Shown here: positions 1 to 64,000 of the stretch, piece after piece
Layout of the letters: every line of letters starts with the position of its first letter
How positions within the stretch are numbered: position 1 is the stretch's first letter
NCBI GenBank assembly: GCA_030427965.1
Contig: JAUICD010000006.1
Location: 6,769-70,768 of the forward strand
Length of the DNA stretch: 64,000 nt
Source of the DNA: Bdellovibrionia bacterium
GTDB lineage: Bacteria; Bdellovibrionota; Bdellovibrionia; Bdellovibrionales; JAUICD01
Direction: 5' to 3'
Translations under genes and position numbers: made by a program
The notes under the pieces: generated by a model
The model's database searches: none
Told to the model about the DNA's origin: nothing
Seen by the model: only the letters and a program-made list of their open reading frames with translations

Positions 1-158
1 GCGTATTTTGAGCCGATGAGTTTTGCAAACCGCGTTTCAAATTCTGAAACGGCTTCACCAAGGGTAAAATCACCCTTAAGCACAACCTGTTTGATATCAG
101 CTAAGATCGGGTCAGGATTTGCAAATTGTTTGTCCAAATAGGAATACCCAATTTTCAC
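1..158 (-). CDS. DegT/DnrJ/EryC1-family sugar aminotransferase, N-terminal fragment (gene runs off the left edge)
   Basis: Not in the ORF track because it is truncated. Minus-strand translation from GTG at 156-158 gives VKIGYSYLDKQFANPDPILADIKQVVLKGDFTLGEAVSEFETRFAKLIGSKYA, which looks like the usual N-terminus of PLP sugar aminotransferases. GGGAGA lies 5 nt upstream of the GTG. Same strand and directly downstream of the 259-939 gene. Confidence 0.55.
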   Translation of the reverse strand, partial: MKIGYSYLDKQFANPDPILADIKQVVLKGDFTLGEAVSEFETRFAKLIGSKY

Positions 159-258
159 GTCTTTCTCCCTAGAATTGGCTTAGGTTTATGGAATAACTCT
201 CATTATTTGCAAGAAGGTTCAATATCTATCTCCTCTAGGTGCGAGAAACACCATACTC

Positions 259-939
259 TTACTCAAAGAATATGAACTCAAAATCACCTTTGTAGCCAAT
301 ATGGTTGTAGATCCATTTCCATTCCTCGACAGAGTAAAACGACTCACAGGTGAGCTGCCAGTAGAGCAAATTTGCCCTTTCCTTTTCATTTCTGAAGGAT
401 TCAACGCAAATCCAGGAATTTGCATTTGCCTTTTTAACCCTCTCCACCTCACGTAGGGCTGAAAATAGATCCATGATTTTTAGATTGTGAAAGGTCGTAT
501 TTGAAATCACGAGGTCGAATTCTGAGTCGTTGAAGGGGAGTTCCTTTGCGTGTCCATGTTTGATCTGACTTTTTACCTCGGGTTTTGCGTTTTCAATGGC
601 ATAGGTGGATAGGTCGAGACCTGAAATAGAAATTCCAGGAATGAGTTTTTGAATTTCAAAAAGCAAGAAGCCTTTTCCACATCCGATGTCTAAGACGTTT
701 GATTCAGGAGTGAGATTGTACTTTGCAGCAAGGCCCTCGGCCACGACCGACCATCTTCCATCGTAGGAATACCCACCATACCCGTACTCGCGGTTGCCGT
801 CCCAGTATTCTGCACCGTATTTCTTTGCAATTTCACTGCATTTGGCTTTGTCGTGTTCAGTGACTCGGCCAATGTAGTCGCGACTTCCGCGTTTATGTAG
901 GGGGGTGACAAATTCCACGTAATTGTCTTCTTGGCTCAT
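259..939 (-). CDS. class I SAM-dependent methyltransferase
   Basis: 226-aa ORF with SAM-binding motif I VLDIGCGKGFLLFE, followed by the ISGLDLS and DLVISNTTFHNL motifs. Overlaps the upstream gene by 4 nt (936-939). Confidence 0.8.
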   Translation of the reverse strand: MSQEDNYVEFVTPLHKRGSRDYIGRVTEHDKAKCSEIAKKYGAEYWDGNREYGYGGYSYDGRWSVVAEGLAAKYNLTPESNVLDIGCGKGFLLFEIQKLIPGISISGLDLSTYAIENAKPEVKSQIKHGHAKELPFNDSEFDLVISNTTFHNLKIMDLFSALREVERVKKANANSWICVESFRNEKERANLLYWQLTCESFYSVEEWKWIYNHIGYKGDFEFIFFE

Positions 940-2558
940 AAGTTCACCTCTTTGTGTGGGGTAAAGGTTGCTTCTTCAAATAGTTTTACTGCCTTTTCCA
1001 ATCGATAGGAAAGTAAGTCATCTTTGCTTTGACATGGGTTTGAGTAAATACGTCTTGTCGCTGTCTCGTTATTAAATACATTTAAAACAATAAGGATCCA
1101 TTCCACCTCTATGAGTGGAGAAACGAGGCGGTAACGCTCATAAAGGGTGGGGTCATCTTTTGAAATTTCGGCAAGGACATTTTCTATGACTTTTTCACGT
1201 AATTTTTTAGAGATACTATTTCCGATATGGAAATAAAAATCTGAAAGCAATTTTGCAGGATCATCTTTGCCAAAATATTCAAAGTCAAAAAATTGAATGC
1301 AATCTTTGCCAAACTTCATGTTGTGTGCGCCAAAATCTGAAGGACTTAAAGTCAATTGACTGCTGTCAAACCTTCTGTTCAAGTCCCAATTCAGGTTTTC
1401 ACAGGCCTTTTGAAATACTTGAATTCTTCTTTGCACAAAAGGTAAGAAGGTATTGTTCCAAAAATCTAGAAGTGAGGTGTTCTTGGAAGCCTGTATAGAC
1501 GGGCTCAGAGAGGCAGTTCTTTTTTCGAGTGCGCCAATATAATCTGCGAGGCAATTTCTTGAGCTTTTTCCAAAGTGGGGATAAGAGTCTTTGTGGCCTC
1601 GGTAAAGTTCTATTATAAAATTTGAAATCTGCGGGATAGAATCGTGAAACATTTGATCGTTTAGGTCCTGACCATCGATATATGTGTAACGGGCGACTCC
1701 TTTTTCTGTCGAATGGGAAAGAAGCTTTGGTGAAGCGTTTGGTAAATATTTGTTAACGTATGAAAATGCGCTGACTTCTCGATTTAATCTCATAAGCCCA
1801 TCTTTACTATCAATAAAGAAACATTTTAAAAGTTGCTTTCCTTGGTCAGTTTCCAATACGTAGACTCTGTTGTTCCCAGATCGTTTGAGGGTTTGAACGG
1901 ATGACAAGGACCTTGGAGAAAAGTTGGGCGAGCGAAATATTTCACAATCAAGAGCTGTATTTTTAATAAAAGAGACAATTTCTGGCCAGGTCGTATAGGA
2001 GTAAAGATCCTGACTTGCTGTAGATTCAGAAAAATGTATTGGAATAGTTGCGCTTGGAAAATGGCTGTGGTTCAGAACCTTTTCTAGGTCGTCAATAAAG
2101 TAGTCTAAGTCAAGAGATGCAATTTTTTCTACTTTTTTGTCAAGCGTCTCGCAGAAATAAATGTTTCCATTTGGGATTGTGTTTTCTCCGACCAATCCGC
2201 TTTCATTTAACCAAGTGTAAGCATGCTCTCTTAAATTAATATTACTATCAAAATTTGAAGTCTCTGACTTATGTGAGACAATGAATACTTCGTGTCCAAG
2301 GGAGCGAAATCTCTTTGTCGCCTCTCGTACTCCAGGAAAAGGAATTGCCTTATACATTTCCGATCCATACGTCTTAGCTTGTAGGGCTTGCCACCTTAAG
2401 TCGTTACCATCTTCAGAAATTAAAAACTCACGCAACTGCGTTTTTGAAAGAGATAGATTGTTATCAACCCAACCCTTTTGAATTGCTAGATCCAAAAACA
2501 GTTTTGAATAAGAAACAATTGTATTATCAAAATCTATACCGATCTTGATCGGCTTCAT
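936..2558 (-). CDS. two-domain protein: N-terminal HAD-like phosphatase fused to a C-terminal kinase-like (APH/choline-kinase fold) domain
   Basis: 540 aa. HAD motif I is KIGIDFDNTIV, with FIVSHKS and a later FIDD. The C-terminal half has protein-kinase-like signatures SPSDFGAHNMKF and IQFFDFEYFGKDDP. 4-nt overlaps with both neighbours. Confidence 0.6.
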   Translation of the reverse strand: MKPIKIGIDFDNTIVSYSKLFLDLAIQKGWVDNNLSLSKTQLREFLISEDGNDLRWQALQAKTYGSEMYKAIPFPGVREATKRFRSLGHEVFIVSHKSETSNFDSNINLREHAYTWLNESGLVGENTIPNGNIYFCETLDKKVEKIASLDLDYFIDDLEKVLNHSHFPSATIPIHFSESTASQDLYSYTTWPEIVSFIKNTALDCEIFRSPNFSPRSLSSVQTLKRSGNNRVYVLETDQGKQLLKCFFIDSKDGLMRLNREVSAFSYVNKYLPNASPKLLSHSTEKGVARYTYIDGQDLNDQMFHDSIPQISNFIIELYRGHKDSYPHFGKSSRNCLADYIGALEKRTASLSPSIQASKNTSLLDFWNNTFLPFVQRRIQVFQKACENLNWDLNRRFDSSQLTLSPSDFGAHNMKFGKDCIQFFDFEYFGKDDPAKLLSDFYFHIGNSISKKLREKVIENVLAEISKDDPTLYERYRLVSPLIEVEWILIVLNVFNNETATRRIYSNPCQSKDDLLSYRLEKAVKLFEEATFTPHKEVNL

Positions 2559-4093
2559 AGGCTATACTCAGGAATTGAATTTGAACTTAATCTGTCAATC
2601 GCACTTGAAACTTCATCCACTGATATAGGAAGGTTGCCAACTCGGCCCACGGAAATTGCCGCAAGAATTGATCCGAGTGCGACGGCTTCGTAGGAATCAA
2701 GGTCCGAGCAAAGTGCTAAAGTAGACCCTGCTAAAAAACTATCGCCAGCTCCAGCGACATCTATTGGGTTTTTGACAAGTGCTGGGAAATACTCAGATCG
2801 CGGCCCCTTGATTTGATCGTCCCTATGGACCAAAACTCCTCGGTTTCCAAGAGTGATTGCCAGATTGCGGCTCTCCGTTTTTTTCTTTAAGTCCGTTGCT
2901 ATTTGTTCAAGTCCGCTAGTGTGATCGTGTAGTGCAATTCGAGCCTCTTTTTCAGTAGGGGTGAGTAGTTCAAATCCTTTGAACTTGGAAACATCTCCTA
3001 CTTGGCTACTACATTGTAGGTCGCCAAATATTTTTACATTGTTTTTCCGCGCAACATCTTGAATAGTTTCAATGATTTTTGGGGTGATCACGCCGTAGAC
3101 GAAGTCGCTAATAACGACGGCATTAACATGAGGGATGATTTCATAGAGTTTTTCAATGACCTTTTTTTCTGTTTCTTCGTGTAACTGATGCTGCTTCAAC
3201 CGACTGACTCTAAGAAGCTTTTGGTTTTCGACCATATATCGAATTTTAAAAGTGGTGGGTCGATCTTCTTCCGTGAATAAATGTGACTCTACACCGAAGT
3301 CTTCAAGGTTCTTTCTAGCGTAATCACCAGGTAAATCCTTACCAACAACGGATATAAATGAGGTCTGAGCACTTAATGCCCTCATATGTTTGGCAACAAT
3401 TCCTGCTCCACCGAGAAACTGTTCAGATCCGAGTTCTCTGATGGCTAGTACTGGAGCCTCAGAACTTACGCCCATTGTGTCACATGACACAAATTGGTCC
3501 ACTATTGTGTCGCCGACGACCAAGACACGAAGATCTTTAAAGGTATCAAGTGTGCTGCAGATCTTTCTGAAGCTGATATCAAGTTTGTTGCAGGTTGCAA
3601 TAAACTCAGCTCGTCGTCCAAAAATTTCTTTTTTAGTTTGCCCGTTTGAAAAACTTAAATCGGAATATGTGAGATCTCCTGAAGAAAAAAGAATTTTCCC
3701 ACCAGAGTTTTCAGTTGCCGCAATTTCATCAGAAATTTCAGCTTTGATCCGTTCGAACTCTCTTCCTTTTACATATAGATTTGGGCGAAGAGTTTCTATA
3801 AATTGACTGATGCTTTCTTGAAGTGGATAGACTGAGTCTACCATTGATAGATTTGCAACACCTTTTGCTCTGTCGAGTTGTGGGAAAAAAGAGTTTTCTT
3901 TGTGATTGAGTTCCGGGCGAATAGCGACAATGAGTTCATCACCTTGAGATTTAGCAAATTCGAGAAAACGGATATGTCCAGGATGTATGACATTGAAATG
4001 ACCGTAGCAAAGGACTACGGTTTTTCCCGATTGCTGAATGTTTTCAGATTTGGATTTTATTTCACTGAGAGAGAGGATTTTTGTTTCACTCAT
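2555..4093 (-). CDS. bifunctional nucleotidyltransferase / PfkB sugar kinase (HldE/RfaE-like domains in reversed order)
   Basis: 512 aa. The N-terminus has the cytidylyl/adenylyltransferase HxGH motif (VVLCYGHFNVIHPGHIRFLEFAK...ELIVAI). The C-terminal domain is ribokinase/PfkB-like (VLVVGDTIVDQF...SSEAPV...DVAGAGDSFLAG). Confidence 0.75.
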   Translation of the reverse strand: MSETKILSLSEIKSKSENIQQSGKTVVLCYGHFNVIHPGHIRFLEFAKSQGDELIVAIRPELNHKENSFFPQLDRAKGVANLSMVDSVYPLQESISQFIETLRPNLYVKGREFERIKAEISDEIAATENSGGKILFSSGDLTYSDLSFSNGQTKKEIFGRRAEFIATCNKLDISFRKICSTLDTFKDLRVLVVGDTIVDQFVSCDTMGVSSEAPVLAIRELGSEQFLGGAGIVAKHMRALSAQTSFISVVGKDLPGDYARKNLEDFGVESHLFTEEDRPTTFKIRYMVENQKLLRVSRLKQHQLHEETEKKVIEKLYEIIPHVNAVVISDFVYGVITPKIIETIQDVARKNNVKIFGDLQCSSQVGDVSKFKGFELLTPTEKEARIALHDHTSGLEQIATDLKKKTESRNLAITLGNRGVLVHRDDQIKGPRSEYFPALVKNPIDVAGAGDSFLAGSTLALCSDLDSYEAVALGSILAAISVGRVGNLPISVDEVSSAIDRLSSNSIPEYSL

Positions 4094-4095
4094 AG

Positions 4096-5094
4096 CTATT
4101 TGATTTCAGCATCGATCATAGTTTTGATATTAAAGTATCGTGGGTCTTCAAAAGAGTTTTCTAGTTTTCCATCTCCAAAGGCCACCTTCAGATCTTTTAC
4201 TGCATCGTGGATATTTCTTTTAGGAGTAAAATTGAGTTCTTTTTGAATACGAAGAGAGGAGATGTGGTATGAACGATTGTCATCTGTTGGGACAACTTCA
4301 ACATCCACGTCATCTCCTATGACTTCCTTGACCATGGTGGCTAGATCCATAACTGTTTGGTTTTCGTAGCCTGCATTGAAAGTTTGTTTGTGGATCTTGT
4401 TTTTATCTGCGTTTAACAAGAGAAGGTAAACGTCGACCATGTCGTCGATATGTATATTGGGGCGAAGTTGATTGCCACCAAAAACTTTGATTTTTCGATT
4501 GTTTACAGCATGGTTTGTTAAAATATTCACAATGACATCTAGTCTTTGCCTAGGTGAGTATCCGCAGACCGTGGCGGGGCGAACAGATACGACAGTGAAA
4601 TCTTCAGATGCGTACTCAAGCAATACTTCTTCGCACATTGCCTTAAACTTTGAATAGTCGGTGAGTGGTTCAAGACTAGCTTCCTCGGTCACGTTTGATT
4701 CGGATTTGATCCCGTATACAGATGAAGAGCTTGCATTTATAAATCGATCCACACCAGATGCTTTTGCAGCTTCTACAAGTGGTCTGAAGCTATCAAAATT
4801 AATGGATTTACCTAGGTCGGGATTTAACTCAAAGCTTGGGTCATTTGAAATGCAAGCAAGGTGAATCACGGTATCAATTTTGTCTAAAGATGATGAAACA
4901 GCTTTAAGATCTCGAAGATCTCCTTTTACGACTTCTAAATTGTCTTTGTTCTCGATATCATTGAAGACATCCTCTCCATATAACATCAGATCCAAAACAC
5001 GAACGAAATGGCCTTCTTTAAGAAGCGCAGGCACTAGCCTTGCTCCAACATAACCTGCCCCCCCGGTAACCAATATACGCTTCATATGACTCAC
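4096..5094 (-). CDS. NAD-dependent sugar epimerase/dehydratase (extended SDR)
   Basis: 332 aa. Rossmann motif ILVTGGAGYVG and catalytic YSKFK (YxxxK). First gene of the minus-strand operon 5094->1. ATG at 5085 is an alternative start. Confidence 0.8.
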   Translation of the reverse strand: MSHMKRILVTGGAGYVGARLVPALLKEGHFVRVLDLMLYGEDVFNDIENKDNLEVVKGDLRDLKAVSSSLDKIDTVIHLACISNDPSFELNPDLGKSINFDSFRPLVEAAKASGVDRFINASSSSVYGIKSESNVTEEASLEPLTDYSKFKAMCEEVLLEYASEDFTVVSVRPATVCGYSPRQRLDVIVNILTNHAVNNRKIKVFGGNQLRPNIHIDDMVDVYLLLLNADKNKIHKQTFNAGYENQTVMDLATMVKEVIGDDVDVEVVPTDDNRSYHISSLRIQKELNFTPKRNIHDAVKDLKVAFGDGKLENSFEDPRYFNIKTMIDAEIK

Positions 5095-5203
5095 AGCTCC
5101 ATTTGTAATGGTGAATTTAATGGCGTGTACATTATCATGCTGCTATTTCTAAGACAAGAATGCCGTATAGGTACGTACTGTCGACTTGAGGTGGGAGAAG
5201 TAT

Positions 5204-5872
5204 ATGAATTCATTGGACAAAATATATAGAGAGTCCTCTGCGACTTTTGAATATGTGGACCGATACTTTAAGCATCTTCAAGAAGTCATTCAGGCGGTCG
5301 ACTCTAAGCCCATCGGTGAGTTTATAGAGTTGGTACTTCAGTGTCGAGATAACGGTAGATCTCTATTTTTTATTGGAAATGGAGGAAGTGCTGCAACGGC
5401 TTCTCACTTTGCCAATGACATAGCAATCGGGACTCTTGCAGAGGACCCACCGATACGTGCGCTTTCCTTAACAGATAACAGTGCTGTTATGACAGCTATA
5501 GCAAACGACTTTGGCTATGACTTTGTCTTTAGTAAGCAGGTTGAGAAGTTGATGAAAGAGAAAGACGTACTTGTTTGTATTTCCGCTTCTGGAAATTCAC
5601 CAAATATTTTAAAGGCTGCACACTTAGCAAAGGAAAAGTTTGGAGCGTCAATTGTTTCAATCACAGGGTTTGATGGCGGTGCGCTGAAAGCTCTTGGTGA
5701 TATCCAAATTCATATTCCAACCGAAAAGGGTGAGTACGGCCCAGTTGAAGATTTACATATGATCGTTGATCATATTTCGGGTTCTTATCTGAAACGAAGA
5801 GTTCAGTTGCAGGCCATTGGAAAAAAGGTCGTAGAGAAATCTAAAATGCCAACAGAATCTTTGCAGCTCTAG
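5204..5872 (+). CDS. gmhA: SIS-domain phosphoheptose isomerase (GmhA-like)
   Basis: SIS signatures FFIGNGGSAATASHFANDI and ISASGNSPNIL. The track ORF starts at TTG 5186, but ATG 5204 is preceded by GGGAGAAG. Divergent from the heptose operon. Confidence 0.8.
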   Translation: MNSLDKIYRESSATFEYVDRYFKHLQEVIQAVDSKPIGEFIELVLQCRDNGRSLFFIGNGGSAATASHFANDIAIGTLAEDPPIRALSLTDNSAVMTAIANDFGYDFVFSKQVEKLMKEKDVLVCISASGNSPNILKAAHLAKEKFGASIVSITGFDGGALKALGDIQIHIPTEKGEYGPVEDLHMIVDHISGSYLKRRVQLQAIGKKVVEKSKMPTESLQL

Positions 5873-5877
5873 TTACT

Positions 5878-7224
5878 TTACGCGTAGGGTATTTTTCTTA
5901 GATCATTTGGTTTCATGTTGAGCTTTTTGTAGAATTTTTTTTGAGCTTTCATGAATTCAGAAGAAACTATTTCTACTTCTTCTTTCGAGAACAATTGTTT
6001 TTGATTCTTATAGGTTTTAAATCGTTTGCCAAATGGAATATAAGCAAGGAAGTCGAATTTTACTTTTTCTTTGAACTCCTTGATGGAAAACCCAGAATGG
6101 ATCTTGGTGCTTTTAGCTTTTTCAAGTTCATCCAATATGATATTTCCAGTTCGCACGTGGTTTAACCCATCCGCCCACTGTAATGTGTCTTTTATGCAGT
6201 TTTGTCGCGCTGTTTGAGTCTCAGTGAAAAAATCGTCAAGCTCCGGTAGGCCAATTTTGGAGATGACCTCCGTGATTTTCTCAGCAGAGTCAAAATTTGG
6301 TGCACCTCTGTATTGTAGAGACCTTGGAAACTCTGTGGTCGTTGGGTTAACAAGGGCTGTAGGCTTATCTAATAACCAGGCTTCAATGAGTGTCGTGGAC
6401 TCATAGACCAGCCAAAGATCGCAAACCTGGATGACATCTCCAATTGGCCATTCATTTTTTAAAACAATAGCATTTGGATAGTTTTCAACCCCTTTTGTGG
6501 CAGATGGATTATTTGTAGTTGCTTGTTCGCCAGGATGTTTTTTAAAGATAAATAAAGTGTCGGGATTCTCTTTTACGACTTCAATCAATATAGAGTTTAA
6601 CTTTTCATGATCTAAATTGAAAAGATCTAGGTATTTCTCTCCAAACTGTAGTTTCGTTGCTTCATAGCGAGAGTCCTCAGGTTGAATGAGTCCAAAGTCC
6701 CAGCACCCAAATCCCACGACCCTTTTAAACCGTTCGCACTTATGCTTTTTTAAAAACTGATCTTTGCTTAGAAGGGTGGCCAGTTTATAGTGGTCAAAGA
6801 ATGCACCTCCGCCGACAGAGATTTTTTTTTGGTCCTCATCACTGAGGTTTCCTTTTGCGAGGTTTCGAGTTCTTTCAGTCCAAAGTACGAGCCGATCTTC
6901 TAAAAGTTTGCGATCAGTGTTCCATCCCCAAAAAATGCCCTCATTTGTCCAGAACTCATCTGGTAGGTTCCCCTCTGCTGTAAGAATCACGAGAGGAATA
7001 TTCAATGAGCGAGCGTATTTTATCAGTTTAAAATTGTGAACTGAACCCAAATACCCAGCCTTAAATATCAGGTCTGGTTTGAATTTTCTAATAGTTTTGT
7101 ACCCAGAAAAAACTGGGCCTTCCAATACCTCATGGCCATGCAATCTCAAGTAATTTGAAATAAGGGATGCCGGAATTCGATCCCGGTAAATGTGGCTTCC
7201 CCATTCTAAATTCAACACGCGCAT
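5878..7224 (-). CDS. hypothetical protein, possibly a GT-B-fold polysaccharide transferase (TagF/KpsS-like signature only)
   Basis: 448-aa ORF. The only recognisable pattern is LFIFKKHPGEQ ... LVYESTTLIEAWLLDKPT, reminiscent of K.HP ... SS...E/D...KP in glycerophosphotransferase and capsule transferases. The functional call is weak. Confidence 0.35.
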   Translation of the reverse strand: MRVLNLEWGSHIYRDRIPASLISNYLRLHGHEVLEGPVFSGYKTIRKFKPDLIFKAGYLGSVHNFKLIKYARSLNIPLVILTAEGNLPDEFWTNEGIFWGWNTDRKLLEDRLVLWTERTRNLAKGNLSDEDQKKISVGGGAFFDHYKLATLLSKDQFLKKHKCERFKRVVGFGCWDFGLIQPEDSRYEATKLQFGEKYLDLFNLDHEKLNSILIEVVKENPDTLFIFKKHPGEQATTNNPSATKGVENYPNAIVLKNEWPIGDVIQVCDLWLVYESTTLIEAWLLDKPTALVNPTTTEFPRSLQYRGAPNFDSAEKITEVISKIGLPELDDFFTETQTARQNCIKDTLQWADGLNHVRTGNIILDELEKAKSTKIHSGFSIKEFKEKVKFDFLAYIPFGKRFKTYKNQKQLFSKEEVEIVSSEFMKAQKKFYKKLNMKPNDLRKIPYA

Positions 7225-7454
7225 GGTTTTCTTTTACATGGGACAATCATTGGATTCAATAAGTCCAGATGACCTTTTGCCGACAAGTGTACTCGGGGTG
7301 TAGCGACGGCTCGATGTTGCAGATTCAGTGGATACACTGGGGTATTTTAAGAATTGAGCGTTTCTTGTAAGTGGCTATTGGCAGCAAGGTTTGTGCGCAG
7401 TGCCAAAAACGGCCTAGTTGCCGCTTTGTGAACTTTGTGTCATTAGTTTAGCCT

Positions 7455-8660
7455 ATGGAAATGTTTTACTGCACCAATTGTGTCATGCCAAATACTAAGC
7501 CAGACCTCTCGTTTGATGAAAACGGGGTCTGTCACGCCTGTACAAGTTTTCAAAGCCGTCCAAGTATCGATTGGTCTGCTCGAGAAATAGAACTTCGGGA
7601 AATACTAGAAAAATACAAAGGCAAAGACGGGTCCAATTGGGACTGTGTCATTCCTGTTAGTGGCGGTAAAGACAGTACTTTTCAAGTGATACGAATATTG
7701 GAGCAAGGCTTGCGTCCACTTTGTGTCACTTCCTCAACATGTGATCTCTCTGAGTTTGGACGAAAGAATATCGAGAATCTAAAAAACTTAGGTGTCGATC
7801 TGATAGAGTTTTCTCCAAACATTGTGTTGAGGCGTAAACTCAACACAATTGGACTGAAACAAGTGGGAGATATCGCCTGGCCCGAACACGTTGGTATATT
7901 TACGATACCTGTGCGAATCGCCGTACAATTTGGCATTCAACTAATTGTATGGGGGGAAAACTCGCAAAATGAATACGGTGGACCAGCGTCAGCTGCAGAA
8001 AACAATGTACTAAACCGTAGGTGGCTTGAGGAGTTTGGTGGTTTGCTTGGTTTAAGGGTGAGTGATCTTCCAGAGCTGGATGATATTACGAAATCAGACC
8101 TTATACCCTATACCTATCCATCAGATGAAGAGTTGGCTCGAGTTGGAGTGACCGGGATTTTCTTAGGTCACTATATTCCGTGGGATGGATACTCAAATGC
8201 TTTGATCGCTCAGGCAAAGGGATTTCAGACTCCAACAGGCCCAGTGGAAGGCTGTATCGTAAATTATGAAAACTTAGACAATAATATGCATGGGATTCAC
8301 GATTACTTTAAATTTCTAAAGTTTGGATTTGCGCGAGCAACTGACCAAGCCTGCGTGCATCTCAGAAGAGGTCGACTGACAAGGCGGGATGCAATAGATC
8401 TAGTAAAACTCCATGACGGCAAGTTTCCGTGGACCTACCTTGGCAAGAAGCTTGAAGATATATTGGCGCCACTTGAAATTTCTGTAGAAGAGTTTACCCA
8501 AATTTGTGATAGATTTACGAATAAAAGAATTTTTGTAACAGACTCAAACGGAAATTTGGTTAAAGATAGAGATGGTAATCTAACAAAGAAAATATATCCG
8601 GAGCAAAATGTCAGTTCTGATCATAGACTCGGGTCTCAGCAACCTCAAGTCAGTTTATAG
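7455..8660 (+). CDS. N-acetyl sugar amidotransferase (WbpG/PseA family, PP-loop ATPase)
   Basis: 401 aa. N-terminal Cys pairs CTNC...CHAC and PP-loop CVIPVSGGKDSTFQ. Followed by HisH-like and HisF-like genes, as in WbpG-HisH-HisF clusters. Confidence 0.8.
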   Translation: MEMFYCTNCVMPNTKPDLSFDENGVCHACTSFQSRPSIDWSAREIELREILEKYKGKDGSNWDCVIPVSGGKDSTFQVIRILEQGLRPLCVTSSTCDLSEFGRKNIENLKNLGVDLIEFSPNIVLRRKLNTIGLKQVGDIAWPEHVGIFTIPVRIAVQFGIQLIVWGENSQNEYGGPASAAENNVLNRRWLEEFGGLLGLRVSDLPELDDITKSDLIPYTYPSDEELARVGVTGIFLGHYIPWDGYSNALIAQAKGFQTPTGPVEGCIVNYENLDNNMHGIHDYFKFLKFGFARATDQACVHLRRGRLTRRDAIDLVKLHDGKFPWTYLGKKLEDILAPLEISVEEFTQICDRFTNKRIFVTDSNGNLVKDRDGNLTKKIYPEQNVSSDHRLGSQQPQVSL

Positions 8661-9222
8661 AGCCTTTCAAGAGTGCGGGGCAAGCGTTACAGTTTCTGAT
8701 CAAGTTTCTGCTATAGAGAATTGTGACAAGCTGGTGCTACCTGGCGTGGGAGCTTTTCCTGATGGGATGGCAAACTTAAAAGAACTCTTCTTTGTAGAGA
8801 AACTCAGGGAGACAGCGTCACTTGGAAAGAAACCGATTCTAGGAATATGTTTGGGTATGCAGTTGTTGTTTTCAGGAAGTGAGGAAGTCACGCCAACTGA
8901 TGGGTTGGGTTTACTGGAGGGGCAAGTTCTTTCGATGAAAAACATTGCTCCAGACCTAAGAAATCCCCATATTGGTTGGAACGAAGTTCATACTGTTGGT
9001 GGTAACCCATTGTTGAAAAACATTGAGTCTGGAACGGATTTCTATTTTGTACATAGCTTTTATTGCAACCCAAGTACAGAGTCAGAAGTTGTAGGCAAAA
9101 CGACTTATGGTAAAGAATACTGTTCGGTGGTGAATTCCGGGAATATTTGGGCGACACAGTTTCACCCAGAAAAAAGTTCAAAACCTGGTTTTCAAATCAT
9201 TAAGAACTTTTTGGCAATTTAG
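8608..9222 (+). CDS. glutamine amidotransferase subunit, HisH-like (glycan-locus paralogue)
   Basis: 204 aa. Starts MSVLIIDSGLSNLKSV. Catalytic GICLGMQLL and the C-terminal FHPEKS motif are present. Overlaps the preceding ORF by 53 nt. Confidence 0.85.
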   Translation: MSVLIIDSGLSNLKSVYRAFQECGASVTVSDQVSAIENCDKLVLPGVGAFPDGMANLKELFFVEKLRETASLGKKPILGICLGMQLLFSGSEEVTPTDGLGLLEGQVLSMKNIAPDLRNPHIGWNEVHTVGGNPLLKNIESGTDFYFVHSFYCNPSTESEVVGKTTYGKEYCSVVNSGNIWATQFHPEKSSKPGFQIIKNFLAI

Positions 9223-10002
9223 ATGCTAAAGGTTCGAATCATCCCAACATTATTATGGAAAGACTTAGGGCTTGTAAAAGGCAAATCTTTTGATAGTTGG
9301 AGGCGTGTGGGTACGGTTTTACCGGCAGTAAAGGTGTATTGTGCAAGACAGGTAGATGAGTTAATTCTTGTGGACATCACTGCAAGCAATATAGGAGAAG
9401 GGCCGAAATTTGATGAGATTTCAGAAATGAGCCAAGAATGTTTTGTCCCTCTCACTGTTGGGGGCGGGGTCAAAAGCGTGGAGGATGTTGAAAACTTACT
9501 TCGTGCGGGTGCGGATAAGGTTGCGATAAATTCTGCCTCTTATTCCAATAGGGAATTGATCTCCAGTGCTGCAAAAAAGTTTGGATCTCAGTGTGTTGTT
9601 GCTAGCATTGACTTTAAAACGATCGACGGTAAGCCAGTTTGTTTTAGTCACAGCGGAAAGAGGATTGAAGAGGTAAGTCCTGTCGAGTGGGCAAGGACTG
9701 TGGAAGCTCAGGGTGCTGGTGAGATTTTGCTAACCTCAATTGAGCGCGATGGGACGATGGTTGGTTATGATATAGAAACGACCCAATCGGTGACATCTAG
9801 TGTGGGAATTCCTGTTATTATCTCTGGTGGTGCGGGAAATTTTGAACACATGTACGAAGGAATCTCTAAAGGTGGTGCGGACGCGGTTGCTGCAGCTTCG
9901 ATATTTCACTTTACAGAACAAACACCACTTGAGTCCAAAAAGTATTTGGCAGAAAAAGGTGTGCCGGTACGAAACTGCAATGCTTTTGGAATCTCAAAGT
10001 GA
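9223..10002 (+). CDS. imidazole-glycerol-phosphate-synthase cyclase subunit-like protein, HisF-like (glycan-locus paralogue)
   Basis: 259 aa. HisF-type (beta/alpha)8 signatures RIIPTLL, PLTVGGGV, ADKVAINSA, ISGGAG and AAASIFHF. The ATG directly abuts the hisH-like stop codon. Confidence 0.85.
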   Translation: MLKVRIIPTLLWKDLGLVKGKSFDSWRRVGTVLPAVKVYCARQVDELILVDITASNIGEGPKFDEISEMSQECFVPLTVGGGVKSVEDVENLLRAGADKVAINSASYSNRELISSAAKKFGSQCVVASIDFKTIDGKPVCFSHSGKRIEEVSPVEWARTVEAQGAGEILLTSIERDGTMVGYDIETTQSVTSSVGIPVIISGGAGNFEHMYEGISKGGADAVAAASIFHFTEQTPLESKKYLAEKGVPVRNCNAFGISK

Positions 10003-11384
10003 AAAGTAAACCGTCTGAAGAAAACTTTATTGAAGTTATAGAGCAGTTTGAGAAATCTATTGGCCAAACTGAAATCAAATATAGAGGTTTTGGGATCTGG
10101 TCGTTATTAAAACCTATTCTTACTAGAAGTATTCTCAGTCAGGCACACCAAAACTTAAATTTGAACCATCAAACAAAAGTAAGGAAATGGATGGTTGGAA
10201 GTAAATTTTTTGGGCTTTGGAATCTCTTTGGAAGATATGAGTATATATTTCTTACAAGCTCCAGGTCAAAAGTCAGGATTGAAGGAAAATATGTAGATCA
10301 ACATTGTGACCCGATTGCAAGAGAGTTAGGCGATAAGTGTTTGACGGTTGAGCGTCCCTATCCATTTCATTATCCGCGTTCCTCTTGTGAAAACAAAAAT
10401 GTTGTAACGATATCATTTGTTTCAATTCTTATGAAAATCTTTGGTTTTTTGTATCGAAAGCCCGTCAGTTTTGAAGGTCAAAGTGACCTATTGAAAGTGA
10501 TCAAAGAGTTTGATCTGAATGTTGATATTGCGAAGGAGTTTAGAGGGCTTTTTCTAGAATACCTAGCATATCGAACATTCTTTAAAATCTATCGCCCAAA
10601 GGAGATTTTTTTGGTTCTAAGAGGTTACTCTTTTTCTCCAGTATGGGCTGCGCATTCTTTGGGCATCAAGGTCAATGAGATTTCACATGGATTGCTTTAT
10701 CCAGAGCACCCATCTTACAACTCTATTTGTAAAATTGATCGACAAATGATTCCAGATCGTTACTGGAGTGTGGGGGGGACGGCGAAAGTTATAGAAAGCA
10801 CTAGGTCTTATTATAGCCCTGAAAGTCTTATTTCAATAAACTCCTTTTATATGGACTATCTTCAAAAGAAAGGAATTGCGAAAGAGTTTCAGAGGTACCG
10901 CCAAGGTTTTGAAAAGACTGTCGTGGTAACTTTACAGAACTCGAATGAAGAGTTGCTTCTTCCAGTCATTCGAGAGGCTGCTAAAAGGCTGCCTAATGTT
11001 TTGTTTGTTCTGGGTATTCGCTCATCAAAGCCAAGTTATGATGAGCTGGGTTTTACAAAAAATGTAGTCCGCTCGGATGTCGTGTTTTCAAGCCTGAATA
11101 TCTATGAAATGCTTGTGTCGTCTGACCTGCATATTACGATAAGTTCAACTTGTTCGATTGAGGCAACCTACCTTCAGAGACCTACAATTTTATTGAACTT
11201 AAAAGATCTTTCAGATCCGATTATAAAGAACTTCTATAGCGACTCATTGATGTGCGTAGCTCAATCTGTAGATGACGTGATTTCCCAGATCCGGTCGCTA
11301 TCAAACGAAGCCAATGTGAAGACTGATAGAGTGTCCGGAAAAGATCAAATTCAAAACGCCATTCGTGAAGTCGGTTTAGCTTAG
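9999..11384 (+). CDS. hypothetical protein, possibly a GT-B-like transferase
   Basis: 461-aa ORF, last gene of the wbpG-hisH-hisF operon (GTGA overlap). The C-terminal pattern VVVTLQNS...SDLHITISSTCSIEATYLQRPTILLN resembles the donor-binding half of GT-B enzymes. No confident family assignment. Confidence 0.3.
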   Translation: MKSKPSEENFIEVIEQFEKSIGQTEIKYRGFGIWSLLKPILTRSILSQAHQNLNLNHQTKVRKWMVGSKFFGLWNLFGRYEYIFLTSSRSKVRIEGKYVDQHCDPIARELGDKCLTVERPYPFHYPRSSCENKNVVTISFVSILMKIFGFLYRKPVSFEGQSDLLKVIKEFDLNVDIAKEFRGLFLEYLAYRTFFKIYRPKEIFLVLRGYSFSPVWAAHSLGIKVNEISHGLLYPEHPSYNSICKIDRQMIPDRYWSVGGTAKVIESTRSYYSPESLISINSFYMDYLQKKGIAKEFQRYRQGFEKTVVVTLQNSNEELLLPVIREAAKRLPNVLFVLGIRSSKPSYDELGFTKNVVRSDVVFSSLNIYEMLVSSDLHITISSTCSIEATYLQRPTILLNLKDLSDPIIKNFYSDSLMCVAQSVDDVISQIRSLSNEANVKTDRVSGKDQIQNAIREVGLA

Positions 11385-12434
11385 GATTTCCCAGCTCAGT
11401 GGTGTGCCCTTTTTAATGTTTTGGCGAACTTTTCTTCCTATAATATTTGATTTTTCTTTAACTGGAAGGCCGTAGCCTGGACGGATAGAGCGGATATTTT
11501 CTTCAGATATAGTGTCACCCTCGTTTAGATCTTTGCTTACAAAAAGCGTTCTACGGAATTGTTTGGACTTTTCCTCTTGTCGGCTCGAAATACCGTAGTT
11601 GACACGACCTAGGCTTTGCCAGGCTCGTTCCGTCTCAATAACCAAGGAGCCTAACTCCTGAGGCTCCAGAGAAAACGCAGAATCCACTCCGCCGTCTTCT
11701 CTATTGAGGGTAAAATGTTTTTCAATTAATGATGCTCCAAGTGCGACGCTTGCAACAGAGACTCCTATTCCCATAGTGTGATCTGAGAGCCCAACTTCAC
11801 ACTGGAAAAGGTCTTTCATGTGAGGAATTGTTAAAACATTACAAGACTCAGGGGATGCGGGGTAGGTGCTTGTGCATTTGAGTAAAACTAAGTTTTGACA
11901 TCCGTTTTTACGTGCCACATTTACGGCATCATAAATTTCAGAGACATTTGCCATACCCGTTGAAATAATTACGGGTTTCCCTGTTTGAGAAACCGAAGCT
12001 ATAAGATCGACATCAGTATTTTCAAATGAAGCGATTTTATATGCTGGGCAATTGAGTTTTTCTAAAAACTCAATTGCACTCAGGTCAAACGGTGCGCTAA
12101 AGCAAGTAATGCCAAGGTTATTGCAGATTTCAAAGATTTCTTTGTGCCACTCCCACGGAGTGTGTGCCTCATCATAAAGCTCATAAAGGTATCTTCCGTT
12201 CCAGAGACTCTTTGGGTCAGTGATTTGAAAGTGAGGGTCTTTTGAATCAAGTGTCATGGTATCAGCAGTATAAGTTTGAAGTTTAACTGCATGAGCACCT
12301 GCTTCATGAGCTGCATGGATCAATTGGATTGCGCGATCTAAAGACTTGTTGTGGTTTCCCGAGAGCTCTGCAACGACAAATGGGCGGTGTTCTTTTCCAA
12401 TGGATTGATTGCCAATTTTAAATGTTTCGTTCAT
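11376..12434 (-). CDS. pseI: pseudaminic acid synthase (NeuB family with C-terminal SAF domain)
   Basis: 352 aa. FVVAELSGNHNKSLDRAIQLIHAAHEAGAHAVKLQTYTADTMTLDS...LYDEAHTPWEWH...YKIASFE...GLSDHT...EKHFTL...IRSIRPGYGL closely matches the PseI/NeuB pattern. The Pse assignment rests on pseBCFG being in the same locus. Confidence 0.8.
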   Translation of the reverse strand: MNETFKIGNQSIGKEHRPFVVAELSGNHNKSLDRAIQLIHAAHEAGAHAVKLQTYTADTMTLDSKDPHFQITDPKSLWNGRYLYELYDEAHTPWEWHKEIFEICNNLGITCFSAPFDLSAIEFLEKLNCPAYKIASFENTDVDLIASVSQTGKPVIISTGMANVSEIYDAVNVARKNGCQNLVLLKCTSTYPASPESCNVLTIPHMKDLFQCEVGLSDHTMGIGVSVASVALGASLIEKHFTLNREDGGVDSAFSLEPQELGSLVIETERAWQSLGRVNYGISSRQEEKSKQFRRTLFVSKDLNEGDTISEENIRSIRPGYGLPVKEKSNIIGRKVRQNIKKGTPLSWEILS

Positions 12435-14181
12435 TTTTTTCCCACTTTTCTCTGAGTATGTTCAAGGTCCAAAGCCCCATAATTTCAAGGTAATAGTGTT
12501 TGTAAATGTTTGACTTCAAAACGCCCTTAAATCCAAACTCATTTTTCATTTCCGAGATGTCTTCAAGTTTCCCGGGTTCGAAAAGATTGTAAAACCCAAT
12601 ATAATCAACATTTGGATGGTTTTGGATTTTCTTTCGTCGTTCAATAAGATCGAGAAGTTTAGGTGGAACAGCTCTTCGTAGGTAGAATTTGAGAAGAGAC
12701 TTGTACTTTAGTTTTTTTGAAGTCATGTGATAATTGGCATCTAGAGTTCTGCCAGCAGCTATTGGGATCTGAAGAAGCTCAGGATGAGTGTTTGGATAGA
12801 TTTTTTTGACAACAAAGGTACGAAATAGGTTCCGATGTATTCTGTGCTTCAACGGAAGGGTATAGAAAAACTCTACCAACTCTCGGTCGGTAAATGGGAG
12901 TGTAACTTGAAAACCAAATTCCCGATACATTTCAATCCCGTTTAAGACAACGGCAGTGATTTTATTTTTCCAACGAAATGTTTCATCTCGATTGAGGCGG
13001 TTTTTGCCTTTGACTTGCAAATTGAGCAAAGCTCTTGCTTCCTCTTTAAAACCAAATTTATGAGAGTAAAATTTTTCAAAGGTGATGGAATTGTTTGTTT
13101 TCAAGTACTCTGGAATTGTAAGACCAGCTAAATTGTCCATTAAGTGGCCTGGAATAATGATCCCACCCTTGCTGTGGCGATTTGAAATTTCTTGGATTGC
13201 AAAGTAATCCACAAAATAGGGCAGTGCCTTTTCGGGATTGAAATCAAAGATTTTAGACTTTATAAGCTCTCGATTTTTCTTCCACAAATTTGGGGGATAT
13301 TCAAAGAACTCCCATTTAAGATCTAATTTTTTCGCTACGATTTTACTAATTTGGGCTTCCTCACTCTTGATGTCCTTGCCATATGTGTAGGAGTGGATGC
13401 GTTTTCTAAATCCTCTGCTGACAAGTTCGCTAGCAAGAAGGCGTGAATCCATCCCACCACTGAGTGGAAGAAATATTGGCAAATTTGGGAACGAGTTAAG
13501 GTAATTTTCAAGGCGTATCAATGTGCGTTTGTAAATTTCTCCGAGTTCTTGAATGAGAATTTCTTTAGAGCGTAAGTCTTTTTCACTATACGTCGGGAGT
13601 GTCCAATATGTCTTGGGTACTATAGAGCCATTTTTGAGAAATCGTAGATATTCACCTGCTCCGAGGTCTTTTACGGATTTAAAAAGAGTAGAGCCGGAGA
13701 GTGTACATCCGGTTCGGAAATAAAATTGTGCTTGGGTTTGGTCAATTTTTGGTGATTCAATTTTTTCTACCAAAGAACTGGCTTTATCAGACACCCAAGT
13801 TTTATCACCAATAGTTGTATAAAATATTGGGTAGGTTCGACATGGGTCAGAAACCAAAACTGTTTGTTCTGATGTCTCAAAAATAATTGACCAATTTCCG
13901 TTCAATTGAGCTAGGCACTCATCCAATTCGACTTGCGTGGGTGCTTTGAAAATTTCAAATATATAATCCAATGCTTGGGAGTCCCCTAAGAGGAGGTTTT
14001 CAGCTGTGTAGAAATATCCTCTGAAATGGACTCTTTGATTTGCCTGCTCACCTGAGGTCCAATCCGAATTCAAGAGCAGTTGAGCTGGGCCGAAACCATC
14101 AAGATTGCTGCTATGTGCCATAGAGCGATCTCTGTGAGATTGCTTTGTCTGAATTTGGGTGGTTTGTTGATGGTTATCCAT
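12418..14181 (-). CDS. asparagine-synthetase-like amidotransferase/ATP-pyrophosphatase (no N-terminal Cys nucleophile)
   Basis: 587 aa. PP-loop PLSGGMDSRLLASE sits mid-protein, and an AsnB-like N-terminal domain is present. The N-terminus (MDNHQQ... or MAHSSN... from ATG 14121) lacks the Met-Cys start of class II glutaminases. Confidence 0.65.
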   Translation of the reverse strand: MDNHQQTTQIQTKQSHRDRSMAHSSNLDGFGPAQLLLNSDWTSGEQANQRVHFRGYFYTAENLLLGDSQALDYIFEIFKAPTQVELDECLAQLNGNWSIIFETSEQTVLVSDPCRTYPIFYTTIGDKTWVSDKASSLVEKIESPKIDQTQAQFYFRTGCTLSGSTLFKSVKDLGAGEYLRFLKNGSIVPKTYWTLPTYSEKDLRSKEILIQELGEIYKRTLIRLENYLNSFPNLPIFLPLSGGMDSRLLASELVSRGFRKRIHSYTYGKDIKSEEAQISKIVAKKLDLKWEFFEYPPNLWKKNRELIKSKIFDFNPEKALPYFVDYFAIQEISNRHSKGGIIIPGHLMDNLAGLTIPEYLKTNNSITFEKFYSHKFGFKEEARALLNLQVKGKNRLNRDETFRWKNKITAVVLNGIEMYREFGFQVTLPFTDRELVEFFYTLPLKHRIHRNLFRTFVVKKIYPNTHPELLQIPIAAGRTLDANYHMTSKKLKYKSLLKFYLRRAVPPKLLDLIERRKKIQNHPNVDYIGFYNLFEPGKLEDISEMKNEFGFKGVLKSNIYKHYYLEIMGLWTLNILREKWEKNERNI

Positions 14182-15218
14182 GGAATGCCATAATGATAAA
14201 AATTGTTCGTGATTACAACACTCTTACTGAATTTCATCCTCATGTCCCGATTTTGGGAGAACCAGGGTTTTTGAAGTCTGTTGCAGGTTCTGAGGAATTT
14301 GGCTGGGCTGTGAATGACAAATTCGCCTTACCCTTTTATTTTAAAAGGGATTTCCCGGCGAGCCCTTTTCGTATCCCGAAAATCAGAAAAATCGCGTTTG
14401 CAACGCACTGTATTGAAAGGTCTACGACTTCTCCCGAGGAGGAACAAGAGTTTCTTGATGGCGTTATCGCGCACTTTTCAAACGAGAACGTTGATATGAC
14501 GTCGGTGTCCCCCTTTCGAATGGATCTCTATCGAGCTGCACCTCGGGGGGCGAAGGTTACGGAATTTGGTACTTACCGTGTAGATCTAAAGCCGTCTGAA
14601 GAAGAGATTTTTAAAAACATTCAAAAGCGAACACGGCAAGATATTCGTCGTGCGGAAAAAGATGGGTACTATGTGGAGGAGGGCTCCCACCTTTTGGAAT
14701 GTTGTGAGCGCCTGACTGTTGAAACAAAAGAAAGACAGGGAATTCGTGTTCGAGGTGGTTATCTTGGGACCTTTAAACGTCTTCAGGAAAGTTTGGATGA
14801 AAACTTTTCGATTATGGTTGTATTTGCACCCGACGGAACACCAGACACAGCTGTTGCGATTGCTTGGAAGAAGGGGTTAAGAGCATACAGTTTGTATGGC
14901 GGTGCAAAAGAAGGCGCTTCCCGTAACGCAGGAAAGCTTTTGTATGCCGAAGCATTTAAAAAGATGAAGCAGTATGGGGTGAGTGAATTTGATTTTGTCG
15001 GGGCTAGATTGAATGTTTCAAAAGATTCAAAATTTTATGGGATACAAACCTTTAAATCCAGAATGGGTTCTGAGTTACATCGTGGTTTGATTTGGAAATA
15101 CATTTACTCAAAAGAAAGAGAGACCTTGTCCAACTCTATTCGTAAAACGTCATTTTTCCTAAGAGGAAAGAAGTATATTGGTGACATTGTTGACCAAGAG
15201 CAAAATGCGAATCAATAA
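14145..15218 (+). CDS. FemAB-like / GNAT-fold acyl- or aminoacyl-transferase
   Basis: 357-aa ORF (TTG 14145; ATG 14193 is more likely because it avoids overlapping the divergent gene). The pattern KRTRQDIRRAEKDG...AYSLYGGA...NAGKLLYAEAFKKMKQYGVSEFDFVG resembles FemAB/BioF2-like acetyltransferase domains. By-eye call only. Confidence 0.45.
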   Translation: MSEFGWFVDGYPWNAIMIKIVRDYNTLTEFHPHVPILGEPGFLKSVAGSEEFGWAVNDKFALPFYFKRDFPASPFRIPKIRKIAFATHCIERSTTSPEEEQEFLDGVIAHFSNENVDMTSVSPFRMDLYRAAPRGAKVTEFGTYRVDLKPSEEEIFKNIQKRTRQDIRRAEKDGYYVEEGSHLLECCERLTVETKERQGIRVRGGYLGTFKRLQESLDENFSIMVVFAPDGTPDTAVAIAWKKGLRAYSLYGGAKEGASRNAGKLLYAEAFKKMKQYGVSEFDFVGARLNVSKDSKFYGIQTFKSRMGSELHRGLIWKYIYSKERETLSNSIRKTSFFLRGKKYIGDIVDQEQNANQ

Positions 15219-16287
15219 GTTTAAACCTCCTCAGTACTCCAAAGATTCTTTTGATCAAAAAGATCTCTCTGATCTACTTGGAAAAAACATTCAATATGCC
15301 TCTAAAGGACGGTGGGCTTTTCATCATATTTTGAAGGCAGAAAAAATTAGAGGCGATGTCGCGATTCCAGCTTATATTTGTGACAAGGTTTTATCGAGTT
15401 TTTCAGATACAAACGCCAAACCTGTTTTTTTTGATGTTGATCCGAGGGACTTGAACCCTTCTTTTGAGGACTTTGTGAAACTGGCAGAGAGTCGTCGCAT
15501 TGAAGCTGTTTTGGTTGCTAGCTTGTATGGCTTTCCAGCAGAACTGGATCGATTTGAAAAGTATTGCATGGAAAACTCAATCTTGATGATAGATGATGCT
15601 GCTCAGAGTTTTGGTGCGAAATTAAATGGTCGCTACGTTGGTAGCTTTGGAGGCAGTGGTTTTCTTTCGTTTTCCCCAGGTAAATCTACTGCGGGTCCGA
15701 TGGGAAGTTTCTTTTGGACAGGTAAAGAGTATAGCTTTGCTCGTTCGGAAAACACTCTTTTTCATTTAGTGAGTTATCTGGATTTTTATATCAATCGTTT
15801 AAAAGTAGATACCTTTAAAAGAATGAAGATGGGTGCATTGATTCCAATAGCTCAGAAATTCGTTTTTGATAAATTTCTTAAGACAGATATTCGAAATGAC
15901 GAGATTCCAAATTTTGAAAGAAAAATTTTAGAAGCAATAGTATTTGATATTTTGAATGGGAAATTTGATTTTAGAAAAAAATACTTTACCTTGTTAACCA
16001 GTTCCCTAGATAGACATGCATGTCTTGAGCCAGTTCGTTCGCTGCGAGGTGAGGACTATCCTCATAAATTGGTTGTTAGATGTAAAAACGCTGACGTTGC
16101 AGTGGCTCTAAGATCTTATCTTATGAAAGCGGACATTTATTCTGGATTTGGGTATCCGCTGTTGATGCCAGAGCATATTGATTTTGAGGGCCTTTCGACT
16201 GTGAGTGGAAGAATAGTCGAAATCCCAATTGAAAATGATGAAAAAAAGATGGAGTATCTGCAGTCGACTTTGAATCAGTTCTCATAA
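15205..16287 (+). CDS. DegT/DnrJ/EryC1-like PLP-dependent sugar aminotransferase (divergent)
   Basis: Core motifs IPAYICDKV, FFDVDPRDLNP and MIDDAAQSFGAKLNGRYVGSFG..SFSPGKS (candidate PLP lysine). The track start 15178 is a non-ATG extension. ATG 15205 overlaps the upstream gene by 14 nt. Confidence 0.55.
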   Translation: MRINKFKPPQYSKDSFDQKDLSDLLGKNIQYASKGRWAFHHILKAEKIRGDVAIPAYICDKVLSSFSDTNAKPVFFDVDPRDLNPSFEDFVKLAESRRIEAVLVASLYGFPAELDRFEKYCMENSILMIDDAAQSFGAKLNGRYVGSFGGSGFLSFSPGKSTAGPMGSFFWTGKEYSFARSENTLFHLVSYLDFYINRLKVDTFKRMKMGALIPIAQKFVFDKFLKTDIRNDEIPNFERKILEAIVFDILNGKFDFRKKYFTLLTSSLDRHACLEPVRSLRGEDYPHKLVVRCKNADVAVALRSYLMKADIYSGFGYPLLMPEHIDFEGLSTVSGRIVEIPIENDEKKMEYLQSTLNQFS

Positions 16288-16301
16288 AAGGGAGAGTCCA
16301 G

Positions 16302-17117
16302 TTGTTTCAAGAGATAAAAAGCCTAACGAAAAGTGTAATTGGAGAAAAGGGGATTCAAACCGTAAGGGAGCTTAAGAAGTTTCCAGATTCCATCCTGAAT
16401 CTTTCTAAAATTGCAATTGGCCGATATGACGATCAAGTTTTAAAAAGTTGGCAAGAGCGAGGTAAGAAGACGCACCTATCTGAAGAGCAAATTGATGGAT
16501 ACGAAAAAATGCACTCAGAATGGAAGCCATTTATTGAAGAAATGATACAGGATATGCGCCGAGTGTTTGAGGGCCATTTGAAATCTGGAGATAAATTTTT
16601 GGACTATGCCTGTGGTACTGGTCGCTACATTGACCCGATTCGCAGCCTTGGTGACATTGAAGTTACAGGGTTGGATTTGAGCCCAAGTATTTTGGAGGAG
16701 TTCACTAAGAAAAAATATCCCGATGTTCGTTTTGAATGTATCGACCTCAGTGAGAAAAGTGTGCAGGTTGAGAGTTTTGTGGAAAGAAACAAGGGGCAGT
16801 TTTCAGGTGCGTGTATCAATTCGGCAATTCAATATATGAGATATGACCGTGTAAACTTGGTGTTGTCTCGAATTCATAAAGTACTAAAGCCAAATGCTCT
16901 GTTTTTTCTTCAATTTCCTACACCGTCGAATGTTTGGGATGTTTTCTCGGATATCAAGTATATTCGATACACTCCCAAGATGATTCAATCGAAATTGGAA
17001 CGCGTTGGATTTGAAATGTTAGATTCGTATTCAGTTCGTTATAGAACGACTTTTCAGTATTTTCGACCGAAAAAAGAGAATGACCAAGGTTATGTTATCG
17101 TCTCAAAAGCAAGATGA
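16302..17117 (+). CDS. class I SAM-dependent methyltransferase
   Basis: 271 aa. Motif I is FLDYACGTGRY, followed by VTGLDLS. TTG start preceded by GGGAGAG. Confidence 0.75.
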   Translation: MFQEIKSLTKSVIGEKGIQTVRELKKFPDSILNLSKIAIGRYDDQVLKSWQERGKKTHLSEEQIDGYEKMHSEWKPFIEEMIQDMRRVFEGHLKSGDKFLDYACGTGRYIDPIRSLGDIEVTGLDLSPSILEEFTKKKYPDVRFECIDLSEKSVQVESFVERNKGQFSGACINSAIQYMRYDRVNLVLSRIHKVLKPNALFFLQFPTPSNVWDVFSDIKYIRYTPKMIQSKLERVGFEMLDSYSVRYRTTFQYFRPKKENDQGYVIVSKAR

Positions 17118-18316
17118 ACTCTTCTATCTCGGATCTGTTGACTCGATGAGATCCGAGTATTTTTTAGCTAAGTTTTTAAATTCAAATTCTTCAATATCGT
17201 ACTGGAAGTTTCGTGTGAGGTTAGGCAGGTCATTCAAAAATGAATCCAAAGAAATTTTATTTAAATGAACGGAGTATCCTAAATCACGTCGTATGATGAG
17301 ATCTTCTATTTCGTGTCCGTAATTTAGGCTGAGGGTAGGAATATGAAGACCTGCATATTCGTAAATTTTTGTTGAGACAGCGTAGTCAAACTCGGGACTA
17401 TTGAGTTGCAGTGCATAGTCAGATTCTCCAAGCTTTTTTAGAGCCTCAGCTTTTTTTATTCTGGGGCACAGAGAGAGAGTTCCCGAGACCAATAAATTTT
17501 TAAAACCCTTTGAGATCTTCGACTTTACTCTATTGGGAATGTCTCCTATCAAAATAACACTGTATTTTGAATTTAAATTGGAGCTCTTATCAAGTGTTTC
17601 AAGTAAATTATAAAGAGGAATTTCTCTGCCATTTGTGATATTTCCCAAATGGGTGAGAACAATAGGTTGATTGTCTCTGGGGGGCTTGGGTTGAGATATC
17701 CCGATGTTAATTTCAAGCTTTGAAAAGCCATTTTCAATGACTTGGCCACCTTGAAAAGAGTGATTTTGTCTGTATTCTTCTAGAAGCATATTTGTAATTG
17801 CTACTACATTATCTGCGTTCTTAAGTGCGAACTGTTCTTTTTTTAGAGTGGATGTCACTTTTAATGGAGTGGGATTCACATAAGGGTTGCTTGACCAGCA
17901 ATCTCTCAAATCCTGAATCAGAGCGATACGATTCCCAAATTTTCTTTTTAATTTCGCTCCAATCAGGTTGGCAGAAAATGGGCCACCTGTAGCAATCACT
18001 GTGGATATTTTTTTTTCTTCGATAAGGCGGGAGGCATATGGAATTGCGGATAGACCCCACCACTGAGCTTCATCCTCAGGGTAGAGAGTGTGACTAAGTA
18101 ATTTCCGGAATACTTTTTTACTGAAGGCATTTATTTTAGAGGTCGAGGGGTTGCTCAAGTAGGAAGTGGGGTAAAAAGCAGGTATTTGATGTACTTGAAC
18201 GGAATAGTTGTCTTTCTCTACTTTTCCCCAATTGACTGTAATGACGTCGATTTCGTGACCAAGTTGTGAAAGTTCAAATGTGAGGTGCTTCCACCTGTTG
18301 GAGGCGACACCTGGAA

Positions 18317-20697
<2,381 letters not shown>

Positions 20698-20699
20698 AA

Positions 20700-21851
20700 A
20701 TGGAAAGAGCGTTTATTCCTTACGGTCGTCAATCTTTGAATGATCGAGATATCGATGCAGTCATAGGTGTTTTGAAATCAGACTATCTGACACAAGGAAC
20801 TCAAGTTCCTAGTTTTGAAAGTGAGCTTTCAATAAAACTTAATGGTGTGGACGTACACTGTGTCTCAAGTGGTACTTCTGCTTTACACCTAGCTTGCGCT
20901 GCGATGGGTTTGGGTGAAGGAGATGTTCTTTGGACATCTCCGATATCATTTGTAGCATCGGCCAATTGCGCCCGTTATTGCGGAGCACTTGTGGACTTTG
21001 TAGATGTGGATTACAGCACTGGCCTTATGTCGATTGAGGCATTAAAATGTAAACTCGAAGCGGCTGAGAAAGTCGGTAAATTGCCTAAAATAATTATACC
21101 TGTTCACTATGCGGGTCAGTCCGTTGATATGGTTCAAATAGCAGATCTTTCTGAGAGATACGGATTTCAAGTTATTGAAGATGCTTGTCATGCACTGGGT
21201 GGGATGTATGAGAATGAGCCCATTGGGAGCTGCAAGTATTCCGACGCAGCTGTTTTTAGTTTCCACCCAGTGAAGTCCATCACAAGCGGAGAAGGTGGAG
21301 CCATTTCTACTAATAAAAAAGATTTGAGTGAAAAGATAAGGCGCCTTCGAAGCCATGGTATAAAAAGAGAAACACAGTGGAGCGTAGAGATAGGTCCTTG
21401 GTACTATGAACAGATAGACCTTGGGTTCAATTACAGGATGACAGATATCCAAGCTGCACTTGGAAGAAGCCAATTGAGTCGACTGGATGAGTTTGTGAGC
21501 AGGAGAAACAATTTGCACGCAAGGTATATGTCTACACTTGGTGACCTGCCCATTACGTGTTTGAATTCAAATTCAAATTCCGCGCACCATCTTTTTGTCA
21601 TACATGTAGAAAGCAATACTATAGAAAAGAAAGCACTGTTTGAATATTTACGAGACAAAGGAATTGGCACACAAGTGCATTATATTCCTATTCACTTGCA
21701 GCCCTATTACAAACAATTGGGTTTTGAAATCGGTCAATTTCCTGAGAGCGAGAAATTTTATAGTACTTGCTTAAGTCTTCCACTGTTTCCAAGTTTAAAG
21801 GAAGTTGACCAAGACTATATTATTCGTACTCTGAAAGAGATTTGCAATTGA
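20700..21851 (+). CDS. pseC: UDP-4-amino-4,6-dideoxy-N-acetyl-beta-L-altrosamine transaminase, PseC
   Basis: 383 aa. FIPYGRQSLNDRDIDAVIGVLKSDYLTQG, GTSALHLA, VIEDACHALGG and FSFHPVKSITSGEGGA (PLP lysine). Confidence 0.9.
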   Translation: MERAFIPYGRQSLNDRDIDAVIGVLKSDYLTQGTQVPSFESELSIKLNGVDVHCVSSGTSALHLACAAMGLGEGDVLWTSPISFVASANCARYCGALVDFVDVDYSTGLMSIEALKCKLEAAEKVGKLPKIIIPVHYAGQSVDMVQIADLSERYGFQVIEDACHALGGMYENEPIGSCKYSDAAVFSFHPVKSITSGEGGAISTNKKDLSEKIRRLRSHGIKRETQWSVEIGPWYYEQIDLGFNYRMTDIQAALGRSQLSRLDEFVSRRNNLHARYMSTLGDLPITCLNSNSNSAHHLFVIHVESNTIEKKALFEYLRDKGIGTQVHYIPIHLQPYYKQLGFEIGQFPESEKFYSTCLSLPLFPSLKEVDQDYIIRTLKEICN

Positions 21852-22576
21852 GTGTACTGGCACTGATTCAGGCCAGATGCGGGTCGAGCCGTCTTCCAGG
21901 GAAGGTCCTGAAGGAAGTGGGCGGGAAGTCCTTACTTGAGCACCAACTGAGCCAGATTTCGTATTGTAAATCTATTTCTGAGATTGCAGTTCTAACAACG
22001 AATAGTCCGGTGGATGACTCTATTGAAAAATTCTGTCAGTCCAAAGAGGTAAATGTTTTTCGAGGCGACGAAGAAGACGTGCTGAAAAGGTTTACGGATG
22101 CATTGGAGACTTTTAGAAGTGGAAACACAATAGTGCGTTTGACTGCAGATTGTCCTTTAATTGACCCCGTAGTGATAGATTTAGTGGCAGGTGAACATTT
22201 GAAAGTAGGTGCTGACTATACATCAAACACACTTGAGCGGACTTTTCCACGCGGCTACGACTGTGAATTTGTAGAGAGAGAAATTTTGATGCTTGCTGGA
22301 GCTGAGGCCAGTGAAGGTTTTCAGCGAGAGCATGTGACTCCATATATCTATGAGAACAAAGAAAAATTCAAACTCCACAGTGTCAGAAACCCACTTGGAA
22401 ATCATTCCGATGTCCGAGTAACCGTGGATACAGAAGAGGATTTTCTATTTGTTTCTGAAATAATAGATCGAATCGCATCGAGTCCACTATTGCAATCAGA
22501 GCTTTTGAAAATACTCGACTCCAACCCAGAGTTAGTTAAGATAAATTCCGAAGTCATACAAAGGGCAATTCGATGA
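21842..22576 (+). CDS. pseF: nonulosonic-acid cytidylyltransferase (SpsF/PseF-like, CTP_transf_3 type)
   Basis: 244 aa. ALIQARCGSSRLPGKVL glycine-rich NTP-binding start and RLTADCPLIDP. Its position between pseC and pseG supports the PseF role, though the sequence type is SpsF-like. Confidence 0.6.
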   Translation: MQLSVLALIQARCGSSRLPGKVLKEVGGKSLLEHQLSQISYCKSISEIAVLTTNSPVDDSIEKFCQSKEVNVFRGDEEDVLKRFTDALETFRSGNTIVRLTADCPLIDPVVIDLVAGEHLKVGADYTSNTLERTFPRGYDCEFVEREILMLAGAEASEGFQREHVTPYIYENKEKFKLHSVRNPLGNHSDVRVTVDTEEDFLFVSEIIDRIASSPLLQSELLKILDSNPELVKINSEVIQRAIR

Positions 22577-23625
22577 AGAGCTTTAAGTTTGCATTTCGGT
22601 TTGAAGTTTCAAAAGAGATCGGTAGTGGCCATGCTGTAAGATGTGTGACTTTGGCTCGGGCTCTGAACAGGTTGGGACACAAAACGGTTTTAATCTGTAA
22701 CGCTCAGATGCCGGGTGAAATATCATCCACCCAGGAGGTGTTGGTCACGAATTCGGCCGAGAGAGAAGTGTTAGGTCATAGGGCATGGCCATCTGAAATA
22801 GTTCTGAAAGATTCAAGTGAAACTCTAAGACTCTGTTCTTCTCTGGGAGTGACTCATTTGATTGTAGACAGCTATGCGCTCGATGAGCGCTGGGAAAGTC
22901 CGATTAAAGAGAGTGGGGTTATTTTAATTGCAATAGATGACCTTGCAAATCGTCGACATGCTTCGGACTTTCTAATAGATACCAACTTAGTAAATGGATA
23001 TGAATTGAGGTATTCCTCCTTACTTAAAAGAGAATGTGAAAGGCTTCTGGGACCAAAATATGCGATTCTTCGCCCAGAGTTTGCTATGGCTAGGGGTAGT
23101 TCAAAAACTCGTACTCAAGTCAAAAAAATACTATTGTTTTTTGGGGGGTACCCACCAAGTGGACTTTTTGAAAAAGTGATTCGTTCGCTTGAGAGTGTCT
23201 TCAAGAGGGAGAAACCAGAACTTTTTTTACTCAATTCAAGGGAAGGTTTACAAAAATTTCATAAACTGTATAGTGGCCCACTTACCAATTTACCGTATTC
23301 AAATGAAATTGCAGACCTGATAAATCAAATGGATTTGGCGATTTGTTCTGGGGGAACATTCACATGGGAACGTGCTTGCTTGGGGCTTCCTGGAATTGTC
23401 ATTTCAACAGCTAGAAATCAAATTGAAGGATCTGATTACTTAGATCAAATGGGCGGTCAGACCTATCTTGGGACTCAAGATGGGTTGTCCACTGAAAAAT
23501 TGAATTTCGCTTTGAAAACTTACTGCGAAAACAAAAACAAGTTGTCGAATGAATCTGATTTTTTAATGAGCGAAGTTGATGGACAAGGTGTGGATCGCAT
23601 TCTGGAGAGATTACTTGTTTCATAG
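22573..23625 (+). CDS. pseG: UDP-2,4-diacetamido-2,4,6-trideoxy-beta-L-altropyranose hydrolase, PseG
   Basis: 350 aa. FRFEVSKEIGSGHAVRCVTLARAL at the N-terminus and a C-terminal MDLAICSGGTFTWERACLGLP GT-B (GT28-like) motif. ATGA overlap with pseF. Confidence 0.8.
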   Translation: MKSFKFAFRFEVSKEIGSGHAVRCVTLARALNRLGHKTVLICNAQMPGEISSTQEVLVTNSAEREVLGHRAWPSEIVLKDSSETLRLCSSLGVTHLIVDSYALDERWESPIKESGVILIAIDDLANRRHASDFLIDTNLVNGYELRYSSLLKRECERLLGPKYAILRPEFAMARGSSKTRTQVKKILLFFGGYPPSGLFEKVIRSLESVFKREKPELFLLNSREGLQKFHKLYSGPLTNLPYSNEIADLINQMDLAICSGGTFTWERACLGLPGIVISTARNQIEGSDYLDQMGGQTYLGTQDGLSTEKLNFALKTYCENKNKLSNESDFLMSEVDGQGVDRILERLLVS

Positions 23626-24925
23626 GTGGGTAGAAAAATATATTTCCACTGATCTTATCGCCTTGCTTTTGTTTTTTTCAATGTTGGTGGGTCCAGGTCT
23701 TCAATTTTCAAAGATCTACTTGTTTCACCTTGTGTTTTGTACATTTCTAATTCTTTCTTCAAGAAAGATTACTCACTCTTTGAACGAAGTGAATAAGCCA
23801 ATACTTTTTTTCTTGAGCTATACCTGTTTACTTGGTTTTAGTGTGTTTTGGTCAGATGCAAAAGGATTGGGGGTTAAGAATTTTGGTATTACCCTGATTG
23901 GTTTTCTATCAACCACTGTAATCTACCTTTCTATAGTAAAGCGACAGGTGCTGTACCGAAAGGCAATGACTGTGGCAACGGGAGTACTTGTTGTTCAGGT
24001 GGTTTTGGGCTTGCTTGAGGTTTTTACCGACTTTCGCTATCCAATTTCAAAATTATCAAAAATTAATTCGTCTTTTGGAATTAGCTATTTAGAAAATGAG
24101 TTCAGCTTAGATATGGCTCATATAGCCTCTTTGCCAACGGGGTTTTCTTGGAGTCCAAACTCGTATGCTTCTTTTTTGGTATTATTCTTTCCTCTTGGCT
24201 TGTTGTTTTTGAGAAAACTCTATTGGAAGTCGATTTTAGTTTTTACAGTTTCGTATTTGATTTACGTAGGACAATCCAAAGCAGCAATACTGGGACTTTG
24301 TTTTACATTAGTGTCGATTGCTATTTTTGAAATCTGTCAAAACAAGTCACGTACAATGAAATCTGGAATAACTGTGTTACTTACCCTAATAAGTGTGTTT
24401 GTTGTTTATGGAATAAGAGATACGCCTCTTCTAATAGATATTAAAAAAACGGCAACTGGAATTGAGAGGGCATGGAATGAGGGGGATTCGGGCTTACGAA
24501 GTCACCTTTCTTTACCTAAGCGAATCACAAGGCTTAAAGAAGGACTTTCAAGGTTTGACAAATCTCCTATATTTGGCGCTGGAGCAGGGATGGCAAGTCA
24601 GCATACTGTAGAGGGTAAAACTGTTTATGAAAATCTACATTTTTACTTTTTAGAACCTTTAATTGAAACAGGTGTCATTGGGTTTTTTCTGTTTTTGGTT
24701 CCTATTCTTTTTATTTTATTTGCCAGTTTAAAAAATGTTCTTTGTCTTTCTGATTTAAGGCAGAAGAGAATTTCGTTCTATTTTAGCGTGGCCCTTGTTT
24801 CATTTTCTCTTTCTTCTTTTGGAATGTCGAGTTTGATTTATTATTTGCCTTGGTACTTATTTCTTGGGTTAATTCTTGTCCACATGGAGTACGCTAAGAA
24901 CTATCCGCGTGTAGATATTTTGTAG
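23576..24925 (+). CDS. O-antigen polymerase/ligase-like polytopic membrane protein (Wzy-type)
   Basis: 449-aa, strongly hydrophobic multi-TM protein. It has one large hydrophilic loop (GIERAWNEGDSGLRSHLSLPKRITRLKEG...GAGAGMASQH), as in Wzy_C-type proteins. Start uncertain: it overlaps pseG by 50 nt, and ATG 23681 is an alternative. Confidence 0.55.
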   Translation: MMDKVWIAFWRDYLFHRWVEKYISTDLIALLLFFSMLVGPGLQFSKIYLFHLVFCTFLILSSRKITHSLNEVNKPILFFLSYTCLLGFSVFWSDAKGLGVKNFGITLIGFLSTTVIYLSIVKRQVLYRKAMTVATGVLVVQVVLGLLEVFTDFRYPISKLSKINSSFGISYLENEFSLDMAHIASLPTGFSWSPNSYASFLVLFFPLGLLFLRKLYWKSILVFTVSYLIYVGQSKAAILGLCFTLVSIAIFEICQNKSRTMKSGITVLLTLISVFVVYGIRDTPLLIDIKKTATGIERAWNEGDSGLRSHLSLPKRITRLKEGLSRFDKSPIFGAGAGMASQHTVEGKTVYENLHFYFLEPLIETGVIGFFLFLVPILFILFASLKNVLCLSDLRQKRISFYFSVALVSFSLSSFGMSSLIYYLPWYLFLGLILVHMEYAKNYPRVDIL

Positions 24926-26172
24926 ATCCAAAATAAATAGATAGATTTACCTAGGCAGGAGATTCCGACAAATGCTGCCAATCCATGTTCAAGCTTTTGA
25001 TTTGAGAGTGCTGAAAAGACGAGTACCGCAAGTGAGGCGACCTCTATTACGGTGTGGATTTTAAGTGAGGTCAATTGCTTCTTAAATACGATAGCAAATC
25101 TTTCAAGAATGACTGTTGCTAATCCAAATCCAAAATACGGGACTAGTATCTGAAACATTTCACCTAAATTGGTCCACTTGGGTCCTAAAATAATTGGGAG
25201 TAGTGGAGGGCCTGCCCAATAGGCAGTTCCAAATGTGAGAATACAAAAAAGTAGAACAGAAAAATAGATACGCTGTACTCTATAGGGTTCATTGAGGTTT
25301 GAGTTTCTGTACTCTAGCATTCGTTGGTAAATGATTTCTGAAAGTGGGTTGCCGACTGAAAAAGTGGGAGCTTTCATAAGACGGTTGAGTGCTGAAAAAT
25401 GCCCAAGCTTAATAGGATTCCAATACATCCCAATTAAAACAGGGACGATCACATCTCTTGATTGCATCAATAAAGCTTGTGGGAGTGTGGCGAATGGGAA
25501 GTCACGATATTTTTTAAGAACATTTTTTAGATTTATAATCGTGTCGGATAAAAATTGAAATCGATAAACTGTAATAAAAATCAAAATACCCAGTAGTGCA
25601 GAAAGGGTTTGTCCTAAGACTGTCCCTAAAACCAGGGATAAGGTAGTGGCACTGCTATAGCCTACTGCGATTTTAAAAGCTGAAATTGCTACTGCATTGA
25701 AAACCTTTAAAAACCCTGCCAATCGATAATTTCCTTTTCTCAAGTTCCAGTAAATAGCAGCCTGGTGAGCAATTGCAAAGATGAGGTAAACGGGCAAAAG
25801 TAAGGTTGCTTGAAAAAATGAATTGGTTGAAAGCTCATCAAATACGAAATAGGAAATGCCCAGGGGTATCGAAATCAAAATAGCCGAAGTACCGGAAAAC
25901 AACAAAAGGATTCGATAGAGAGACTCAGCATCCGAATCTTCTTTTGGATCAAGTATTGCTAGGTCAAGTCTTAGCGAAACAACTAGAGTTAAAAAGACAC
26001 CAATGGAGGCGAATACCTCGTAAACAGCAAAGTGGATTGGATCATAGATACGAGTTAAAACTGGGAATACGAGTATTGGAAACACTGAGGCCAGACCAGT
26101 ATAGAATGTATATCCAAGAGCTCTTTTTGTGAGTGAGTTTCGTTTTAGTAGAGATTGTAAAAACTCAAACAT
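24901..26172 (-). CDS. wzx: oligosaccharide flippase (Wzx / MOP superfamily)
   Basis: 423-aa polytopic membrane protein with a Wzx-like N-terminus (TFYTGLASVFPILVFPVLTRIYDPIHFAVYEVF). Convergent with the Wzy-like gene, with a 25-nt 3' overlap. Confidence 0.65.
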   Translation of the reverse strand: MFEFLQSLLKRNSLTKRALGYTFYTGLASVFPILVFPVLTRIYDPIHFAVYEVFASIGVFLTLVVSLRLDLAILDPKEDSDAESLYRILLLFSGTSAILISIPLGISYFVFDELSTNSFFQATLLLPVYLIFAIAHQAAIYWNLRKGNYRLAGFLKVFNAVAISAFKIAVGYSSATTLSLVLGTVLGQTLSALLGILIFITVYRFQFLSDTIINLKNVLKKYRDFPFATLPQALLMQSRDVIVPVLIGMYWNPIKLGHFSALNRLMKAPTFSVGNPLSEIIYQRMLEYRNSNLNEPYRVQRIYFSVLLFCILTFGTAYWAGPPLLPIILGPKWTNLGEMFQILVPYFGFGLATVILERFAIVFKKQLTSLKIHTVIEVASLAVLVFSALSNQKLEHGLAAFVGISCLGKSIYLFWIYKISTRG

Positions 26173-26183
26173 TGCAGGTTTGC

Positions 26184-28418
26184 CTAGTATTCATAAAATG
26201 GGATGTTGCCTATCCGACTTGAAGTATGCATAAAGCTGGGAGTGATTTTGTCATTTATTATCGAAATTATATCTTCTGGATTGGCACGGTTGTAGTGGGC
26301 TAATGCCTTTCTTGAGTAAGCGGAATGTTTCTGAGTCCGAGATTCATTTGGTAGGTATATTTTTGATCTTGTTGAGTATGGGAAGATCCGTCTGTAATCT
26401 GCAAATCCCCATAGAACGACAGAATGCGTTTTGAGCAGTGCCGCCAAGTGAGCAAGTGATGAGTCTACTCCTAGGAACAGTTGTGAAGTTCCGATTTCAT
26501 GAACAAGGGTGTTAAAAGATCGGCCTGAATAAAGATTGATATTTGACTGAGTTGAAGAATCAATAATTTTACGGCAATAAGAGATTTCCTCGGGACTGTC
26601 GTCGCAAAAAATTTGGATGTCCTCATACTCCTCTTTCTCTAAGAGATTTAAAAGTTTAGTCCAAAATGAAACAGGATAGAGTTTGTTTAAGGAGGATGCT
26701 GTCGGGTGAATAGAGGCCTTGTTTTGAATTGTTGCAGTATTTCCTGTGAAAGATTTAAAGAAATCTTCGTTTAAATCAAATTCCACGTCCAAAGCTTCTA
26801 GTAGATCATAATTGTTGTCAATATCGTGAACTTCAGGATCTACTGTGATTTTGTGAAATGGATTGAGCTGAGTGTATGGGCTTTTAGATTTTGAAAAACA
26901 CATTTTCTGTGGGCTTGGATCTCTCCACAGCCCGCTGATTTCTCGTTTCCAATTGGGGTAGAGGGATAGGGCAAAATCAGAGGCTTTCTTAGACTCTTCT
27001 AAGATTGAAATTCGCGACGAATAAGGATGGACTTTGCATTTGAGTGTTTCACCCAAAAACTTTGCGCCACTCTTCATAGTATGTACGGTAATGTTGTGTT
27101 TCCTTGAAATAGGGAGGATAGCACGAACCCCATTGATTGTGTTTCCGAGGCCTTGAAGGGTGTATATAGAAACCGATTCGCGTTGATTGCCACTTGGCGG
27201 TCGTCGCTTTTTGATATTTTTGATAATCTTGTTTGCACGAGTCAGCGGCGTAGGTCTTTTTAGAGTCTCTTGCGGTAAGGTTCCTCCAGTAATACTTTTG
27301 TATACTTTCATTAACTCTTTGGACTCATTCTCCCAATTGAATTTGGATTCGATATGTTGTGCGTTTATTTCACCTTGCTTTTTCCACTTTGGCCAACTTG
27401 AGGTCATTTCAGAGATTGATTTTGCTATAGCACCGGGGTCGGTTGTATCTGCATAGAGCCCAGCTTCGTCATAGATATTTTTCCAATACTCAAAATCAGG
27501 AAGTACCATCGGTAGTTCGCAAGACATGTACTCAAATGGTTTGGTGGCAATTGTTCTTAAGTGGTTCGGTGCAGGTAGAAAGGGTACGATCCCAATATCT
27601 GCTTTTGAAATATGTGTGAAGACTTCTGATGGAGAAACGCTGCCAAGATACTTTGTGTTCTTCCAGCCTTCGGATTTTTCACACTGTTCTTTCAGGCCTG
27701 TTTCTGTAAACTTCCCAAGTAGCCAAAGTTCATGGTTATCAAGGTGCTTAAAGCTCTCTACCAGTTCAAATATTCCTCGAATTCTTGTCATTGCCCCGAC
27801 ATATATGACAACAAATTTGCTATTGTCTTTTTTTTGCAAAGATTCGGATTTCGACTTTGTGATTTCTTTAAGGGCGGGGTAGTTCTTTATGACGTAGACG
27901 TCTTTACGTTTAAATTTTTCAGCAATGTCGGGTCTGGCACATACGATTGCAGAAAAAAATTGGATAGAAAAGCGTTCAACATATCCGACAGATTTTGAAA
28001 TGGCTCTTCTCAGCCACGAAGCTTTGATGTACTCTCGTGTGAGGAGTGCAGCTGATGCGTCTTCATGCGCATCGTAAATAACTTTTTTACCCAACAAACT
28101 CAAAATTAATGCAGCGGGGATGATCTCGGGATCGTGAAAGTGAAAAATCTTTGATTTTGACTGAATTGCTTTTTTTAAAATTTGAAAAAATGAAGTATAG
28201 AAAATCCTCTTGATGCGGCTACTGGGTTTTTGAATGCTCCAAACAGTAATTGAGTTCTGTATTCGGTCTCGGTCACATGGAGCGACGAGGTGAACGTCAA
28301 ACCCAATAGATGAAAGAGTTTGGCACTCCTTGTAGAAGATGCGGTTGTCATTGAAATTGTGAACTGAAGTTAGGTGGCAAACCCGCGTTCTCAATGCCCC
28401 TCCGACAACGCCGCGCAT
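26184..28418 (-). CDS. two-domain glycosyltransferase: N-terminal GT4-like plus C-terminal GT9 (heptosyltransferase-like)
   Basis: 744 aa. The N-terminal half has VCHLTSVHNFNDNRIF...HFHDPE...TIATKPFEYMSCELPMVLPD (GT4/WbuB-like). The C-terminal half has LFLGVDSSLAHLAALLKTHSVVLWG, the GT9 signature. Confidence 0.6.
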   Translation of the reverse strand: MRGVVGGALRTRVCHLTSVHNFNDNRIFYKECQTLSSIGFDVHLVAPCDRDRIQNSITVWSIQKPSSRIKRIFYTSFFQILKKAIQSKSKIFHFHDPEIIPAALILSLLGKKVIYDAHEDASAALLTREYIKASWLRRAISKSVGYVERFSIQFFSAIVCARPDIAEKFKRKDVYVIKNYPALKEITKSKSESLQKKDNSKFVVIYVGAMTRIRGIFELVESFKHLDNHELWLLGKFTETGLKEQCEKSEGWKNTKYLGSVSPSEVFTHISKADIGIVPFLPAPNHLRTIATKPFEYMSCELPMVLPDFEYWKNIYDEAGLYADTTDPGAIAKSISEMTSSWPKWKKQGEINAQHIESKFNWENESKELMKVYKSITGGTLPQETLKRPTPLTRANKIIKNIKKRRPPSGNQRESVSIYTLQGLGNTINGVRAILPISRKHNITVHTMKSGAKFLGETLKCKVHPYSSRISILEESKKASDFALSLYPNWKREISGLWRDPSPQKMCFSKSKSPYTQLNPFHKITVDPEVHDIDNNYDLLEALDVEFDLNEDFFKSFTGNTATIQNKASIHPTASSLNKLYPVSFWTKLLNLLEKEEYEDIQIFCDDSPEEISYCRKIIDSSTQSNINLYSGRSFNTLVHEIGTSQLFLGVDSSLAHLAALLKTHSVVLWGFADYRRIFPYSTRSKIYLPNESRTQKHSAYSRKALAHYNRANPEDIISIINDKITPSFMHTSSRIGNIPFYEY

Positions 28419-28492
28419 TAGTTAGATTGGTTTATATTTTATTTTATATGGCATAAAAGAACGGATTGCATCTATTTTTGGAGGTTGAAATA

Positions 28493-29590
28493 TTGAAAAT
28501 TGCAGTCGTGGTTGGAACTCGTCCAGAAGTCATTAAAATGGCACCAGTGATCAGAGAGATCAAAAAGCGTGGACATGCGTTGCTCGTGATTCACTCCAAT
28601 CAGCACTATAGCGACAATATGGATCGGGTTTTCTTTGAAGAACTTGAACTTCAAGCTCCTCATTACAATTTGGAGGTGGGGTCTTCGCTTCATGGAAATC
28701 AAACTGGGAATATATTAATTAAAATCGAGCCAATATTGTTAGATGAGAAACCTGATGTGGTTTTAGTTCAAGGAGACACAAATACGGTTCTGGCAGCTGC
28801 TCTTGGGGCTGCAAAACTCAATATCCCACTTGGGCATGTTGAAGCGGGGTTGAGATCTTATGATCGAAAGATGCCCGAGGAAACCAACAGAGTGGTGACA
28901 GATCATATTTCGAATTACGCCTTTGCCGTCACAGAAATCCAAAAAGATATACTTATTGGAGAAGGGCACTGTGAGGACACTGTTTTTGTGGTCGGTAACA
29001 CAATTGTGGATTCGACTTTTCAAGCTTTAGAACTCAATAAGAATTTTGATGACTTCTTAAAGAAGTATAATCTCTCTCCTCAAGGTTATTTTTTGGCAAC
29101 TATTCATCGAAGCTCAAATGTCGATGACCCGAATCAATTGAAAACTGTACTGGAGAGTTTGAAAGCGGTATCTGAAAAATATAGCTTTAAAATACTTTGG
29201 CCAATACACCCTAGAACTAAAGTTGCACTAACAAAATTTGATCTAAAGCTCCCAAGTGGAGTTGTTGAAGCTTCTCCCACAGGATATTTGGAATTTTTAA
29301 CTCTTCAGAAAAACGCACGGCTTATACTTACGGATTCAGGAGGAGTCCAAGAGGAGGCGTGTATTTTGGGTGTTCCGTGTGTGACCCTGAGGGAGAATAC
29401 AGAAAGACCGGAAACTGTAACTGTTGGAGCAAATGTCTTGGTTCAAAAAATTTCAGTGGAGTCCACCCTTGAGGTTGTAGATCAAGTTCTTGCGGGTAAT
29501 AAAAAGTGGAAGAATCCCTTTGGAGATGGAAAAACTTCTGAGAGGATCATAGACATTCTTGAAGAGAGAGTAGGAAGAGCAAATGGCTAA
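28493..29590 (+). CDS. wecB: UDP-N-acetylglucosamine 2-epimerase (non-hydrolysing)
   Basis: KIAVVVGTRPEVIKMAPV, QGDTNTVLAAALGA, HVEAGLRS, PEETNR and DSGGVQEEA. TTG at 28493 is preceded by GGAGG (8-nt spacing), and the track start 28466 adds 9 unlikely residues. Confidence 0.9.
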   Translation: MKIAVVVGTRPEVIKMAPVIREIKKRGHALLVIHSNQHYSDNMDRVFFEELELQAPHYNLEVGSSLHGNQTGNILIKIEPILLDEKPDVVLVQGDTNTVLAAALGAAKLNIPLGHVEAGLRSYDRKMPEETNRVVTDHISNYAFAVTEIQKDILIGEGHCEDTVFVVGNTIVDSTFQALELNKNFDDFLKKYNLSPQGYFLATIHRSSNVDDPNQLKTVLESLKAVSEKYSFKILWPIHPRTKVALTKFDLKLPSGVVEASPTGYLEFLTLQKNARLILTDSGGVQEEACILGVPCVTLRENTERPETVTVGANVLVQKISVESTLEVVDQVLAGNKKWKNPFGDGKTSERIIDILEERVGRANG

Positions 29591-30734
29591 ATCAAAGATC
29601 AATGTTTTTGGTATGGGCTATATGGGGTATCCACTTGCATGTCTTTTGGCCAAAGGTGGCTATGAAGTCAATGGTGTTGATATTGACTCTAACAAGATTG
29701 AAAAAATAAATTCCAATCATTGTCTTTTTGAAGAAAAGGGATTGGGGGAAGTTTTTCAAAGTCTTTCAAAAAATTCTTTAAGCGGCTCCACTCAGCCGAT
29801 ACCTGCAAGTGTTCATATTATTGCCGTTCCGACACCGCATAGAGATGGAACTTGTGATTTAAGCTATATTGAGAGCGCCTGTGAGATGTTGAAAGATGTC
29901 GTTGCTAGAAATGATCTACTTATTGTCGAATCCACAATTAAACCTGGTGTTTGTGAGTATTTGAACACAAAGTATTTTAAAGACGCCAATGTGCTTATCG
30001 CTCACTGCCCAGAGCGTGCGATTCCAGGAAATACTATGTTTGAACTTGTGAACAATGATCGAATTGTGGGTGGACTTAGTCCTGAGGCGACAAAAAAAGC
30101 GGTAGAGGTTTATCGTTCTTTTGTAAAAGGAGAAATTTTTGAAACTGAGGCTCGTACTGCTGAAGCGGTGAAATTACTTGAAAACACATCTAGAGATATT
30201 GGTATTGCTATGGCAAACGAGTTTGAGCAAATTTTGCGCGAGAAAGGGATTGATGCAAGTGAGGCGATTTATTTGGCCAACCGTCATCCGAGGGTGAATA
30301 TTTTGAATCCGGGTATTGGAGTAGGGGGCCATTGTATTGCCGTGGATCCTTGGTTTTTGGCTGAAGATTCTCAAGTGGCGAAATTGATTCGTGCTTCAAG
30401 ACAAATTAATGATGAACGACCTACTGAGATAGCTCGTCGAATTTTAAGAGTTGTGGGTGATAAGAAGAAAATTGGAATTTTGGGTGTGACCTATAAACCC
30501 GATATTGATGACATACGAGAAACACCTGTTAAAGGTGTGATTGAAGAACTTAAAGCAAATGGATTGAACGTTGCCTATTTTGACCCACACTATAGAGGCT
30601 TGTTTTGCACTGAAGGTTTTGATTCATTTGAAAAAATTGAAGACTGGGCAGATATTTTGATTCAATTGGTGAATCATAAAGAATTTCAGAGTTTGCGTTC
30701 AAAAAAAGAAATCAAGAATTTTAAAGATCTTTGA
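29583..30734 (+). CDS. wecC: UDP-N-acetyl-D-mannosamine (UDP-sugar) 6-dehydrogenase
   Basis: 383 aa. NAD motif VFGMGYMGYPLA, PERAIPG, catalytic-Cys region GIGVGGHCIAVDP, and GVTYKPDIDDIRETP. Overlaps wecB by 8 nt. Confidence 0.8.
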   Translation: MAKSKINVFGMGYMGYPLACLLAKGGYEVNGVDIDSNKIEKINSNHCLFEEKGLGEVFQSLSKNSLSGSTQPIPASVHIIAVPTPHRDGTCDLSYIESACEMLKDVVARNDLLIVESTIKPGVCEYLNTKYFKDANVLIAHCPERAIPGNTMFELVNNDRIVGGLSPEATKKAVEVYRSFVKGEIFETEARTAEAVKLLENTSRDIGIAMANEFEQILREKGIDASEAIYLANRHPRVNILNPGIGVGGHCIAVDPWFLAEDSQVAKLIRASRQINDERPTEIARRILRVVGDKKKIGILGVTYKPDIDDIRETPVKGVIEELKANGLNVAYFDPHYRGLFCTEGFDSFEKIEDWADILIQLVNHKEFQSLRSKKEIKNFKDL

Positions 30735-32049
30735 TTGCGACAATAGATTCAATTTTTTGTAGAAATGATTTGGCGATATGAGATCTTGTGTGTGGATCCA
30801 ATTGGGCGGAGGACACCCTTGAAAGCGATTTTCTCTCAATAATCTCTTGTTGAATTGCCTCTTCGATTTTTTTACTATTTGTTCCAAAGCAAGTTCCGGC
30901 TTTTAGAGAGTGAATAATGTGCCCTGTCCCTGAGTTCGTATTTTCTATTCCCACTGCCCAAATTGGATTTCCGCTAAAGAGATACTCGTAGAGCTTTCCT
31001 GGATAAACCCCACCTCCCATTGCCCCTTCTTTTTCAAGAAACAAAAGAATATCGCAGTCTCTTTGCATACGAAGGGAGTCTTCTCTTGAAGATTGAGGCA
31101 GGATTTCTACATATGTTTCTATTCCATAGGATTGAACAAGAGGGATGAGGGTATCGACATTTCCTCCAACAAAGATCACTTTAATTTTGAGATTTTTATT
31201 TCTTGTCAAAAAATTTTGAATTGCTTGAAACAGGGGGGATGGGTCACGAGTTCCGGGATAGATATTTCCAGTGTAAACAATTCGAAAGTATTCATCATTT
31301 GGAAAAATTGGAGTTGTATCTAAATTTTTCAAATCTGATGGATCAAATCCATTGGGAACTGTCAGTGATTCTGTTTGAAACCTTTCATTTAGTTTTTTTG
31401 CAAAAATAGGGCTTACTGCAGAGAATAGGTCAGCATGAGTGAGTAGTCTTTTTTCAAATACATGTTCAAAGGCTCGTATGATCGGTATTCCTGTAAAGAG
31501 GTGGTTGTCTGTCCAAGGGTCTCTGAAATCTGCAATCCAATGCTGAGCAACTCCTAGAGATTTCAGTTTTTTTGCTACAACATGTCCGCCGTAGGGACTA
31601 AAAGTGCTCACCACAACATCCCAGGTTTTGTTTTGTGACTTTAGATATTGGGTAGCAGGTGTGATCCATGTTGTTGAGATGTCAGGCCACCTTACGGAAC
31701 TACCAAGTCCCATCGTCTTTAACTTTTTCCATAGATTTGAAAGAAGTATTTTAAAAAAAATTTTTGATTGAGATTTATTGACTGAACTGGAATGAGATGA
31801 GGGCTTTAAGTGTTTTTGATAAAAGTTTTTTGTAGCAAAGTAAAGCCGTGAAGGCTCAATTTCATGAACATGAAATCCAGTCATTTTAAGATTTAAATTG
31901 GTAGGATCATCTTCATCGTGTGAGTACGTTGCAACATCCACTTCGTGGCCCTCTTCACTCCAATATTTGGCCCAAGAGTAGGGGCGAAGAGAGCCCATTG
32001 TGTTTTTGGGTGGAAAAAAGGGGGCGATGATCAAAATTTTCATACCCAT
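30721..32049 (-). CDS. glycosyltransferase (GT4-like)
   Basis: 442 aa. ILIIAPFFPPKNTMGSLRPYSWAKYWSEEGHEVDVAT and PGKLYEYLFSGNPIWAVG. Paralogous by eye to the 17124-18386 product. Confidence 0.6.
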   Translation of the reverse strand: MGMKILIIAPFFPPKNTMGSLRPYSWAKYWSEEGHEVDVATYSHDEDDPTNLNLKMTGFHVHEIEPSRLYFATKNFYQKHLKPSSHSSSVNKSQSKIFFKILLSNLWKKLKTMGLGSSVRWPDISTTWITPATQYLKSQNKTWDVVVSTFSPYGGHVVAKKLKSLGVAQHWIADFRDPWTDNHLFTGIPIIRAFEHVFEKRLLTHADLFSAVSPIFAKKLNERFQTESLTVPNGFDPSDLKNLDTTPIFPNDEYFRIVYTGNIYPGTRDPSPLFQAIQNFLTRNKNLKIKVIFVGGNVDTLIPLVQSYGIETYVEILPQSSREDSLRMQRDCDILLFLEKEGAMGGGVYPGKLYEYLFSGNPIWAVGIENTNSGTGHIIHSLKAGTCFGTNSKKIEEAIQQEIIERKSLSRVSSAQLDPHTRSHIAKSFLQKIESIVAIKDL

Positions 32050-32158
32050 ACTCTATTTTCTTCAAAGGGTTTTGTCGACTGTTGATATACAGTAAGTAGC
32101 ATAGAATTGTTACTTAGAGCAGTTTTGAGTATTGTGAAGCGAGAGTTTCTATATGAAG

Positions 32159-32449
32159 TTATGAAGCCTTATCTTCGATTTCCCAATTGAATTTGCTGTC
32201 TTTTTCGTCAAATCCATCAATCAAGAAGACTGTGGCTGTAGATTCATTAATTTTTGAGTTATTGTCTTGAGAAATGTGACCTTTGTTTGACCTTTCAATT
32301 AATGAATACCAGCTCAAAGAGGTGAGCACGAGTATCCCACAGCTCAAAATTGCAAGTTGCCATTTTGAGCTGTAATAACTGGTGGCCCCAATCAAGAGGC
32401 CAAGAGGATATCCCGTAGTTGTGATTAGAGCCTGAATCTTCATTACCAA
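32159..32449 (-). CDS. small hypothetical membrane protein
   Basis: 96-aa ORF with two hydrophobic segments. Overlaps the upstream gene by 7 nt, suggesting co-translation. No recognisable family. Confidence 0.4.
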   Translation of the reverse strand: MVMKIQALITTTGYPLGLLIGATSYYSSKWQLAILSCGILVLTSLSWYSLIERSNKGHISQDNNSKINESTATVFLIDGFDEKDSKFNWEIEDKAS

Positions 32450-33432
32450 ATCAATGCAACATTGTCTTGGGTTGGGATTGAGGTTTTACCTTTTTTGGAA
32501 ATAATCTCGATTTTTATTTCATAACCAGAATCAGTGCTTTCACCCTTTTCAAATGATGGTTTCCAACCATACATTCGTTGTATAAAACGAGATACAATTC
32601 TTACGACAGACCCTGGAGTGTTGGGGCTTACGCGTATGATAACTTTTTCAAAATCATAGGATTCTCTGAAGTTTTTAACAAGTTTTGTGAAAATTTGAGA
32701 TCCCTCAATTCCAACACGAGGACGTGAATCGTCAAACATGAGTATTGCTCTTGCATCAATGCTTAGAACAGCTCCGTCATCTACCTTTTTAAGATTTGCA
32801 TATTTCTTTCCAAAGGTTTTGTTGATTTCACGAATAAGCCCTTTGTTTTCCTTATTTTTCTCTTTTTCAAGAGAGGTAAGAAGGTTTTTTCTTTTTTCAA
32901 CCTCAGGATCTATTTTCTTTAAATCTTCTTCTTTGACTTTGGTTTCAATTTTTAGAGGCTCTGCTTTGGCCACAACTAGCTCAGGTTTTGGCTCAAAGGA
33001 TTTAAAGATATTATCTCCAATAACACTTTTAATTTTAGCCATTTTATCAAGCCGCTTTTTATGCACGCCTTTGATTTGATGAAGATTTGCGATACTTTCT
33101 TGAAGAGCTGAAATTCTGTCATTCAGTTTCTCTATTGTATCGTTGTCGAGTTCAATTGTTCCCTTCACCATTTTGGCTAACTGATATATTCGATTTACGC
33201 CGGGATCATCGGATTCACTGTATTTATTGACTCGAGCGGGTGCATCTGGGAGTTGAATTTTTTCAGTTGGAGACATCATTTCTTTCCGATTTGAAACTTC
33301 CGTCTTTTCTGATGTAGATTTCACTAGATGTGTTTCTTTGGTTTTCTCAGATGAAAGCGTTGTTTTTAATACCGCTATCGCGAGAACAAAGAAAATAAAT
33401 GTACCTAAACTAACCCCAATGACTTTTCTCAT
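32443..33432 (-). CDS. hypothetical N-terminally anchored protein with a Lys/Glu-rich coiled-coil region
   Basis: 329 aa. N-terminal TM VIGVSLGTFIFFVLAIAVL, a long charged helical middle, and a compact C-terminal domain. ATG preceded by GGGAGA. Confidence 0.5.
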   Translation of the reverse strand: MRKVIGVSLGTFIFFVLAIAVLKTTLSSEKTKETHLVKSTSEKTEVSNRKEMMSPTEKIQLPDAPARVNKYSESDDPGVNRIYQLAKMVKGTIELDNDTIEKLNDRISALQESIANLHQIKGVHKKRLDKMAKIKSVIGDNIFKSFEPKPELVVAKAEPLKIETKVKEEDLKKIDPEVEKRKNLLTSLEKEKNKENKGLIREINKTFGKKYANLKKVDDGAVLSIDARAILMFDDSRPRVGIEGSQIFTKLVKNFRESYDFEKVIIRVSPNTPGSVVRIVSRFIQRMYGWKPSFEKGESTDSGYEIKIEIISKKGKTSIPTQDNVALIW

Positions 33433-33557
33433 GACTTAATCTCCCTATTCCTTTAAGGAATTTAGAAGCCTCTTTGAGTTATCAACAGCTTCTAAAACAC
33501 TTATCGAAATGGTTTTGGACAAAATTGAGACTAGTTTAGAAAAAAATTGAATTCTTT

Positions 33558-34931
33558 TTACAGGTTTTTGGTTGAGCGACCTCGACCATAGTCGTCTTCA
33601 TAGCGAGTGATGTCATCTTCGTCAAAAGACTCTCCTGTTTGAACTTCTACAAATTCCAGAAGTTTATCTGTTGCATTTCGCATTCTGTGTTTAGAGCCCT
33701 TTGGTATAAAGATAGATTCACCGACGTTTAGGTGAAAGACTTTGTCGTCTAAAACAACCTCTGCGACTCCATTGACGATAACCCAGTGTTCGGATCGCTT
33801 TGTGTGGGACTGGTAACTCAATTGATGGCCAGGCCGAACTCGAATGATTTTGGATTTGAAGCTTTCATCATCTCGGATGACTTCAAATTCCCCCCATGGG
33901 CGAAAGTCTATAAAATTTTCTCTTAGAAGATCTTTATGTCCATTTTTGAACTGATTCACAATCTCTTTTACTTCTTGAGAAGATCCTTTTTTTGCAATGA
34001 GAATTGCATCTGCTGAATCAACAACAATAAGATTCTCGGTATCGACAAACGCCACGGTCTTTTTACCAATTGCTGAATTCCCTTTGGCTGATGTGCTTTC
34101 AAGAACAGTGCTTCTTGAGATATCAGATTCCAATAAATCATCCCAACTGCCAGCATCACTCCATCCAAAGGAGGATGGAATGCATGCTACAGATTTCGCA
34201 TTTTCCATAATACCGTAGTCCAAACTTGTAGATGGAAGTGATTCATAAACTTCACAAATATTGGAAAAATCTTGATTCAATTGTTCAATTTTTTTCCAAA
34301 GATCTGGCATTTGTTTTTGGAACTCTTTAATCATTGTGGATATTTGAAATACAAAAATCCCAGCATTCCAAAAATGTTTCTTAGAGTTCAAGTATGTGTT
34401 TGCTTTGGTATTGTCTGGTTTTTCATGAAACTGCTGAGTTTTAAAAACTCCCTTTTGCAGTTCCTCACCAATTTCAAGATATCCAAATCCAGTTGCAGCA
34501 TAGGTTGGTTCAATGCCGAGTGTGACGATATGGTTGTTCTCGGCCACGCTCTTTGCAAGAGTTACGGCACTTAAAAAAGAGGATTTATCTTTGACAATGT
34601 GGTCTGCTGGAAAAATCCCAGCAATTTCAGTTTGGCGCTCGTTTTGTTGAAAGTGGTGACAGAGAGTGGCAACTGCGGCGGCTGTGTTTCGCGCAATGGG
34701 TTCAAAAATAATTTGTTTTTGATCAAATGCATTTCTCTCGAATATGGAAGAAGTCAGGGAGAATTGGTCGACATGTGATATGACCCAGGGGTCTCCAAGG
34801 TCATTAATACGATCCAGAGTCATTTCAAAAAGAGATTTGCCCCATAGCGGCAGAAATTGTTTAGGGTAGTTTGAGCGAGAAAGTGGCCAAAGCCTAGTGC
34901 CTGAACCACCTGAAAGAATTACTGGAATCAT
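33558..34931 (-). CDS. manC: mannose-1-phosphate guanylyltransferase / mannose-6-phosphate isomerase (type II PMI-GMP)
   Basis: MIPVILSGGSGTRLWPLSR at the proposed start (ATG 34931). C-terminal cupin RPWGEFEVI...SYQSHTKRSEHWVIV...HRMRN. The track start 35009 adds 26 hydrophobic residues and would overlap the divergent GT gene. Confidence 0.85.
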   Translation of the reverse strand: MIPVILSGGSGTRLWPLSRSNYPKQFLPLWGKSLFEMTLDRINDLGDPWVISHVDQFSLTSSIFERNAFDQKQIIFEPIARNTAAAVATLCHHFQQNERQTEIAGIFPADHIVKDKSSFLSAVTLAKSVAENNHIVTLGIEPTYAATGFGYLEIGEELQKGVFKTQQFHEKPDNTKANTYLNSKKHFWNAGIFVFQISTMIKEFQKQMPDLWKKIEQLNQDFSNICEVYESLPSTSLDYGIMENAKSVACIPSSFGWSDAGSWDDLLESDISRSTVLESTSAKGNSAIGKKTVAFVDTENLIVVDSADAILIAKKGSSQEVKEIVNQFKNGHKDLLRENFIDFRPWGEFEVIRDDESFKSKIIRVRPGHQLSYQSHTKRSEHWVIVNGVAEVVLDDKVFHLNVGESIFIPKGSKHRMRNATDKLLEFVEVQTGESFDEDDITRYEDDYGRGRSTKNL

Positions 34932-34989
34932 CGTGAAATATTGGGCGACAATGCTTATAAAGTAAAGAGAAAGAGGGCTCGTTATTACT

Positions 34990-36081
34990 ATGCAGAAACG
35001 AAAAATCACAATTTTGACGGCTAATACGCAGGGCGGTGGAGCCGCACATATACTGGAGTTGATTTCTCGGATGGAGAGATCTGAATTTCAGATCGACTTT
35101 ATTGCTCCTGACAATGGACCTTATTGGGCGCCAATTGTGGAGAGGGCTGATAGCTCTTGGCGTGTCCCATTTCGTAGAAAGAAGCTGATTTCATTTTTTT
35201 TGATCTTTGTTCGACTTGTTCGAAATCGTCCTGATGTTTTGCACACCCATGGTCGGGGAGCTGGATACTTTGGGCGCCTGCTAGGAGGTATTCTTGGCAT
35301 TTCTGTTCTTCACACCTTTCACGGAATTCAATATGGAAAGTATTCGAACGTTAAGAGGCGGTTTTTTTACAAACTTGAAGCTATTCTTGCAAGATTTACC
35401 CAGCAGCATATTTGTGTCAGTGACTCTGAGTACAAGGCTGTCACTCAATTAAAACTTGCCCCTCCAGCCAAGTGTTGTGTGATAAAAAATGGGGTCGACT
35501 TTAAGTGTGAAATCTCGCCCAGAACATCGATTCGTCGTGAATTGGGTATTGATGAAAATATTAAAATCATTGTGAGCATTAGTAGGATTTCTCCTGAAAA
35601 ACGTATCGAAGACATTATAAATGCACATGCTCAACTGAGTTTTGAAGCTGAACTGCTAATAGTGGGAGGAGTGCAAGAAGGGGCTGAGAGATACAGTGAG
35701 ATGTTGTTGGATCTTACTAAATCAAGAAAGAAAGTACATTTTTTAGGGAATAGAAGTGATGTCTTAGACATTTTAAAAGAAGCAGATCTGTTTATTACGT
35801 CCTCTCTTTGGGAAGGACTTCCTTTGACCCCTCTTGAATCTGTTCGTGTGAAAACCCCTGTTTTAGCTTCAAAAATTTCACCTCATAGAGAAATTCTTGG
35901 AGAAGAAGAGTGCCAGTACTTTGAACCTCAAGATGCTTCAACGTTGAAAGAGAGAATAGAATATTTCTATTTGAATCCAGATCTTTTTAAAAGAATTTCT
36001 GAAAAAAACTATGTACAAGCAGAACAAGAGTTCAATGTGGATAAAATGGCTTTTGAAACAATGAATCTATATCGAAGTTAA
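34990..36081 (+). CDS. glycosyltransferase family 4
   Basis: 363 aa. GGGAAHILEL at the N-terminus and the EX7E motif SSLWEGLPLTPLESVRVKTPVLAS. Confidence 0.8.
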   Translation: MQKRKITILTANTQGGGAAHILELISRMERSEFQIDFIAPDNGPYWAPIVERADSSWRVPFRRKKLISFFLIFVRLVRNRPDVLHTHGRGAGYFGRLLGGILGISVLHTFHGIQYGKYSNVKRRFFYKLEAILARFTQQHICVSDSEYKAVTQLKLAPPAKCCVIKNGVDFKCEISPRTSIRRELGIDENIKIIVSISRISPEKRIEDIINAHAQLSFEAELLIVGGVQEGAERYSEMLLDLTKSRKKVHFLGNRSDVLDILKEADLFITSSLWEGLPLTPLESVRVKTPVLASKISPHREILGEEECQYFEPQDASTLKERIEYFYLNPDLFKRISEKNYVQAEQEFNVDKMAFETMNLYRS

Positions 36082-36099
36082 AACGTCAGGGTCTTGAAT

Positions 36100-37929
36100 T
36101 CAATCAAGTTCAACATTTCTGGTGTAGTCGTTTGTCAGTTGAGAGTTTTGGTGAGTCTTCATAATTAAAAAATTATCTATTACAAGAAGATCTAAGTTTG
36201 TTCCCATAAAGCAGCGAAAAGCATCTTCTGGAGTGCAAACGATGGGTTCCCCTCGAATATTGAAACTTGTGTTCACGAGCACAGGGCAGTCTGTAAGCTC
36301 ATTGAAGTGGCTTAAGAGTTTGTGGAATTTGGGATTTGTTGCTTTATCAACTGTTTGAACTCGAGCCGAGTGATCCACATGCGTAACAGCTGGAATTTTT
36401 GATCTTTTCAAGTTGAGTTTTGATATTCCAAATAACCCCTCTTGTTTTTCGTAGCTGGTACGAATGGACTTGTCTAAGTCAGCAACGATGAGCATATAGG
36501 GACTTGATTTCTCTAGTTGAAACCATTTGTGTGACTCTTCTTTCAAAACAGATGGGGCAAAGGGGCGAAAGGATTCCCGAAACTTTATCTTCAAATTGAG
36601 GTTTTTTTGCATATTTTCATTTCGGGGATCAGCAACAATAGAACGCGCCCCCAGAGCTCTTGGGCCAAACTCCATTCGGCCTTGAAACCAACCCACTGCC
36701 ATTCCTTCACTCAGTGATTTGGAAACAAATTTGTACATTTCCTCTTCTGTCTCTTCTTTGTAGACAGCCCCTAGGTTGTCGAGTGCCGAGACAATGTCTT
36801 TTGATTTATAACTCGGACCCAGATAAGACCCTTTCATGCAATCGGACTTTTGAGTGATACGAGGTTTTTGGTGATAGGAGTGATACGCCAGTAGTGCCAC
36901 ACCAAGTGCGCCCCCAGCATCTCCTGCAGCAGGTTGAATCCATAAATTCTCAACGACTTTATTTTTGAGAAGCTTTCCATTTGCAACACAGTTGAGAGCA
37001 ACCCCTCCTGCTAAGCAGAGGTTTTTCTGTCCAAATTCTTTAAGCTGTGAACATGCAATTTTCTCAACGATCATTTCCGTTACAGACTGAACACTTGCGG
37101 CCATATCCATTTGAAACTGTGTAATCGGGGTTTCAGGTCTTCGAGCTTTCTCTCCAAATAATTGATCAAATTTGGAATTTGTCATTTTCATTTCTGTGCA
37201 AAAGGCAAAGTAATTCATATTGAGGCGAAAGGACCCATCGTCTTTGATGTCAATCAAGTGCTCCAAAATAAGGTCTTTAAACCTTGGAGTTCCATAAGGT
37301 GCAAGCCCCATGAGTTTGTATTCACCAGAATTGACTTTAAATCCAGAGTGATAGGTGAAGGCTGAGTACAAAAGCCCCAGAGAGTGAGGAAAGTGAATTT
37401 CTTTTTTTATCTCAATGGAGCTCTTTGAACCAATTGCCACACTTGTTGTGGCCCATTCACCAACTCCGTCCAGAGTCAGAATCAATGCTTCATCATAAGG
37501 TGAGGGGTAAAATGCACTGGCTGCGTGAGAGAGATGATGTTCACCAAAGAGAAGGCGCTGACGAATGTTTTTAGAATTGAAATCTCTTTCCAAACTTTGA
37601 ACAAGTAAGTCTTTTTGAAAAAGTTTTTCTTTAATCCAAATAGGCAAGGATTTTGAAAATGAAAGAAAACCCTTCGGTGCAGTGGCAAGGTAGGTTTCAA
37701 GAAGTCGTTCAAATTTCAAGAATGGTTTATCATAAAAGGCTATGGAGTCGATATCATCGAGTTGAATACCTTCGTATGTAAGACAGTACTCAATTGCATT
37801 TTTGGGAAAAGAGCTGTCGTGTTTTTTGCGAGTGAATCGTTCCTCTTGAGCGGCTGCGACAATTTCTCCATCCTTAATAAGTGCGGCAGCGCTGTCGTGA
37901 TAGTAAGCAGAAATTCCCAGAACATACAT
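36100..37929 (-). CDS. carbamoyltransferase (NodU/CmcH family)
   Basis: 609 aa. MYVLGISAYYHDSAAALIKDGEIVAAAQEERFTRKKHD, LAGGVALNCVANG, and C-terminal VNTSFNIRGEPIV. Confidence 0.9.
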   Translation of the reverse strand: MYVLGISAYYHDSAAALIKDGEIVAAAQEERFTRKKHDSSFPKNAIEYCLTYEGIQLDDIDSIAFYDKPFLKFERLLETYLATAPKGFLSFSKSLPIWIKEKLFQKDLLVQSLERDFNSKNIRQRLLFGEHHLSHAASAFYPSPYDEALILTLDGVGEWATTSVAIGSKSSIEIKKEIHFPHSLGLLYSAFTYHSGFKVNSGEYKLMGLAPYGTPRFKDLILEHLIDIKDDGSFRLNMNYFAFCTEMKMTNSKFDQLFGEKARRPETPITQFQMDMAASVQSVTEMIVEKIACSQLKEFGQKNLCLAGGVALNCVANGKLLKNKVVENLWIQPAAGDAGGALGVALLAYHSYHQKPRITQKSDCMKGSYLGPSYKSKDIVSALDNLGAVYKEETEEEMYKFVSKSLSEGMAVGWFQGRMEFGPRALGARSIVADPRNENMQKNLNLKIKFRESFRPFAPSVLKEESHKWFQLEKSSPYMLIVADLDKSIRTSYEKQEGLFGISKLNLKRSKIPAVTHVDHSARVQTVDKATNPKFHKLLSHFNELTDCPVLVNTSFNIRGEPIVCTPEDAFRCFMGTNLDLLVIDNFLIMKTHQNSQLTNDYTRNVELD

Positions 37930-37930
37930 A

Positions 37931-38329
37931 TTAATAAGGTTTTTTCATCTGTTGAGGGTTTGGAGTTGTGCGGGAAATAAAATAAGATTTTACCTTTTTA
38001 TCCCACTTCTTCATAAGAGGGTCTTTGCCAAAGAGTTTCATAATTAAACCAGTTGGAGTGATAACCAAGTAAAAGATGAGAAAGAGAACTACTGGGCTTA
38101 CAATTTTATGAAGTAGCTCTCCAAATTTGAGCCAGAGAAAGTTTGGATATTTCAGTGAACTGGGCAAAAAAAGTGTTAGAAGTAAGAGTGTGATTGATGT
38201 AAGCAAATAGTAAATTTGAATTGGATACTGTTTAAGAAGTGGAAGCAAAGAAAGCACTAGGAAGATGCATGCAAACAAAAAACCAAACTGACGATTTGAA
38301 TTTACTGATACGAGCTGATATTTTTTCAT
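37931..38329 (-). CDS. small polytopic membrane protein (SxtJ-like, typical partner of carbamoyltransferases)
   Basis: 132 aa with 3-4 hydrophobic segments. Its stop lies 1 nt upstream of the carbamoyltransferase start. The family assignment comes from recalled context, not from a diagnostic motif. Confidence 0.4.
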   Translation of the reverse strand: MKKYQLVSVNSNRQFGFLFACIFLVLSLLPLLKQYPIQIYYLLTSITLLLLTLFLPSSLKYPNFLWLKFGELLHKIVSPVVLFLIFYLVITPTGLIMKLFGKDPLMKKWDKKVKSYFISRTTPNPQQMKKPY

Positions 38330-38394
38330 ACAGGGAGCATACAGAATAGATGATTCAGAGGCCAGCTTTTAACTCGTGATTGACGAAAAGGAGT

Positions 38395-38420
38395 CGAGAG
38401 CAAAGGAATGTTTGCTCTCG
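38395..38420 (-). terminator. putative rho-independent terminator of the 38436-38948 gene
   Basis: Perfect 10-bp inverted repeat CGAGAGCAAA / TTTGCTCTCG with a 6-nt loop, 15 nt past the stop codon. The minus-strand trailer ACTCCTTTTCGT is only moderately U-rich. Confidence 0.45.
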
Positions 38421-38435
38421 GTAAGGAAGTTGATT

Positions 38436-38948
38436 CTATTGAGGTCCTTGACATATAATCATGAAATCTCCATCGAGATTTGTTGAGTCTGTGTTTTGAA
38501 TATTTATTGTTACTGAAGAACTATTCACCGAAGTGATTCGAAGAGATTGATGGTCTAAACTTGTACCGACGCAGTTAGGAGTTGAAGAGAAGAGTTCTTC
38601 AAAGGTACAGGTGTAATTCCCTACAGACGGATTTGTGCAATTACCATCTATAAAATCAGAACTTTCATTTGAAACAGTTCCGACGCTCGATCCATCTGTT
38701 ATGAGAGCACTAAACACAGCCCAATTGGCTCCCCCAACTGGAGCTAGAAGTTCGTGTTCTCCCTCTGGGTTTACGACCTTTAGCCCCGAACCAATGTCAT
38801 AATAAATGAGTCCAGACTGATTTGGTGCGTCTGACTCATCTAGAACTATAGGTGCAATAAAATCAAAATTTAATAGATCTGAATTGGTTGCGATAACTGC
38901 GACGGGAATAGCTAGAGCTGTTAAAAACATAAAAATCTTTTTAAACAT
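38436..38948 (-). CDS. secreted hypothetical protein
   Basis: ATG 38948 is preceded by GGAGGA (6-nt spacing). Signal-peptide-like MFKKIFMFLTALAIPVAVIA. The mature part is Ser/Asn/Thr-rich with 4 Cys. Confidence 0.5.
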   Translation of the reverse strand: MFKKIFMFLTALAIPVAVIATNSDLLNFDFIAPIVLDESDAPNQSGLIYYDIGSGLKVVNPEGEHELLAPVGGANWAVFSALITDGSSVGTVSNESSDFIDGNCTNPSVGNYTCTFEELFSSTPNCVGTSLDHQSLRITSVNSSSVTINIQNTDSTNLDGDFMIICQGPQ

Positions 38949-39101
38949 ATTAATCCTCCATAAAAATTGTTTAGACATGGAATTATGTTGAGTTCTTAAA
39001 GTGTAATCAAGTCTAGTTTGTAAATAAAAATTATTTCCTTTGCTGATGGAATAAAGTTTGGGTTCTTGGTTGTTTGGGCAAGTAGGTGTAAGAAAAGAAA
39101 T

Positions 39102-39178
39102 TGGTGATTCGGCCAGGACTCGAACCTGGGACCCTCTGCTTAGAAGGCAGATGCTCTATCCAGCTGAGCTACCGAACC
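39102..39178 (-). tRNA. tRNA-Arg (anticodon UCU), CCA encoded
   Basis: Minus-strand sequence GGTTCGGTAGCTCAGCTGGATAGAGCATCTGCCTTCTAAGCAGAGGGTCCCAGGTTCGAGTCCTGGCCGAATCACCA. It folds as a cloverleaf with a 7-bp acceptor stem, D arm and T arm GGTTCGAGTCC. The anticodon stem TCTGC/GCAGA carries the loop CTTCTAA. Confidence 0.9.
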
Positions 39179-39335
39179 CCATAAATAATGAGGAAAGGTA
39201 ACCAAACTCTTTACGAGTATCAATACTTTCATGAGCGGATATGTGGTGTGGGGTTTTGATTTTGCTAAGCGTTAAAAGAGATGGTTGAGGGGGCACGACC
39301 TATATTTGATGTGCGTCATGGCAAAAAGAATCAAA

Positions 39336-39373
39336 GCCACCTTTTACCTCTAGTTTTTAGAGGAGAAGGTGGC
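39336..39373 (-). terminator. putative rho-independent terminator of nhaA
   Basis: Imperfect inverted repeat GCCACCTTTTACCTCT ... AGAGGAGAAGGTGGC (8 + 5 bp with a small internal bulge), 31 nt past the nhaA stop. On the minus strand it is followed by TTTGATTCTTTTT. Confidence 0.5.
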
Positions 39374-39403
39374 CCGCACTCTTTTTTGAGATACCTTCGT
39401 TAT

Positions 39404-40810
39404 TTATGCTGCATTTGTATTGGATCCGCTCATGTTATTCTTTTTTTTTCCAAGAACCATGGAGAGAATCACAAAGCCCACAACAGCTGAGATGAGAGAG
39501 CCTGTGAGGATTCCGAGTTTTGAGAAGGTCTCCACTTCAGTTCCGCCAAGTGCGAGGTTACTTACAAAGAGTGCCATCGTAAATCCAATACCAGCAAGGC
39601 ATGAAACTCCAAGGTAATGCATCCACGTAATACCTTTTGGTAGGGAGCTAACTCCAAGTTTTACCGCTAAGAATGAAAAGAACATGATACCGATGGGTTT
39701 ACCAAGAAGTAGTCCAAGTCCAATACCAAGAGACACAGGGCTTGCAAAGATGTCGCTAAAGGCAACGCCTTGTAAAACCACACCTGCATTACCTAGTGCA
39801 AAGAGTGGCATAATTGCAAATGTGACCCAAGGGTGAAGGTTGTATACGATTGAATCTAGGGGTGGTTCACATTCATGGGCGACATATTTGATATCATCCA
39901 CAATAGCTTTTGTGTCGTGATCCAAAGGCTCATTCTGTTCGTCATTTTTGGAAGTGAGCACTGGTTTCACAGCAGCCTTAACTTTGTCAAAAAGAGTGCC
40001 TAGATCATCAAACATTTTCTTTCTGGAAATCAGTGGATAAGCTGGAGTTAAGAAGCCAAGTAGCACTCCAGCAATAGTTGCGTGAACTCCCGACTTTAAA
40101 ACCATAAGCCATAAGAAGGCGCCAGCAAGGTAATAAGGCCCTTTTCTCCAAACTCCAATTCCGCGGAATGTGAGAATAAGAAGAACTCCACCAAAAGCTG
40201 CAATCAAATGAGGAACACTTAGGTTACTTGTGTAAAAGAGTGCAATAACAAGAACGGCACCGAGGTCATCGGCAATAGCAAGTGCGAGTAAGAAAATTTT
40301 CAAAGCAAATGGAACTCGATTTCCAAGTAGAGTAAGTACGCCAACTGCAAATGCAATATCAGTTGCCATCGGAATTCCCCAACCAGCAGAAGTTGGTCCT
40401 TCTGGATTGAACGAGTAATAGATCAAAGCAGGAGCAATCATACCACCAAGTGCGGCAAAGATAGGGAGAGAGGATTTTTTCCAAGAGGAAAGTTCCCCAG
40501 TCACCATTTCCCTTTTGATCTCAAGGCCAACAACAAAAAAGAAGATGGCCATAAGCGCATCGTTGATCCAATGAAGAAGAGAGTGTTCAAGGTGAAAGCT
40601 TCCAATTGAAATTGCAATTGGTGTATGAAAGAAATGTTCGTAAGCAGCTCCCCAGGGAGAGTTTGCCCAAACCATCGCAACAATTGTAATCAAGACGAGG
40701 AGAAGACCGCCTGCTGTTTCCAACTCCATAAACCTTTGAATAGGGCTTGTGAGTTTTTCTACTAGTACCCCTCGTTGTTTTTTGACAATACTTTTTCCGT
40801 GGCCTGACAT
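39404..40810 (-). CDS. nhaA: Na+/H+ antiporter NhaA
   Basis: 468 aa. ETAGGLLL, NDALMAIFFFVVGLEIKRE, ALAIADDLGAVLVIALFY (the DD pair) and the C-terminal GIGFTMALF. Contains a hydrophilic insertion (KNDEQNEPLDHDTKAIVDD) relative to the shortest NhaA forms. Confidence 0.9.
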   Translation of the reverse strand: MSGHGKSIVKKQRGVLVEKLTSPIQRFMELETAGGLLLVLITIVAMVWANSPWGAAYEHFFHTPIAISIGSFHLEHSLLHWINDALMAIFFFVVGLEIKREMVTGELSSWKKSSLPIFAALGGMIAPALIYYSFNPEGPTSAGWGIPMATDIAFAVGVLTLLGNRVPFALKIFLLALAIADDLGAVLVIALFYTSNLSVPHLIAAFGGVLLILTFRGIGVWRKGPYYLAGAFLWLMVLKSGVHATIAGVLLGFLTPAYPLISRKKMFDDLGTLFDKVKAAVKPVLTSKNDEQNEPLDHDTKAIVDDIKYVAHECEPPLDSIVYNLHPWVTFAIMPLFALGNAGVVLQGVAFSDIFASPVSLGIGLGLLLGKPIGIMFFSFLAVKLGVSSLPKGITWMHYLGVSCLAGIGFTMALFVSNLALGGTEVETFSKLGILTGSLISAVVGFVILSMVLGKKKNNMSGSNTNAA

Positions 40811-40854
40811 TTTGTTTCCTTGGTTGATACTGTTGATTGTGGTCTTAGTTGATA

Positions 40855-41931
40855 TTATTTTAGGTATTTATAGTCGACGTCAATACGTGTCCCGGCCTCA
40901 GGAACAGGATCAAACAAAACTTTATTGCCTTTTACCACCCACTGGACGTTAGGGTCGGCTGGGTCTAGTGTCACTTGGACTGAATCAGGTATAGGCACGT
41001 GTGAGAGTTCAACAGATTCAATGAGGTCTTTTACGTTCTTCCCGATGGCCTCAAGTGTTTGGCTATAATCGGTATCACAAATACTTCCTGTGATACCACC
41101 AGTCTTATTTGAAAGGTTTGAAATGAGATGTCCATAGTGGGCTGTGTTTCCTGTCTGCCCACGTTGAAGGTTGAGGCATCTAGAGTCCCCTGGTTCGACG
41201 ATGATTCCATAAACGGAGAGTTTTTTCTCTGGTCCCCAAATGCTTTGAAATTTGTCGATCACATATTGTGGTTGTGTTGCGTTTGTAGGGCCTGTGCTCA
41301 GTTCGTCCTCATCTGAAAGAATGACTATTGCTAGATCGGACCCATCACGAAAGAGTCCCACATTGTCTGAATTTCGTTTTTCCATCGCACGAATAGAAGC
41401 AAAAAGAGGTTGCTCATGGCCTGAAGGGCAATTTGCTGGTGCACAGTTGACAGTTTCTGGACGAGCGACGGTATTTTTAAAAATGATGTCTGCATCAGGC
41501 GTAGACGGGTCTAAGATTCTTCCAGGAAAACCTGTCATTTGAAGTATAGAACCATCTAAACCGTGTGGGCCATTACTGACATCTGTTGTGGTGATTGCAA
41601 TTTGCCAATCCAAATCTCCCAATCCTGTGACGAAACTATTGAATCTGTCTCCCATCATTCTTTGTTCAACTTCCATAGATCCAGAATTGTCATCGACAAC
41701 GAGTATGTCGACTCTTCCATCTTTTCGAGTTTGAAAGAAAACATCATGTCCAGACTCCACTGTGTTTCCATCACAAGGACGCTTCGGGCAGGGAGGGCCT
41801 GGTAGATCAATATCTTGATCTGAGGGAACTTCATCAGAACCAACAGAAGCAAACTCGACTTGTCTATTTTGACAAGCAACTAGTGAAAGCCCCAGTAGTA
41901 ATGCAAAGATGAGATCCAATCTTGTCTTCAT
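40855..41931 (-). CDS. lipoprotein with VWA-like (MIDAS DxSxS) domain, paralogue A
   Basis: ATG 41931 is preceded by GGGGGAAG. Lipobox LGLSLVAC and MIDAS-like VDILVVDDNSGSM. Shares DLAIVILSDEDE and GGITGSICDTDY-type motifs with the 47165-48265 product. Confidence 0.6.
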   Translation of the reverse strand: MKTRLDLIFALLLGLSLVACQNRQVEFASVGSDEVPSDQDIDLPGPPCPKRPCDGNTVESGHDVFFQTRKDGRVDILVVDDNSGSMEVEQRMMGDRFNSFVTGLGDLDWQIAITTTDVSNGPHGLDGSILQMTGFPGRILDPSTPDADIIFKNTVARPETVNCAPANCPSGHEQPLFASIRAMEKRNSDNVGLFRDGSDLAIVILSDEDELSTGPTNATQPQYVIDKFQSIWGPEKKLSVYGIIVEPGDSRCLNLQRGQTGNTAHYGHLISNLSNKTGGITGSICDTDYSQTLEAIGKNVKDLIESVELSHVPIPDSVQVTLDPADPNVQWVVKGNKVLFDPVPEAGTRIDVDYKYLK

Positions 41932-42098
41932 TTGCTTCCCCCACAAAAGGTTGTTCAACCTTTAGTAAGGCAACGATTGGGCCATGACCGACAGCGTTAA
42001 AAAAGAAGTGGAACTAATTGAATTCACTAAATATTCTCAGCCTGAAACAGGGGCTAAAGTCCAGGAAATTGACTAGACTTTTATTCTGTAAATTTTCT

Positions 42099-42995
42099 TT
42101 ACGAAAGGCGAAACTTTTTTGTGACTTTGAAATCACGGCCATCTGCTTCGACTTTTGCAAGTTCCACATGTGGGTCATGCTCAAAAAAGAGGTACCAATC
42201 TTTTTCAACTGCTTCTGTTAGAAAGGTTCGTTTTTCTTCTATGATTTTTAGAGGGTCTAAGTCATATCCCATGATCCATGCAAGGCGCACATGAGTACTT
42301 GTGGGAATCAAATCACCACAAAATACGACAGTTGTATTTTCATCTGAAATCTTTACGATCTGTTGACCGACAGTGTGGCCATTGGTGATTTGGACTGAGA
42401 GATTTGGAAGGAGATCCTTTGTGCTTCCATCAAGTAGGGTGAGCTTTTTTGTTTCCACCAAGGGCTCAAAGTTTGCTGAGAAATAACTGGCTTTTTCTCT
42501 TACATTTGGGTGGCGTGCTGTTTTTAAATTTTCAGACTGCACATAGTATTTTGCATTTTCAAAAGTTGGAGCAAGTTGCCCTTCTCTTTCCGTTGTTGCT
42601 CCACCTGCGTGATCAAAATGCAAATGTGTGAGAACCACATCTGTAACATCGCCTGTGTTCAACCCGTGTTTTTTGATACAGTTTATGATTGAAGGTGTTG
42701 CACTTTCAATATTGTAAATCTGTGCAAATTTGCTTCCTAGTTTTTCACCATATTTTTTTACAAAATCAGCACCATTTCCTGTGTCGATGACGATTTTTTT
42801 GTCGTTTGAGTTCAGCAACAGTCCACGTGCTTCGAGTTGAATACGATTGAGCGCATCTGCCGGATTTGTACGTTCCCAGAGTACCTTTGGAACCGTTCCA
42901 AACATCGCGCCCCCATCAAGACCAAAGATTCCTGTAGGAAGTGATTTCAGTTGATATGGGCCGATCTGAATCGCAATTGGGCTGATCTCTTGCAT
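42099..42995 (-). CDS. MBL-fold metallo-hydrolase
   Basis: 298 aa with the metal motif VVLTHLHFDHAGG and later conserved His/Asp residues. Confidence 0.8.
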   Translation of the reverse strand: MQEISPIAIQIGPYQLKSLPTGIFGLDGGAMFGTVPKVLWERTNPADALNRIQLEARGLLLNSNDKKIVIDTGNGADFVKKYGEKLGSKFAQIYNIESATPSIINCIKKHGLNTGDVTDVVLTHLHFDHAGGATTEREGQLAPTFENAKYYVQSENLKTARHPNVREKASYFSANFEPLVETKKLTLLDGSTKDLLPNLSVQITNGHTVGQQIVKISDENTTVVFCGDLIPTSTHVRLAWIMGYDLDPLKIIEEKRTFLTEAVEKDWYLFFEHDPHVELAKVEADGRDFKVTKKFRLS

Positions 42996-43045
42996 TTTCT
43001 CTCCTCTAGGACTAATAAATCTCCATACAAAGTGGGAGGCACTAT

Positions 43046-43717
43046 TTGAGCCAAACGGATCAAAGTAAACATGAAAAAGAGATTACCTTTTCTGCTAAGG
43101 AAATTCTAGAGAATGTGCGGCCAACTCCTGTGAAATCCAATGGGCTTTCCGGAGAAGAAAAGCAGCGGGTCATTGCCGGGCACTTTAGGGGTATAATGGA
43201 AACGTTGGGTTTGGATTTGGAAAACGACAGTTTGACCAAGTCTCCAGAGCGAGTTGCCAAGATGTATGTGAATGAAATTTTTCAAGGACTTGATTCTGAG
43301 AACTTTCCAAAGATCACCGTGATTGAAAATGAAATGAGTTACGATCAAATGATTGTAATCAAAGATGTGAACGTAATGACTTTTTGTGAACATCATTTTG
43401 TTACAATTCATGGTAAAGCGCAGATTGCATACATCCCTAGAAAAAGAGTGATTGGTCTCTCCAAAGTCAATCGAATCACAAAGTTCTTTGCTCAGCGTCC
43501 TCAAGTTCAAGAGCGTTTGACCAAACAGATTGGAGATGCCCTTGCATTTATTTTAGACACAAATGATATTGCAGTTTCTATTGATGCCAAACATTACTGT
43601 GTGATCTCTCGAGGGGTGGAAGATGTCGGAAGTTCCACAAGCACATGTGATTTAAGAGGTGCATTTAAAAATGATGGTAAAACACGTGCTGAGTTTATGG
43701 ATATTTGTAGGAGATAG
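43046..43717 (+). CDS. folE: GTP cyclohydrolase I
   Basis: 223 aa. SPERVAKMY, FCEHHFV, YIPRKRVIGLSKVNRI, RPQVQERLT and HYCVISRGV. Confidence 0.9.
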   Translation: MSQTDQSKHEKEITFSAKEILENVRPTPVKSNGLSGEEKQRVIAGHFRGIMETLGLDLENDSLTKSPERVAKMYVNEIFQGLDSENFPKITVIENEMSYDQMIVIKDVNVMTFCEHHFVTIHGKAQIAYIPRKRVIGLSKVNRITKFFAQRPQVQERLTKQIGDALAFILDTNDIAVSIDAKHYCVISRGVEDVGSSTSTCDLRGAFKNDGKTRAEFMDICRR

Positions 43718-43719
43718 TT

Positions 43720-44691
43720 TTGAGACGAAGACCTCGTAGAAACAGAAAGAACAAATTCACTCGTGAATTGATTAGAGAAACTCAAATTGAGGTGAGTGAC
43801 TTAATATATCCGATGTTTCTTATTGATGGAGAGGGTCAACGTGAAGAGATCGGGAGTATGCCGGGGCAATTTCGTTTGTCGATTGATCAAGCATGTGAAG
43901 AGATTGGATCGTGTTTGAATTTAGGGCTTAATACGTTTGCGCTTTTTCCAGCTCTTCAAGACAACTTAAAAAACAGGCTTGCAACAGAATCCTTAAATCC
44001 TGAAGGGCTTTATCTTCGCGGAATTCGAGAAATCAAAAAAAGTTTTCCAGATGCTATACTTCTAACTGATGTGGCGATGGACCCCTATAGCAGTGATGGG
44101 CATGACGGCGTGGTAGAGGGTGACAAAATTCTCAATGATCCAACTCTTGAAATATTGGGGCAAATGGCTGTTGCGCAAGCCAGTGCAGGAGCTGATATCA
44201 TCGGCCCATCAGACATGATGGATGGACGAGTGGGTGTGATACGAGATGCTCTTGATGAGAATGATCATCAAGAGGTGTCGATTATGTCTTATGCGGTCAA
44301 GTACGCAAGCCACTTCTACGGTCCATTTCGTGAAGCTTTGGACTCGGCTCCAAAATCTGGAGACAAAAAAACCTATCAAATGGATTACAGAAACCGTAGT
44401 GAGGCTCTTATTGAGGCGGAGTTGGATTACAATGAGGGTGCTGATTTCTTGATGGTAAAACCCGCTTTAAGTTATCTGGACATCATTTCAGATTTAAAAT
44501 CTGAGTTTCCTCTTCCCATTGCCGCTTACAATGTGAGCGGTGAGTACGCAATGATCAAAGCAGCAGCTAAAAATGGTTGGATCAATGGTGAGGAAGTGGC
44601 ACTTGAAGTATTGACTTCCATCAAGCGCGCTGGTGCTGATATTATCCTCACTTATTTTGCAAAAGAAATAGCAAAACAACTCAAGACTTAA
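43720..44691 (+). CDS. hemB: porphobilinogen synthase (delta-aminolevulinic acid dehydratase)
   Basis: 323 aa. RRPRRNR start, YPMFL, PSDMMDGRV, SYAVKYAS.FYGPFR, active-site MVKPALSYLDI and YNVSGEYAM. Confidence 0.9.
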   Translation: MRRRPRRNRKNKFTRELIRETQIEVSDLIYPMFLIDGEGQREEIGSMPGQFRLSIDQACEEIGSCLNLGLNTFALFPALQDNLKNRLATESLNPEGLYLRGIREIKKSFPDAILLTDVAMDPYSSDGHDGVVEGDKILNDPTLEILGQMAVAQASAGADIIGPSDMMDGRVGVIRDALDENDHQEVSIMSYAVKYASHFYGPFREALDSAPKSGDKKTYQMDYRNRSEALIEAELDYNEGADFLMVKPALSYLDIISDLKSEFPLPIAAYNVSGEYAMIKAAAKNGWINGEEVALEVLTSIKRAGADIILTYFAKEIAKQLKT

Positions 44692-44913
44692 AACACAAAC
44701 CATATATGTAAAAACCTGAATCTGATTTGGCTCACCCCTGCGCAGAGGACGACTCGCATTAAAAAAAACATTCTACTAGTCACGTGACCAATACTGTATT
44801 TTGGATCAAATTTGATCAACAAGTAGAGTGGTGAGTGATTTACAAAGTTGAGGGGAAGTAGTTTGAAGTTTACGTAATGGAGATTTCGTCACATTAGGTT
44901 TTTCAGTTGAAAA

Positions 44914-46362
44914 TCATATTCCATCAAGACTCAGTGAATTTAAAGAAGGTAAGGCTAAGCGGGGTTCCAATAGATTGGGACATAGTGATGGGTGGTTCTT
45001 TCTGATTGTGACGACTTTTTTTGAATTTTTGGCAGCTCGGGCTGAATCTAGCCAAACTGACACTGAGTCATGTAAAAAGCTATTTACTTCTTGGAGTTGC
45101 TGGTTTCTTTGTTGTTCAGATGGTTCTTGGAGAGCTCTTGCAAACTCACGGACAGCAACAGGGTAACTACTTAAAGCAAGTGTTGCTCCCATTCCGCTTA
45201 ACGGAGAACTGGCTCCAGCTCGATCTCCAATTATAATAAGGTTCTTGTGGGTGAACTGGCTTGAAGAATGATTTTGTATTGTTACAACGGATTCCTCCAT
45301 CATCAAAATTTGAGGATCAGTTCGAATGTTTTCTGCATCGAAAATAATTTTGGCGTAGTGGTGAAGAAGGTCGTACGACTGTTGGTTTGAGATATCTGAC
45401 TCTAAGACCATCACTGTAATTCCAACTCTTTTGTGGAGGTGATCAAAGTGAGCATTTACCAATCGAGGGCTGCCATCAATTGTCCAATCAATAAGTCCTG
45501 TATTAAATGACTTATTACCTAAATATTGAAAATCTCCAAATATCCATTGTTCACCTTCGCTTGGGTGGTCTTTATGATGTATTTTGGGATTAAATCCATC
45601 AACCGCGTTAGGCCCTTTACTCCCATCGGCGAGCACAATTATATCTGGGGCCAGAAATTCAATGACATTTTCTTCTTGTGCAACTTTCACATTGAAGTGG
45701 TTTTCTGCTTTTTGAATAGTTGTTCTGGCATTGTTGATAATAGAAATGCCCCTTTCACGTGCTTTTTCTGCTAAGAACTGTTCAAATTCACCAGTAATGA
45801 TTAAGTATTGTGCTCCATCCTTGAACTTCTCATCTATCGGTTCAGATATAAAGTCAGAATAAGAAACACTTCCTGGTTCAGGAATATTCTTGATTTCTGT
45901 GGTTCGTTTTGGTTTTTTTTTACCTTTTGCGAGTTCAAATACGCGTCTAGCTTTTAGATGAGTTCCGACGTTTTCTAGAAACTCATCAAAAACACCCAAC
46001 TCGCGAAGCATGATTTCACTTTCAACTTTGAGGCCGAGGATATTTAAACGAGTATATTCTGGTGGTCTTTTTTCCAGTACAACAACATTAAACCCATCGT
46101 TTCTAAGTGTAAGAGCGCTCATTAGACCAGCTGGTCCTCCGCCAATAACTATGGCCAGTTTTCTATTGTCTGTGAGATGTATCTCAGAGAGATCTTCGTA
46201 AGAGATTGGAAATCGAGAAACAAAGCTATCTGTAAAAATCAGAGATTTAGAAAAAGCAAACGGCGTACTAATGAATATTGTAAGAAGAAAGAATAGGGTT
46301 TTACAGTTTACTTTTGCCATAGATGTACCTACTGCAGCTTCTGTGCCAGGCATCCGAAACAA
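44914..46362 (-). CDS. FAD-dependent oxidoreductase/monooxygenase with N-terminal hydrophobic leader
   Basis: 482-aa track ORF. Dinucleotide motif LAIVIGGGPAGLMSALTL...VVVLEK and a late GDRAGASSPLSGMG motif. Starting from ATG 46320, the N-terminus MAKVNCKTLFFLLTIFISTPFAFS looks like a signal or anchor. Start uncertain. Confidence 0.7.
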   Translation of the reverse strand: MFRMPGTEAAVGTSMAKVNCKTLFFLLTIFISTPFAFSKSLIFTDSFVSRFPISYEDLSEIHLTDNRKLAIVIGGGPAGLMSALTLRNDGFNVVVLEKRPPEYTRLNILGLKVESEIMLRELGVFDEFLENVGTHLKARRVFELAKGKKKPKRTTEIKNIPEPGSVSYSDFISEPIDEKFKDGAQYLIITGEFEQFLAEKARERGISIINNARTTIQKAENHFNVKVAQEENVIEFLAPDIIVLADGSKGPNAVDGFNPKIHHKDHPSEGEQWIFGDFQYLGNKSFNTGLIDWTIDGSPRLVNAHFDHLHKRVGITVMVLESDISNQQSYDLLHHYAKIIFDAENIRTDPQILMMEESVVTIQNHSSSQFTHKNLIIIGDRAGASSPLSGMGATLALSSYPVAVREFARALQEPSEQQRNQQLQEVNSFLHDSVSVWLDSARAAKNSKKVVTIRKNHPSLCPNLLEPRLALPSLNSLSLDGI

Positions 46363-46518
46363 AAAGAGCTTTTTGAATGTTGGAACGGCTTGGATTTTGT
46401 CTGTGAGATGTGTCGTAACAAGAGTTTGATCAACCTCAAGGTTTACTGAGCTTGTTCAGAGATTGTTCAAGTGTGACAAAAATGAGTTTTGTTTATTTTG
46501 TTTTGAAATTTTTTAAGC

Positions 46519-46917
46519 TCAATCATAGACAAGTGTACGCGTAAGTTCCCAGACTGTGTTTCCATCAGGAGCGATGATGCTGTATTGAAAAAAAGCGCCT
46601 TTGTCTCCAAGGTCTTCCCAAATATCAAATAGGATTTCCATTTGAAAAGCTTCCTCTTTTCTGGTCTCAAAAGGGATTTTTAGTTTTTTCAAAAGTTCTT
46701 CAGATCTATTGTCTGTGGGGCGAAGGTGTATTTTGGATATTCGATTCCAATAGGTTGGGAGTTTTTCTTCTTTGCGTAGGGTCTCAATGTCCTTTTCCCA
46801 TAAGACTTGAAGGCGTTCATGGGGCTTGCCACTCACAAAGGGAAGAAGCTCTTTTGAGGAAAGGTAAACCAGTGTGAATCCCGTCAAAAGTATCATAAAG
46901 CCTAGAACGCGTCTCAT
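46519..46917 (-). CDS. hypothetical membrane-anchored protein
   Basis: 132-aa ORF with N-terminal TM VLGFMILLTGFTLVYL. No recognisable family. Confidence 0.4.
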   Translation of the reverse strand: MRRVLGFMILLTGFTLVYLSSKELLPFVSGKPHERLQVLWEKDIETLRKEEKLPTYWNRISKIHLRPTDNRSEELLKKLKIPFETRKEEAFQMEILFDIWEDLGDKGAFFQYSIIAPDGNTVWELTRTLVYD

Positions 46918-47164
46918 AAGCTACAAGTGTCTTCTCTTGGGCGAATTTTGTCACCCCCAAGAGAGAGAATTTAAGCATATAAAATAACTCATCTTTTTTA
47001 GATATGGCGTGGGACTGACTAAGCTCTCGACAATGCTGTATTTACGTAAAAAGCCCTCAAGAATCCGAATTTCTAAGTGATTTTAGTGATTTATGACTAT
47101 GTCTCGTTTCGGCACACATATTGGATCTGTAAGAGTTGGAATTACATCACCTTGGAGTGAGGAT

Positions 47165-48265
47165 ATGAGAAGATTTGTCTATATTGCTATTATTTCGTTG
47201 GGACTCGGCGTAGCTGTTGGATGTTCAAACGTCAGCTTTAAAGCAAAGAAGAAAGGCGGAGACGGGGATGACAACACTCCACAGTGTACAGAAAACTGTG
47301 TGACCCCACCTACAGGAACAACACATACAGAGACATTTTCACTTCCCCCAGCAGCAAATAAAATAGACATTCTATTTGTCGTTGATAACTCTGCCTCCAT
47401 GACAGAAGAGCAAAATAAGATGGCCACTCGTTTTTCTTCATTTATAAGTTCAATTAGTGGTATGGGGCTCAATTATCGTATTGGAATTATCACAACAGAC
47501 ATGACAGGTTTTGGTCCCACACAAGACGGGAATCTGCTAAAAATCGCTGGAACTTCAAATGACTATATAATCAATCCAAGTGATGGAAGTACTAGCACAC
47601 TCAGTAATCGATTTAAAAATACAGTTAAAAGAAATGAAGTTATGTGGCCAGGTGATGAACGCGGGATTTATGCAGCAATCAGTGCAATTGCAAAAAATCA
47701 ATCTGGATGGATTCGAGGTAATGCGGATTTAGCTATTGTGATTTTAAGTGATGAAGATGAAAGAAGTGCTGGTGGCGATGAGCCAGGTTATCCAATGGAA
47801 TGTGGCGAAGCTTTTGACTCCGGCAATATGAAAGGAAGAGACTGTACAGAAGATTTAGTAAGAACTGTTAAGTCCAATTTTCCAAACAAAACATTTACAG
47901 TACATTCTTTAATAGTAAAACCTGGAGACAGTAACTGTCTTGACAATCAAGTGGCTCAAGGTGGGCCAAGCAATGCACATTACGGAACAGAGTATAAGAA
48001 ACTCTCTGACAGAACTGGCGGCGAAGTCGGCTCTATTTGTGCCAATGATTACGGAAGTCAACTGAGTGATATTGCAGATGTAATTATAGATTCACGTGAC
48101 TCATGGACTTTAAAGTGTGTTCCACAAAATGGTGATGTTCAGATTCTTCAGTGGCCTACGGGATTTCCGCAGAACCCACCTCCTTACACAAGTGGTGATA
48201 AGTTGATCTTTCCAAATCCACTTCAATCTGGTGATTCGATCACTGTCAGATACACGTGCTCATGA
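47165..48265 (+). CDS. lipoprotein with VWA-like (MIDAS DxSxS) domain, paralogue B
   Basis: ATG 47165 is preceded by GGAGTGAGGA. Lipobox LGVAVGC, plus IDILFVVDNSASM, DLAIVILSDEDE, VKPGDSNCLD and GGEVGSICANDY. Confidence 0.6.
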   Translation: MRRFVYIAIISLGLGVAVGCSNVSFKAKKKGGDGDDNTPQCTENCVTPPTGTTHTETFSLPPAANKIDILFVVDNSASMTEEQNKMATRFSSFISSISGMGLNYRIGIITTDMTGFGPTQDGNLLKIAGTSNDYIINPSDGSTSTLSNRFKNTVKRNEVMWPGDERGIYAAISAIAKNQSGWIRGNADLAIVILSDEDERSAGGDEPGYPMECGEAFDSGNMKGRDCTEDLVRTVKSNFPNKTFTVHSLIVKPGDSNCLDNQVAQGGPSNAHYGTEYKKLSDRTGGEVGSICANDYGSQLSDIADVIIDSRDSWTLKCVPQNGDVQILQWPTGFPQNPPPYTSGDKLIFPNPLQSGDSITVRYTCS

Positions 48266-48271
48266 CAGAGT

Positions 48272-48955
48272 TTAAAGTGCTAGCCTAGAGTTTCTATCGG
48301 TAAGGAGATATCCCTTGCCATAAACACTTTCTAAATTCACAGAGAATTTACCCACAGCTTTTTTAAGCTTGGAAATATGGGCATCAATAGAGCGTGAGGA
48401 AATTTTAGAATCATTCCACACTGTCAGGCGTAACCACTCTCTTGTGAGCATACGATCTGGGTTTTCAAAAAAAGCCCGGAGTATTTGAGACTGAAGCGGT
48501 GTGAGTGAGTGTTCTTCATTTCCAGTCTTTAAAATATGAGTTGCCACATTGAGTTCGGAGTTTTTCCAATAAAAAAGCAGTGATTGGAATCGTTGAAATT
48601 TCTTAACTCTTTGAATAAGCCATTTGATTTGCCACAAGATATGCTCAAGCTTTGGGGGTTTTACGATGATATTGTCAGCACCCATTTGGTGAACGGCATC
48701 GAGTGTTACAGAGTTTTGATCCATAACTGTCATAAGAACGCCTGTGTTTTTGAGATTTTGATCACGTCTGAGTTGTTGGACAATACTATTGCTCTGTGCC
48801 TCAAAACTTAGAATTATAACATGAGGTTTGAAATCCAAAATTGTATGAAACGCCCGTGAAGGAGATTCAATCTTCACATTGAAATTTGAACTCAAATAAG
48901 AGCTCACGATTTGGCAAAAAATCTGGTCTTGTTCCAGTAAAAGCACTCGGTCCAC
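48272..48955 (-). CDS. OmpR/PhoB-type winged-helix regulator with a receiver-like domain lacking the phospho-acceptor Asp
   Basis: 227 aa. The C-terminus LTPLQSQILRAFF...LTREWL...SRSIDAHISKLKKA...GKGYLL is an OmpR-type DNA-binding domain. The N-terminal domain aligns to receiver strands, but the beta3 position reads HVIILSFE (Ser where Asp is expected). Confidence 0.65.
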   Translation of the reverse strand: MDRVLLLEQDQIFCQIVSSYLSSNFNVKIESPSRAFHTILDFKPHVIILSFEAQSNSIVQQLRRDQNLKNTGVLMTVMDQNSVTLDAVHQMGADNIIVKPPKLEHILWQIKWLIQRVKKFQRFQSLLFYWKNSELNVATHILKTGNEEHSLTPLQSQILRAFFENPDRMLTREWLRLTVWNDSKISSRSIDAHISKLKKAVGKFSVNLESVYGKGYLLTDRNSRLAL

Positions 48956-49107
48956 AGAATCTTATCGTTACAACCTGTGTTTCCCCTTAAGTTTTGCTGA
49001 TATTCAGTGCCTGAGTCCTGTTGGATGGGGTTATAGACAAATTGAAGTGCTGTTCCAAAGAGAAAAACAGCTCAACTTTGGTCCTGCTGAAGGGTATAAG
49101 CTTTGGC

Positions 49108-51306
49108 ATGGTGAAGCTCTTGAAATACTCCGCGATGGCTCTAGTTGCTTTGATTTTATTGGCATTGATTTCCACCTATAGGTTGAGAAAGCCAGATGTG
49201 AGAAGAGTTGAAAACCCTCTTTCCCATAATTTCAAAGAGACAGACTGTTCAAAAGAAATGATCAATGGGGAAATACCGAAAGTGAAATCTTCCACTGAAA
49301 TGGAATCCTACTACTGCTGGGGATTTTTACATGGAAATATGCGTGGGTGGCAGTCAGATTATCTTCGCCGTCTTGTTCAAGGAAGAGCTTCTGAGGTTTT
49401 GGGAACATCTCACTTTAAAGCGGATGTACTCTTTCAAATTTTAGAACTTGAGGCACTTTCAAGGCGATTGTTTTTAGACCTTGATCCCTTTAATCAACAA
49501 AAACTTTGGGCGTACTCTGCGGGAATGACAAAGGCTTTGAGTAAGAATGAAGGGAAAGGGTTTACGTATTTTGATTACCGCCCAGATGAGTGGCACCCTA
49601 TAGACAGTTTGTCGATTGTTATGCTGATGTCATTTGCTCAGACACGTAAAACCTTTGAGCAAGAAATTATTGAATCTCAACTTCTAGATAAGCATAAAGA
49701 AAATATAAAGAGTGTTTTAGAAGATGATGGCCTTCCATGGGAAACAACAATTTTAAAAAGAGAGGAAGTCAAAGCTTCCAAAAGAGATGAGATCGCACAA
49801 ATTGGTGAATCTTTTGATAAGGCATATGACTTCTTTGAACCTCTAGGTCGTTTAGGGATAGGGAGCAACAATTGGGTTTTGTCTCCAAAACGATCTAAGG
49901 CTAAAAATGCATGGCTAGCAAATGATCCACATTTGAATTTGCAACGTCCTTCATTTTTCTTTTGGCAAGTTTTAAAAAACAAAGATTGGACACTTTTTGG
50001 AGGATCTTTGCCGGGTATACCAGTGGTTATTTCGGGGCTCAATCAAGACATTGCTTGGGGGGTTACAAACTCTTATATGGATGTTGCCGAGGCCGCTTTT
50101 ATTGATGAGAATGAAATTCACCAGTCATTTAATGAAATTACTCCAAAAGTGTTAGTTAAAACGAATCTTGGCTTTTTTGATATAAATTTATGGTTCAAAT
50201 CTACAAAACGCGTTGGTCAAATTCGTGTTTTACCAGTGGATGCTCCTGCTGGAAAAGTTATGGCACTGAAATGGTCTGGTTACGATATAGATGGTCGCGC
50301 AATGGATCCGATATTTGAAGTGCCTCGACTACAGAGAGTAAGGGATGCGCAAGTTTTATTTCAAAATGTGGAAGTGCCAGCGTGGAATTTTGTTTTTGCT
50401 GATACAGATGGGAAAATTGGATATCAATCAACAGGCCTTATACCAAAATACACCAAACCAAGAGTTTACGGTGTTCAAAATATGAGCTTAGAAGATTTTA
50501 AAAATACAAATTACTTACGTAAATATGAGCGGCCCTCTCTTGTTGAGCCTAGTCGTGGTTATATTGCAACTGCAAACAATCGACATTGGCCAGAGGGGAG
50601 TTCATTTCATGGAGGACGTGGTTATTACCACCCCTTTCGAGCATTTCGAATTGAAGAATTGATAAATGAGAAACCCAAGCATGACTTAAAAACTTTAAAA
50701 CGCATACAGTGTGACAATCAAGCTGTCGATGCCAGGTTCTTGGTGCCTCTGATTGTGAAACAGGTGAATCATCCGTTTGTTGAAAGATTAAAAACTTGGG
50801 ATTTCAACTCAAACTTGGATTGTGAAGTATGTGCAACTTACAGATTATGGATGGAGGCTATAAAGAAAGAGTGGATGCAGTCTGAAGCAGGGCTTTATCG
50901 CTGGTTGCAAAAGGGGCTCACGGCCGAAGAAAGTGAAAAATGGCAAAGTGCACTTAGTGATATAGTTGAGAAAATTAGAAACGATGGACTTATTCCATGG
51001 CGGGAGTATCATCAGACGAATTTTCCACATGTTTCAAAGGATGAAACATTTAAAATGGATCGAATTTCAACTCCAGGTGACCTCTACTCCGTCAATCCAG
51101 GAACGGGGATAATAGAGAACAACTATATCCGTCATGATATCAGTGCAGCTCATCGAATCGTTGTTGAGCTTTCCTCTCCCCCTAAAGTTTGGGGTGTTTT
51201 AGTTGGAGAAAATGAAGAATTTTCTCAAAAATCACTCAATTCATTTGATGGCAATTATATGAGATGGGTGAACTGTGAACTCAGAGAGATTCCTATTTTT
51301 GACTGA
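49108..51306 (+). CDS. penicillin acylase family Ntn-hydrolase (possible acyl-homoserine-lactone/beta-lactam acylase)
   Basis: Signal/anchor MVKLLKYSAMALVALILLALIS. Candidate beta-subunit N-terminal nucleophile in GIGSNNWVLSP, plus LANDPHL, ATANNR and NFPH motifs. The track start 49021 is a non-ATG extension. Confidence 0.8.
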   Translation: MVKLLKYSAMALVALILLALISTYRLRKPDVRRVENPLSHNFKETDCSKEMINGEIPKVKSSTEMESYYCWGFLHGNMRGWQSDYLRRLVQGRASEVLGTSHFKADVLFQILELEALSRRLFLDLDPFNQQKLWAYSAGMTKALSKNEGKGFTYFDYRPDEWHPIDSLSIVMLMSFAQTRKTFEQEIIESQLLDKHKENIKSVLEDDGLPWETTILKREEVKASKRDEIAQIGESFDKAYDFFEPLGRLGIGSNNWVLSPKRSKAKNAWLANDPHLNLQRPSFFFWQVLKNKDWTLFGGSLPGIPVVISGLNQDIAWGVTNSYMDVAEAAFIDENEIHQSFNEITPKVLVKTNLGFFDINLWFKSTKRVGQIRVLPVDAPAGKVMALKWSGYDIDGRAMDPIFEVPRLQRVRDAQVLFQNVEVPAWNFVFADTDGKIGYQSTGLIPKYTKPRVYGVQNMSLEDFKNTNYLRKYERPSLVEPSRGYIATANNRHWPEGSSFHGGRGYYHPFRAFRIEELINEKPKHDLKTLKRIQCDNQAVDARFLVPLIVKQVNHPFVERLKTWDFNSNLDCEVCATYRLWMEAIKKEWMQSEAGLYRWLQKGLTAEESEKWQSALSDIVEKIRNDGLIPWREYHQTNFPHVSKDETFKMDRISTPGDLYSVNPGTGIIENNYIRHDISAAHRIVVELSSPPKVWGVLVGENEEFSQKSLNSFDGNYMRWVNCELREIPIFD

Positions 51307-51348
51307 TGTTCGTTGACTCAACCTCTGATTCAGACGAGACATTAGAGT

Positions 51349-51846
51349 ATGACTCAGGAAAATATCGTACATTCCACTGTTGGAGCTGGTGCCCTTTTGA
51401 TTGTTCAAGAGCATGTTCTACTTGTACAGATGAACTATGGAAAATTTAAGGGGGATTGGATTTTACCAGGTGGAATGCTCGAAGGGGATGAGTTTCCAAG
51501 TGAGGCAGCAAAGCGAGAGACTTTTGAAGAAACGGGAGTAAGTGTCAAGATTGAAGATCTTTTGTTTACGCGGTTTCGTAAGAGTCGTACAAACATTTAC
51601 TTTGTATTTCGAGCCACTTTTGAAGGCAATCAAGAAATTGAGCAGGTCCAATTGAGTTTTCCTAAAGAAGAATTGCTAGATGCTCGGTTTTGGAAAATTG
51701 AAGATGCCCTTAAAGATTCCAGTGTTCGTCCTTATACTCGTTTTTATATAAAACGGGGCTTAGAGATGCGTACAGGCTTTCAGTGTATTGATACAAGAGA
51801 GCTGATCGATGGGGGAGATGAATTGTTTGGAGCTGAGGGGAAATGA
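51349..51846 (+). CDS. NUDIX hydrolase
   Basis: 165 aa. Nudix box GGMLEGDEFPSEAAKRETFEETGV. Confidence 0.85.
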   Translation: MTQENIVHSTVGAGALLIVQEHVLLVQMNYGKFKGDWILPGGMLEGDEFPSEAAKRETFEETGVSVKIEDLLFTRFRKSRTNIYFVFRATFEGNQEIEQVQLSFPKEELLDARFWKIEDALKDSSVRPYTRFYIKRGLEMRTGFQCIDTRELIDGGDELFGAEGK

Positions 51847-53687
51847 TGGAGAAGAATTTTTGGTCGCTATTTTGGACGCAGTTCTTTGGTGCATTAAACG
51901 ACAACTACATTAAAAATGCACTTGTCATTCTCATAACCTTTCGTAACGCTCAAGTGCTTGGACTTGATGCAGCTTCGATTGTTGCGCTTTCAGGGGGGAT
52001 CTTCATTCTTCCTTTCTTTTTGTTTTCAGCAACAGCTGGGCAACTTGCAGATAAATACGAGAAAACTCAACTGATCAAATATATTAAGATTGCAGAAATT
52101 GTGATTATGGCAGTGGCTGCTATAGGGTTTATTCTCAATAGTTGGGGATTTTTATTGATCACGCTCTTTTTGATGGGTTTGCAGTCAAGTTTTTTTGGAC
52201 CGATTAAATATGGAATTATTCCCAACCTCGTAAGTCGACAGGAACTGACTCGAGGAAACGCCTATGTGGAAATGGGGACATTTCTTGCAATACTTATTGG
52301 AACGATCTTGGGAGGACTTTCCGCGGCTTCGTCTTCTGCTACAGCACTTGTTATCGTTGGGATTTTAGGTTTTGCCATTGTGGGATTTGTGACAAGTCTT
52401 TTTCTAGATAAGGTCCCGGTGGGTGATGCAAACATTCGGGTGGAATTCAATCCAGTGACACCAACTGTTCGAATCTTGAAATACGCGCTTCTAAATCGTT
52501 CTATTTTTAATTCAATATTGGGGATATCGTGGTTTTGGTTTTTGGGAGCCATCATACTGAGTATTTTACCAACTTATGTGAAAAGCTTCTTGGGAGGTGA
52601 TGAAACAGTCGTTACGACTTTGCTTGCAATGTTCACCGTAGGAATTGGTGTCGGCTCTGTTCTCTGTGAAAAACTCTCATTTGAAAGAGTTGAGATTGGC
52701 TTAGTGCCAATTGGTTCTCTTGGTATGTCGCTATTTCTTGCAGATCTTTATTTTTTAAGCCCCACATGGAGTACGGAGTTACTTCTACCTATAAATGAAA
52801 TGTTAAAGCATGGGGTCTTTCTCAGGTTACTTGTGGATTTTTTAGGGTTTTCTATATTTGGTGGATTCTTTATTGTCCCACTCTATGCTTTGGTTCAAGA
52901 GAGAAGTCCTGCAGATAAGATATCTCGAATTATTGCCGCCAATAATATTGTGAATGCATTTATGATGGTAATTGCAGCTGGACTTTTAATGGGAATGTAC
53001 CAAATAGGACTAACTTTTCCTCAAATTTTATTAAGTGTTGCTGTCGTCAACCTTTTGGTTGCGGTGTACATTTATACGATTGTGCCTGAGTTTGCGTTGA
53101 GATTTATCTCATGGATGCTTGTCAATGTTATCTATCGATTGAAAATCCAAGGACTAGAAAACATTCCTCGTGAAGGTCCTGTAATTCTGGCCTGTAATCA
53201 TGTTACATACATTGACTGGCTAATTGTTGCAGGAGCATGCAAGCGACCTCCAAGGTTTGTGATGTATTATAAATTTGGAAATATTCCGATTATCAAAAAA
53301 ATGATGAAGCAGGCGAAGGTGATTTTGATTGCAGGGAAAAATGAAGATCCTAAAATTCTAAATCGTGCATATGAGAAGATTTCCAATGAATTGAAGAATG
53401 GAGAAGTGATTTGTCTTTTCCCGGAGGGGGAACTCACACATAATGGAGAAATGGGAGCATTTCGACCAGGGATTGAAAGAATCTTAGAGCGAGACCCAGT
53501 GCCAGTTGTTCCGATAACTCTAAACGGTTTGTGGGGAAGTTTTTTTTCAAGAAAAGGTGGCGTCCCCTTTACAAAAGTTCCTAAAAGGTTTTGGTCTCGG
53601 GTGAGTCTTGTGATTGGAAGACCTGTTGCTCCTGAGAGTGCCACAGCTGAGTCACTAGAGAAGTTAGTGAAGAGTCAGTTGGATTGA
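51843..53687 (+). CDS. MFS lysophospholipid transporter (LplT-like) fused to a PlsC-type acyltransferase
   Basis: 614 aa. About 12 TM segments make up an MFS N-terminal part. The C-terminal domain has HX4D (CNHVTYIDW) and FPEGELT motifs. ATGA overlap with the NUDIX gene. Confidence 0.75.
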   Translation: MMEKNFWSLFWTQFFGALNDNYIKNALVILITFRNAQVLGLDAASIVALSGGIFILPFFLFSATAGQLADKYEKTQLIKYIKIAEIVIMAVAAIGFILNSWGFLLITLFLMGLQSSFFGPIKYGIIPNLVSRQELTRGNAYVEMGTFLAILIGTILGGLSAASSSATALVIVGILGFAIVGFVTSLFLDKVPVGDANIRVEFNPVTPTVRILKYALLNRSIFNSILGISWFWFLGAIILSILPTYVKSFLGGDETVVTTLLAMFTVGIGVGSVLCEKLSFERVEIGLVPIGSLGMSLFLADLYFLSPTWSTELLLPINEMLKHGVFLRLLVDFLGFSIFGGFFIVPLYALVQERSPADKISRIIAANNIVNAFMMVIAAGLLMGMYQIGLTFPQILLSVAVVNLLVAVYIYTIVPEFALRFISWMLVNVIYRLKIQGLENIPREGPVILACNHVTYIDWLIVAGACKRPPRFVMYYKFGNIPIIKKMMKQAKVILIAGKNEDPKILNRAYEKISNELKNGEVICLFPEGELTHNGEMGAFRPGIERILERDPVPVVPITLNGLWGSFFSRKGGVPFTKVPKRFWSRVSLVIGRPVAPESATAESLEKLVKSQLD

Positions 53688-54616
53688 TCAGATGCTTTAT
53701 TTAAAATTTCAAGAAGTTCTTCATTGTCATGCTTTCTTGAAACTGTAATGGTTCCAATGAATTTTCCGGTTTTATCCTTGAGAGCAGAGGAGACAAGCTC
53801 AACCTTTATGGTTTCTCCTTTACTTGTTTTCATAGTCGTGTATATAGGGCGATGAAACCCATCTTGTATAACTCTTTTCAAACCTTCTTGTGCGTTCTGA
53901 TGATGGACGGGGTCATAGAGTTTTAAAAAGCTTTCTCCAATCAAATCTCCATTTGAGTAGCCAAGAATCTGATGGAGTCTATTGTTGGCCATGATGATAT
54001 TCCCCTTTTCATCAATGGAATGCATCATGCTTGGGGTTTCCATAAAAAGAGTTTCATATTTTTGAACAAGGTCACGAAGTCCTTCATTTTGATCTTCTAG
54101 TTTGCTGAGTTTCTCCATGTACTCTTTGACTTTGCTTGTAAGAGCCCTTGATTCAGTGCGATCTCCAACAAGGTATCTAAGTAGATCTTTGGGGCTTAGA
54201 ATTCCCACAATCTCTCCAAACTCAGATTCGACCATGACCCGATTGGATTGTGACTGAACCATTGCCTTAAAGACTTCTTGTATTTGAGCATTCTCTTTGA
54301 CCCAAGTTATTGGAAGGAGTGATTCCTCATAATCTTTGAGCATTTCGTCTCCAAGACCTCTGGAACGAGATGCGAGAACCATTTTGACCAAGATTATGTC
54401 AGAAAGCAGCCCAAGTACTTTTCCTGATTTCTTAGAAACTGGTGCTGATGTAATGCCAGCTTCAATAAAGAGGTTTAATGCATTTTCAATCAGCATCTCG
54501 TCTGAAAGGATTGTTGGATCCTTAGTCATCATCTCATCAGCTGTACAAAAGGAACTCATTTCACCCCGCTCAATAAATATCCATTTAAAGGATTGTTGTA
54601 GTTTCTCTCGTGACAA
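53675..54616 (-). CDS. CBS-pair plus PAS domain protein (no output domain)
   Basis: 313 aa. Two CBS-like repeats (MTKDPTILSDE...APVS...GKVLGLLSDIILV and ...NRVMVESEFGEIVGILSPKDLLRYL), a coiled-coil linker, then PAS (PSMMHSIDEKGNIIMANNRLHQILGYS..DLIGESF). TTG start; ATG 54559 is an alternative. Confidence 0.6.
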   Translation of the reverse strand: MSREKLQQSFKWIFIERGEMSSFCTADEMMTKDPTILSDEMLIENALNLFIEAGITSAPVSKKSGKVLGLLSDIILVKMVLASRSRGLGDEMLKDYEESLLPITWVKENAQIQEVFKAMVQSQSNRVMVESEFGEIVGILSPKDLLRYLVGDRTESRALTSKVKEYMEKLSKLEDQNEGLRDLVQKYETLFMETPSMMHSIDEKGNIIMANNRLHQILGYSNGDLIGESFLKLYDPVHHQNAQEGLKRVIQDGFHRPIYTTMKTSKGETIKVELVSSALKDKTGKFIGTITVSRKHDNEELLEILNKASDQSN

Positions 54617-54753
54617 AGATGAAACGAAAACAACCTCATTTAGATTAAATGGTGTGAGGGGAATTGGAAACTCACGAGATTTGTCCTATAAAACTCTGGA
54701 CTTCTGTCGGTGAGATAAAGTCTTGAAATCATTTGCGTGAAGGTTATTGATCT

Positions 54754-55200
54754 TTGTTGTGTAATGGATCTATGAAAAGCGTTGTTTGGACAATATTTAG
54801 GCAATCATCAGGTATTCTTCTGAGTTTTTTAGCTCTCAGTATGATTGCCAGAAACATTGGTCCAAGTTTACAGGGGCAGTACTCCCTTTTGGTCATTCTT
54901 CCTCAGACACTTTTTAGTCTATTCAGCTTTGGGACGATTTCAGCACTTGTCTATTTTTATAACGTGGAGAGCAAAGAATATCGGCAGAGTGTCATAACCC
55001 ATCTCACTGTCTTCAATCTATTTCTGGTTTTGGCATATGTGACTCTCCCTCTCTACAAAAATAAATTTTTTGAAGGGATTCCAGAGTCTTTGATTGTGAC
55101 AAGTCTTCTATTATTCCCTGTGATTTTTCTTAATTTTTTTCTGCAAGGCGTTCAGCAAGCCAAACAGAAGTGGTTTTTTTTGAGCTCTGATTTATTGTGA
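54754..55200 (+). pseudogene. possible remnant of a Wzx/MOP-type flippase gene (N-terminal ~140 codons only)
   Basis: 148-aa ORF with 4 hydrophobic segments. Its start (SVVWTIFRQSSGILLSFLALSMIARNIGPSLQGQYSLL) resembles the N-terminus of oligosaccharide flippases, which are normally >400 aa. It ends just after a T8 run, 55 nt before the next gene. It could instead be a genuine small membrane protein. Confidence 0.3.
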
Positions 55201-55254
55201 CCTAAAGGTGATCAGGGTTTGCAAGAGTTCTGACCTTCAGCTAAAACATCGCAC

Positions 55255-56535
55255 ATGCTCGCCATTCCAAATGTGATTAGTTTTGTACTACTACTTTTTG
55301 CTGTTTATTTTGCGCGAAAGAGAAATATTCGTGCTCACAAGTTCATGGTCTTTTTGACCATGATAACTTCCTTTGTTCTTGTTTACATGTTTGCGGAAAT
55401 GAGGCTTCAGGGAGGTTCGCTTGTCGATAAAGAACGACTTGCGAGTTTTTCAATCTGGTTTAAGTTTTTTTTGGGTTCTCACATTCTTGCGGCAACGGTG
55501 ACTTTTTTGATTTCAATCATAGTTGTTACTCTTGGTTTGTGCCAGAATAGAAAAGTTTGGCACAAAAGAGTCGCCTATCTACTTGTTCCAATTTGGGCTT
55601 ACTCTGCAATATCAGGTGTTGCAGTCTATGTTATGGTGGGAAGTCCTGATGAATCTCCGACGGTTTTAGAAAGCCTTGTTTCGCCTCGTGATCTAGGTGA
55701 ATTTGAACTTCAGTCAAACAGTCGCGGGAGTTTTACTCATGAAAACCTCAAAGGGAAATGGTCTTTGCTCACATTTGGCTACACGTTCTGCCCAGATATT
55801 TGTCCAATGACTCTTTCAGATCTCAATCAAGTGACAAGAGGGATTCAAGAGTCGTTGCAGGTTCTTTTTATCACAGCAGATCCAAAACGAGATAAGGCCG
55901 ATCTTCTTGAAAAGTACGTTCGGCAATTCAATTCCGAATTTATGGATTTGAGAAGTGAGAGTTCTGTTGAGGAAATTTTAAGTCATAGACTTGGTGCTAA
56001 GATTGTTTTGGAGGAGAACTTTAAAAGTGAACATTACTCTGTCTTTCATCCGACGGGTGTTTATCTGATTGCTCCTGATGGAAAGGTGTTGGGGTTTTAT
56101 AGACATCCAATAGATGTTAAAAAAACACGAGATGATTTAAAGCATATTATTGCAGAGTATGGAAAACATTTTGAAGTCAGAGATTTGAAAGTGATAGAAC
56201 CAATAAAAGGTGCGAGTGTTACCGCAGCATATGCAAATTTTTACAATAATTCACAATTTCCGATGCAGATAGTTGAGATTAGAAGTCCGAGTTTTAAAAG
56301 TGTCGAAATGCATAATACTGTTGAGCGTGATGGGACTATAGGAATGACAAAACAGCCCATTTTAAACATTCCACCAATGTCTTCTGTGACATTTAGCCCC
56401 GGGGGGCTGCACTTGATGCTCTTTGAACCTCTGAATTTGATTAAAATTAAGAATAAAGTCGAATTTCAGTTCTTAACTGGGGATGGGTTTCTTTTTCACT
56501 CGACTGCGACAGTCATCGATCGCACCGACCTTTGA
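55255..56535 (+). CDS. triple-domain copper/oxidase-assembly protein: DUF420 (CtaM-like) membrane domain + Sco1/SenC thioredoxin-like domain + PCu(A)C copper chaperone domain
   Basis: 426 aa. The N-terminal 4-TM part has DUF420-like spacing (RAHKFMV..., GSHILAA..., WHKRVAYLLVPIWAYSAISGVAVYVMV). The middle has the Sco motif FGYTFCPDICP and HPTGVYLIAPDG. The C-terminal has PCuAC-type VEMHNTVERDGTIGMTKQ ... GGLHLMLF (H..M ... HxM). Confidence 0.7.
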   Translation: MLAIPNVISFVLLLFAVYFARKRNIRAHKFMVFLTMITSFVLVYMFAEMRLQGGSLVDKERLASFSIWFKFFLGSHILAATVTFLISIIVVTLGLCQNRKVWHKRVAYLLVPIWAYSAISGVAVYVMVGSPDESPTVLESLVSPRDLGEFELQSNSRGSFTHENLKGKWSLLTFGYTFCPDICPMTLSDLNQVTRGIQESLQVLFITADPKRDKADLLEKYVRQFNSEFMDLRSESSVEEILSHRLGAKIVLEENFKSEHYSVFHPTGVYLIAPDGKVLGFYRHPIDVKKTRDDLKHIIAEYGKHFEVRDLKVIEPIKGASVTAAYANFYNNSQFPMQIVEIRSPSFKSVEMHNTVERDGTIGMTKQPILNIPPMSSVTFSPGGLHLMLFEPLNLIKIKNKVEFQFLTGDGFLFHSTATVIDRTDL

Positions 56536-56643
56536 CATCTTCTTAAAATATTTCTTACCGATAGATCAAACAAGAGATTCACTTTACTTGAATCATCTGT
56601 AAGTATTGGGCATACCTATTTTTGATATCAAGTTGGAGGTGCC

Positions 56644-56790
56644 ATGAGTGATGGTCGAAAACCTTTTCTACAGAAGTTGTTAGAAAGTCCCTTTTTACTT
56701 CTTTTGGCAGGAATACTAGTTATGTTCGTTTTTTACACAGGTTGGGGGATTTTTGAGATGCTCTCACTACCCCAAGCAACATTGCCATAG
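56644..56790 (+). CDS. unannotated 48-aa single-TM peptide (candidate small oxidase subunit, ba3 subunit IIa-like position)
   Basis: Below the ORF-track length cut-off. The ATG is preceded by GGAGG (5 nt). Translation is MSDGRKPFLQKLLESPFLLLLAGILVMFVFYTGWGIFEMLSLPQATLP. Its stop lies 14 nt before the subunit II start. Confidence 0.5.
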   Translation: MSDGRKPFLQKLLESPFLLLLAGILVMFVFYTGWGIFEMLSLPQATLP

Positions 56791-56804
56791 CGAGGGAGAG
56801 TGAT

Positions 56805-57362
56805 ATGAAAGAAGATTTGCACTCAAGTTTAGTATCGCCAAAGGGCAATTGGTGGCTTCCGATTGGTAAGCAAGAGAAGAAGTGGGTCACGATTGCTTTT
56901 GTTTGGTGTATGATTTTATTTTTTATGATGCCATTTTGGCATATCAAAGGTGGACAAAACCCATCTGGGATTCGATCAAAAGTAGAAGCTTCTGCTTTCC
57001 AAGCTCGAGTTGATCAGTTTATTCAAGACTATCAAGTCGGTGAAGAAAAGGGGATTCCAGTTGTTGCTCCTCCAGCAGGTAGTCATATTTATATGGCGGG
57101 CCGAATGTGGAGTTGGTATCCGGTTTTGAAACTTCAAAAAGGAGCGGAGTACACGCTTCACCTTTCTTCTCTTGATGTGAATCACGGGTTTAGTTTGCAC
57201 CCCGTGAATGTCAACTTTCAAGTCGTACCGGGGTATGATTACGGTTTAAAAATTGTACCTAATACAACTGGTGACTTTAAAATTCTCTGCAATGAGTTTT
57301 GCGGTGTTGGCCATCACTTAATGGTGGGTAAGGTTATTGTTGAGGAGGCTGCAGATGAGTAG
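56805..57362 (+). CDS. heme-copper oxidase subunit II (single TM + CuA cupredoxin domain, no cytochrome c domain)
   Basis: 185 aa with one TM (WVTIAFVWCMILFFMMPFW). CuA ligand set DVNHGFS ... CNEFCGVGHHLM (H, CxxxCxxxHxxM). GGGAGAG upstream of the ATG. Confidence 0.85.
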   Translation: MKEDLHSSLVSPKGNWWLPIGKQEKKWVTIAFVWCMILFFMMPFWHIKGGQNPSGIRSKVEASAFQARVDQFIQDYQVGEEKGIPVVAPPAGSHIYMAGRMWSWYPVLKLQKGAEYTLHLSSLDVNHGFSLHPVNVNFQVVPGYDYGLKIVPNTTGDFKILCNEFCGVGHHLMVGKVIVEEAADE

Positions 57363-59088
57363 CATGGTTTCAAGTCTAGCAAATCAATTTCGAACGTGTG
57401 GGGTCACGGGGCTCAAAGTCGATCGAACGGCTGAAAACTTAATCAAAATCAATGCTGTCGTAGCAGTGGTCTGTCTTCTTATTGGTGTTCTTGCTGCTAT
57501 TGGGTTGGTTTTGACTCGTTGGCAGGCTGTTCACTTGCTTGATCCAGTGATGTTTTATCGGTTTTTGACGGCTCATGGTCTTAATATGTTGATTTTCTTT
57601 ATCATATTTTTCGAAATGGCTGTTTTGTATTTTGCTGGGCCCGTGATGTTGTCGTGTCGATTGCCTGCACCTAAATTGGGATGGACATCGTTTATTCTCA
57701 TGCTTTTAGGAATGATCATTGTGAACTATACAGTGGCTGTTGGGCAAGCCGATGTTCTTTTCACTTCGTATCCCCCACTTAAAGCACACCCACTTTATTA
57801 TTTAGGAATCATTTTATTTGCAGTGGGTGCATTGATAGTGTGTGGGCTTTTCTTTGCGACCCTGGTGGTTGCAAAGAAAGAGAAAACGTATGAAGGACAA
57901 ATTCCTTTGGTTACCTTTGGAGGGCTAACTGCAGCAATTATTGCGGTGATCACTCTTCTTCATGGTGCTGCGATTTACATTCCCACTTTTTTGTGGTCAT
58001 TGGATTTGATGGCAATGGACCCTCAGCTTTATCGTTTGATCTTTTGGGGTTTGGGACATTCATCGCAACAGATCAATGTTGCTGCGATGGTTTCCATTTG
58101 GTATCTCCTTGCTGCGCTCACTGTTGGGGGAGTGGTTCTAAATGAAAAGGTCAGTCGAATGGCCTTTGTCCTTTATATTTTGTTTATTTCAATGGCCTCA
58201 GCTCATCACCTTTTGGTGGACCCAGGATTTGGTGCGGCTTGGAAGGTGTGGAACACGAGCTATGCGATGTATCTTGCCGTTCTTGCAAGTATGATTCATG
58301 GATTTACAGTTCCAGCTGGTATTGAAATGGGACAGAGGTTGAATGGATTCACAAAGGGAGTTTTTGGATGGTTGAAAAATGCTCCATGGAGTGATCCAGG
58401 GTTTTCTGGAATGGTTCTTTCTGTTGTGATCTTTGGTTTCATGGGTGGTATTACTGGTGTGACAATCGGTACTGAGCAGATCAATATTCTTGCCCACAAT
58501 ACTCTTCGTATACCCGGACACTTTCATGTGACTGTTGTTGGAGGAACTGCGCTCGCATTCATGGCTGTAACTTACTATGTTTTGCCTTTGATTTTTCAAA
58601 AACGAGTGGCGTTCTGGGGACTTGCAAAAATTCAACCCTATATATTTGCTGGGGGTATTTCAGTGATGGGTATGGCAATGACCTTTCAAGGTATTTTTGG
58701 CGTACCAAGAAGACACTTTGATATCACAAGTGCTGGGGCTCCATTTTCACCTGAATTTCATCCTGCCGTGAACCTTCTTCAGGCTGTTATGGGAGTGGCT
58801 GGCCTTGTTGCAGCTGTTGGTGTATTGGCATTTATTGCCATAGCTGTTGTAACTGTATTTTTTGGCAAGAAGATGACAGCTTCAGATATTGAGGCAAAAG
58901 CTTCTGGTATACCACAAGGTGTGCTTCGTTTACCAAAGCAGCAATATACAGCAAGTGAAGTTGAGGCTGTTCACAATGCTGGTGGAGCAAGGGGAACTAT
59001 GGTTCTTGTTGGTATTTTTCTTGTGTGTTTTGTGGCTTACTATTTTGTAAACTGGAAAATGTTGTCTTTCTTGTGGAAGATTGGGTAG
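57355..59088 (+). CDS. heme-copper oxidoreductase subunit I (B-family-like, active-site Tyr absent)
   Basis: ATG 57355 is preceded by GAGGAGG and overlaps the subunit II stop by 8 nt. His ligands: LTAHGLNML (helix II), FWGLGHSSQQ (helix VI), MASAHHLLVD (helix VII) and IPGHFHVTVVGG (helix X). Polytopic throughout, with an extra C-terminal TM. Confidence 0.85.
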   Translation: MSSMVSSLANQFRTCGVTGLKVDRTAENLIKINAVVAVVCLLIGVLAAIGLVLTRWQAVHLLDPVMFYRFLTAHGLNMLIFFIIFFEMAVLYFAGPVMLSCRLPAPKLGWTSFILMLLGMIIVNYTVAVGQADVLFTSYPPLKAHPLYYLGIILFAVGALIVCGLFFATLVVAKKEKTYEGQIPLVTFGGLTAAIIAVITLLHGAAIYIPTFLWSLDLMAMDPQLYRLIFWGLGHSSQQINVAAMVSIWYLLAALTVGGVVLNEKVSRMAFVLYILFISMASAHHLLVDPGFGAAWKVWNTSYAMYLAVLASMIHGFTVPAGIEMGQRLNGFTKGVFGWLKNAPWSDPGFSGMVLSVVIFGFMGGITGVTIGTEQINILAHNTLRIPGHFHVTVVGGTALAFMAVTYYVLPLIFQKRVAFWGLAKIQPYIFAGGISVMGMAMTFQGIFGVPRRHFDITSAGAPFSPEFHPAVNLLQAVMGVAGLVAAVGVLAFIAIAVVTVFFGKKMTASDIEAKASGIPQGVLRLPKQQYTASEVEAVHNAGGARGTMVLVGIFLVCFVAYYFVNWKMLSFLWKIG

Positions 59089-59120
59089 AGAATTTGAATC
59101 AAAATTCATTTCAAGGACCG

Positions 59121-59993
59121 ATGAATAAATCGGTCCTTTTTCTTTTCTTTTTATGGATCTTTGCCACCTGCTTTTGGTGGGGCTTTGCTTTTTTAAAACT
59201 TCCTGGGCCGACACCAGAGTGGCTGCTTGAGGCACAAGTGGTGTGTTTTGGAGAGACAGCGACAGGGTTACCTGATGCAGATGGGTGGCGAGCTCTTGTT
59301 TTTCCACCTCTTTTTATGATTGTAAGCTTGGTCTTTGTTTTTTTTCAAGATCTCAAGACTTCGCTAGAAACCTTGCTGCACTCAAATTTTGGAAGAGTGG
59401 CCGCTATTACTATAGTCGGTCTTATTGCAATAGAGGGAGCTCTTATTGTTCGTACGGTGGTGAATCGCTGGCCAATATCTGAGAACACAGTTGCAAATTC
59501 AGTCAATTTGCCCTTGAGGTACCCTAAAACTGAAATTAAAATTGAGGATTTTGATTTGATCAATCAGAATGAGTCAAAATTTGGGTTAAAGGATTTAAAA
59601 GGGAAGAAGTCAGTTTTGACTTTCGCATTTGCTAACTGTGACTCGATTTGTCCACTTGTTGTTAAAAACTGTGTTGAAGCAGTGAGAGAATTTGAAGAAA
59701 AAGACTTTCAGCTTGTGATTGTTACCTTAGACCCCTGGAGAGATTCTCCGAGTCGTCTTCGAGCGGCAATCAAAATGTGGGAGGCTACGGACAACACCCA
59801 TTTCTTGAGTGGAGAAGTGAAGCAGGTTGAGGAAGTACTAAAGAGTTTTAATGTGGCTTATGATCGAAACGAGAAAACGGGATTTATTTCTCATCCGGGA
59901 CTCGTGTATGTTGTGAATGAGGATGGAAGAATCTCTTACAGTTTTAATAACCCAAGTCGCCAGTGGCTTAAGGATGCGTTGAATAGGTTATGA
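59121..59993 (+). CDS. membrane-anchored Sco1/SenC-family copper chaperone/thiol-disulfide protein
   Basis: ATG 59121 is preceded by AAGGA. Hydrophobic segments (VLFLFFLWIFATCFWWGFAFL and others) precede a thioredoxin-like domain. That domain has LTFAFANCDSICP (CxxxC) and SHPGLVYVVNEDG. Confidence 0.75.
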   Translation: MNKSVLFLFFLWIFATCFWWGFAFLKLPGPTPEWLLEAQVVCFGETATGLPDADGWRALVFPPLFMIVSLVFVFFQDLKTSLETLLHSNFGRVAAITIVGLIAIEGALIVRTVVNRWPISENTVANSVNLPLRYPKTEIKIEDFDLINQNESKFGLKDLKGKKSVLTFAFANCDSICPLVVKNCVEAVREFEEKDFQLVIVTLDPWRDSPSRLRAAIKMWEATDNTHFLSGEVKQVEEVLKSFNVAYDRNEKTGFISHPGLVYVVNEDGRISYSFNNPSRQWLKDALNRL

Positions 59994-61369
59994 TTATAGA
60001 TTTATTGAAAACTCCAATTGCGTACATAGACCGTCTCTTTGTTTGGATTTATGGAACAAAGTTAAACCCTCTTCAGAGATCAGGAGCACTAACAGTAGGG
60101 ATTTTAATTTCCGTAATTGTATCTGGAACCTACTTACTTTTTTTCTATAGTGTGGGGGACCCTCATGGTTCTCTGATTGAAATTGAAAATCAATGGTATC
60201 TTGGTAAATGGATCCGCAGTTTTCACCGATATGCTTCAGATTTGGCTGTGTTGGTTGTGATTTACCACTCACTTTCTATGCTTGTTCAGAGAAGGTCTTG
60301 GGGACCAAGGACGTTGGCTTGGTTGAGTGGAACATTTCTTATGTGTTCACTGTTTATTTCAGGCTGGACTGGGTTTGTGATGGTTTGGGATGCTCACGGA
60401 CAAGAAATGGCTCAAGAAGGGGCACGTCTTTTTCAACTTGTTCCTTTCTTACGAGAAGATCTTGTGGCCTCTTTTTCAGGTGAGAACCCAATACCTGGCT
60501 CCTTCTTCTTTATGAATCTCTTTCTTCACGTTGCAGTACCTCTTGGTATGGTGATTGGACTTTGGATTCATATTTCAAAGATGGGGTCTGTTAAGATTTT
60601 TCCAAATTCACTCGTTTTCAAACTTTTAGTGGGATCTCTTATTTTGGCAAGCCTGCTTTTTCCTGCCCCACTTCTTAAAGAAGGGGATCTTGGAGCTATT
60701 GTTGGAACAATTCCATTTGACATATGGTTTGGATTTTTCTTGCCAATAAGCAAGACTCTTTCACCTTTGCTGAGCGTAGGTATTGTGGCTTTTGGACTTC
60801 TAACAATGGTGACCGCTATTTATTGGTCAGCCCCAAAGGACCGAAATGGAAAACTGACTCCTTTGCAGCGTCCTGAATTTCATCCATCGAGCGGGCGGGT
60901 TTACTTTAAGAGTGTTATTGGAAGTTTGTTTTTTTTGGGAATAGTTTTAATGGGAAGCCAAATTCCTATAAAGATGAACGATGCTCAAGCCATTTTACGG
61001 TTGAACTTCAGATTTGCAAACCTGAGAAAAAGAGATTGTCACAAACCTACGACTTTAGAAAAGGGTGATAAGCTTTCTCATATGCAGCTTCAAGAGATTT
61101 GTGTGACAGATCACATTCTATATGGGGTGCGTGTATATGTTGATTCGGAAAAAATTTATGATGAAGTGGTCAGAGATACGAGGTCAGAGCAACATAAATT
61201 TCGTCTCAATATGGACTACGATCTCAAGCCAGGAGAGCATGCGATTGATATTGAGATTGTCGCAAAAAATGAAGCGGGCGAAACTCTTAATCGCAAGTCG
61301 CTTCATCGTAACTTTGAATTTGAAAAGGGAAGAATTCGGTTGATCAGTTTTGATGGTGGTTTTAAGTAG
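59990..61369 (+). CDS. cytochrome b/b6 N-terminal-domain protein (di-heme) with additional TMs and a ~130-aa C-terminal soluble domain
   Basis: 459 aa. IRSFHRYASDLAVLVVIYHSLSM and FFFMNLFLHVAVPLGMVIGLWIHISK give two His pairs, each 14 residues apart, as in cytochrome b helices B and D. SGWTGFVMVWD resembles the helix C region. ATGA overlap with the Sco gene. Confidence 0.7.
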   Translation: MIIDLLKTPIAYIDRLFVWIYGTKLNPLQRSGALTVGILISVIVSGTYLLFFYSVGDPHGSLIEIENQWYLGKWIRSFHRYASDLAVLVVIYHSLSMLVQRRSWGPRTLAWLSGTFLMCSLFISGWTGFVMVWDAHGQEMAQEGARLFQLVPFLREDLVASFSGENPIPGSFFFMNLFLHVAVPLGMVIGLWIHISKMGSVKIFPNSLVFKLLVGSLILASLLFPAPLLKEGDLGAIVGTIPFDIWFGFFLPISKTLSPLLSVGIVAFGLLTMVTAIYWSAPKDRNGKLTPLQRPEFHPSSGRVYFKSVIGSLFFLGIVLMGSQIPIKMNDAQAILRLNFRFANLRKRDCHKPTTLEKGDKLSHMQLQEICVTDHILYGVRVYVDSEKIYDEVVRDTRSEQHKFRLNMDYDLKPGEHAIDIEIVAKNEAGETLNRKSLHRNFEFEKGRIRLISFDGGFK

Positions 61370-62667
61370 CCCATTTTAGAGAGCAGAACAAAAAACAGAG
61401 CACCACCAAAAAGCGCCATAAGTCCTCCAAAACCCATGACTGCAAGTCCTATGTATTGCTCGGTCTTGTGTAAGAGTTGTTCGTTGCCAAATGTTTTTCT
61501 TCCCAAACCATGAATCCCCGCATATGCAAATCCGATGCAGAAAGTAAATTGCCCGGTACCAAAAATAAGGGGTTGCTTGGAAATCCATTGGGATACGAAA
61601 GAGCTTTGGTTTTGTGGCATAGATTTTTGAATGAGAATGTATGACAAACACATAAAGGCAAGTATCACAGCTCCTGTTGTGGCGTGATAGTGGGCTGGGA
61701 TAAGTGTGTTGGATTCGCGAATTTGTGAACCTAGAAGAAACCCCAGTATGAGCAAAAGAGCACTCGACATAATCCCTGTGAACTCGAGTTCCTTTCCTTC
61801 AAAAGGTTTTTCTGAATTCAAGACTTTATGAATCATGAGTATGAGTACGATTGTAGCACTTGGCCATGTGGCCCATTTCATCAAAAGAGAAAAACCGAAT
61901 TGGTAATTGAGGCTTGTTGTTCCTTCATAAAGGAGTGCTGCTGTAGCTATTGTTGGGACGACAATGAGTGCAAAGAGAGTTCTGGCGACTCTTGCTTCAA
62001 TAAGAGCGCTTCCAGTCATTTGTTTGTATAAAATGAGCCAAACGACAATGAGAAGTGCAATATTGGCCATTTGAAGTATGTGCCCAGGACCCCAAAAGAG
62101 AAGTTCGTAGTAGTTTTTGAGTTCTTGATGAAAGGGGGAGGTGATGAAAGCTCCGATAAAGACCAATATGCTAAGGATATAGAGAAAGGCAGAGGCTTTG
62201 AGTCCGATTGCTGAGCCTATATCGAGCAATTGCTCGTCAGAAAATGTTTGAGATGAAATTTTTGAAAAAAGAACATCGACAATAGATGCGGCCACTCCAA
62301 ACATAAAGGTAGATAGCCCAAAGAGAAACAAGTTCCCATGGATAACAGGTATGTAGTTGGAAAGAACTGGGGTCGTATCACTAGAGAAGGCGCCGATGAT
62401 GAGAAAAACAATTCCAAGTGTTGAGATTCGATAAAAGAGGGGGCGAAATACTTTTTGTGGAAAGAGGTGGCAAAGGGCAGCAAGATTTCCGATAAACCAA
62501 CAGCTAAGTGTTAAGGTGACGTGGACGACGAGGCATTTTTTTGCAAAAACAGGATTCCCGATAATTGCATTTATGCCAGGAGCTCTTCCTAGGATTAGGA
62601 CAATTGAAAACAGCCCCCCTAAAAGAAGGCTAACAATTGAGAGTGACAACCAGTTCATTGTTTTCAT
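61303..62667 (-). CDS. heme-copper-oxidase subunit-I-like polytopic membrane protein, degenerate (CuB His-His pair missing)
   Basis: 454 aa, about 12 TM. By-eye homology to the 57355-59088 product: LLFWGPGHILQMANIAL vs LIFWGLGHSSQQINVAA, and IPAHYHATTGAVILAF vs IPGHFHVTVVGGTALAF. The region aligned to MASAHHLL reads IATAALLY. Confidence 0.5.
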   Translation of the reverse strand: MKTMNWLSLSIVSLLLGGLFSIVLILGRAPGINAIIGNPVFAKKCLVVHVTLTLSCWFIGNLAALCHLFPQKVFRPLFYRISTLGIVFLIIGAFSSDTTPVLSNYIPVIHGNLFLFGLSTFMFGVAASIVDVLFSKISSQTFSDEQLLDIGSAIGLKASAFLYILSILVFIGAFITSPFHQELKNYYELLFWGPGHILQMANIALLIVVWLILYKQMTGSALIEARVARTLFALIVVPTIATAALLYEGTTSLNYQFGFSLLMKWATWPSATIVLILMIHKVLNSEKPFEGKELEFTGIMSSALLLILGFLLGSQIRESNTLIPAHYHATTGAVILAFMCLSYILIQKSMPQNQSSFVSQWISKQPLIFGTGQFTFCIGFAYAGIHGLGRKTFGNEQLLHKTEQYIGLAVMGFGGLMALFGGALFFVLLSKMGYLKPPSKLINRILPFSNSKLR

Positions 62668-63105
62668 ACTTTAAGAAAAATTAGCCCAATTTTGAGATTT
62701 AGAACACCTCTTTTTGTGATTGAATATAAATAGTAAAATTTAAGAATTTTTAATTTGAATTTGGATAAATTCTCAAAACAATTTTGTTAAATATATTGTA
62801 ATAAAACGCTTGGGTTAGAAGGTTTCCTAAAGAACCAACGATTGATCCATAAAAAACACAACAAAGAAGCCATGAAGTTGCAACGAATTTTACCGTGAAG
62901 GCGGATTTGAAGCTTGTGAAAGTTCATCCATATAGATTAGAAAACTTTTCTTCAAACTTGTAAAAATAATACACTCATTTCTCGATCAAATTTTGAACTC
63001 AAAAATTCAAGCTTTGTGAAATTCAAATATACTTGCTAGTGGATAATATATTCATCAAGTGCGTGATAAATTGCGGAGTAGAAAAAATAATGTTATTGCC
63101 AATTT

Positions 63106-63777
63106 ATGAGTAGGTGTACGTTACTTATAACTATTGTTTTGATGGTGAACAATATTGAGGCTAGTGAAAGCTTTCAATCACAATGTGGATTGGCACTTAG
63201 CCCGGTGGTCATCCAATCCAAGCCGCAGGACCTCATGGGCATTGATCCTTTGTTTCGATTGATCGACACGAGAGTTTCGGAAAAAACTATTTCCATTCTT
63301 AATTGGTCCCCTGAGACTGAAGATGCCAATGATGACAAAGTCGAAATCACTATTGCTAGAGTTGTTCGGGGAATTTGTGGACATGCCTGGCACAACGCAA
63401 CTCAACACGGGCACCTATGGGAGTTTGATTCAACGGTGCCCAGAGAAGAGAGGCCAGATGTCCCGGTGGTCTTTTCTTGGAGAGAAAGTGTCAATGGACT
63501 TCATATTCAGATTTCGAATAATCGTTTCTATAAATTTCCTCAATCACTTGAAAAGAAATTTATTGCAGGAAGTTCTTTGTTACCCGAAATTTCGGATAAT
63601 GAACGTATGGGGTACACTGGACAGGGGGGAGCACATAAAATCATGATTGCACTACTAAATGGACTAGAAATTGAATCCTCTTCAATACAGCCAACCATTG
63701 AATGGGTTGGAAGCGAGGGTCAAATGGTTCATTTTCAACTCTTTCTTCCCAGTGCTTTACTAAAGCACTATAACTGA
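63106..63777 (+). CDS. hypothetical protein with N-terminal hydrophobic leader
   Basis: 223-aa ORF after a 438-bp AT-rich intergenic region. N-terminus MSRCTLLITIVLMVNNIEA. There is a weak, unconvincing resemblance to GHKL ATPase N-box (WHNATQHG). Confidence 0.4.
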   Translation: MSRCTLLITIVLMVNNIEASESFQSQCGLALSPVVIQSKPQDLMGIDPLFRLIDTRVSEKTISILNWSPETEDANDDKVEITIARVVRGICGHAWHNATQHGHLWEFDSTVPREERPDVPVVFSWRESVNGLHIQISNNRFYKFPQSLEKKFIAGSSLLPEISDNERMGYTGQGGAHKIMIALLNGLEIESSSIQPTIEWVGSEGQMVHFQLFLPSALLKHYN

Positions 63778-64000
63778 AAAAGGTGTTTGAATTTGGTGCT
63801 TCCTGAGTAACTGTCCCGTTAAATCTATAATCGCCTCTGGTAAAATTTTTGATGCTTGATGCCAAGTGTATTGTTGGTTTATTTAGCGAAGCTACCGCAT
63901 ATGGGTGTCGATAACTCCGCTGAAGTACTTGTTTTACATGAAAGGTGACACACACTGAGCAGGTACTGCAGATAGTGGTATTGGATTCACAGTAATGATA

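Follow-up and report, generated by a model that had tools for sequence, protein, structure and literature searches.

The gene cluster

Positions 55255-61369 of the window, by which we mean the whole 64-kb stretch of DNA analysed here, carry a cluster of genes for a two-subunit enzyme related to the haem-copper oxidases, together with putative maturation and partner proteins. Its features are listed below; residue numbers within 57355..59088 refer to subunit I.

55255..56535, + strand: three-domain maturation factor of 426 aa, with a DUF420 membrane domain (Pfam, 1.3e-17), a Sco1/SenC domain (SCO1-SenC, 1.9e-28) and a PCuAC copper chaperone domain (1.1e-17)
56805..57362, + strand: subunit II, one N-terminal membrane helix and a cupredoxin domain with a complete CuA site (Pfam COX2, 3.2e-4; NCBIfam CoxB, 3.7e-12)
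57355..59088, + strand: subunit I, putative eNOR-type catalytic subunit of 577 aa (Pfam COX1, 6.8e-63)
57574-57576, + strand: H74 (TAHG), second low-spin haem ligand
58042..58080, + strand: helix VI motif FWGLGHSSQQINV, residues 230-242 (alignment to ba3 GHPIVY, codon check, conservation)
58057-58059, + strand: H235, first CuB/FeB ligand (alignment to ba3 GHPIVY)
58069-58071, + strand: Q239, in place of the cross-linked Tyr (alignment to ba3 GHPIVY, codon check)
58204..58209, + strand: H284-H285 (SAHH), helix VII CuB/FeB ligand pair, invariant across all alignments
58261..58263, + strand: Y303 of the N-T-S-Y motif that opens helix VIII, an invariant residue of the Gln-type clade alone
58519..58527, + strand: H389-F-H391 (GHFH) in helix X, axial ligands of the high-spin (H389) and low-spin (H391) haems
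59121..59993, + strand: membrane-anchored Sco1/SenC copper chaperone, probable start ATG 59121 (Pfam SCO1-SenC, 9.5e-26)
59990..61369, + strand: 459-aa membrane protein, cytochrome b/b6-like (Pfam Cytochrome_B, 1.4e-9; NCBIfam cytochrome b6 and ExtP)

The subunit I reading frame runs from an ATG at 57355, with a GAGGAGG ribosome-binding site 6 nt 5' of it, to a TAG at 59086-59088, and its start overlaps the stop of subunit II by 8 nt. In subunit II the CuA ligands are H127, C162, E164, C166, H170 and M173 (motif CNEFCGVGHHLM); these, as well as E24, are at least 90% conserved among 84 orthologues. The Sco1/SenC protein at 59121 has a CxxxCP motif with C205 and C209, plus H290 (numbering from the GTG at 59025). 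The 459-aa protein consists of an N-terminal four-helix di-haem domain, further helices and a C-terminal soluble domain, and its haem histidines form two pairs with a spacing of 14 (His79/His93 and His180/His194), all four at least 90% conserved. DUF420, found in the 426-aa maturation factor, corresponds to CtaM, an assembly factor of haem-a oxidases. A promoter scan around the operon stayed at chance level (19 sites vs 17.7 expected), and the sole match in an Rfam scan was one tRNA, far from the operon. A degenerate oxidase paralogue adjoins the operon.

Active site of subunit I

An earlier note on this DNA, made from the letters alone, had claimed that subunit I keeps all six metal-ligand histidines and has Gln where the cross-linked active-site Tyr should be. 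Both observations hold. The best PDB-chain match in a phmmer search was the ba3 oxidase of T. thermophilus (1ehk_A, 2.6e-43), and the alignment sets GHSSQQ on ba3 GHPIVY, so that H235 corresponds to ba3 H233 and Q239 to the cross-linked Y237. The histidines are those expected of a B-family-related subunit I, three for the non-haem metal (H235, H284 and H285) and three for the haems (H74, H389 and H391); all except the helix VI ligand H235 lie in the TAHG, SAHH and GHFH motifs that the note had pointed out. The B-family signature of the His-Tyr cross-link (GHPxVY) is broken by Gln at the Tyr site, and the alternative position used by the C family is Ile278, six residues before the HH pair in YILFISMASAHH (residues 274-285), again as the note had read it. 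Helix VI contains neither a Glu nor an HLWVEG-type motif, the absence of which had likewise been remarked.

The note had also proposed a check on the conservation of GHSSQQ among homologues. Of the 120 closest homologues, none of which falls below 73% identity, all but one carry GH-x-x-Q-Q, and Gln is kept at site 239 in 249 of 250 full-length relatives, down to about 45% identity. Because it is near-universal in both sets, Gln239 reflects neither a sequencing accident nor chance.

An AlphaFold model of subunit I (pLDDT 82.8, pTM 0.88) has as its top structural matches the B-family oxidases 7deg_A and 1xme_A (TM 0.76-0.79), and every one of the 50 top PDB fold matches listed is an oxidase of the A or B family, with no cNOR or qNOR among them. 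No experimental eNOR structure was found in the PDB sequence and fold searches (fold library to April 2026), and T. thermophilus ba3 (1ehk, 1xme) is the closest solved structure both by sequence (2.6e-43) and by fold (TM ~0.77). The two enzymes share the six His ligands, a CuA subunit II with a channel-entrance Glu, and equivalents of ba3 S309, Y248 and T315. In contrast, four ba3 residues are changed in subunit I (Y237 to Gln239, V236 to Gln238, W239 to Asn241 and T312 to His315), helix II gains a Glu (Glu87), one extra residue is inserted in helix VIII, and identity is only ~23-25%.

Phylogenetic placement

In a neighbour-joining tree of 54 sequences, built without the R. marinus and Magnetospirillum eNORs, all 27 of the Gln-type sequences fall into a single clade (100 of 100 bootstraps), with subunit I inside it. 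The other members come from Bdellovibrionota-like bacteria, Gemmatimonadota, Acidobacteriota, Chloroflexi, Thermus, Thermomicrobium, a haloarchaeon, and alpha- and betaproteobacteria. The Thermus branch includes WP_015717644.1, an accession named in the eNOR data set (PMC8756737). Plasmid matches from Geobacillus, Deinococcus and Methylobacterium were considered as sNOR references and rejected as ordinary Tyr-type B-family oxidases; the tree thus holds no sNOR sequence.

The closest relatives of the Gln-type clade are Tyr-bearing GHxxQY oxidases (P0126; P0128, Hodarchaeales; P0129, Thermoproteota; and P0145), its sister group at 86% bootstrap in this tree. They share with subunit I Glu87, Gln238, Asn241, Tyr274, His315 and the helix VIII insertion, at 38-44% identity, but differ in retaining Tyr239 and in having no N-T-x-Y303 motif. 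On both counts they are presumably O2 reductases, possibly those of the family termed K, with which eNOR is reported to cluster (bioRxiv 10.1101/592808). The position of this sister group fits that published clustering.

Probable assignment to the eNOR family

Gln in place of the cross-linked Tyr is the diagnostic residue of eNOR (PMC8756737, section 2.7.1 and Table A4, after Hemp & Gennis 2008); because Gln239 is this residue, the family is most probably eNOR, a known offshoot of the haem-copper oxidases. Subunit I would be a further member of that described family rather than a new catalytic variant. The member purified in 2024, from Rhodothermus marinus, reduces NO at 0.68 per s and does not reduce O2 (PMC11214002, section 6), with haem As in both haem sites (PMC11214002). 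The earlier note had suggested a candidate NO reductase, remarking that some Tyr-less lineages are proposed NO reductases of B-type oxidase origin, and had left its family unnamed; the diagnostic Gln and the behaviour of the purified enzyme favour that suggestion and supply the name, eNOR. Its alternative, a so-far uncharacterised catalytic variant, finds no support, the family being one already described (PMC8756737, PMC11214002). Taken together with the sequence features, conservation, clade membership and operon observed directly here, these points lead us to propose, with a probability of roughly 80%, that the genes at 55255-61369 code for a nitric oxide reductase of the eNOR type together with its maturation factors and partners, an activity that we infer from the R. 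marinus enzyme.

Relatives of subunit I are numerous, with 481 confirmed among GTDB species genomes. The R. marinus eNOR itself was absent from the best 120 matches of the subunit I or Thermus queries, from the plasmid collection and from the 80 loci retained in the genome scan. H391 gives way to Lys (GHFK) in Thermus and HR23 relatives; such His/Lys low-spin haem ligation is ascribed to some eNORs (PMC11214002). For the eNOR family as a whole, the literature cited here does not settle whether the non-haem metal is Fe or Cu.

The features shared with the eNOR family (Hemp & Gennis 2008; Murali et al. 2024) include B-family descent, the six His ligands, Gln at the cross-link site, a CuA subunit II, K-channel-like residues, Sco in the operon, His/Lys relatives and nir neighbours in some relatives. 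The cluster differs in its probable Bdellovibrionota host, a phylum not mentioned for eNOR in the literature cited here, and in its gene content. The described eNOR operon comprises subunit II, subunit I and sco1, often with a haem o/haem a synthase and an accessory protein (bioRxiv 10.64898/2026.01.22.701106). Subunit II, subunit I and Sco are all present here, whereas the cluster at 55255-61369 has no haem o or haem a synthase gene and has the DUF420-Sco-PCuAC fusion gene as an upstream extra. A haem o synthase does accompany the Defluviimonas and T. roseum relatives, and a search with the Defluviimonas cyoE recovered it at a few MAG loci.

Electron and proton supply

Subunit I would bind its low-spin haem through H74 and H391, its high-spin haem through H389 and the non-haem metal through H235, H284 and H285, with electrons predicted to pass from the CuA of subunit II to the low-spin haem and on to the binuclear site. 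The CuA site itself would be loaded with copper by the two Sco proteins and the PCuAC domain. On the ba3 alignment, Gln239 stands where O2 reductases need the cross-linked Tyr as a fourth electron donor. NO reduction (2NO + 2e- + 2H+ -> N2O + H2O) requires only two electrons and can dispense with the Tyr.

Protons would probably be drawn from the cytoplasm along a K-channel-like path that may lead from E24 of subunit II through T318, H315, S312 and Y250 of subunit I to Q238/Q239. S312, Y250 and T318 correspond to ba3 S309, Y248 and T315, with S312 and Y250 conserved in relatives, and E24 corresponds to ba3 E15; the ba3 K-channel residues are reportedly those described by Chang and colleagues in 2009. 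The analogy is partial, because ba3 T312 is replaced by an invariant His315 and ba3 Y244 by Val. If protons are indeed taken up from the cytoplasm, NO reduction would be electrogenic.

Gene neighbourhoods of relatives

The core of the cluster recurs widely. Among 82 related loci, the subunit II gene lies directly 5' of subunit I in 81 and a Sco homologue stands beside subunit I in 75, while a homologue of the cytochrome b-like gene adjoins the operon, downstream or divergent upstream, in 73-76 (~90%). The di-haem cytochrome b-like protein is thus a conserved partner, for which our guess is a role in feeding electrons from quinol or in anchoring the complex. By contrast, only the Sco part of the maturation factor was matched in related loci, so the DUF420-Sco-PCuAC fusion looks lineage-specific.

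Several relatives keep company with genes of NO and nitrite metabolism. The Thermus plasmid homologue has as neighbours nirS, a NirK-like gene, cytochrome P460, Rrf2 and DUF542, and in a Bdellovibrionota MAG (locus L008) the operon lies ~5 kb from the gene of a bona fide NirK that carries a cytochrome c domain (TIGR02376, 300.8 bits, above the cut-off). In all, five of the related loci have NirK-like genes and 14 have Rrf2 genes. The 64-kb window itself contains no gene for nir, nos or an NO sensor.

Alternative readings

The loss of Tyr239 went with the gain of Tyr303, part of the N-T-x-Y motif with which helix VIII begins. Throughout the Gln-type clade this residue is invariant; the nearest Tyr-type relatives lack it, as do classic B-family sequences. 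It is placed close to the periplasmic end of the helix, roughly level with the metal ligands. Counted back from S312 (ba3 S309), Y303 takes the position of ba3 V300. In ba3, the helix VIII residue that faces the CuB ligand H283 is, we assume, T302; the V300 site would then lie two residues, or about 200 degrees round the helix, away from it. The clade-specific Tyr303 leaves a small doubt as to the absence of a Tyr at the CuB His. There is some chance, though a limited one, that the Gln-type clade is not simply a B-type oxidase minus its Tyr, in that Tyr303 sits at the binuclear site or the cytochrome b protein acts as a quinol-oxidising subunit. If Tyr303 did reach the binuclear site, or cytochrome b did oxidise quinol, the enzyme would be an eNOR with a different active site or one with a self-contained quinol-to-NO path. 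Neither a Tyr303-containing eNOR active site nor such a path has been described so far.

Could the enzyme have another role in this organism, be it NO detoxification only, turnover of peroxide, nitrite or N2O, or quinol-dependent reduction with the cytochrome b-like partner in place of a cytochrome c-dependent NOR? The 64-kb window holds no denitrification gene, a divergent or generalised role of eNOR homologues has been left open (PMC8756737), and the eNOR literature cited here does not explain the presence of the di-haem cytochrome b-like gene at ~90% of loci. We nonetheless consider such a role unlikely: the sole biochemical data on the eNOR family are of NO reduction to N2O, NirK, NirS and Rrf2 genes neighbour several relatives, and the complete CuA of subunit II is the usual acceptor from soluble electron carriers.

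A third reading, that subunit I is still an O2 reductase in which another redox-active residue such as Tyr303 replaces the helix VI Tyr, much as the helix VII Tyr does in the C family, strikes us as very unlikely. It would account for the restriction of the invariant Tyr303 to the Gln-type clade and for its level on helix VIII, and oxidase-like traits extend to the CuA subunit, the copper chaperones and the K-channel-like residues. Against this, Tyr303 is predicted to lie well round helix VIII from the T302 site, the C-family position is occupied by Ile278, models of these NOR families show no migrated Tyr (PMC11214002, sections 5 and 6), and the purified R. marinus eNOR reduced no O2 with any donor tried (PMC11214002).

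It is highly improbable that subunit I is not an eNOR but a member of one of the other Tyr-less NOR families akin to B-type oxidases (sNOR, bNOR, gNOR or nNOR). The sNOR cluster of ammonia oxidisers is norSY-senC-orf1, which the order subunit II, subunit I, Sco and membrane protein resembles, and sNOR was considered for its Sco and membrane-protein neighbours. Like the present enzyme, sNOR and bNOR (Bacillus azotoformans) are Tyr-less, B-type-derived NORs that have a CuA subunit and a neighbouring Sco gene, but they form separate clades, share one active site (PMC11214002) and have Asn at the Tyr site (PMC8756737, Table A4) where Gln239 stands here, which led us to reject sNOR. In gNOR an Asp takes the place of one of the three His and CuA is missing (PMC11214002), whereas here there are three His and a full CuA; nNOR has cNOR-type Glu residues and His/Met haem ligation, neither of which is seen here; and subunit I clusters with Thermus, Chloroflexi and haloarchaeal Gln-type sequences at 100% bootstrap. 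Membership of cNOR or qNOR was rejected as well: helix VI lacks the Glu that binds FeB in those enzymes, the partner subunit is a CuA cupredoxin in place of the cytochrome c subunit of cNOR or the fused single polypeptide of qNOR, and the fold matches, among those listed, were all A-/B-family oxidases.

Annotation and distribution

Given the database labels of the closest named entries, and with no NCBIfam model reaching its cut-off, genomes of this kind would be scored as having an extra oxidase instead of an N2O-producing enzyme. With the Gln signature recognised, the metabolism of this organism, probably one of the predatory Bdellovibrionota to judge from the best matches of the gene cluster, can be read correctly. 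The value of the analysis lies in this correct annotation and in a short list of conserved residues and partners for the eNOR family; it opens no new question. [quoted passage not shown]

Active site of subunit I

The haem-copper subunit I encoded at 57355–59088 is a new member of a family already described, that of the eNOR nitric oxide reductases, as set out below, and the label of its closest named database entries, cbb3-type oxidase subunit, is for this protein a mislabelling. The gene has a ribosome binding site (GAGGAGG) 6 nt upstream of its start codon, overlaps the stop of subunit II by 8 nt, and encodes a protein matching Pfam COX1 at 6.8e-63.

57355–59088, +: subunit I, 577 aa (open reading frame, Pfam COX1); ATG at 57355, TAG stop at 59086–59088
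58042–58080, +: helix VI motif FWGLGHSSQQINV, residues 230–242, containing GHSSQQ
Subunit I, H74: TAHG motif
Subunit I, H284 and H285: YILFISMASAHH motif
Subunit I, H389 and H391: GHFH motif

Among all PDB chains, the best phmmer match is the B-family ba3 oxidase of Thermus thermophilus (1ehk_A, 2.6e-43). This alignment pairs GHSSQQ with GHPIVY of ba3, so that His235 corresponds to the CuB ligand His233 and Gln239 to the cross-linked Tyr237. An earlier note, made from the sequence alone, had quoted motifs with the metal-ligand histidines, every one of which is present (H74, H235, H284, H285, H389, H391), and its central observation, a Gln where the cross-linked active-site Tyr is expected, is borne out by this pairing. 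It was also right that the alternative Tyr position of the C family, six residues N-terminal of the HH pair, is an Ile (Ile278), and that the cNOR-type Glu is missing, as helix VI of subunit I contains no Glu. An AlphaFold model built on an alignment of 28 sequences (mean pLDDT 82.8, pTM 0.88) is structurally closest to B-family oxidases (7deg_A, 1xme_A and relatives; TM 0.75–0.79), followed by A-family oxidases, with no cNOR, qNOR or eNOR structures among the 50 fold matches listed.

The same note had raised the question of how far GHSSQQ is conserved among homologues, and the Gln proves to be fixed: of the 120 closest homologues, which share at least 73% identity and come largely from Bdellovibrionales and Oligoflexia MAGs, only one lacks GH-x-x-Q-Q, and the column of position 239 holds Gln in 249 of 250 full-length relatives, at identities down to ~45%. 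Among 1.84 billion cluster representatives searched, the relatives fall into three tiers. The first consists of Gln-type proteins (59%, 48% and 43% identity, the 43% one from Natrarchaeobius, a haloarchaeon), the second of a few Tyr-type GHxxQY proteins (38–44%) from Hodarchaeales and Thermoproteota MAGs, and the third of classic B-family GHP(L/V)VYFW sequences at ~30%. A translated search of plasmids added Gln-type relatives from cultured or named organisms, on a Defluviimonas plasmid (53% identity), several T. thermophilus megaplasmids (46–47%) and a Thermomicrobium roseum megaplasmid (46%). Five further haem-copper homologues from outside the window (P0168, P0182, P0229, P0236 and P0252, from Dehalococcoidia and other MAGs; 28–33% identical to the query) have F-H-x-x-H-Y in helix VI, Y-H for the HH pair and G-Y-F-H for G-H-F-H, which puts Tyr at the expected positions of one copper ligand and of the high-spin haem ligand.

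Assignment to the eNOR family

A conserved Gln at the cross-linking Tyr site sets eNOR apart from other NORs and from oxygen reductases (PMC8756737, section 2.7.1, Table A4, after Hemp & Gennis 2008), the corresponding residue being Asn in sNOR and Glu in cNOR and qNOR (PMC8756737, Table A4). The purified eNOR of Rhodothermus marinus turned over NO (0.68 per s, measured at 25 °C), none of the donors tried supported O2 reduction, and models of these NOR families showed no migrated Tyr (Murali et al. 2024; PMC11214002).

In a distance-based tree (neighbour joining, 54 sequences of subunit I, 100 bootstraps; the R. marinus enzyme not being among them), the 27 Gln-type sequences form a single clade in 100 of 100 bootstraps. 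Its hosts comprise Bdellovibrionota-like bacteria, Gemmatimonadota, Acidobacteriota, Myxococcota, Chloroflexi, Thermus, Thermomicrobium, a haloarchaeon, and alpha- and betaproteobacteria. WP_015717644.1, which PMC8756737 lists among its eNOR sequences, falls in the Thermus branch. The Thermus and HR23 proteins carry GHFK in place of GHFH, matching the His/Lys low-spin haem ligation present in some eNORs (PMC11214002) and thereby tying the window protein to eNOR. The nearest neighbours of the clade are the Tyr-type GHxxQY proteins (86% bootstrap), and such a Tyr-bearing sister group fits the reported clustering of eNOR with an O2-reductase family named K (bioRxiv 10.1101/592808). Taken together, the clade, the shared accession, GHFK and the sister group indicate that the window subunit I belongs to eNOR. 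The proposal of a candidate NO reductase is supported, and eNOR is the family name that the earlier note had left blank.

Residues particular to the Gln-type clade

Conservation of at least 95% is seen at 96 positions across 39 Gln-type sequences (pairwise identity <75%), and these positions were compared with those of four Tyr-type sisters and of 14 sequences from the B family. Glu87 (helix II), Gln238, Asn241, Tyr274, His315 (ba3 T312) and a one-residue insertion in helix VIII are common to the Gln clade and the Tyr sisters and not found in the B family. S312, Y250, T318 and subunit II E24 match ba3 S309, Y248, T315 and subunit II E15, which we take to be the K-channel residues (attributed to Chang et al. 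2009); these matches are in line with the K-like channel that has been claimed for eNOR in the literature.

Specific to the Gln clade are Gln239, Thr301, Tyr303, Ala308, Val309, Phe350 and Val369. Tyr303 (nt 58261–58263), invariant in the clade, is the Tyr of an N-T-x-Y motif where helix VIII begins on the periplasmic side. The motif was not found in the four sisters or the 14 B-family sequences, and arose together with the Tyr-to-Gln change. Among the results, Tyr303 alone is relevant to the case raised in the earlier note of a Tyr from another helix being positioned at the CuB His. Counting back from S312, Tyr303 corresponds to ba3 V300, two residues from T302, presumably the helix VIII residue facing the CuB ligand H283; Tyr303 would therefore not obviously point toward the metal site. 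At the cytoplasmic N-terminus, at least 95% of the Gln-type clade shares the motif R13-x-C15-x-x-T18 (FRTCGVTGL; residues 13–18, window 57355–57420), which the Tyr-type sisters retain in part and which is not found in B-family oxidases.

Gene cluster and proposed mechanism

Subunit I belongs to a cluster of five genes, all on the + strand (55255–61369), the other four being:

55255–56535, +: DUF420-Sco1-PCuAC fusion (Pfam domains), a single 426-aa protein with DUF420 as membrane domain
56805–57362, +: subunit II, one membrane helix, complete CuA site (H127, C162-x-E-x-C166-G-x-x-H170-x-x-M173)
59121–59993, +: membrane-anchored Sco
59990–61369, +: 459-aa cytochrome b/b6-like protein, extended by further helices and a soluble domain at the C-terminus

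The CuA ligands are at least 90% conserved among 84 subunit II orthologues. Synteny was compared in 82 loci, 80 of them from GTDB species genomes (63–75% identity; kept from a genome scan) and two from the Thermus and Defluviimonas plasmids. Subunit I is adjoined by a subunit II homologue in 81 of these and by a Sco homologue in 75, and the window order, subunit II–subunit I–Sco, agrees with that of the Ferrigenium straubiae eNOR operon (bioRxiv 10.64898/2026.01.22.701106). That 2026 preprint terms cytochrome b-like neighbours unusual; among the 82 loci they are the rule, not the exception, adjoining the eNOR genes in 73–76, either downstream or divergently upstream. The window protein is of the di-haem kind: its first four helices match cytochrome b/b6 and keep two His pairs (H79/H93 and H180/H194, each spaced by 14 residues). 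A small protein homologous to a 172-aa Defluviimonas ORF follows the cytochrome b-like gene in ~31–35 loci and is absent from the window. Matches to the DUF420-Sco1-PCuAC protein in related loci are partial, none covering half its length, and none of the loci compared showed all three domains joined; the fusion thus looks lineage-specific.

At 59113–59138 (+), 25 nt past the subunit I stop, a G+C-rich hairpin of 10 bp precedes a T-rich run, and the probable Sco ATG (59121) starts in the 5' arm of the hairpin and extends into the loop. Between subunit I and the accessory genes, such a hairpin could serve for attenuation or for the control of translation.

Observed directly are the cofactor ligands, with their conservation, and the operon; the NO-reducing activity, the proton path, the identity of the non-haem metal and the role of the cytochrome b-like protein are inferred. 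Electrons would pass from a periplasmic donor through CuA and the low-spin haem to the high-spin haem and three-His metal site, where two NO molecules would yield N2O. Protons would come from the cytoplasm via the K-like path, which would make the reaction electrogenic. Assembly of CuA would fall to the Sco proteins and the PCuAC domain.

Nitrogen-oxide genes and window surroundings

No nir, nos or NO-sensor genes occur in the 64-kb window, and the link of eNOR genes to nitrogen oxides comes from the loci of relatives. On T. thermophilus plasmid NZ_LR027520.1 (L001; locus coordinates 1951–16196), both subunits lie beside nirS, a NirK-like copper protein, cytochrome P460, an Rrf2 regulator, DUF542 and a YwiC-like protein; this block adjoins an IS982 transposase and is a mobile nitrogen-oxide island. 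A Bdellovibrionota MAG (L008) encodes, ~5 kb from its eNOR genes, a NirK that carries a cytochrome c domain at its C-terminus and exceeds the TIGR02376 cut-off (300.8 vs 296.3 bits). Neighbours in the MAG loci include NirK-like genes in five, a nirS-like gene in one and Rrf2 genes in 14.

The remainder of the window holds mostly polysaccharide biosynthesis and housekeeping genes. Positions 1–38000 carry sugar-nucleotide and polysaccharide genes (NeuB, DegT aminotransferases, epimerases, glycosyltransferases, a Wzy-type ligase and a carbamoyltransferase), a surface-polysaccharide locus unrelated to the eNOR finding, and a single tRNA (39105–39178, −) is found just beyond these positions.

Tail-to-tail with the eNOR cluster, and overlapping the cytochrome b-like gene by 67 nt, is one further gene:

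61303–62667, −: 454-aa membrane protein, degenerate oxidase paralogue (hhalign to subunit I)

The protein has no Pfam or NCBIfam matches, and hhalign identifies it as a distant paralogue of subunit I (98.6%, E 9.5e-16, 399 columns). Its family numbers at least 221 proteins in Deltaproteobacteria, Myxococcota, Burkholderiaceae, Verrucomicrobia and other MAGs. The family lacks the HH pair and the Tyr, and retains the helix II His, the helix VI His (FWGxGHxLQ) and the helix X His-x-His (PAHYHA), which leaves both haem sites in place and a single His at the copper/iron site. Two homologues stand alone, with neither a subunit II nor a Sco gene.

Follow-up and report, generated by a model that had tools for sequence, protein, structure and literature searches.

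The three CuB/FeB histidines are part of the "histidine sextet" that serves as the signature of HCO proteins (PMC3475470). Murali et al. (2024, PMC11214002), in their synthesis of the superfamily, state that every family has conserved active-site histidines except gNOR, where one is changed; they call gNOR "the first example" of a family replacing an active-site histidine. The diagnostic feature of eNOR is a glutamine at the position of the cross-linked tyrosine (PMC8756737). It has been proposed that much of the NO reduction and N2O production in the environment is due to enzymes of the eNOR type, and the eNOR literature holds a puzzle, namely, how denitrifiers depending on eNOR make heme A, which requires O2. 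The main text of Murali et al. gives no subunit composition for the purified enzyme.

The eNOR operon of Ferrigenium straubiae contains a further gene, designated "eNOR scaffold protein" (IMG gene 2878407321), which is annotated as "hypothetical protein" with the KEGG assignment K02274 (COX1) (bioRxiv 10.64898/2026.01.22.701106). According to that preprint, the gene is common in eNOR operons and has no assigned function; its product was detected in the Ferrigenium proteome, and its transcripts were about 7-fold below those of eNOR I in three denitrifying replicates at 28°C. Our search of the literature for an HCO family without the metal-B histidines found nothing beyond this preprint. A second subunit-I-like gene is usual in eNOR operons and is uncharacterized. 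Here, we describe such a gene from a Bdellovibrionia bacterium, together with the family to which it belongs, which is widespread and barely described.

RESULTS

An eNOR-type cassette and a convergent gene

The window, that is, the whole stretch of DNA that was analyzed, spans 64,000 nucleotides (contig JAUICD010000006.1, positions 6,769 to 70,768). It contains the following genes, with positions counted from the first letter of the window.

55255..56535, plus strand: DUF420-SCO1-PCuAC fusion (copper/oxidase assembly factors), upstream of the cassette; Pfam matches
56644..56790, plus strand: conserved 48-aa single-helix ORF before subunit II, probable small subunit of the cassette; 75 of 92 loci have a small ORF homologous to it
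56805..57362, plus strand: eNOR subunit II, cupredoxin with CuA ligands CNEFCGVGHHLM; Pfam COX2, NCBIfam CoxB
57355..59088, plus strand: catalytic subunit I of eNOR; motifs GHSSQQ (helix VI), HH (helix VII), and HFH (helix X); PF00115, 213 bits
59025..59993, plus strand: SCO1/SenC copper chaperone with a membrane anchor, probably starting near 59121; PF02630, E=9.5e-26, cassette position conserved
59990..61369, plus strand: cytochrome b-like membrane protein, C-terminal domain conserved, no Fer4 module; PF00033
61303..62667, minus strand: eNOR subunit I paralog ("eNOR scaffold protein" family), 454 aa; intact ORF
61303..61369, both strands: convergent 3' overlap of the paralog and cytochrome b-like genes, 67 nt; the cytochrome b-like ORF ends at 61369

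In helix VI of subunit I, the motif GHxSQQ includes two invariant glutamines, Q238 and Q239. With glutamine at the tyrosine position and a CuA-type subunit II, the neighboring enzyme is an eNOR-type NO reductase. A gNOR would have a cupredoxin without CuA, and subunit II of this cassette has the CuA ligands. An assignment to sNOR (norSY-senC-orf1) was rejected because sNOR and bNOR have Asn at the tyrosine position, where the eNOR-diagnostic Gln is found here. Homologs of the cytochrome b-like protein that are 660 to 700 aa long carry Fer4. Upstream, between 42 and 55 kb, the window contains unrelated housekeeping genes and no nir or nos gene.

The paralog gene lies where the earlier note had placed it, with the same length, strand, and 67-nt overlap. 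The NCBI model takes the second Met as the start, giving a protein of 451 aa (P0001) that is 100% identical to the window paralog. The overlap is confined to the unconserved C-terminal tail of the paralog (aa 433 to 454, also low in pLDDT), and segment mapping showed that the C-terminal domain of the cytochrome b-like protein is conserved to about aa 457. A scan for promoters and terminators around the paralog gene gave nothing above background, and no terminator was found between it and the cytochrome b-like gene. An inversion in the window would have brought the two genes into their tail-to-tail arrangement.

Relationship to subunit I

The paralog had been aligned with subunit I by eye in the earlier note, and both sequence and profile comparisons now bear out that relationship. 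A full-length BLASTP alignment with the 57355-59088 product gave E=1e-13 and 25% identity over about 470 columns, and the alignment of the family profile with the subunit I profile was highly significant (hhalign probability 99.93%, E=1.6e-35, 431 columns). The AF2 model of the paralog shows 12 transmembrane helices (pLDDT 93.3, pTM 0.92), and the top 38 Foldseek matches to this model were all HCO/NOR subunit I. The BLASTP, hhalign, and joint MAFFT alignments all pair H49, H196, H326, and H328 of the paralog with H74, H235, H389, and H391 of subunit I, respectively. By fold and sequence relationship, the protein is a member of the HCO subunit I superfamily (PF00115). Between the two relatives compared, the family profile scores eNOR subunit I at 93 to 148 bits versus 43 bits for ba3, consistent with an origin of the paralog from eNOR subunit I.

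The window paralog has no match in Pfam or NCBIfam, in agreement with the initial impression that it belongs to no named family; PF00115 falls below threshold for it and is present in many of its homologs. The NnrS profile (PF05940) in Pfam gave no match at E<=1. There was likewise no Pfam match to SURF1, and the fold is that of HCO subunit I.

Heme and metal sites

The motifs singled out in the earlier note (LVVHVTL, WGPGHILQ, HYH, and the helix VII segment) are all present at verified coordinates. The sites that bear on heme and metal binding are as follows, all on the minus strand.

62521..62523, minus strand: His49 of helix II, corresponding to the axial ligand of the low-spin heme; invariant (119/119), aligned with H74 of subunit I
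62071..62094, minus strand: helix VI WGPGHILQ (aa 192 to 199) with W192, His196, and Gln199; W192, G195, and H196 invariant, Q199 97%
61921..61956, minus strand: helix VII segment PTIATAALLYEG (aa 238 to 249), the expected metal-B His-His site; no His
61879..61881, minus strand: Met263, periplasmic start of helix VIII, candidate new ligand; Met in 100% of the family, Ala at this position of subunit I
61684..61692, minus strand: His326-Tyr327-His328, helix X; all invariant, aligned with H389-F390-H391
61495..61500, minus strand: Arg390-Lys391, equivalent to the propionate-binding Arg-Arg; invariant, aligned with R452-R453 of subunit I and RR of ba3

Across 119 sequences with a mean column identity of only 33%, H49, H196, M263, H326, Y327, H328, R390, and K391 are invariant, and the family alignment has 19 invariant columns that include all heme ligands. 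H326 is equivalent to the proximal ligand of the high-spin heme, and H328 is equivalent to the second ligand of the low-spin heme; between them, Tyr327 takes the place of the usual Phe. The paralog retains every residue required to hold a low-spin heme between two His ligands and a second heme bound through His. Scored against the histidine sextet, it has both low-spin ligands and the high-spin proximal His and lacks the set of three CuB/FeB histidines, His196 being the single metal-B ligand retained.

Opposite the invariant H284-H285 pair of subunit I, the paralog has Ala-Ala in the BLASTP alignment or a gap of 2 to 3 residues in the hhalign and MAFFT alignments, and the family consensus at helix VII has prolines at 238 and 243 instead of the His pair. 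If that pair had simply been missed through misalignment, the protein could be an ordinary catalytic heme-copper oxidase or NOR. This can be dismissed with near certainty, as it is refuted by the sequence: the window paralog contains no HH dipeptide (its ten histidines are at 49, 67, 110, 180, 196, 280, 326, 328, 386, and 400), and no column from 197 to 325 of the 119-sequence alignment, between helices VI and X, exceeds 18% His, so that no better alignment could recover the pair. The three methods agree, and the pair is absent in every family member checked. There is also no conserved Asp in the family in place of a metal-B His, the trait of gNOR, and two His are gone. The absence of both helix VII ligands seen in the earlier note is confirmed, and its proposal that the protein may bind heme, not CuB, accords with the invariant H49, H326, H328, and R390/K391 and with a metal site left with one ligand of three.

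Other catalytic features are missing as well. The His+4 position, which carries the eNOR-diagnostic Gln and is the invariant Q239 in subunit I, is Met200 in the window paralog and Phe in 50% of the family. The invariant helix VIII residues of subunit I (N300, T301, Y303, Y306, S312, and H315) are replaced by unconserved, mostly apolar residues, and the loop VIII-IX invariants T318, E324, and R328 are absent or unconserved, most of the loop being deleted. The eNOR K-type proton channel has been placed in the helix VIII region in the literature, from which we infer that the residues lost there are those of the channel. Judging from its sequence, the paralog itself could not function as a heme/non-heme-metal NO reductase. 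Conservation outside the membrane is uneven, the periplasmic loops having a mean of 0.60 compared with 0.31 for the cytoplasmic loops.

Selection and rate

Values of dN/dS were 0.15 to 0.23 for the paralog and 0.02 to 0.14 for subunit I, with mean pairwise identities of 38% and 65%, respectively. The paralog is under purifying selection; its rate of evolution is about twice that of subunit I and equals that of the cytochrome b-like redox protein. A functionless duplicate of subunit I in the course of decay might be expected to lose its catalytic residues, to evolve faster than its parent, and to be missing from some eNOR cassettes, all of which is seen. However, the ORF is intact, the dN/dS is low, the gene position is conserved, and a probable homolog is present in the Ferrigenium proteome; together with the 19 invariant columns and the breadth of the distribution given below, this makes decay extremely improbable, and the conservation data effectively refute it.

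Distribution, synteny, and fusions

The family comprises at least 273 clusters at 50% identity and is found in at least 596 species genomes from many phyla. Of the 77 genome loci that could be scored, 71 had the paralog linked to an eNOR cassette. The order paralog, small ORF, subunit II, and subunit I on one strand was found in 69 of 80 genome loci, a number that combines 67 counted automatically with two (L025 and L057) read by hand on account of ORF miscalls; two further loci have an eNOR cassette nearby. The usual surroundings of the paralog consist of the small ORF, subunit II, subunit I, SCO1, and the cytochrome b-like gene. The earlier note had asked whether homologs always occur with this enzyme type, and the answer is mostly, not always. 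In two loci (L031 and L042) without a nearby eNOR, the paralog is paired with a lipoprotein monoheme cytochrome c, and two eNOR cassettes (L090 and L093) have no paralog within 8 to 10 kb.

The Ferrigenium operon contains subunits II and I, sco1, cytochrome b-like proteins, and a heme O synthase. Its layout equals that of one of our loci (L006), in which the sole second COX1-like gene belongs to the paralog family, and the window paralog is likewise a COX1-like hypothetical protein inside an eNOR operon. Going by annotation and operon layout rather than by sequence, the paralog family is very probably the "eNOR scaffold protein" of the preprint.

Gene neighborhoods and natural fusions link the paralog to two kinds of partners. 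In Bdellovibrionota and Burkholderiales, it follows the cytochrome b-like gene, to which it is translationally coupled, and it is often translationally coupled to CtaA. The extra domains that recur in the family are TPR, cytochrome b, and CtaB only: three members have C-terminal TPR fusions that are cytoplasmic by topology, one (P0244) is a cytochrome b::paralog fusion, and one is joined to a genuine heme O synthase (match to TIGR01473 at 250 bits). A ctaB gene lies within 10 kb of the paralog in 31 loci, and one family member stands at the head of an A-type oxidase cluster, beside SCO1. In several loci, some of them without eNOR within 10 kb, a gene for a monoheme cytochrome c or a HiPIP directly adjoins the paralog.

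The operon often lies beside Rrf2- or Crp/Fnr-type regulators and denitrification genes. This location, and a five-coordinate heme pocket that may be retained with H326 as the proximal ligand, would suit a sensor of NO or O2 in which the ligand-binding heme of the old active site reports gas levels. However, the window paralog and most of the family have no output or signaling domain, separate genes encode the dedicated regulators, the paralog shows no similarity to NnrS, and one locus has a separate, true NnrS gene in a cluster with a probable family member (a 468-aa gene after cytochrome b). The sensor function offered as one option in the earlier note is without support, because no output domain was found, and we regard it as highly improbable.

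DISCUSSION

Proposed role of the paralog

Tentatively, we favor the view that the paralog is a diheme, non-catalytic accessory or biogenesis partner of eNOR. The protein would act in the membrane in a heme-loaded form, and biogenesis is the role we think most likely. As a scaffold with the shape of subunit I, it would cooperate with the heme O and heme A synthases (CtaB and CtaA) and with cytoplasmic factors, supplying or positioning heme As and preassembling the catalytic subunit, in a manner analogous to the function of Surf1 or CbaX. An assembly role is favored because of the heme O synthase fusion, the TPR fusions, the nearby ctaB genes, and the A-type oxidase cluster beside SCO1. The suggestion that the protein is an accessory or scaffold subunit of the neighboring enzyme fits the conserved eNOR synteny as well as the "eNOR scaffold protein" label. 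Some observations sit less well with biogenesis. The strict conservation of the buried heme sites, Tyr327, and the periplasmic loops looks more like that of a working redox protein than that of a chaperone, and handing over heme from deeply buried sites would be mechanistically awkward. The CtaB and cytochrome b fusions could also reflect gene adjacency alone.

Only slightly less probable is that the paralog is a redox-active diheme membrane cytochrome, acting as an electron relay or as a separate enzyme that works with heme alone and takes its protons from the periplasm. The relay would run between the cytochrome b-like protein (quinol or Fe-S linked), or a periplasmic cytochrome c or HiPIP, and eNOR. 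What was the "high-spin" heme might have six ligands (His/Met via Met263, or through His196) or be an open catalytic heme with no second metal. Both heme sites, the Arg/Lys pair, the inter-heme Tyr327, W192, and Q199 are invariant or nearly so, Met263 is invariant and family specific, and the periplasmic loops are twice as conserved as the cytoplasmic ones. The rate of evolution shared with the cytochrome b-like redox protein, the translational coupling to its gene, and the directly adjacent cytochrome c or HiPIP genes, also in loci without eNOR, lend further weight, and the cytochrome b::paralog fusion together with the stand-alone cytochrome c pairs suggests electron transfer. Against this stand the lack of a subunit II of its own and of a conserved cytoplasmic proton pathway, the existence of eNOR cassettes without the paralog, and the reduction of NO by purified R. 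marinus eNOR with artificial donors. Likewise, the low Ferrigenium transcript level relative to eNOR I speaks against a redox role, and the cytoplasmic TPR and heme O synthase fusions fit assembly better.

We consider it unlikely that the paralog is an HCO enzyme with a single heme and no second metal that draws both protons and electrons from the periplasm. In one version of this idea, the heme A synthase with which the paralog is often translationally coupled would receive from it either O2, formed for instance through NO dismutation, or reducing power; if true, this would resolve the heme A puzzle of eNOR denitrifiers. In a milder version, a His/Met six-coordinate diheme wire would link the cytochrome b/Fe-S module to eNOR in a new supercomplex.

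Whichever role applies, this family, with hundreds of clusters in which both hemes are kept and two of the active-site histidines are gone, lies outside the published picture of the HCO superfamily. Its members are routinely misannotated as "cytochrome c oxidase subunit I," an error that can lead genome surveys to overcount terminal oxidases and NORs. The choice among assembly scaffold, electron wire, and heme-only enzyme bears on how heme As enzymes are built at low oxygen, on the connection of eNOR with the quinone pool, and on the rise of pseudo-catalytic paralogs in respiratory complexes.

Comparison with known systems

The Ferrigenium scaffold gene is codirectional with the cytochrome b-like gene, whereas the window gene is inverted and convergent, and the preprint gives no residue-level description of the protein. 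With eNOR subunit I as described by Murali et al., the paralog has in common the 12-helix fold, the ligands of the low- and high-spin hemes, the helix VI W-x-x-G-H motif, the Gln at His+3, and the propionate-binding basic pair. It differs in lacking the His-His pair, the His+4 Gln, the polar invariants of helix VIII, and most of loop VIII-IX, and it is shorter, at about 450 aa versus about 575 aa. Like the paralog, gNOR and NO dismutase are HCO members with a modified three-His site. In gNOR, however, one His has become Asp and the enzyme is still predicted to be catalytic, whereas in the paralog family two His have been removed with no conserved ligand in their stead.

Among solved structures, the best sequence match is subunit I of the B-family ba3 oxidase of Thermus thermophilus (E of about 1e-11, full length), which is also among the top structural matches, just behind 7deg_A. 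Of the CuB site (H233, H282, and H283), the cross-linked Tyr237, and the K-channel of ba3, the paralog keeps only the helix VI His. CbaX of Thermus was reportedly described by Werner et al. in 2010 as an accessory membrane protein cotranscribed with a heme-a-containing oxidase. The likeness to the heme a insertion factors Surf1/Shy1 and CbaX is a proposed functional analogy only, that of an accessory membrane protein cotranscribed with such an oxidase; Surf1 and CbaX are small, with one exposed heme site, whereas the paralog is a full diheme subunit I scaffold with no relationship to them in sequence or fold. NnrS, a heme- and copper-containing membrane protein of the NO response with which the earlier note had suggested a comparison, resembles the paralog in being a polytopic membrane heme protein encoded near denitrification genes, and the two have no detectable similarity.

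A subunit I paralogue without the helix VII His pair

The earlier note had described a 454-amino-acid subunit I-like ORF convergent with a cytochrome b-like gene. That ORF is present, and all of the motifs cited for it were found at verified coordinates. The genes that bear on it are as follows.

56644-56790 (+), small ORF of 48 amino acids, first gene of the eNOR cassette
56805-57362 (+), subunit II
57355-59088 (+), subunit I, followed by SCO1
59990-61369 (+), cytochrome b-like protein, last gene of the cassette
61303-62667 (-), the paralogue, ORF of 454 amino acids

A public protein of 451 amino acids, begun at the second Met, matches the paralogue at 100% identity. The paralogue itself had no match in Pfam or NCBIfam, and an NnrS signal was absent as well. 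The relationship to COX1 that had been proposed from alignment by eye, and whose absence would have refuted the earlier note, was recovered by sequence, profile, and structure comparison. BLASTP aligned the paralogue with the neighboring subunit I (57337/57355-59088) over almost the full length (E = 1e-13, 25% identity), and hhalign matched a family profile of 119 sequences to 26 partner subunit I sequences over 431 columns (probability 99.93%, E = 1.6e-35). Among all PDB sequences, the best full-length matches of the family profile were to Thermus ba3 subunit I (E of about 1e-11). An AlphaFold2 model built from the family alignment was confident (pLDDT 93.3, pTM 0.92), with twelve long helices, and the 38 PDB entries ranked highest for it by Foldseek were without exception subunit I chains of heme-copper oxidoreductases (HCOs) or NORs.

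The three alignment methods used (BLASTP, hhalign, and joint MAFFT) agreed in pairing H49, H196, H326, H328, and R390-K391 of the paralogue with H74, H235, H389, H391, and R452-R453 of subunit I. In all three, the invariant H284-H285 of subunit I, the His pair of the metal B site, faces Ala-Ala or a gap of two to three residues. A misplaced alignment is an unlikely explanation for the missing pair: an HH dipeptide does occur in a few family members, but in loops away from helix VII, the paralogue sequence has none, and His reaches at most 18% in every column of the family alignment from 197 to 325. The loss reported in the earlier note is thus real and family-wide, and two conserved prolines occupy helix VII in place of the pair.

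Invariant in the family are L46, H49, V50, N104, P107, W192, G195, H196, W210, M263, I316, H326, Y327, and H328, together with R390, K391, G414, G415, and G422. The paralogue and subunit I have in common the heme ligands, the basic pair binding the heme propionates, W192, G195, H196, Q199 (His+3), S302, P324, M339, and Q365-P366. Absent from the family are H284, H285, and Q239 of subunit I, the helix VIII invariants N300, T301, Y303, Y306, S312, and H315, and, with most of the loop between helices VIII and IX deleted, T318, E324, and R328. Published work locates the conserved K-type channel of eNOR here, and these particular residues would form it. Family-specific (near-)invariants are E188 (Arg in subunit I), T260, M263, Y327 (Phe in subunit I), Q373, K391, E396, and Q397. 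The paralogue keeps a subunit I scaffold competent to hold two hemes but lacks the non-heme metal site, the eNOR Gln, and the helix VIII polar residues. It is tied to eNOR operons, and we infer that it is not a binuclear NO reductase in its own right.

The partner enzyme

By its sequence motifs, the partner enzyme is an eNOR. Its subunit I has the HH pair, HFH, and the motif GHSSQQ, which puts Gln in place of the cross-linked Tyr; Q238, Q239, H284, and H285 are invariant in 26 orthologues, and subunit II carries the CuA ligands. Gln at this position defines eNOR, where sNOR and bNOR have Asn, cNOR and qNOR have Glu, and the oxidases have Tyr (PMC8756737; PMC3475470). Sequence excluded both gNOR (His to Asp, no CuA) and nNOR (His/Met low-spin heme). 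Heme As has been described in both eNOR sites, and purified eNOR reduces NO using artificial donors. An NO-reducing role of the cassette fits its neighbors in related loci, which include nirS, a nirK-like gene fused to cytochrome c, NnrS, and Rrf2 or Crp/Fnr regulators.

Gene order and the 3' overlap

Among 80 species-representative loci, 3 were cut by a contig end, leaving 77 scorable. The paralogue was linked to the cassette in 71 of these: in 69 (67 scored automatically, L025 and L057 by hand) the order on one strand was paralogue, ORF of about 48 amino acids, subunit II, and subunit I, mostly continuing with SCO1 and the cytochrome b-like gene, and in 2 the cassette lay elsewhere in the locus. 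The other 6 had no cassette within about 10 kb on either side. Since two eNOR cassettes from the clade of the window (L090 and L093) have no paralogue within 8 to 10 kb, the gene, though common, is not strictly required in cis.

The order differs in Burkholderiales and in Bdellovibrionota, to which the window belongs judging by relatives of its subunit I. Here the paralogue comes last, after subunit II, subunit I, SCO1, and the cytochrome b-like gene; it often overlaps its neighbors by a few bases and is followed by ctaA (heme A synthase). The window has this order with the paralogue inverted. The convergent overlap with the cytochrome b-like gene measured 67 nt, as had been claimed. It covers an unconserved, low-confidence tail of the paralogue (amino acids 433 to 454) and the conserved end of the C-terminal domain of the cytochrome b-like protein; no terminator-like structure was found between the two genes. 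A by-product of inversion is the simplest reading, and antisense effects are possible. The AT-rich intergenic region of about 440 nt 5' of the paralogue (62668-63105) contains the inverted repeat TTGAA-N8-TTCAA, and neither candidate ATG has a Shine-Dalgarno sequence close by.

Several features of the surrounding genes were also recorded. The 48-residue, single-helix ORF directly 5' of subunit II probably encodes a small cassette subunit that has gone unannotated, because homologous small ORFs keep this place in 75 of 92 related loci. The cytochrome b-like protein (459 amino acids) lacks a 4Fe-4S ferredoxin module of about 240 amino acids that homologues of 660 to 700 amino acids hold between the cytochrome b domain and the conserved C-terminal domain, the latter being a separate 167-amino-acid protein in the Burkholderiaceae locus L006. 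Just 5' of the cassette, 55255-56535 (+) joins three oxidase/copper assembly modules in one polypeptide: DUF420, which we take to be CtaM-like, SCO1/SenC, and PCuAC. Just upstream of these assembly-factor and eNOR genes, 53675-54616 (-) encodes a CBS-pair and PAS-domain protein with no obvious output domain, which may sense redox state or a ligand. An Rrf2-family regulator (IscR/NsrR-like) is encoded on the other strand, directly 5' of the eNOR operon that the paralogue leads, in L005 (9377-9874) and 26 other loci; its score does not assign it to NsrR, and none was found in the 64-kb window.

Family size and evolution

A word-indexed search returned 221 proteins (E <= 1e-3), and an exhaustive one at least 273 clusters at 50% identity (E <= 1e-30). 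The family is present in at least 596 species-representative genomes, from Balneolaceae, Opitutales and Verrucomicrobiota, Myxococcota, Planctomycetota, Calditrichota, Spirochaetia, Gemmatimonadota, Burkholderiaceae, Thiotrichales, and others. With the family profile, eNOR subunit I scored 93 to 148 bits and ba3 43 bits; with the eNOR profile, ba3 scored 200 bits and family members 46 to 95 bits. These profile scores would fit a family that split off from eNOR subunit I and has evolved fast. Across 59 genomes holding all four genes, mean pairwise identity was 38% for the paralogue, 65% for subunit I, 62% for subunit II, and 38% for the cytochrome b-like protein. In six close pairs, dN/dS was 0.15 to 0.23 for the paralogue versus 0.02 to 0.14 for subunit I. 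Selection on the paralogue is purifying but relaxed; these values rule out a pseudogene, and a decaying gene is unlikely.

Possible roles

Tentatively, our first choice is that the paralogue would act as an accessory, non-catalytic protein in the biogenesis or organization of eNOR. Family members are coupled to CtaB (heme O synthase) and CtaA, some are fused to TPR repeats, and one occurs in an A-type oxidase cluster with SCO1; the gene is also dispensable, is under relaxed constraint, and has been labeled a "scaffold." A ctaB gene lies less than 10 kb from the paralogue in 31 loci, and ctaA follows it in several. One family protein, P0252, encoded in an eNOR operon (L094), has a C-terminal heme O synthase above the TIGR01473 cutoff, and TPR repeats are C-terminal in three family clusters. 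In L094 (954-4875), the extra C-terminal helix of eNOR subunit I is a separate 48-amino-acid gene preceding this fusion gene. The family is not exclusively tied to eNOR, because at an eNOR-free locus of a Calditrichota MAG (L014, 9980-16072) the paralogue heads a cluster that also encodes SCO1, an A-type subunit I, subunit III, and a fusion of subunit II with cytochrome c.

The main rival, judged only slightly less likely, is that the protein is redox-active, either as a diheme partner or as a heme-only enzyme. In its favor, both heme sites, Tyr327, and Met263 are strictly conserved, and the periplasmic face is conserved too: conservation is highest in helices II, VI, X, XI, and XII and the periplasmic loops (0.60) and poor in the cytoplasmic loops (0.31). 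It draws as well on an N-terminal cytochrome b fusion (P0244) and on pairs with cytochrome c. In L031 (11351-11905) and L042 (7916-8419), a lipoprotein-type monoheme cytochrome c gene follows the paralogue with no eNOR within 10 kb, which suggests a stand-alone two-gene redox module; elsewhere, a HiPIP or small cytochrome c gene lies directly 5' of the paralogue. A sensor, which the earlier note had listed beside accessory, scaffold, and separate heme protein roles, is unlikely; that note's observation and its hedged interpretation both hold.

Comparison with described systems

The gene is not unique to this genome; it adds a member to a widespread, conserved family that has been named once and never characterized. 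The family is of interest as lying outside the published description of the HCO superfamily, and the accessible portion of the text of Murali et al. makes no mention of it. An HCO analysis, credited to the author "J.H.," appears in a 2026 preprint on Ferrigenium straubiae, whose supplement lists the gene for the "eNOR scaffold protein" as IMG 2878407321, "hypothetical protein," KEGG K02274 (COX1). The product was detected in the Ferrigenium proteome, and its transcripts were about 7-fold lower than those of eNOR subunit I in three denitrifying replicates at 28 C. The Burkholderiaceae locus L006 has the unusual layout described for Ferrigenium, with a cytochrome b-Fer2-FAD-NAD fusion and two nirS-type genes beside the eNOR cassette (2324-4435 and 13532-19105). 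Because the Ferrigenium operon matches L006, whose only second COX1-like gene is a family member, the Ferrigenium scaffold protein and the paralogue very probably belong to one family, judged by annotation and operon layout.
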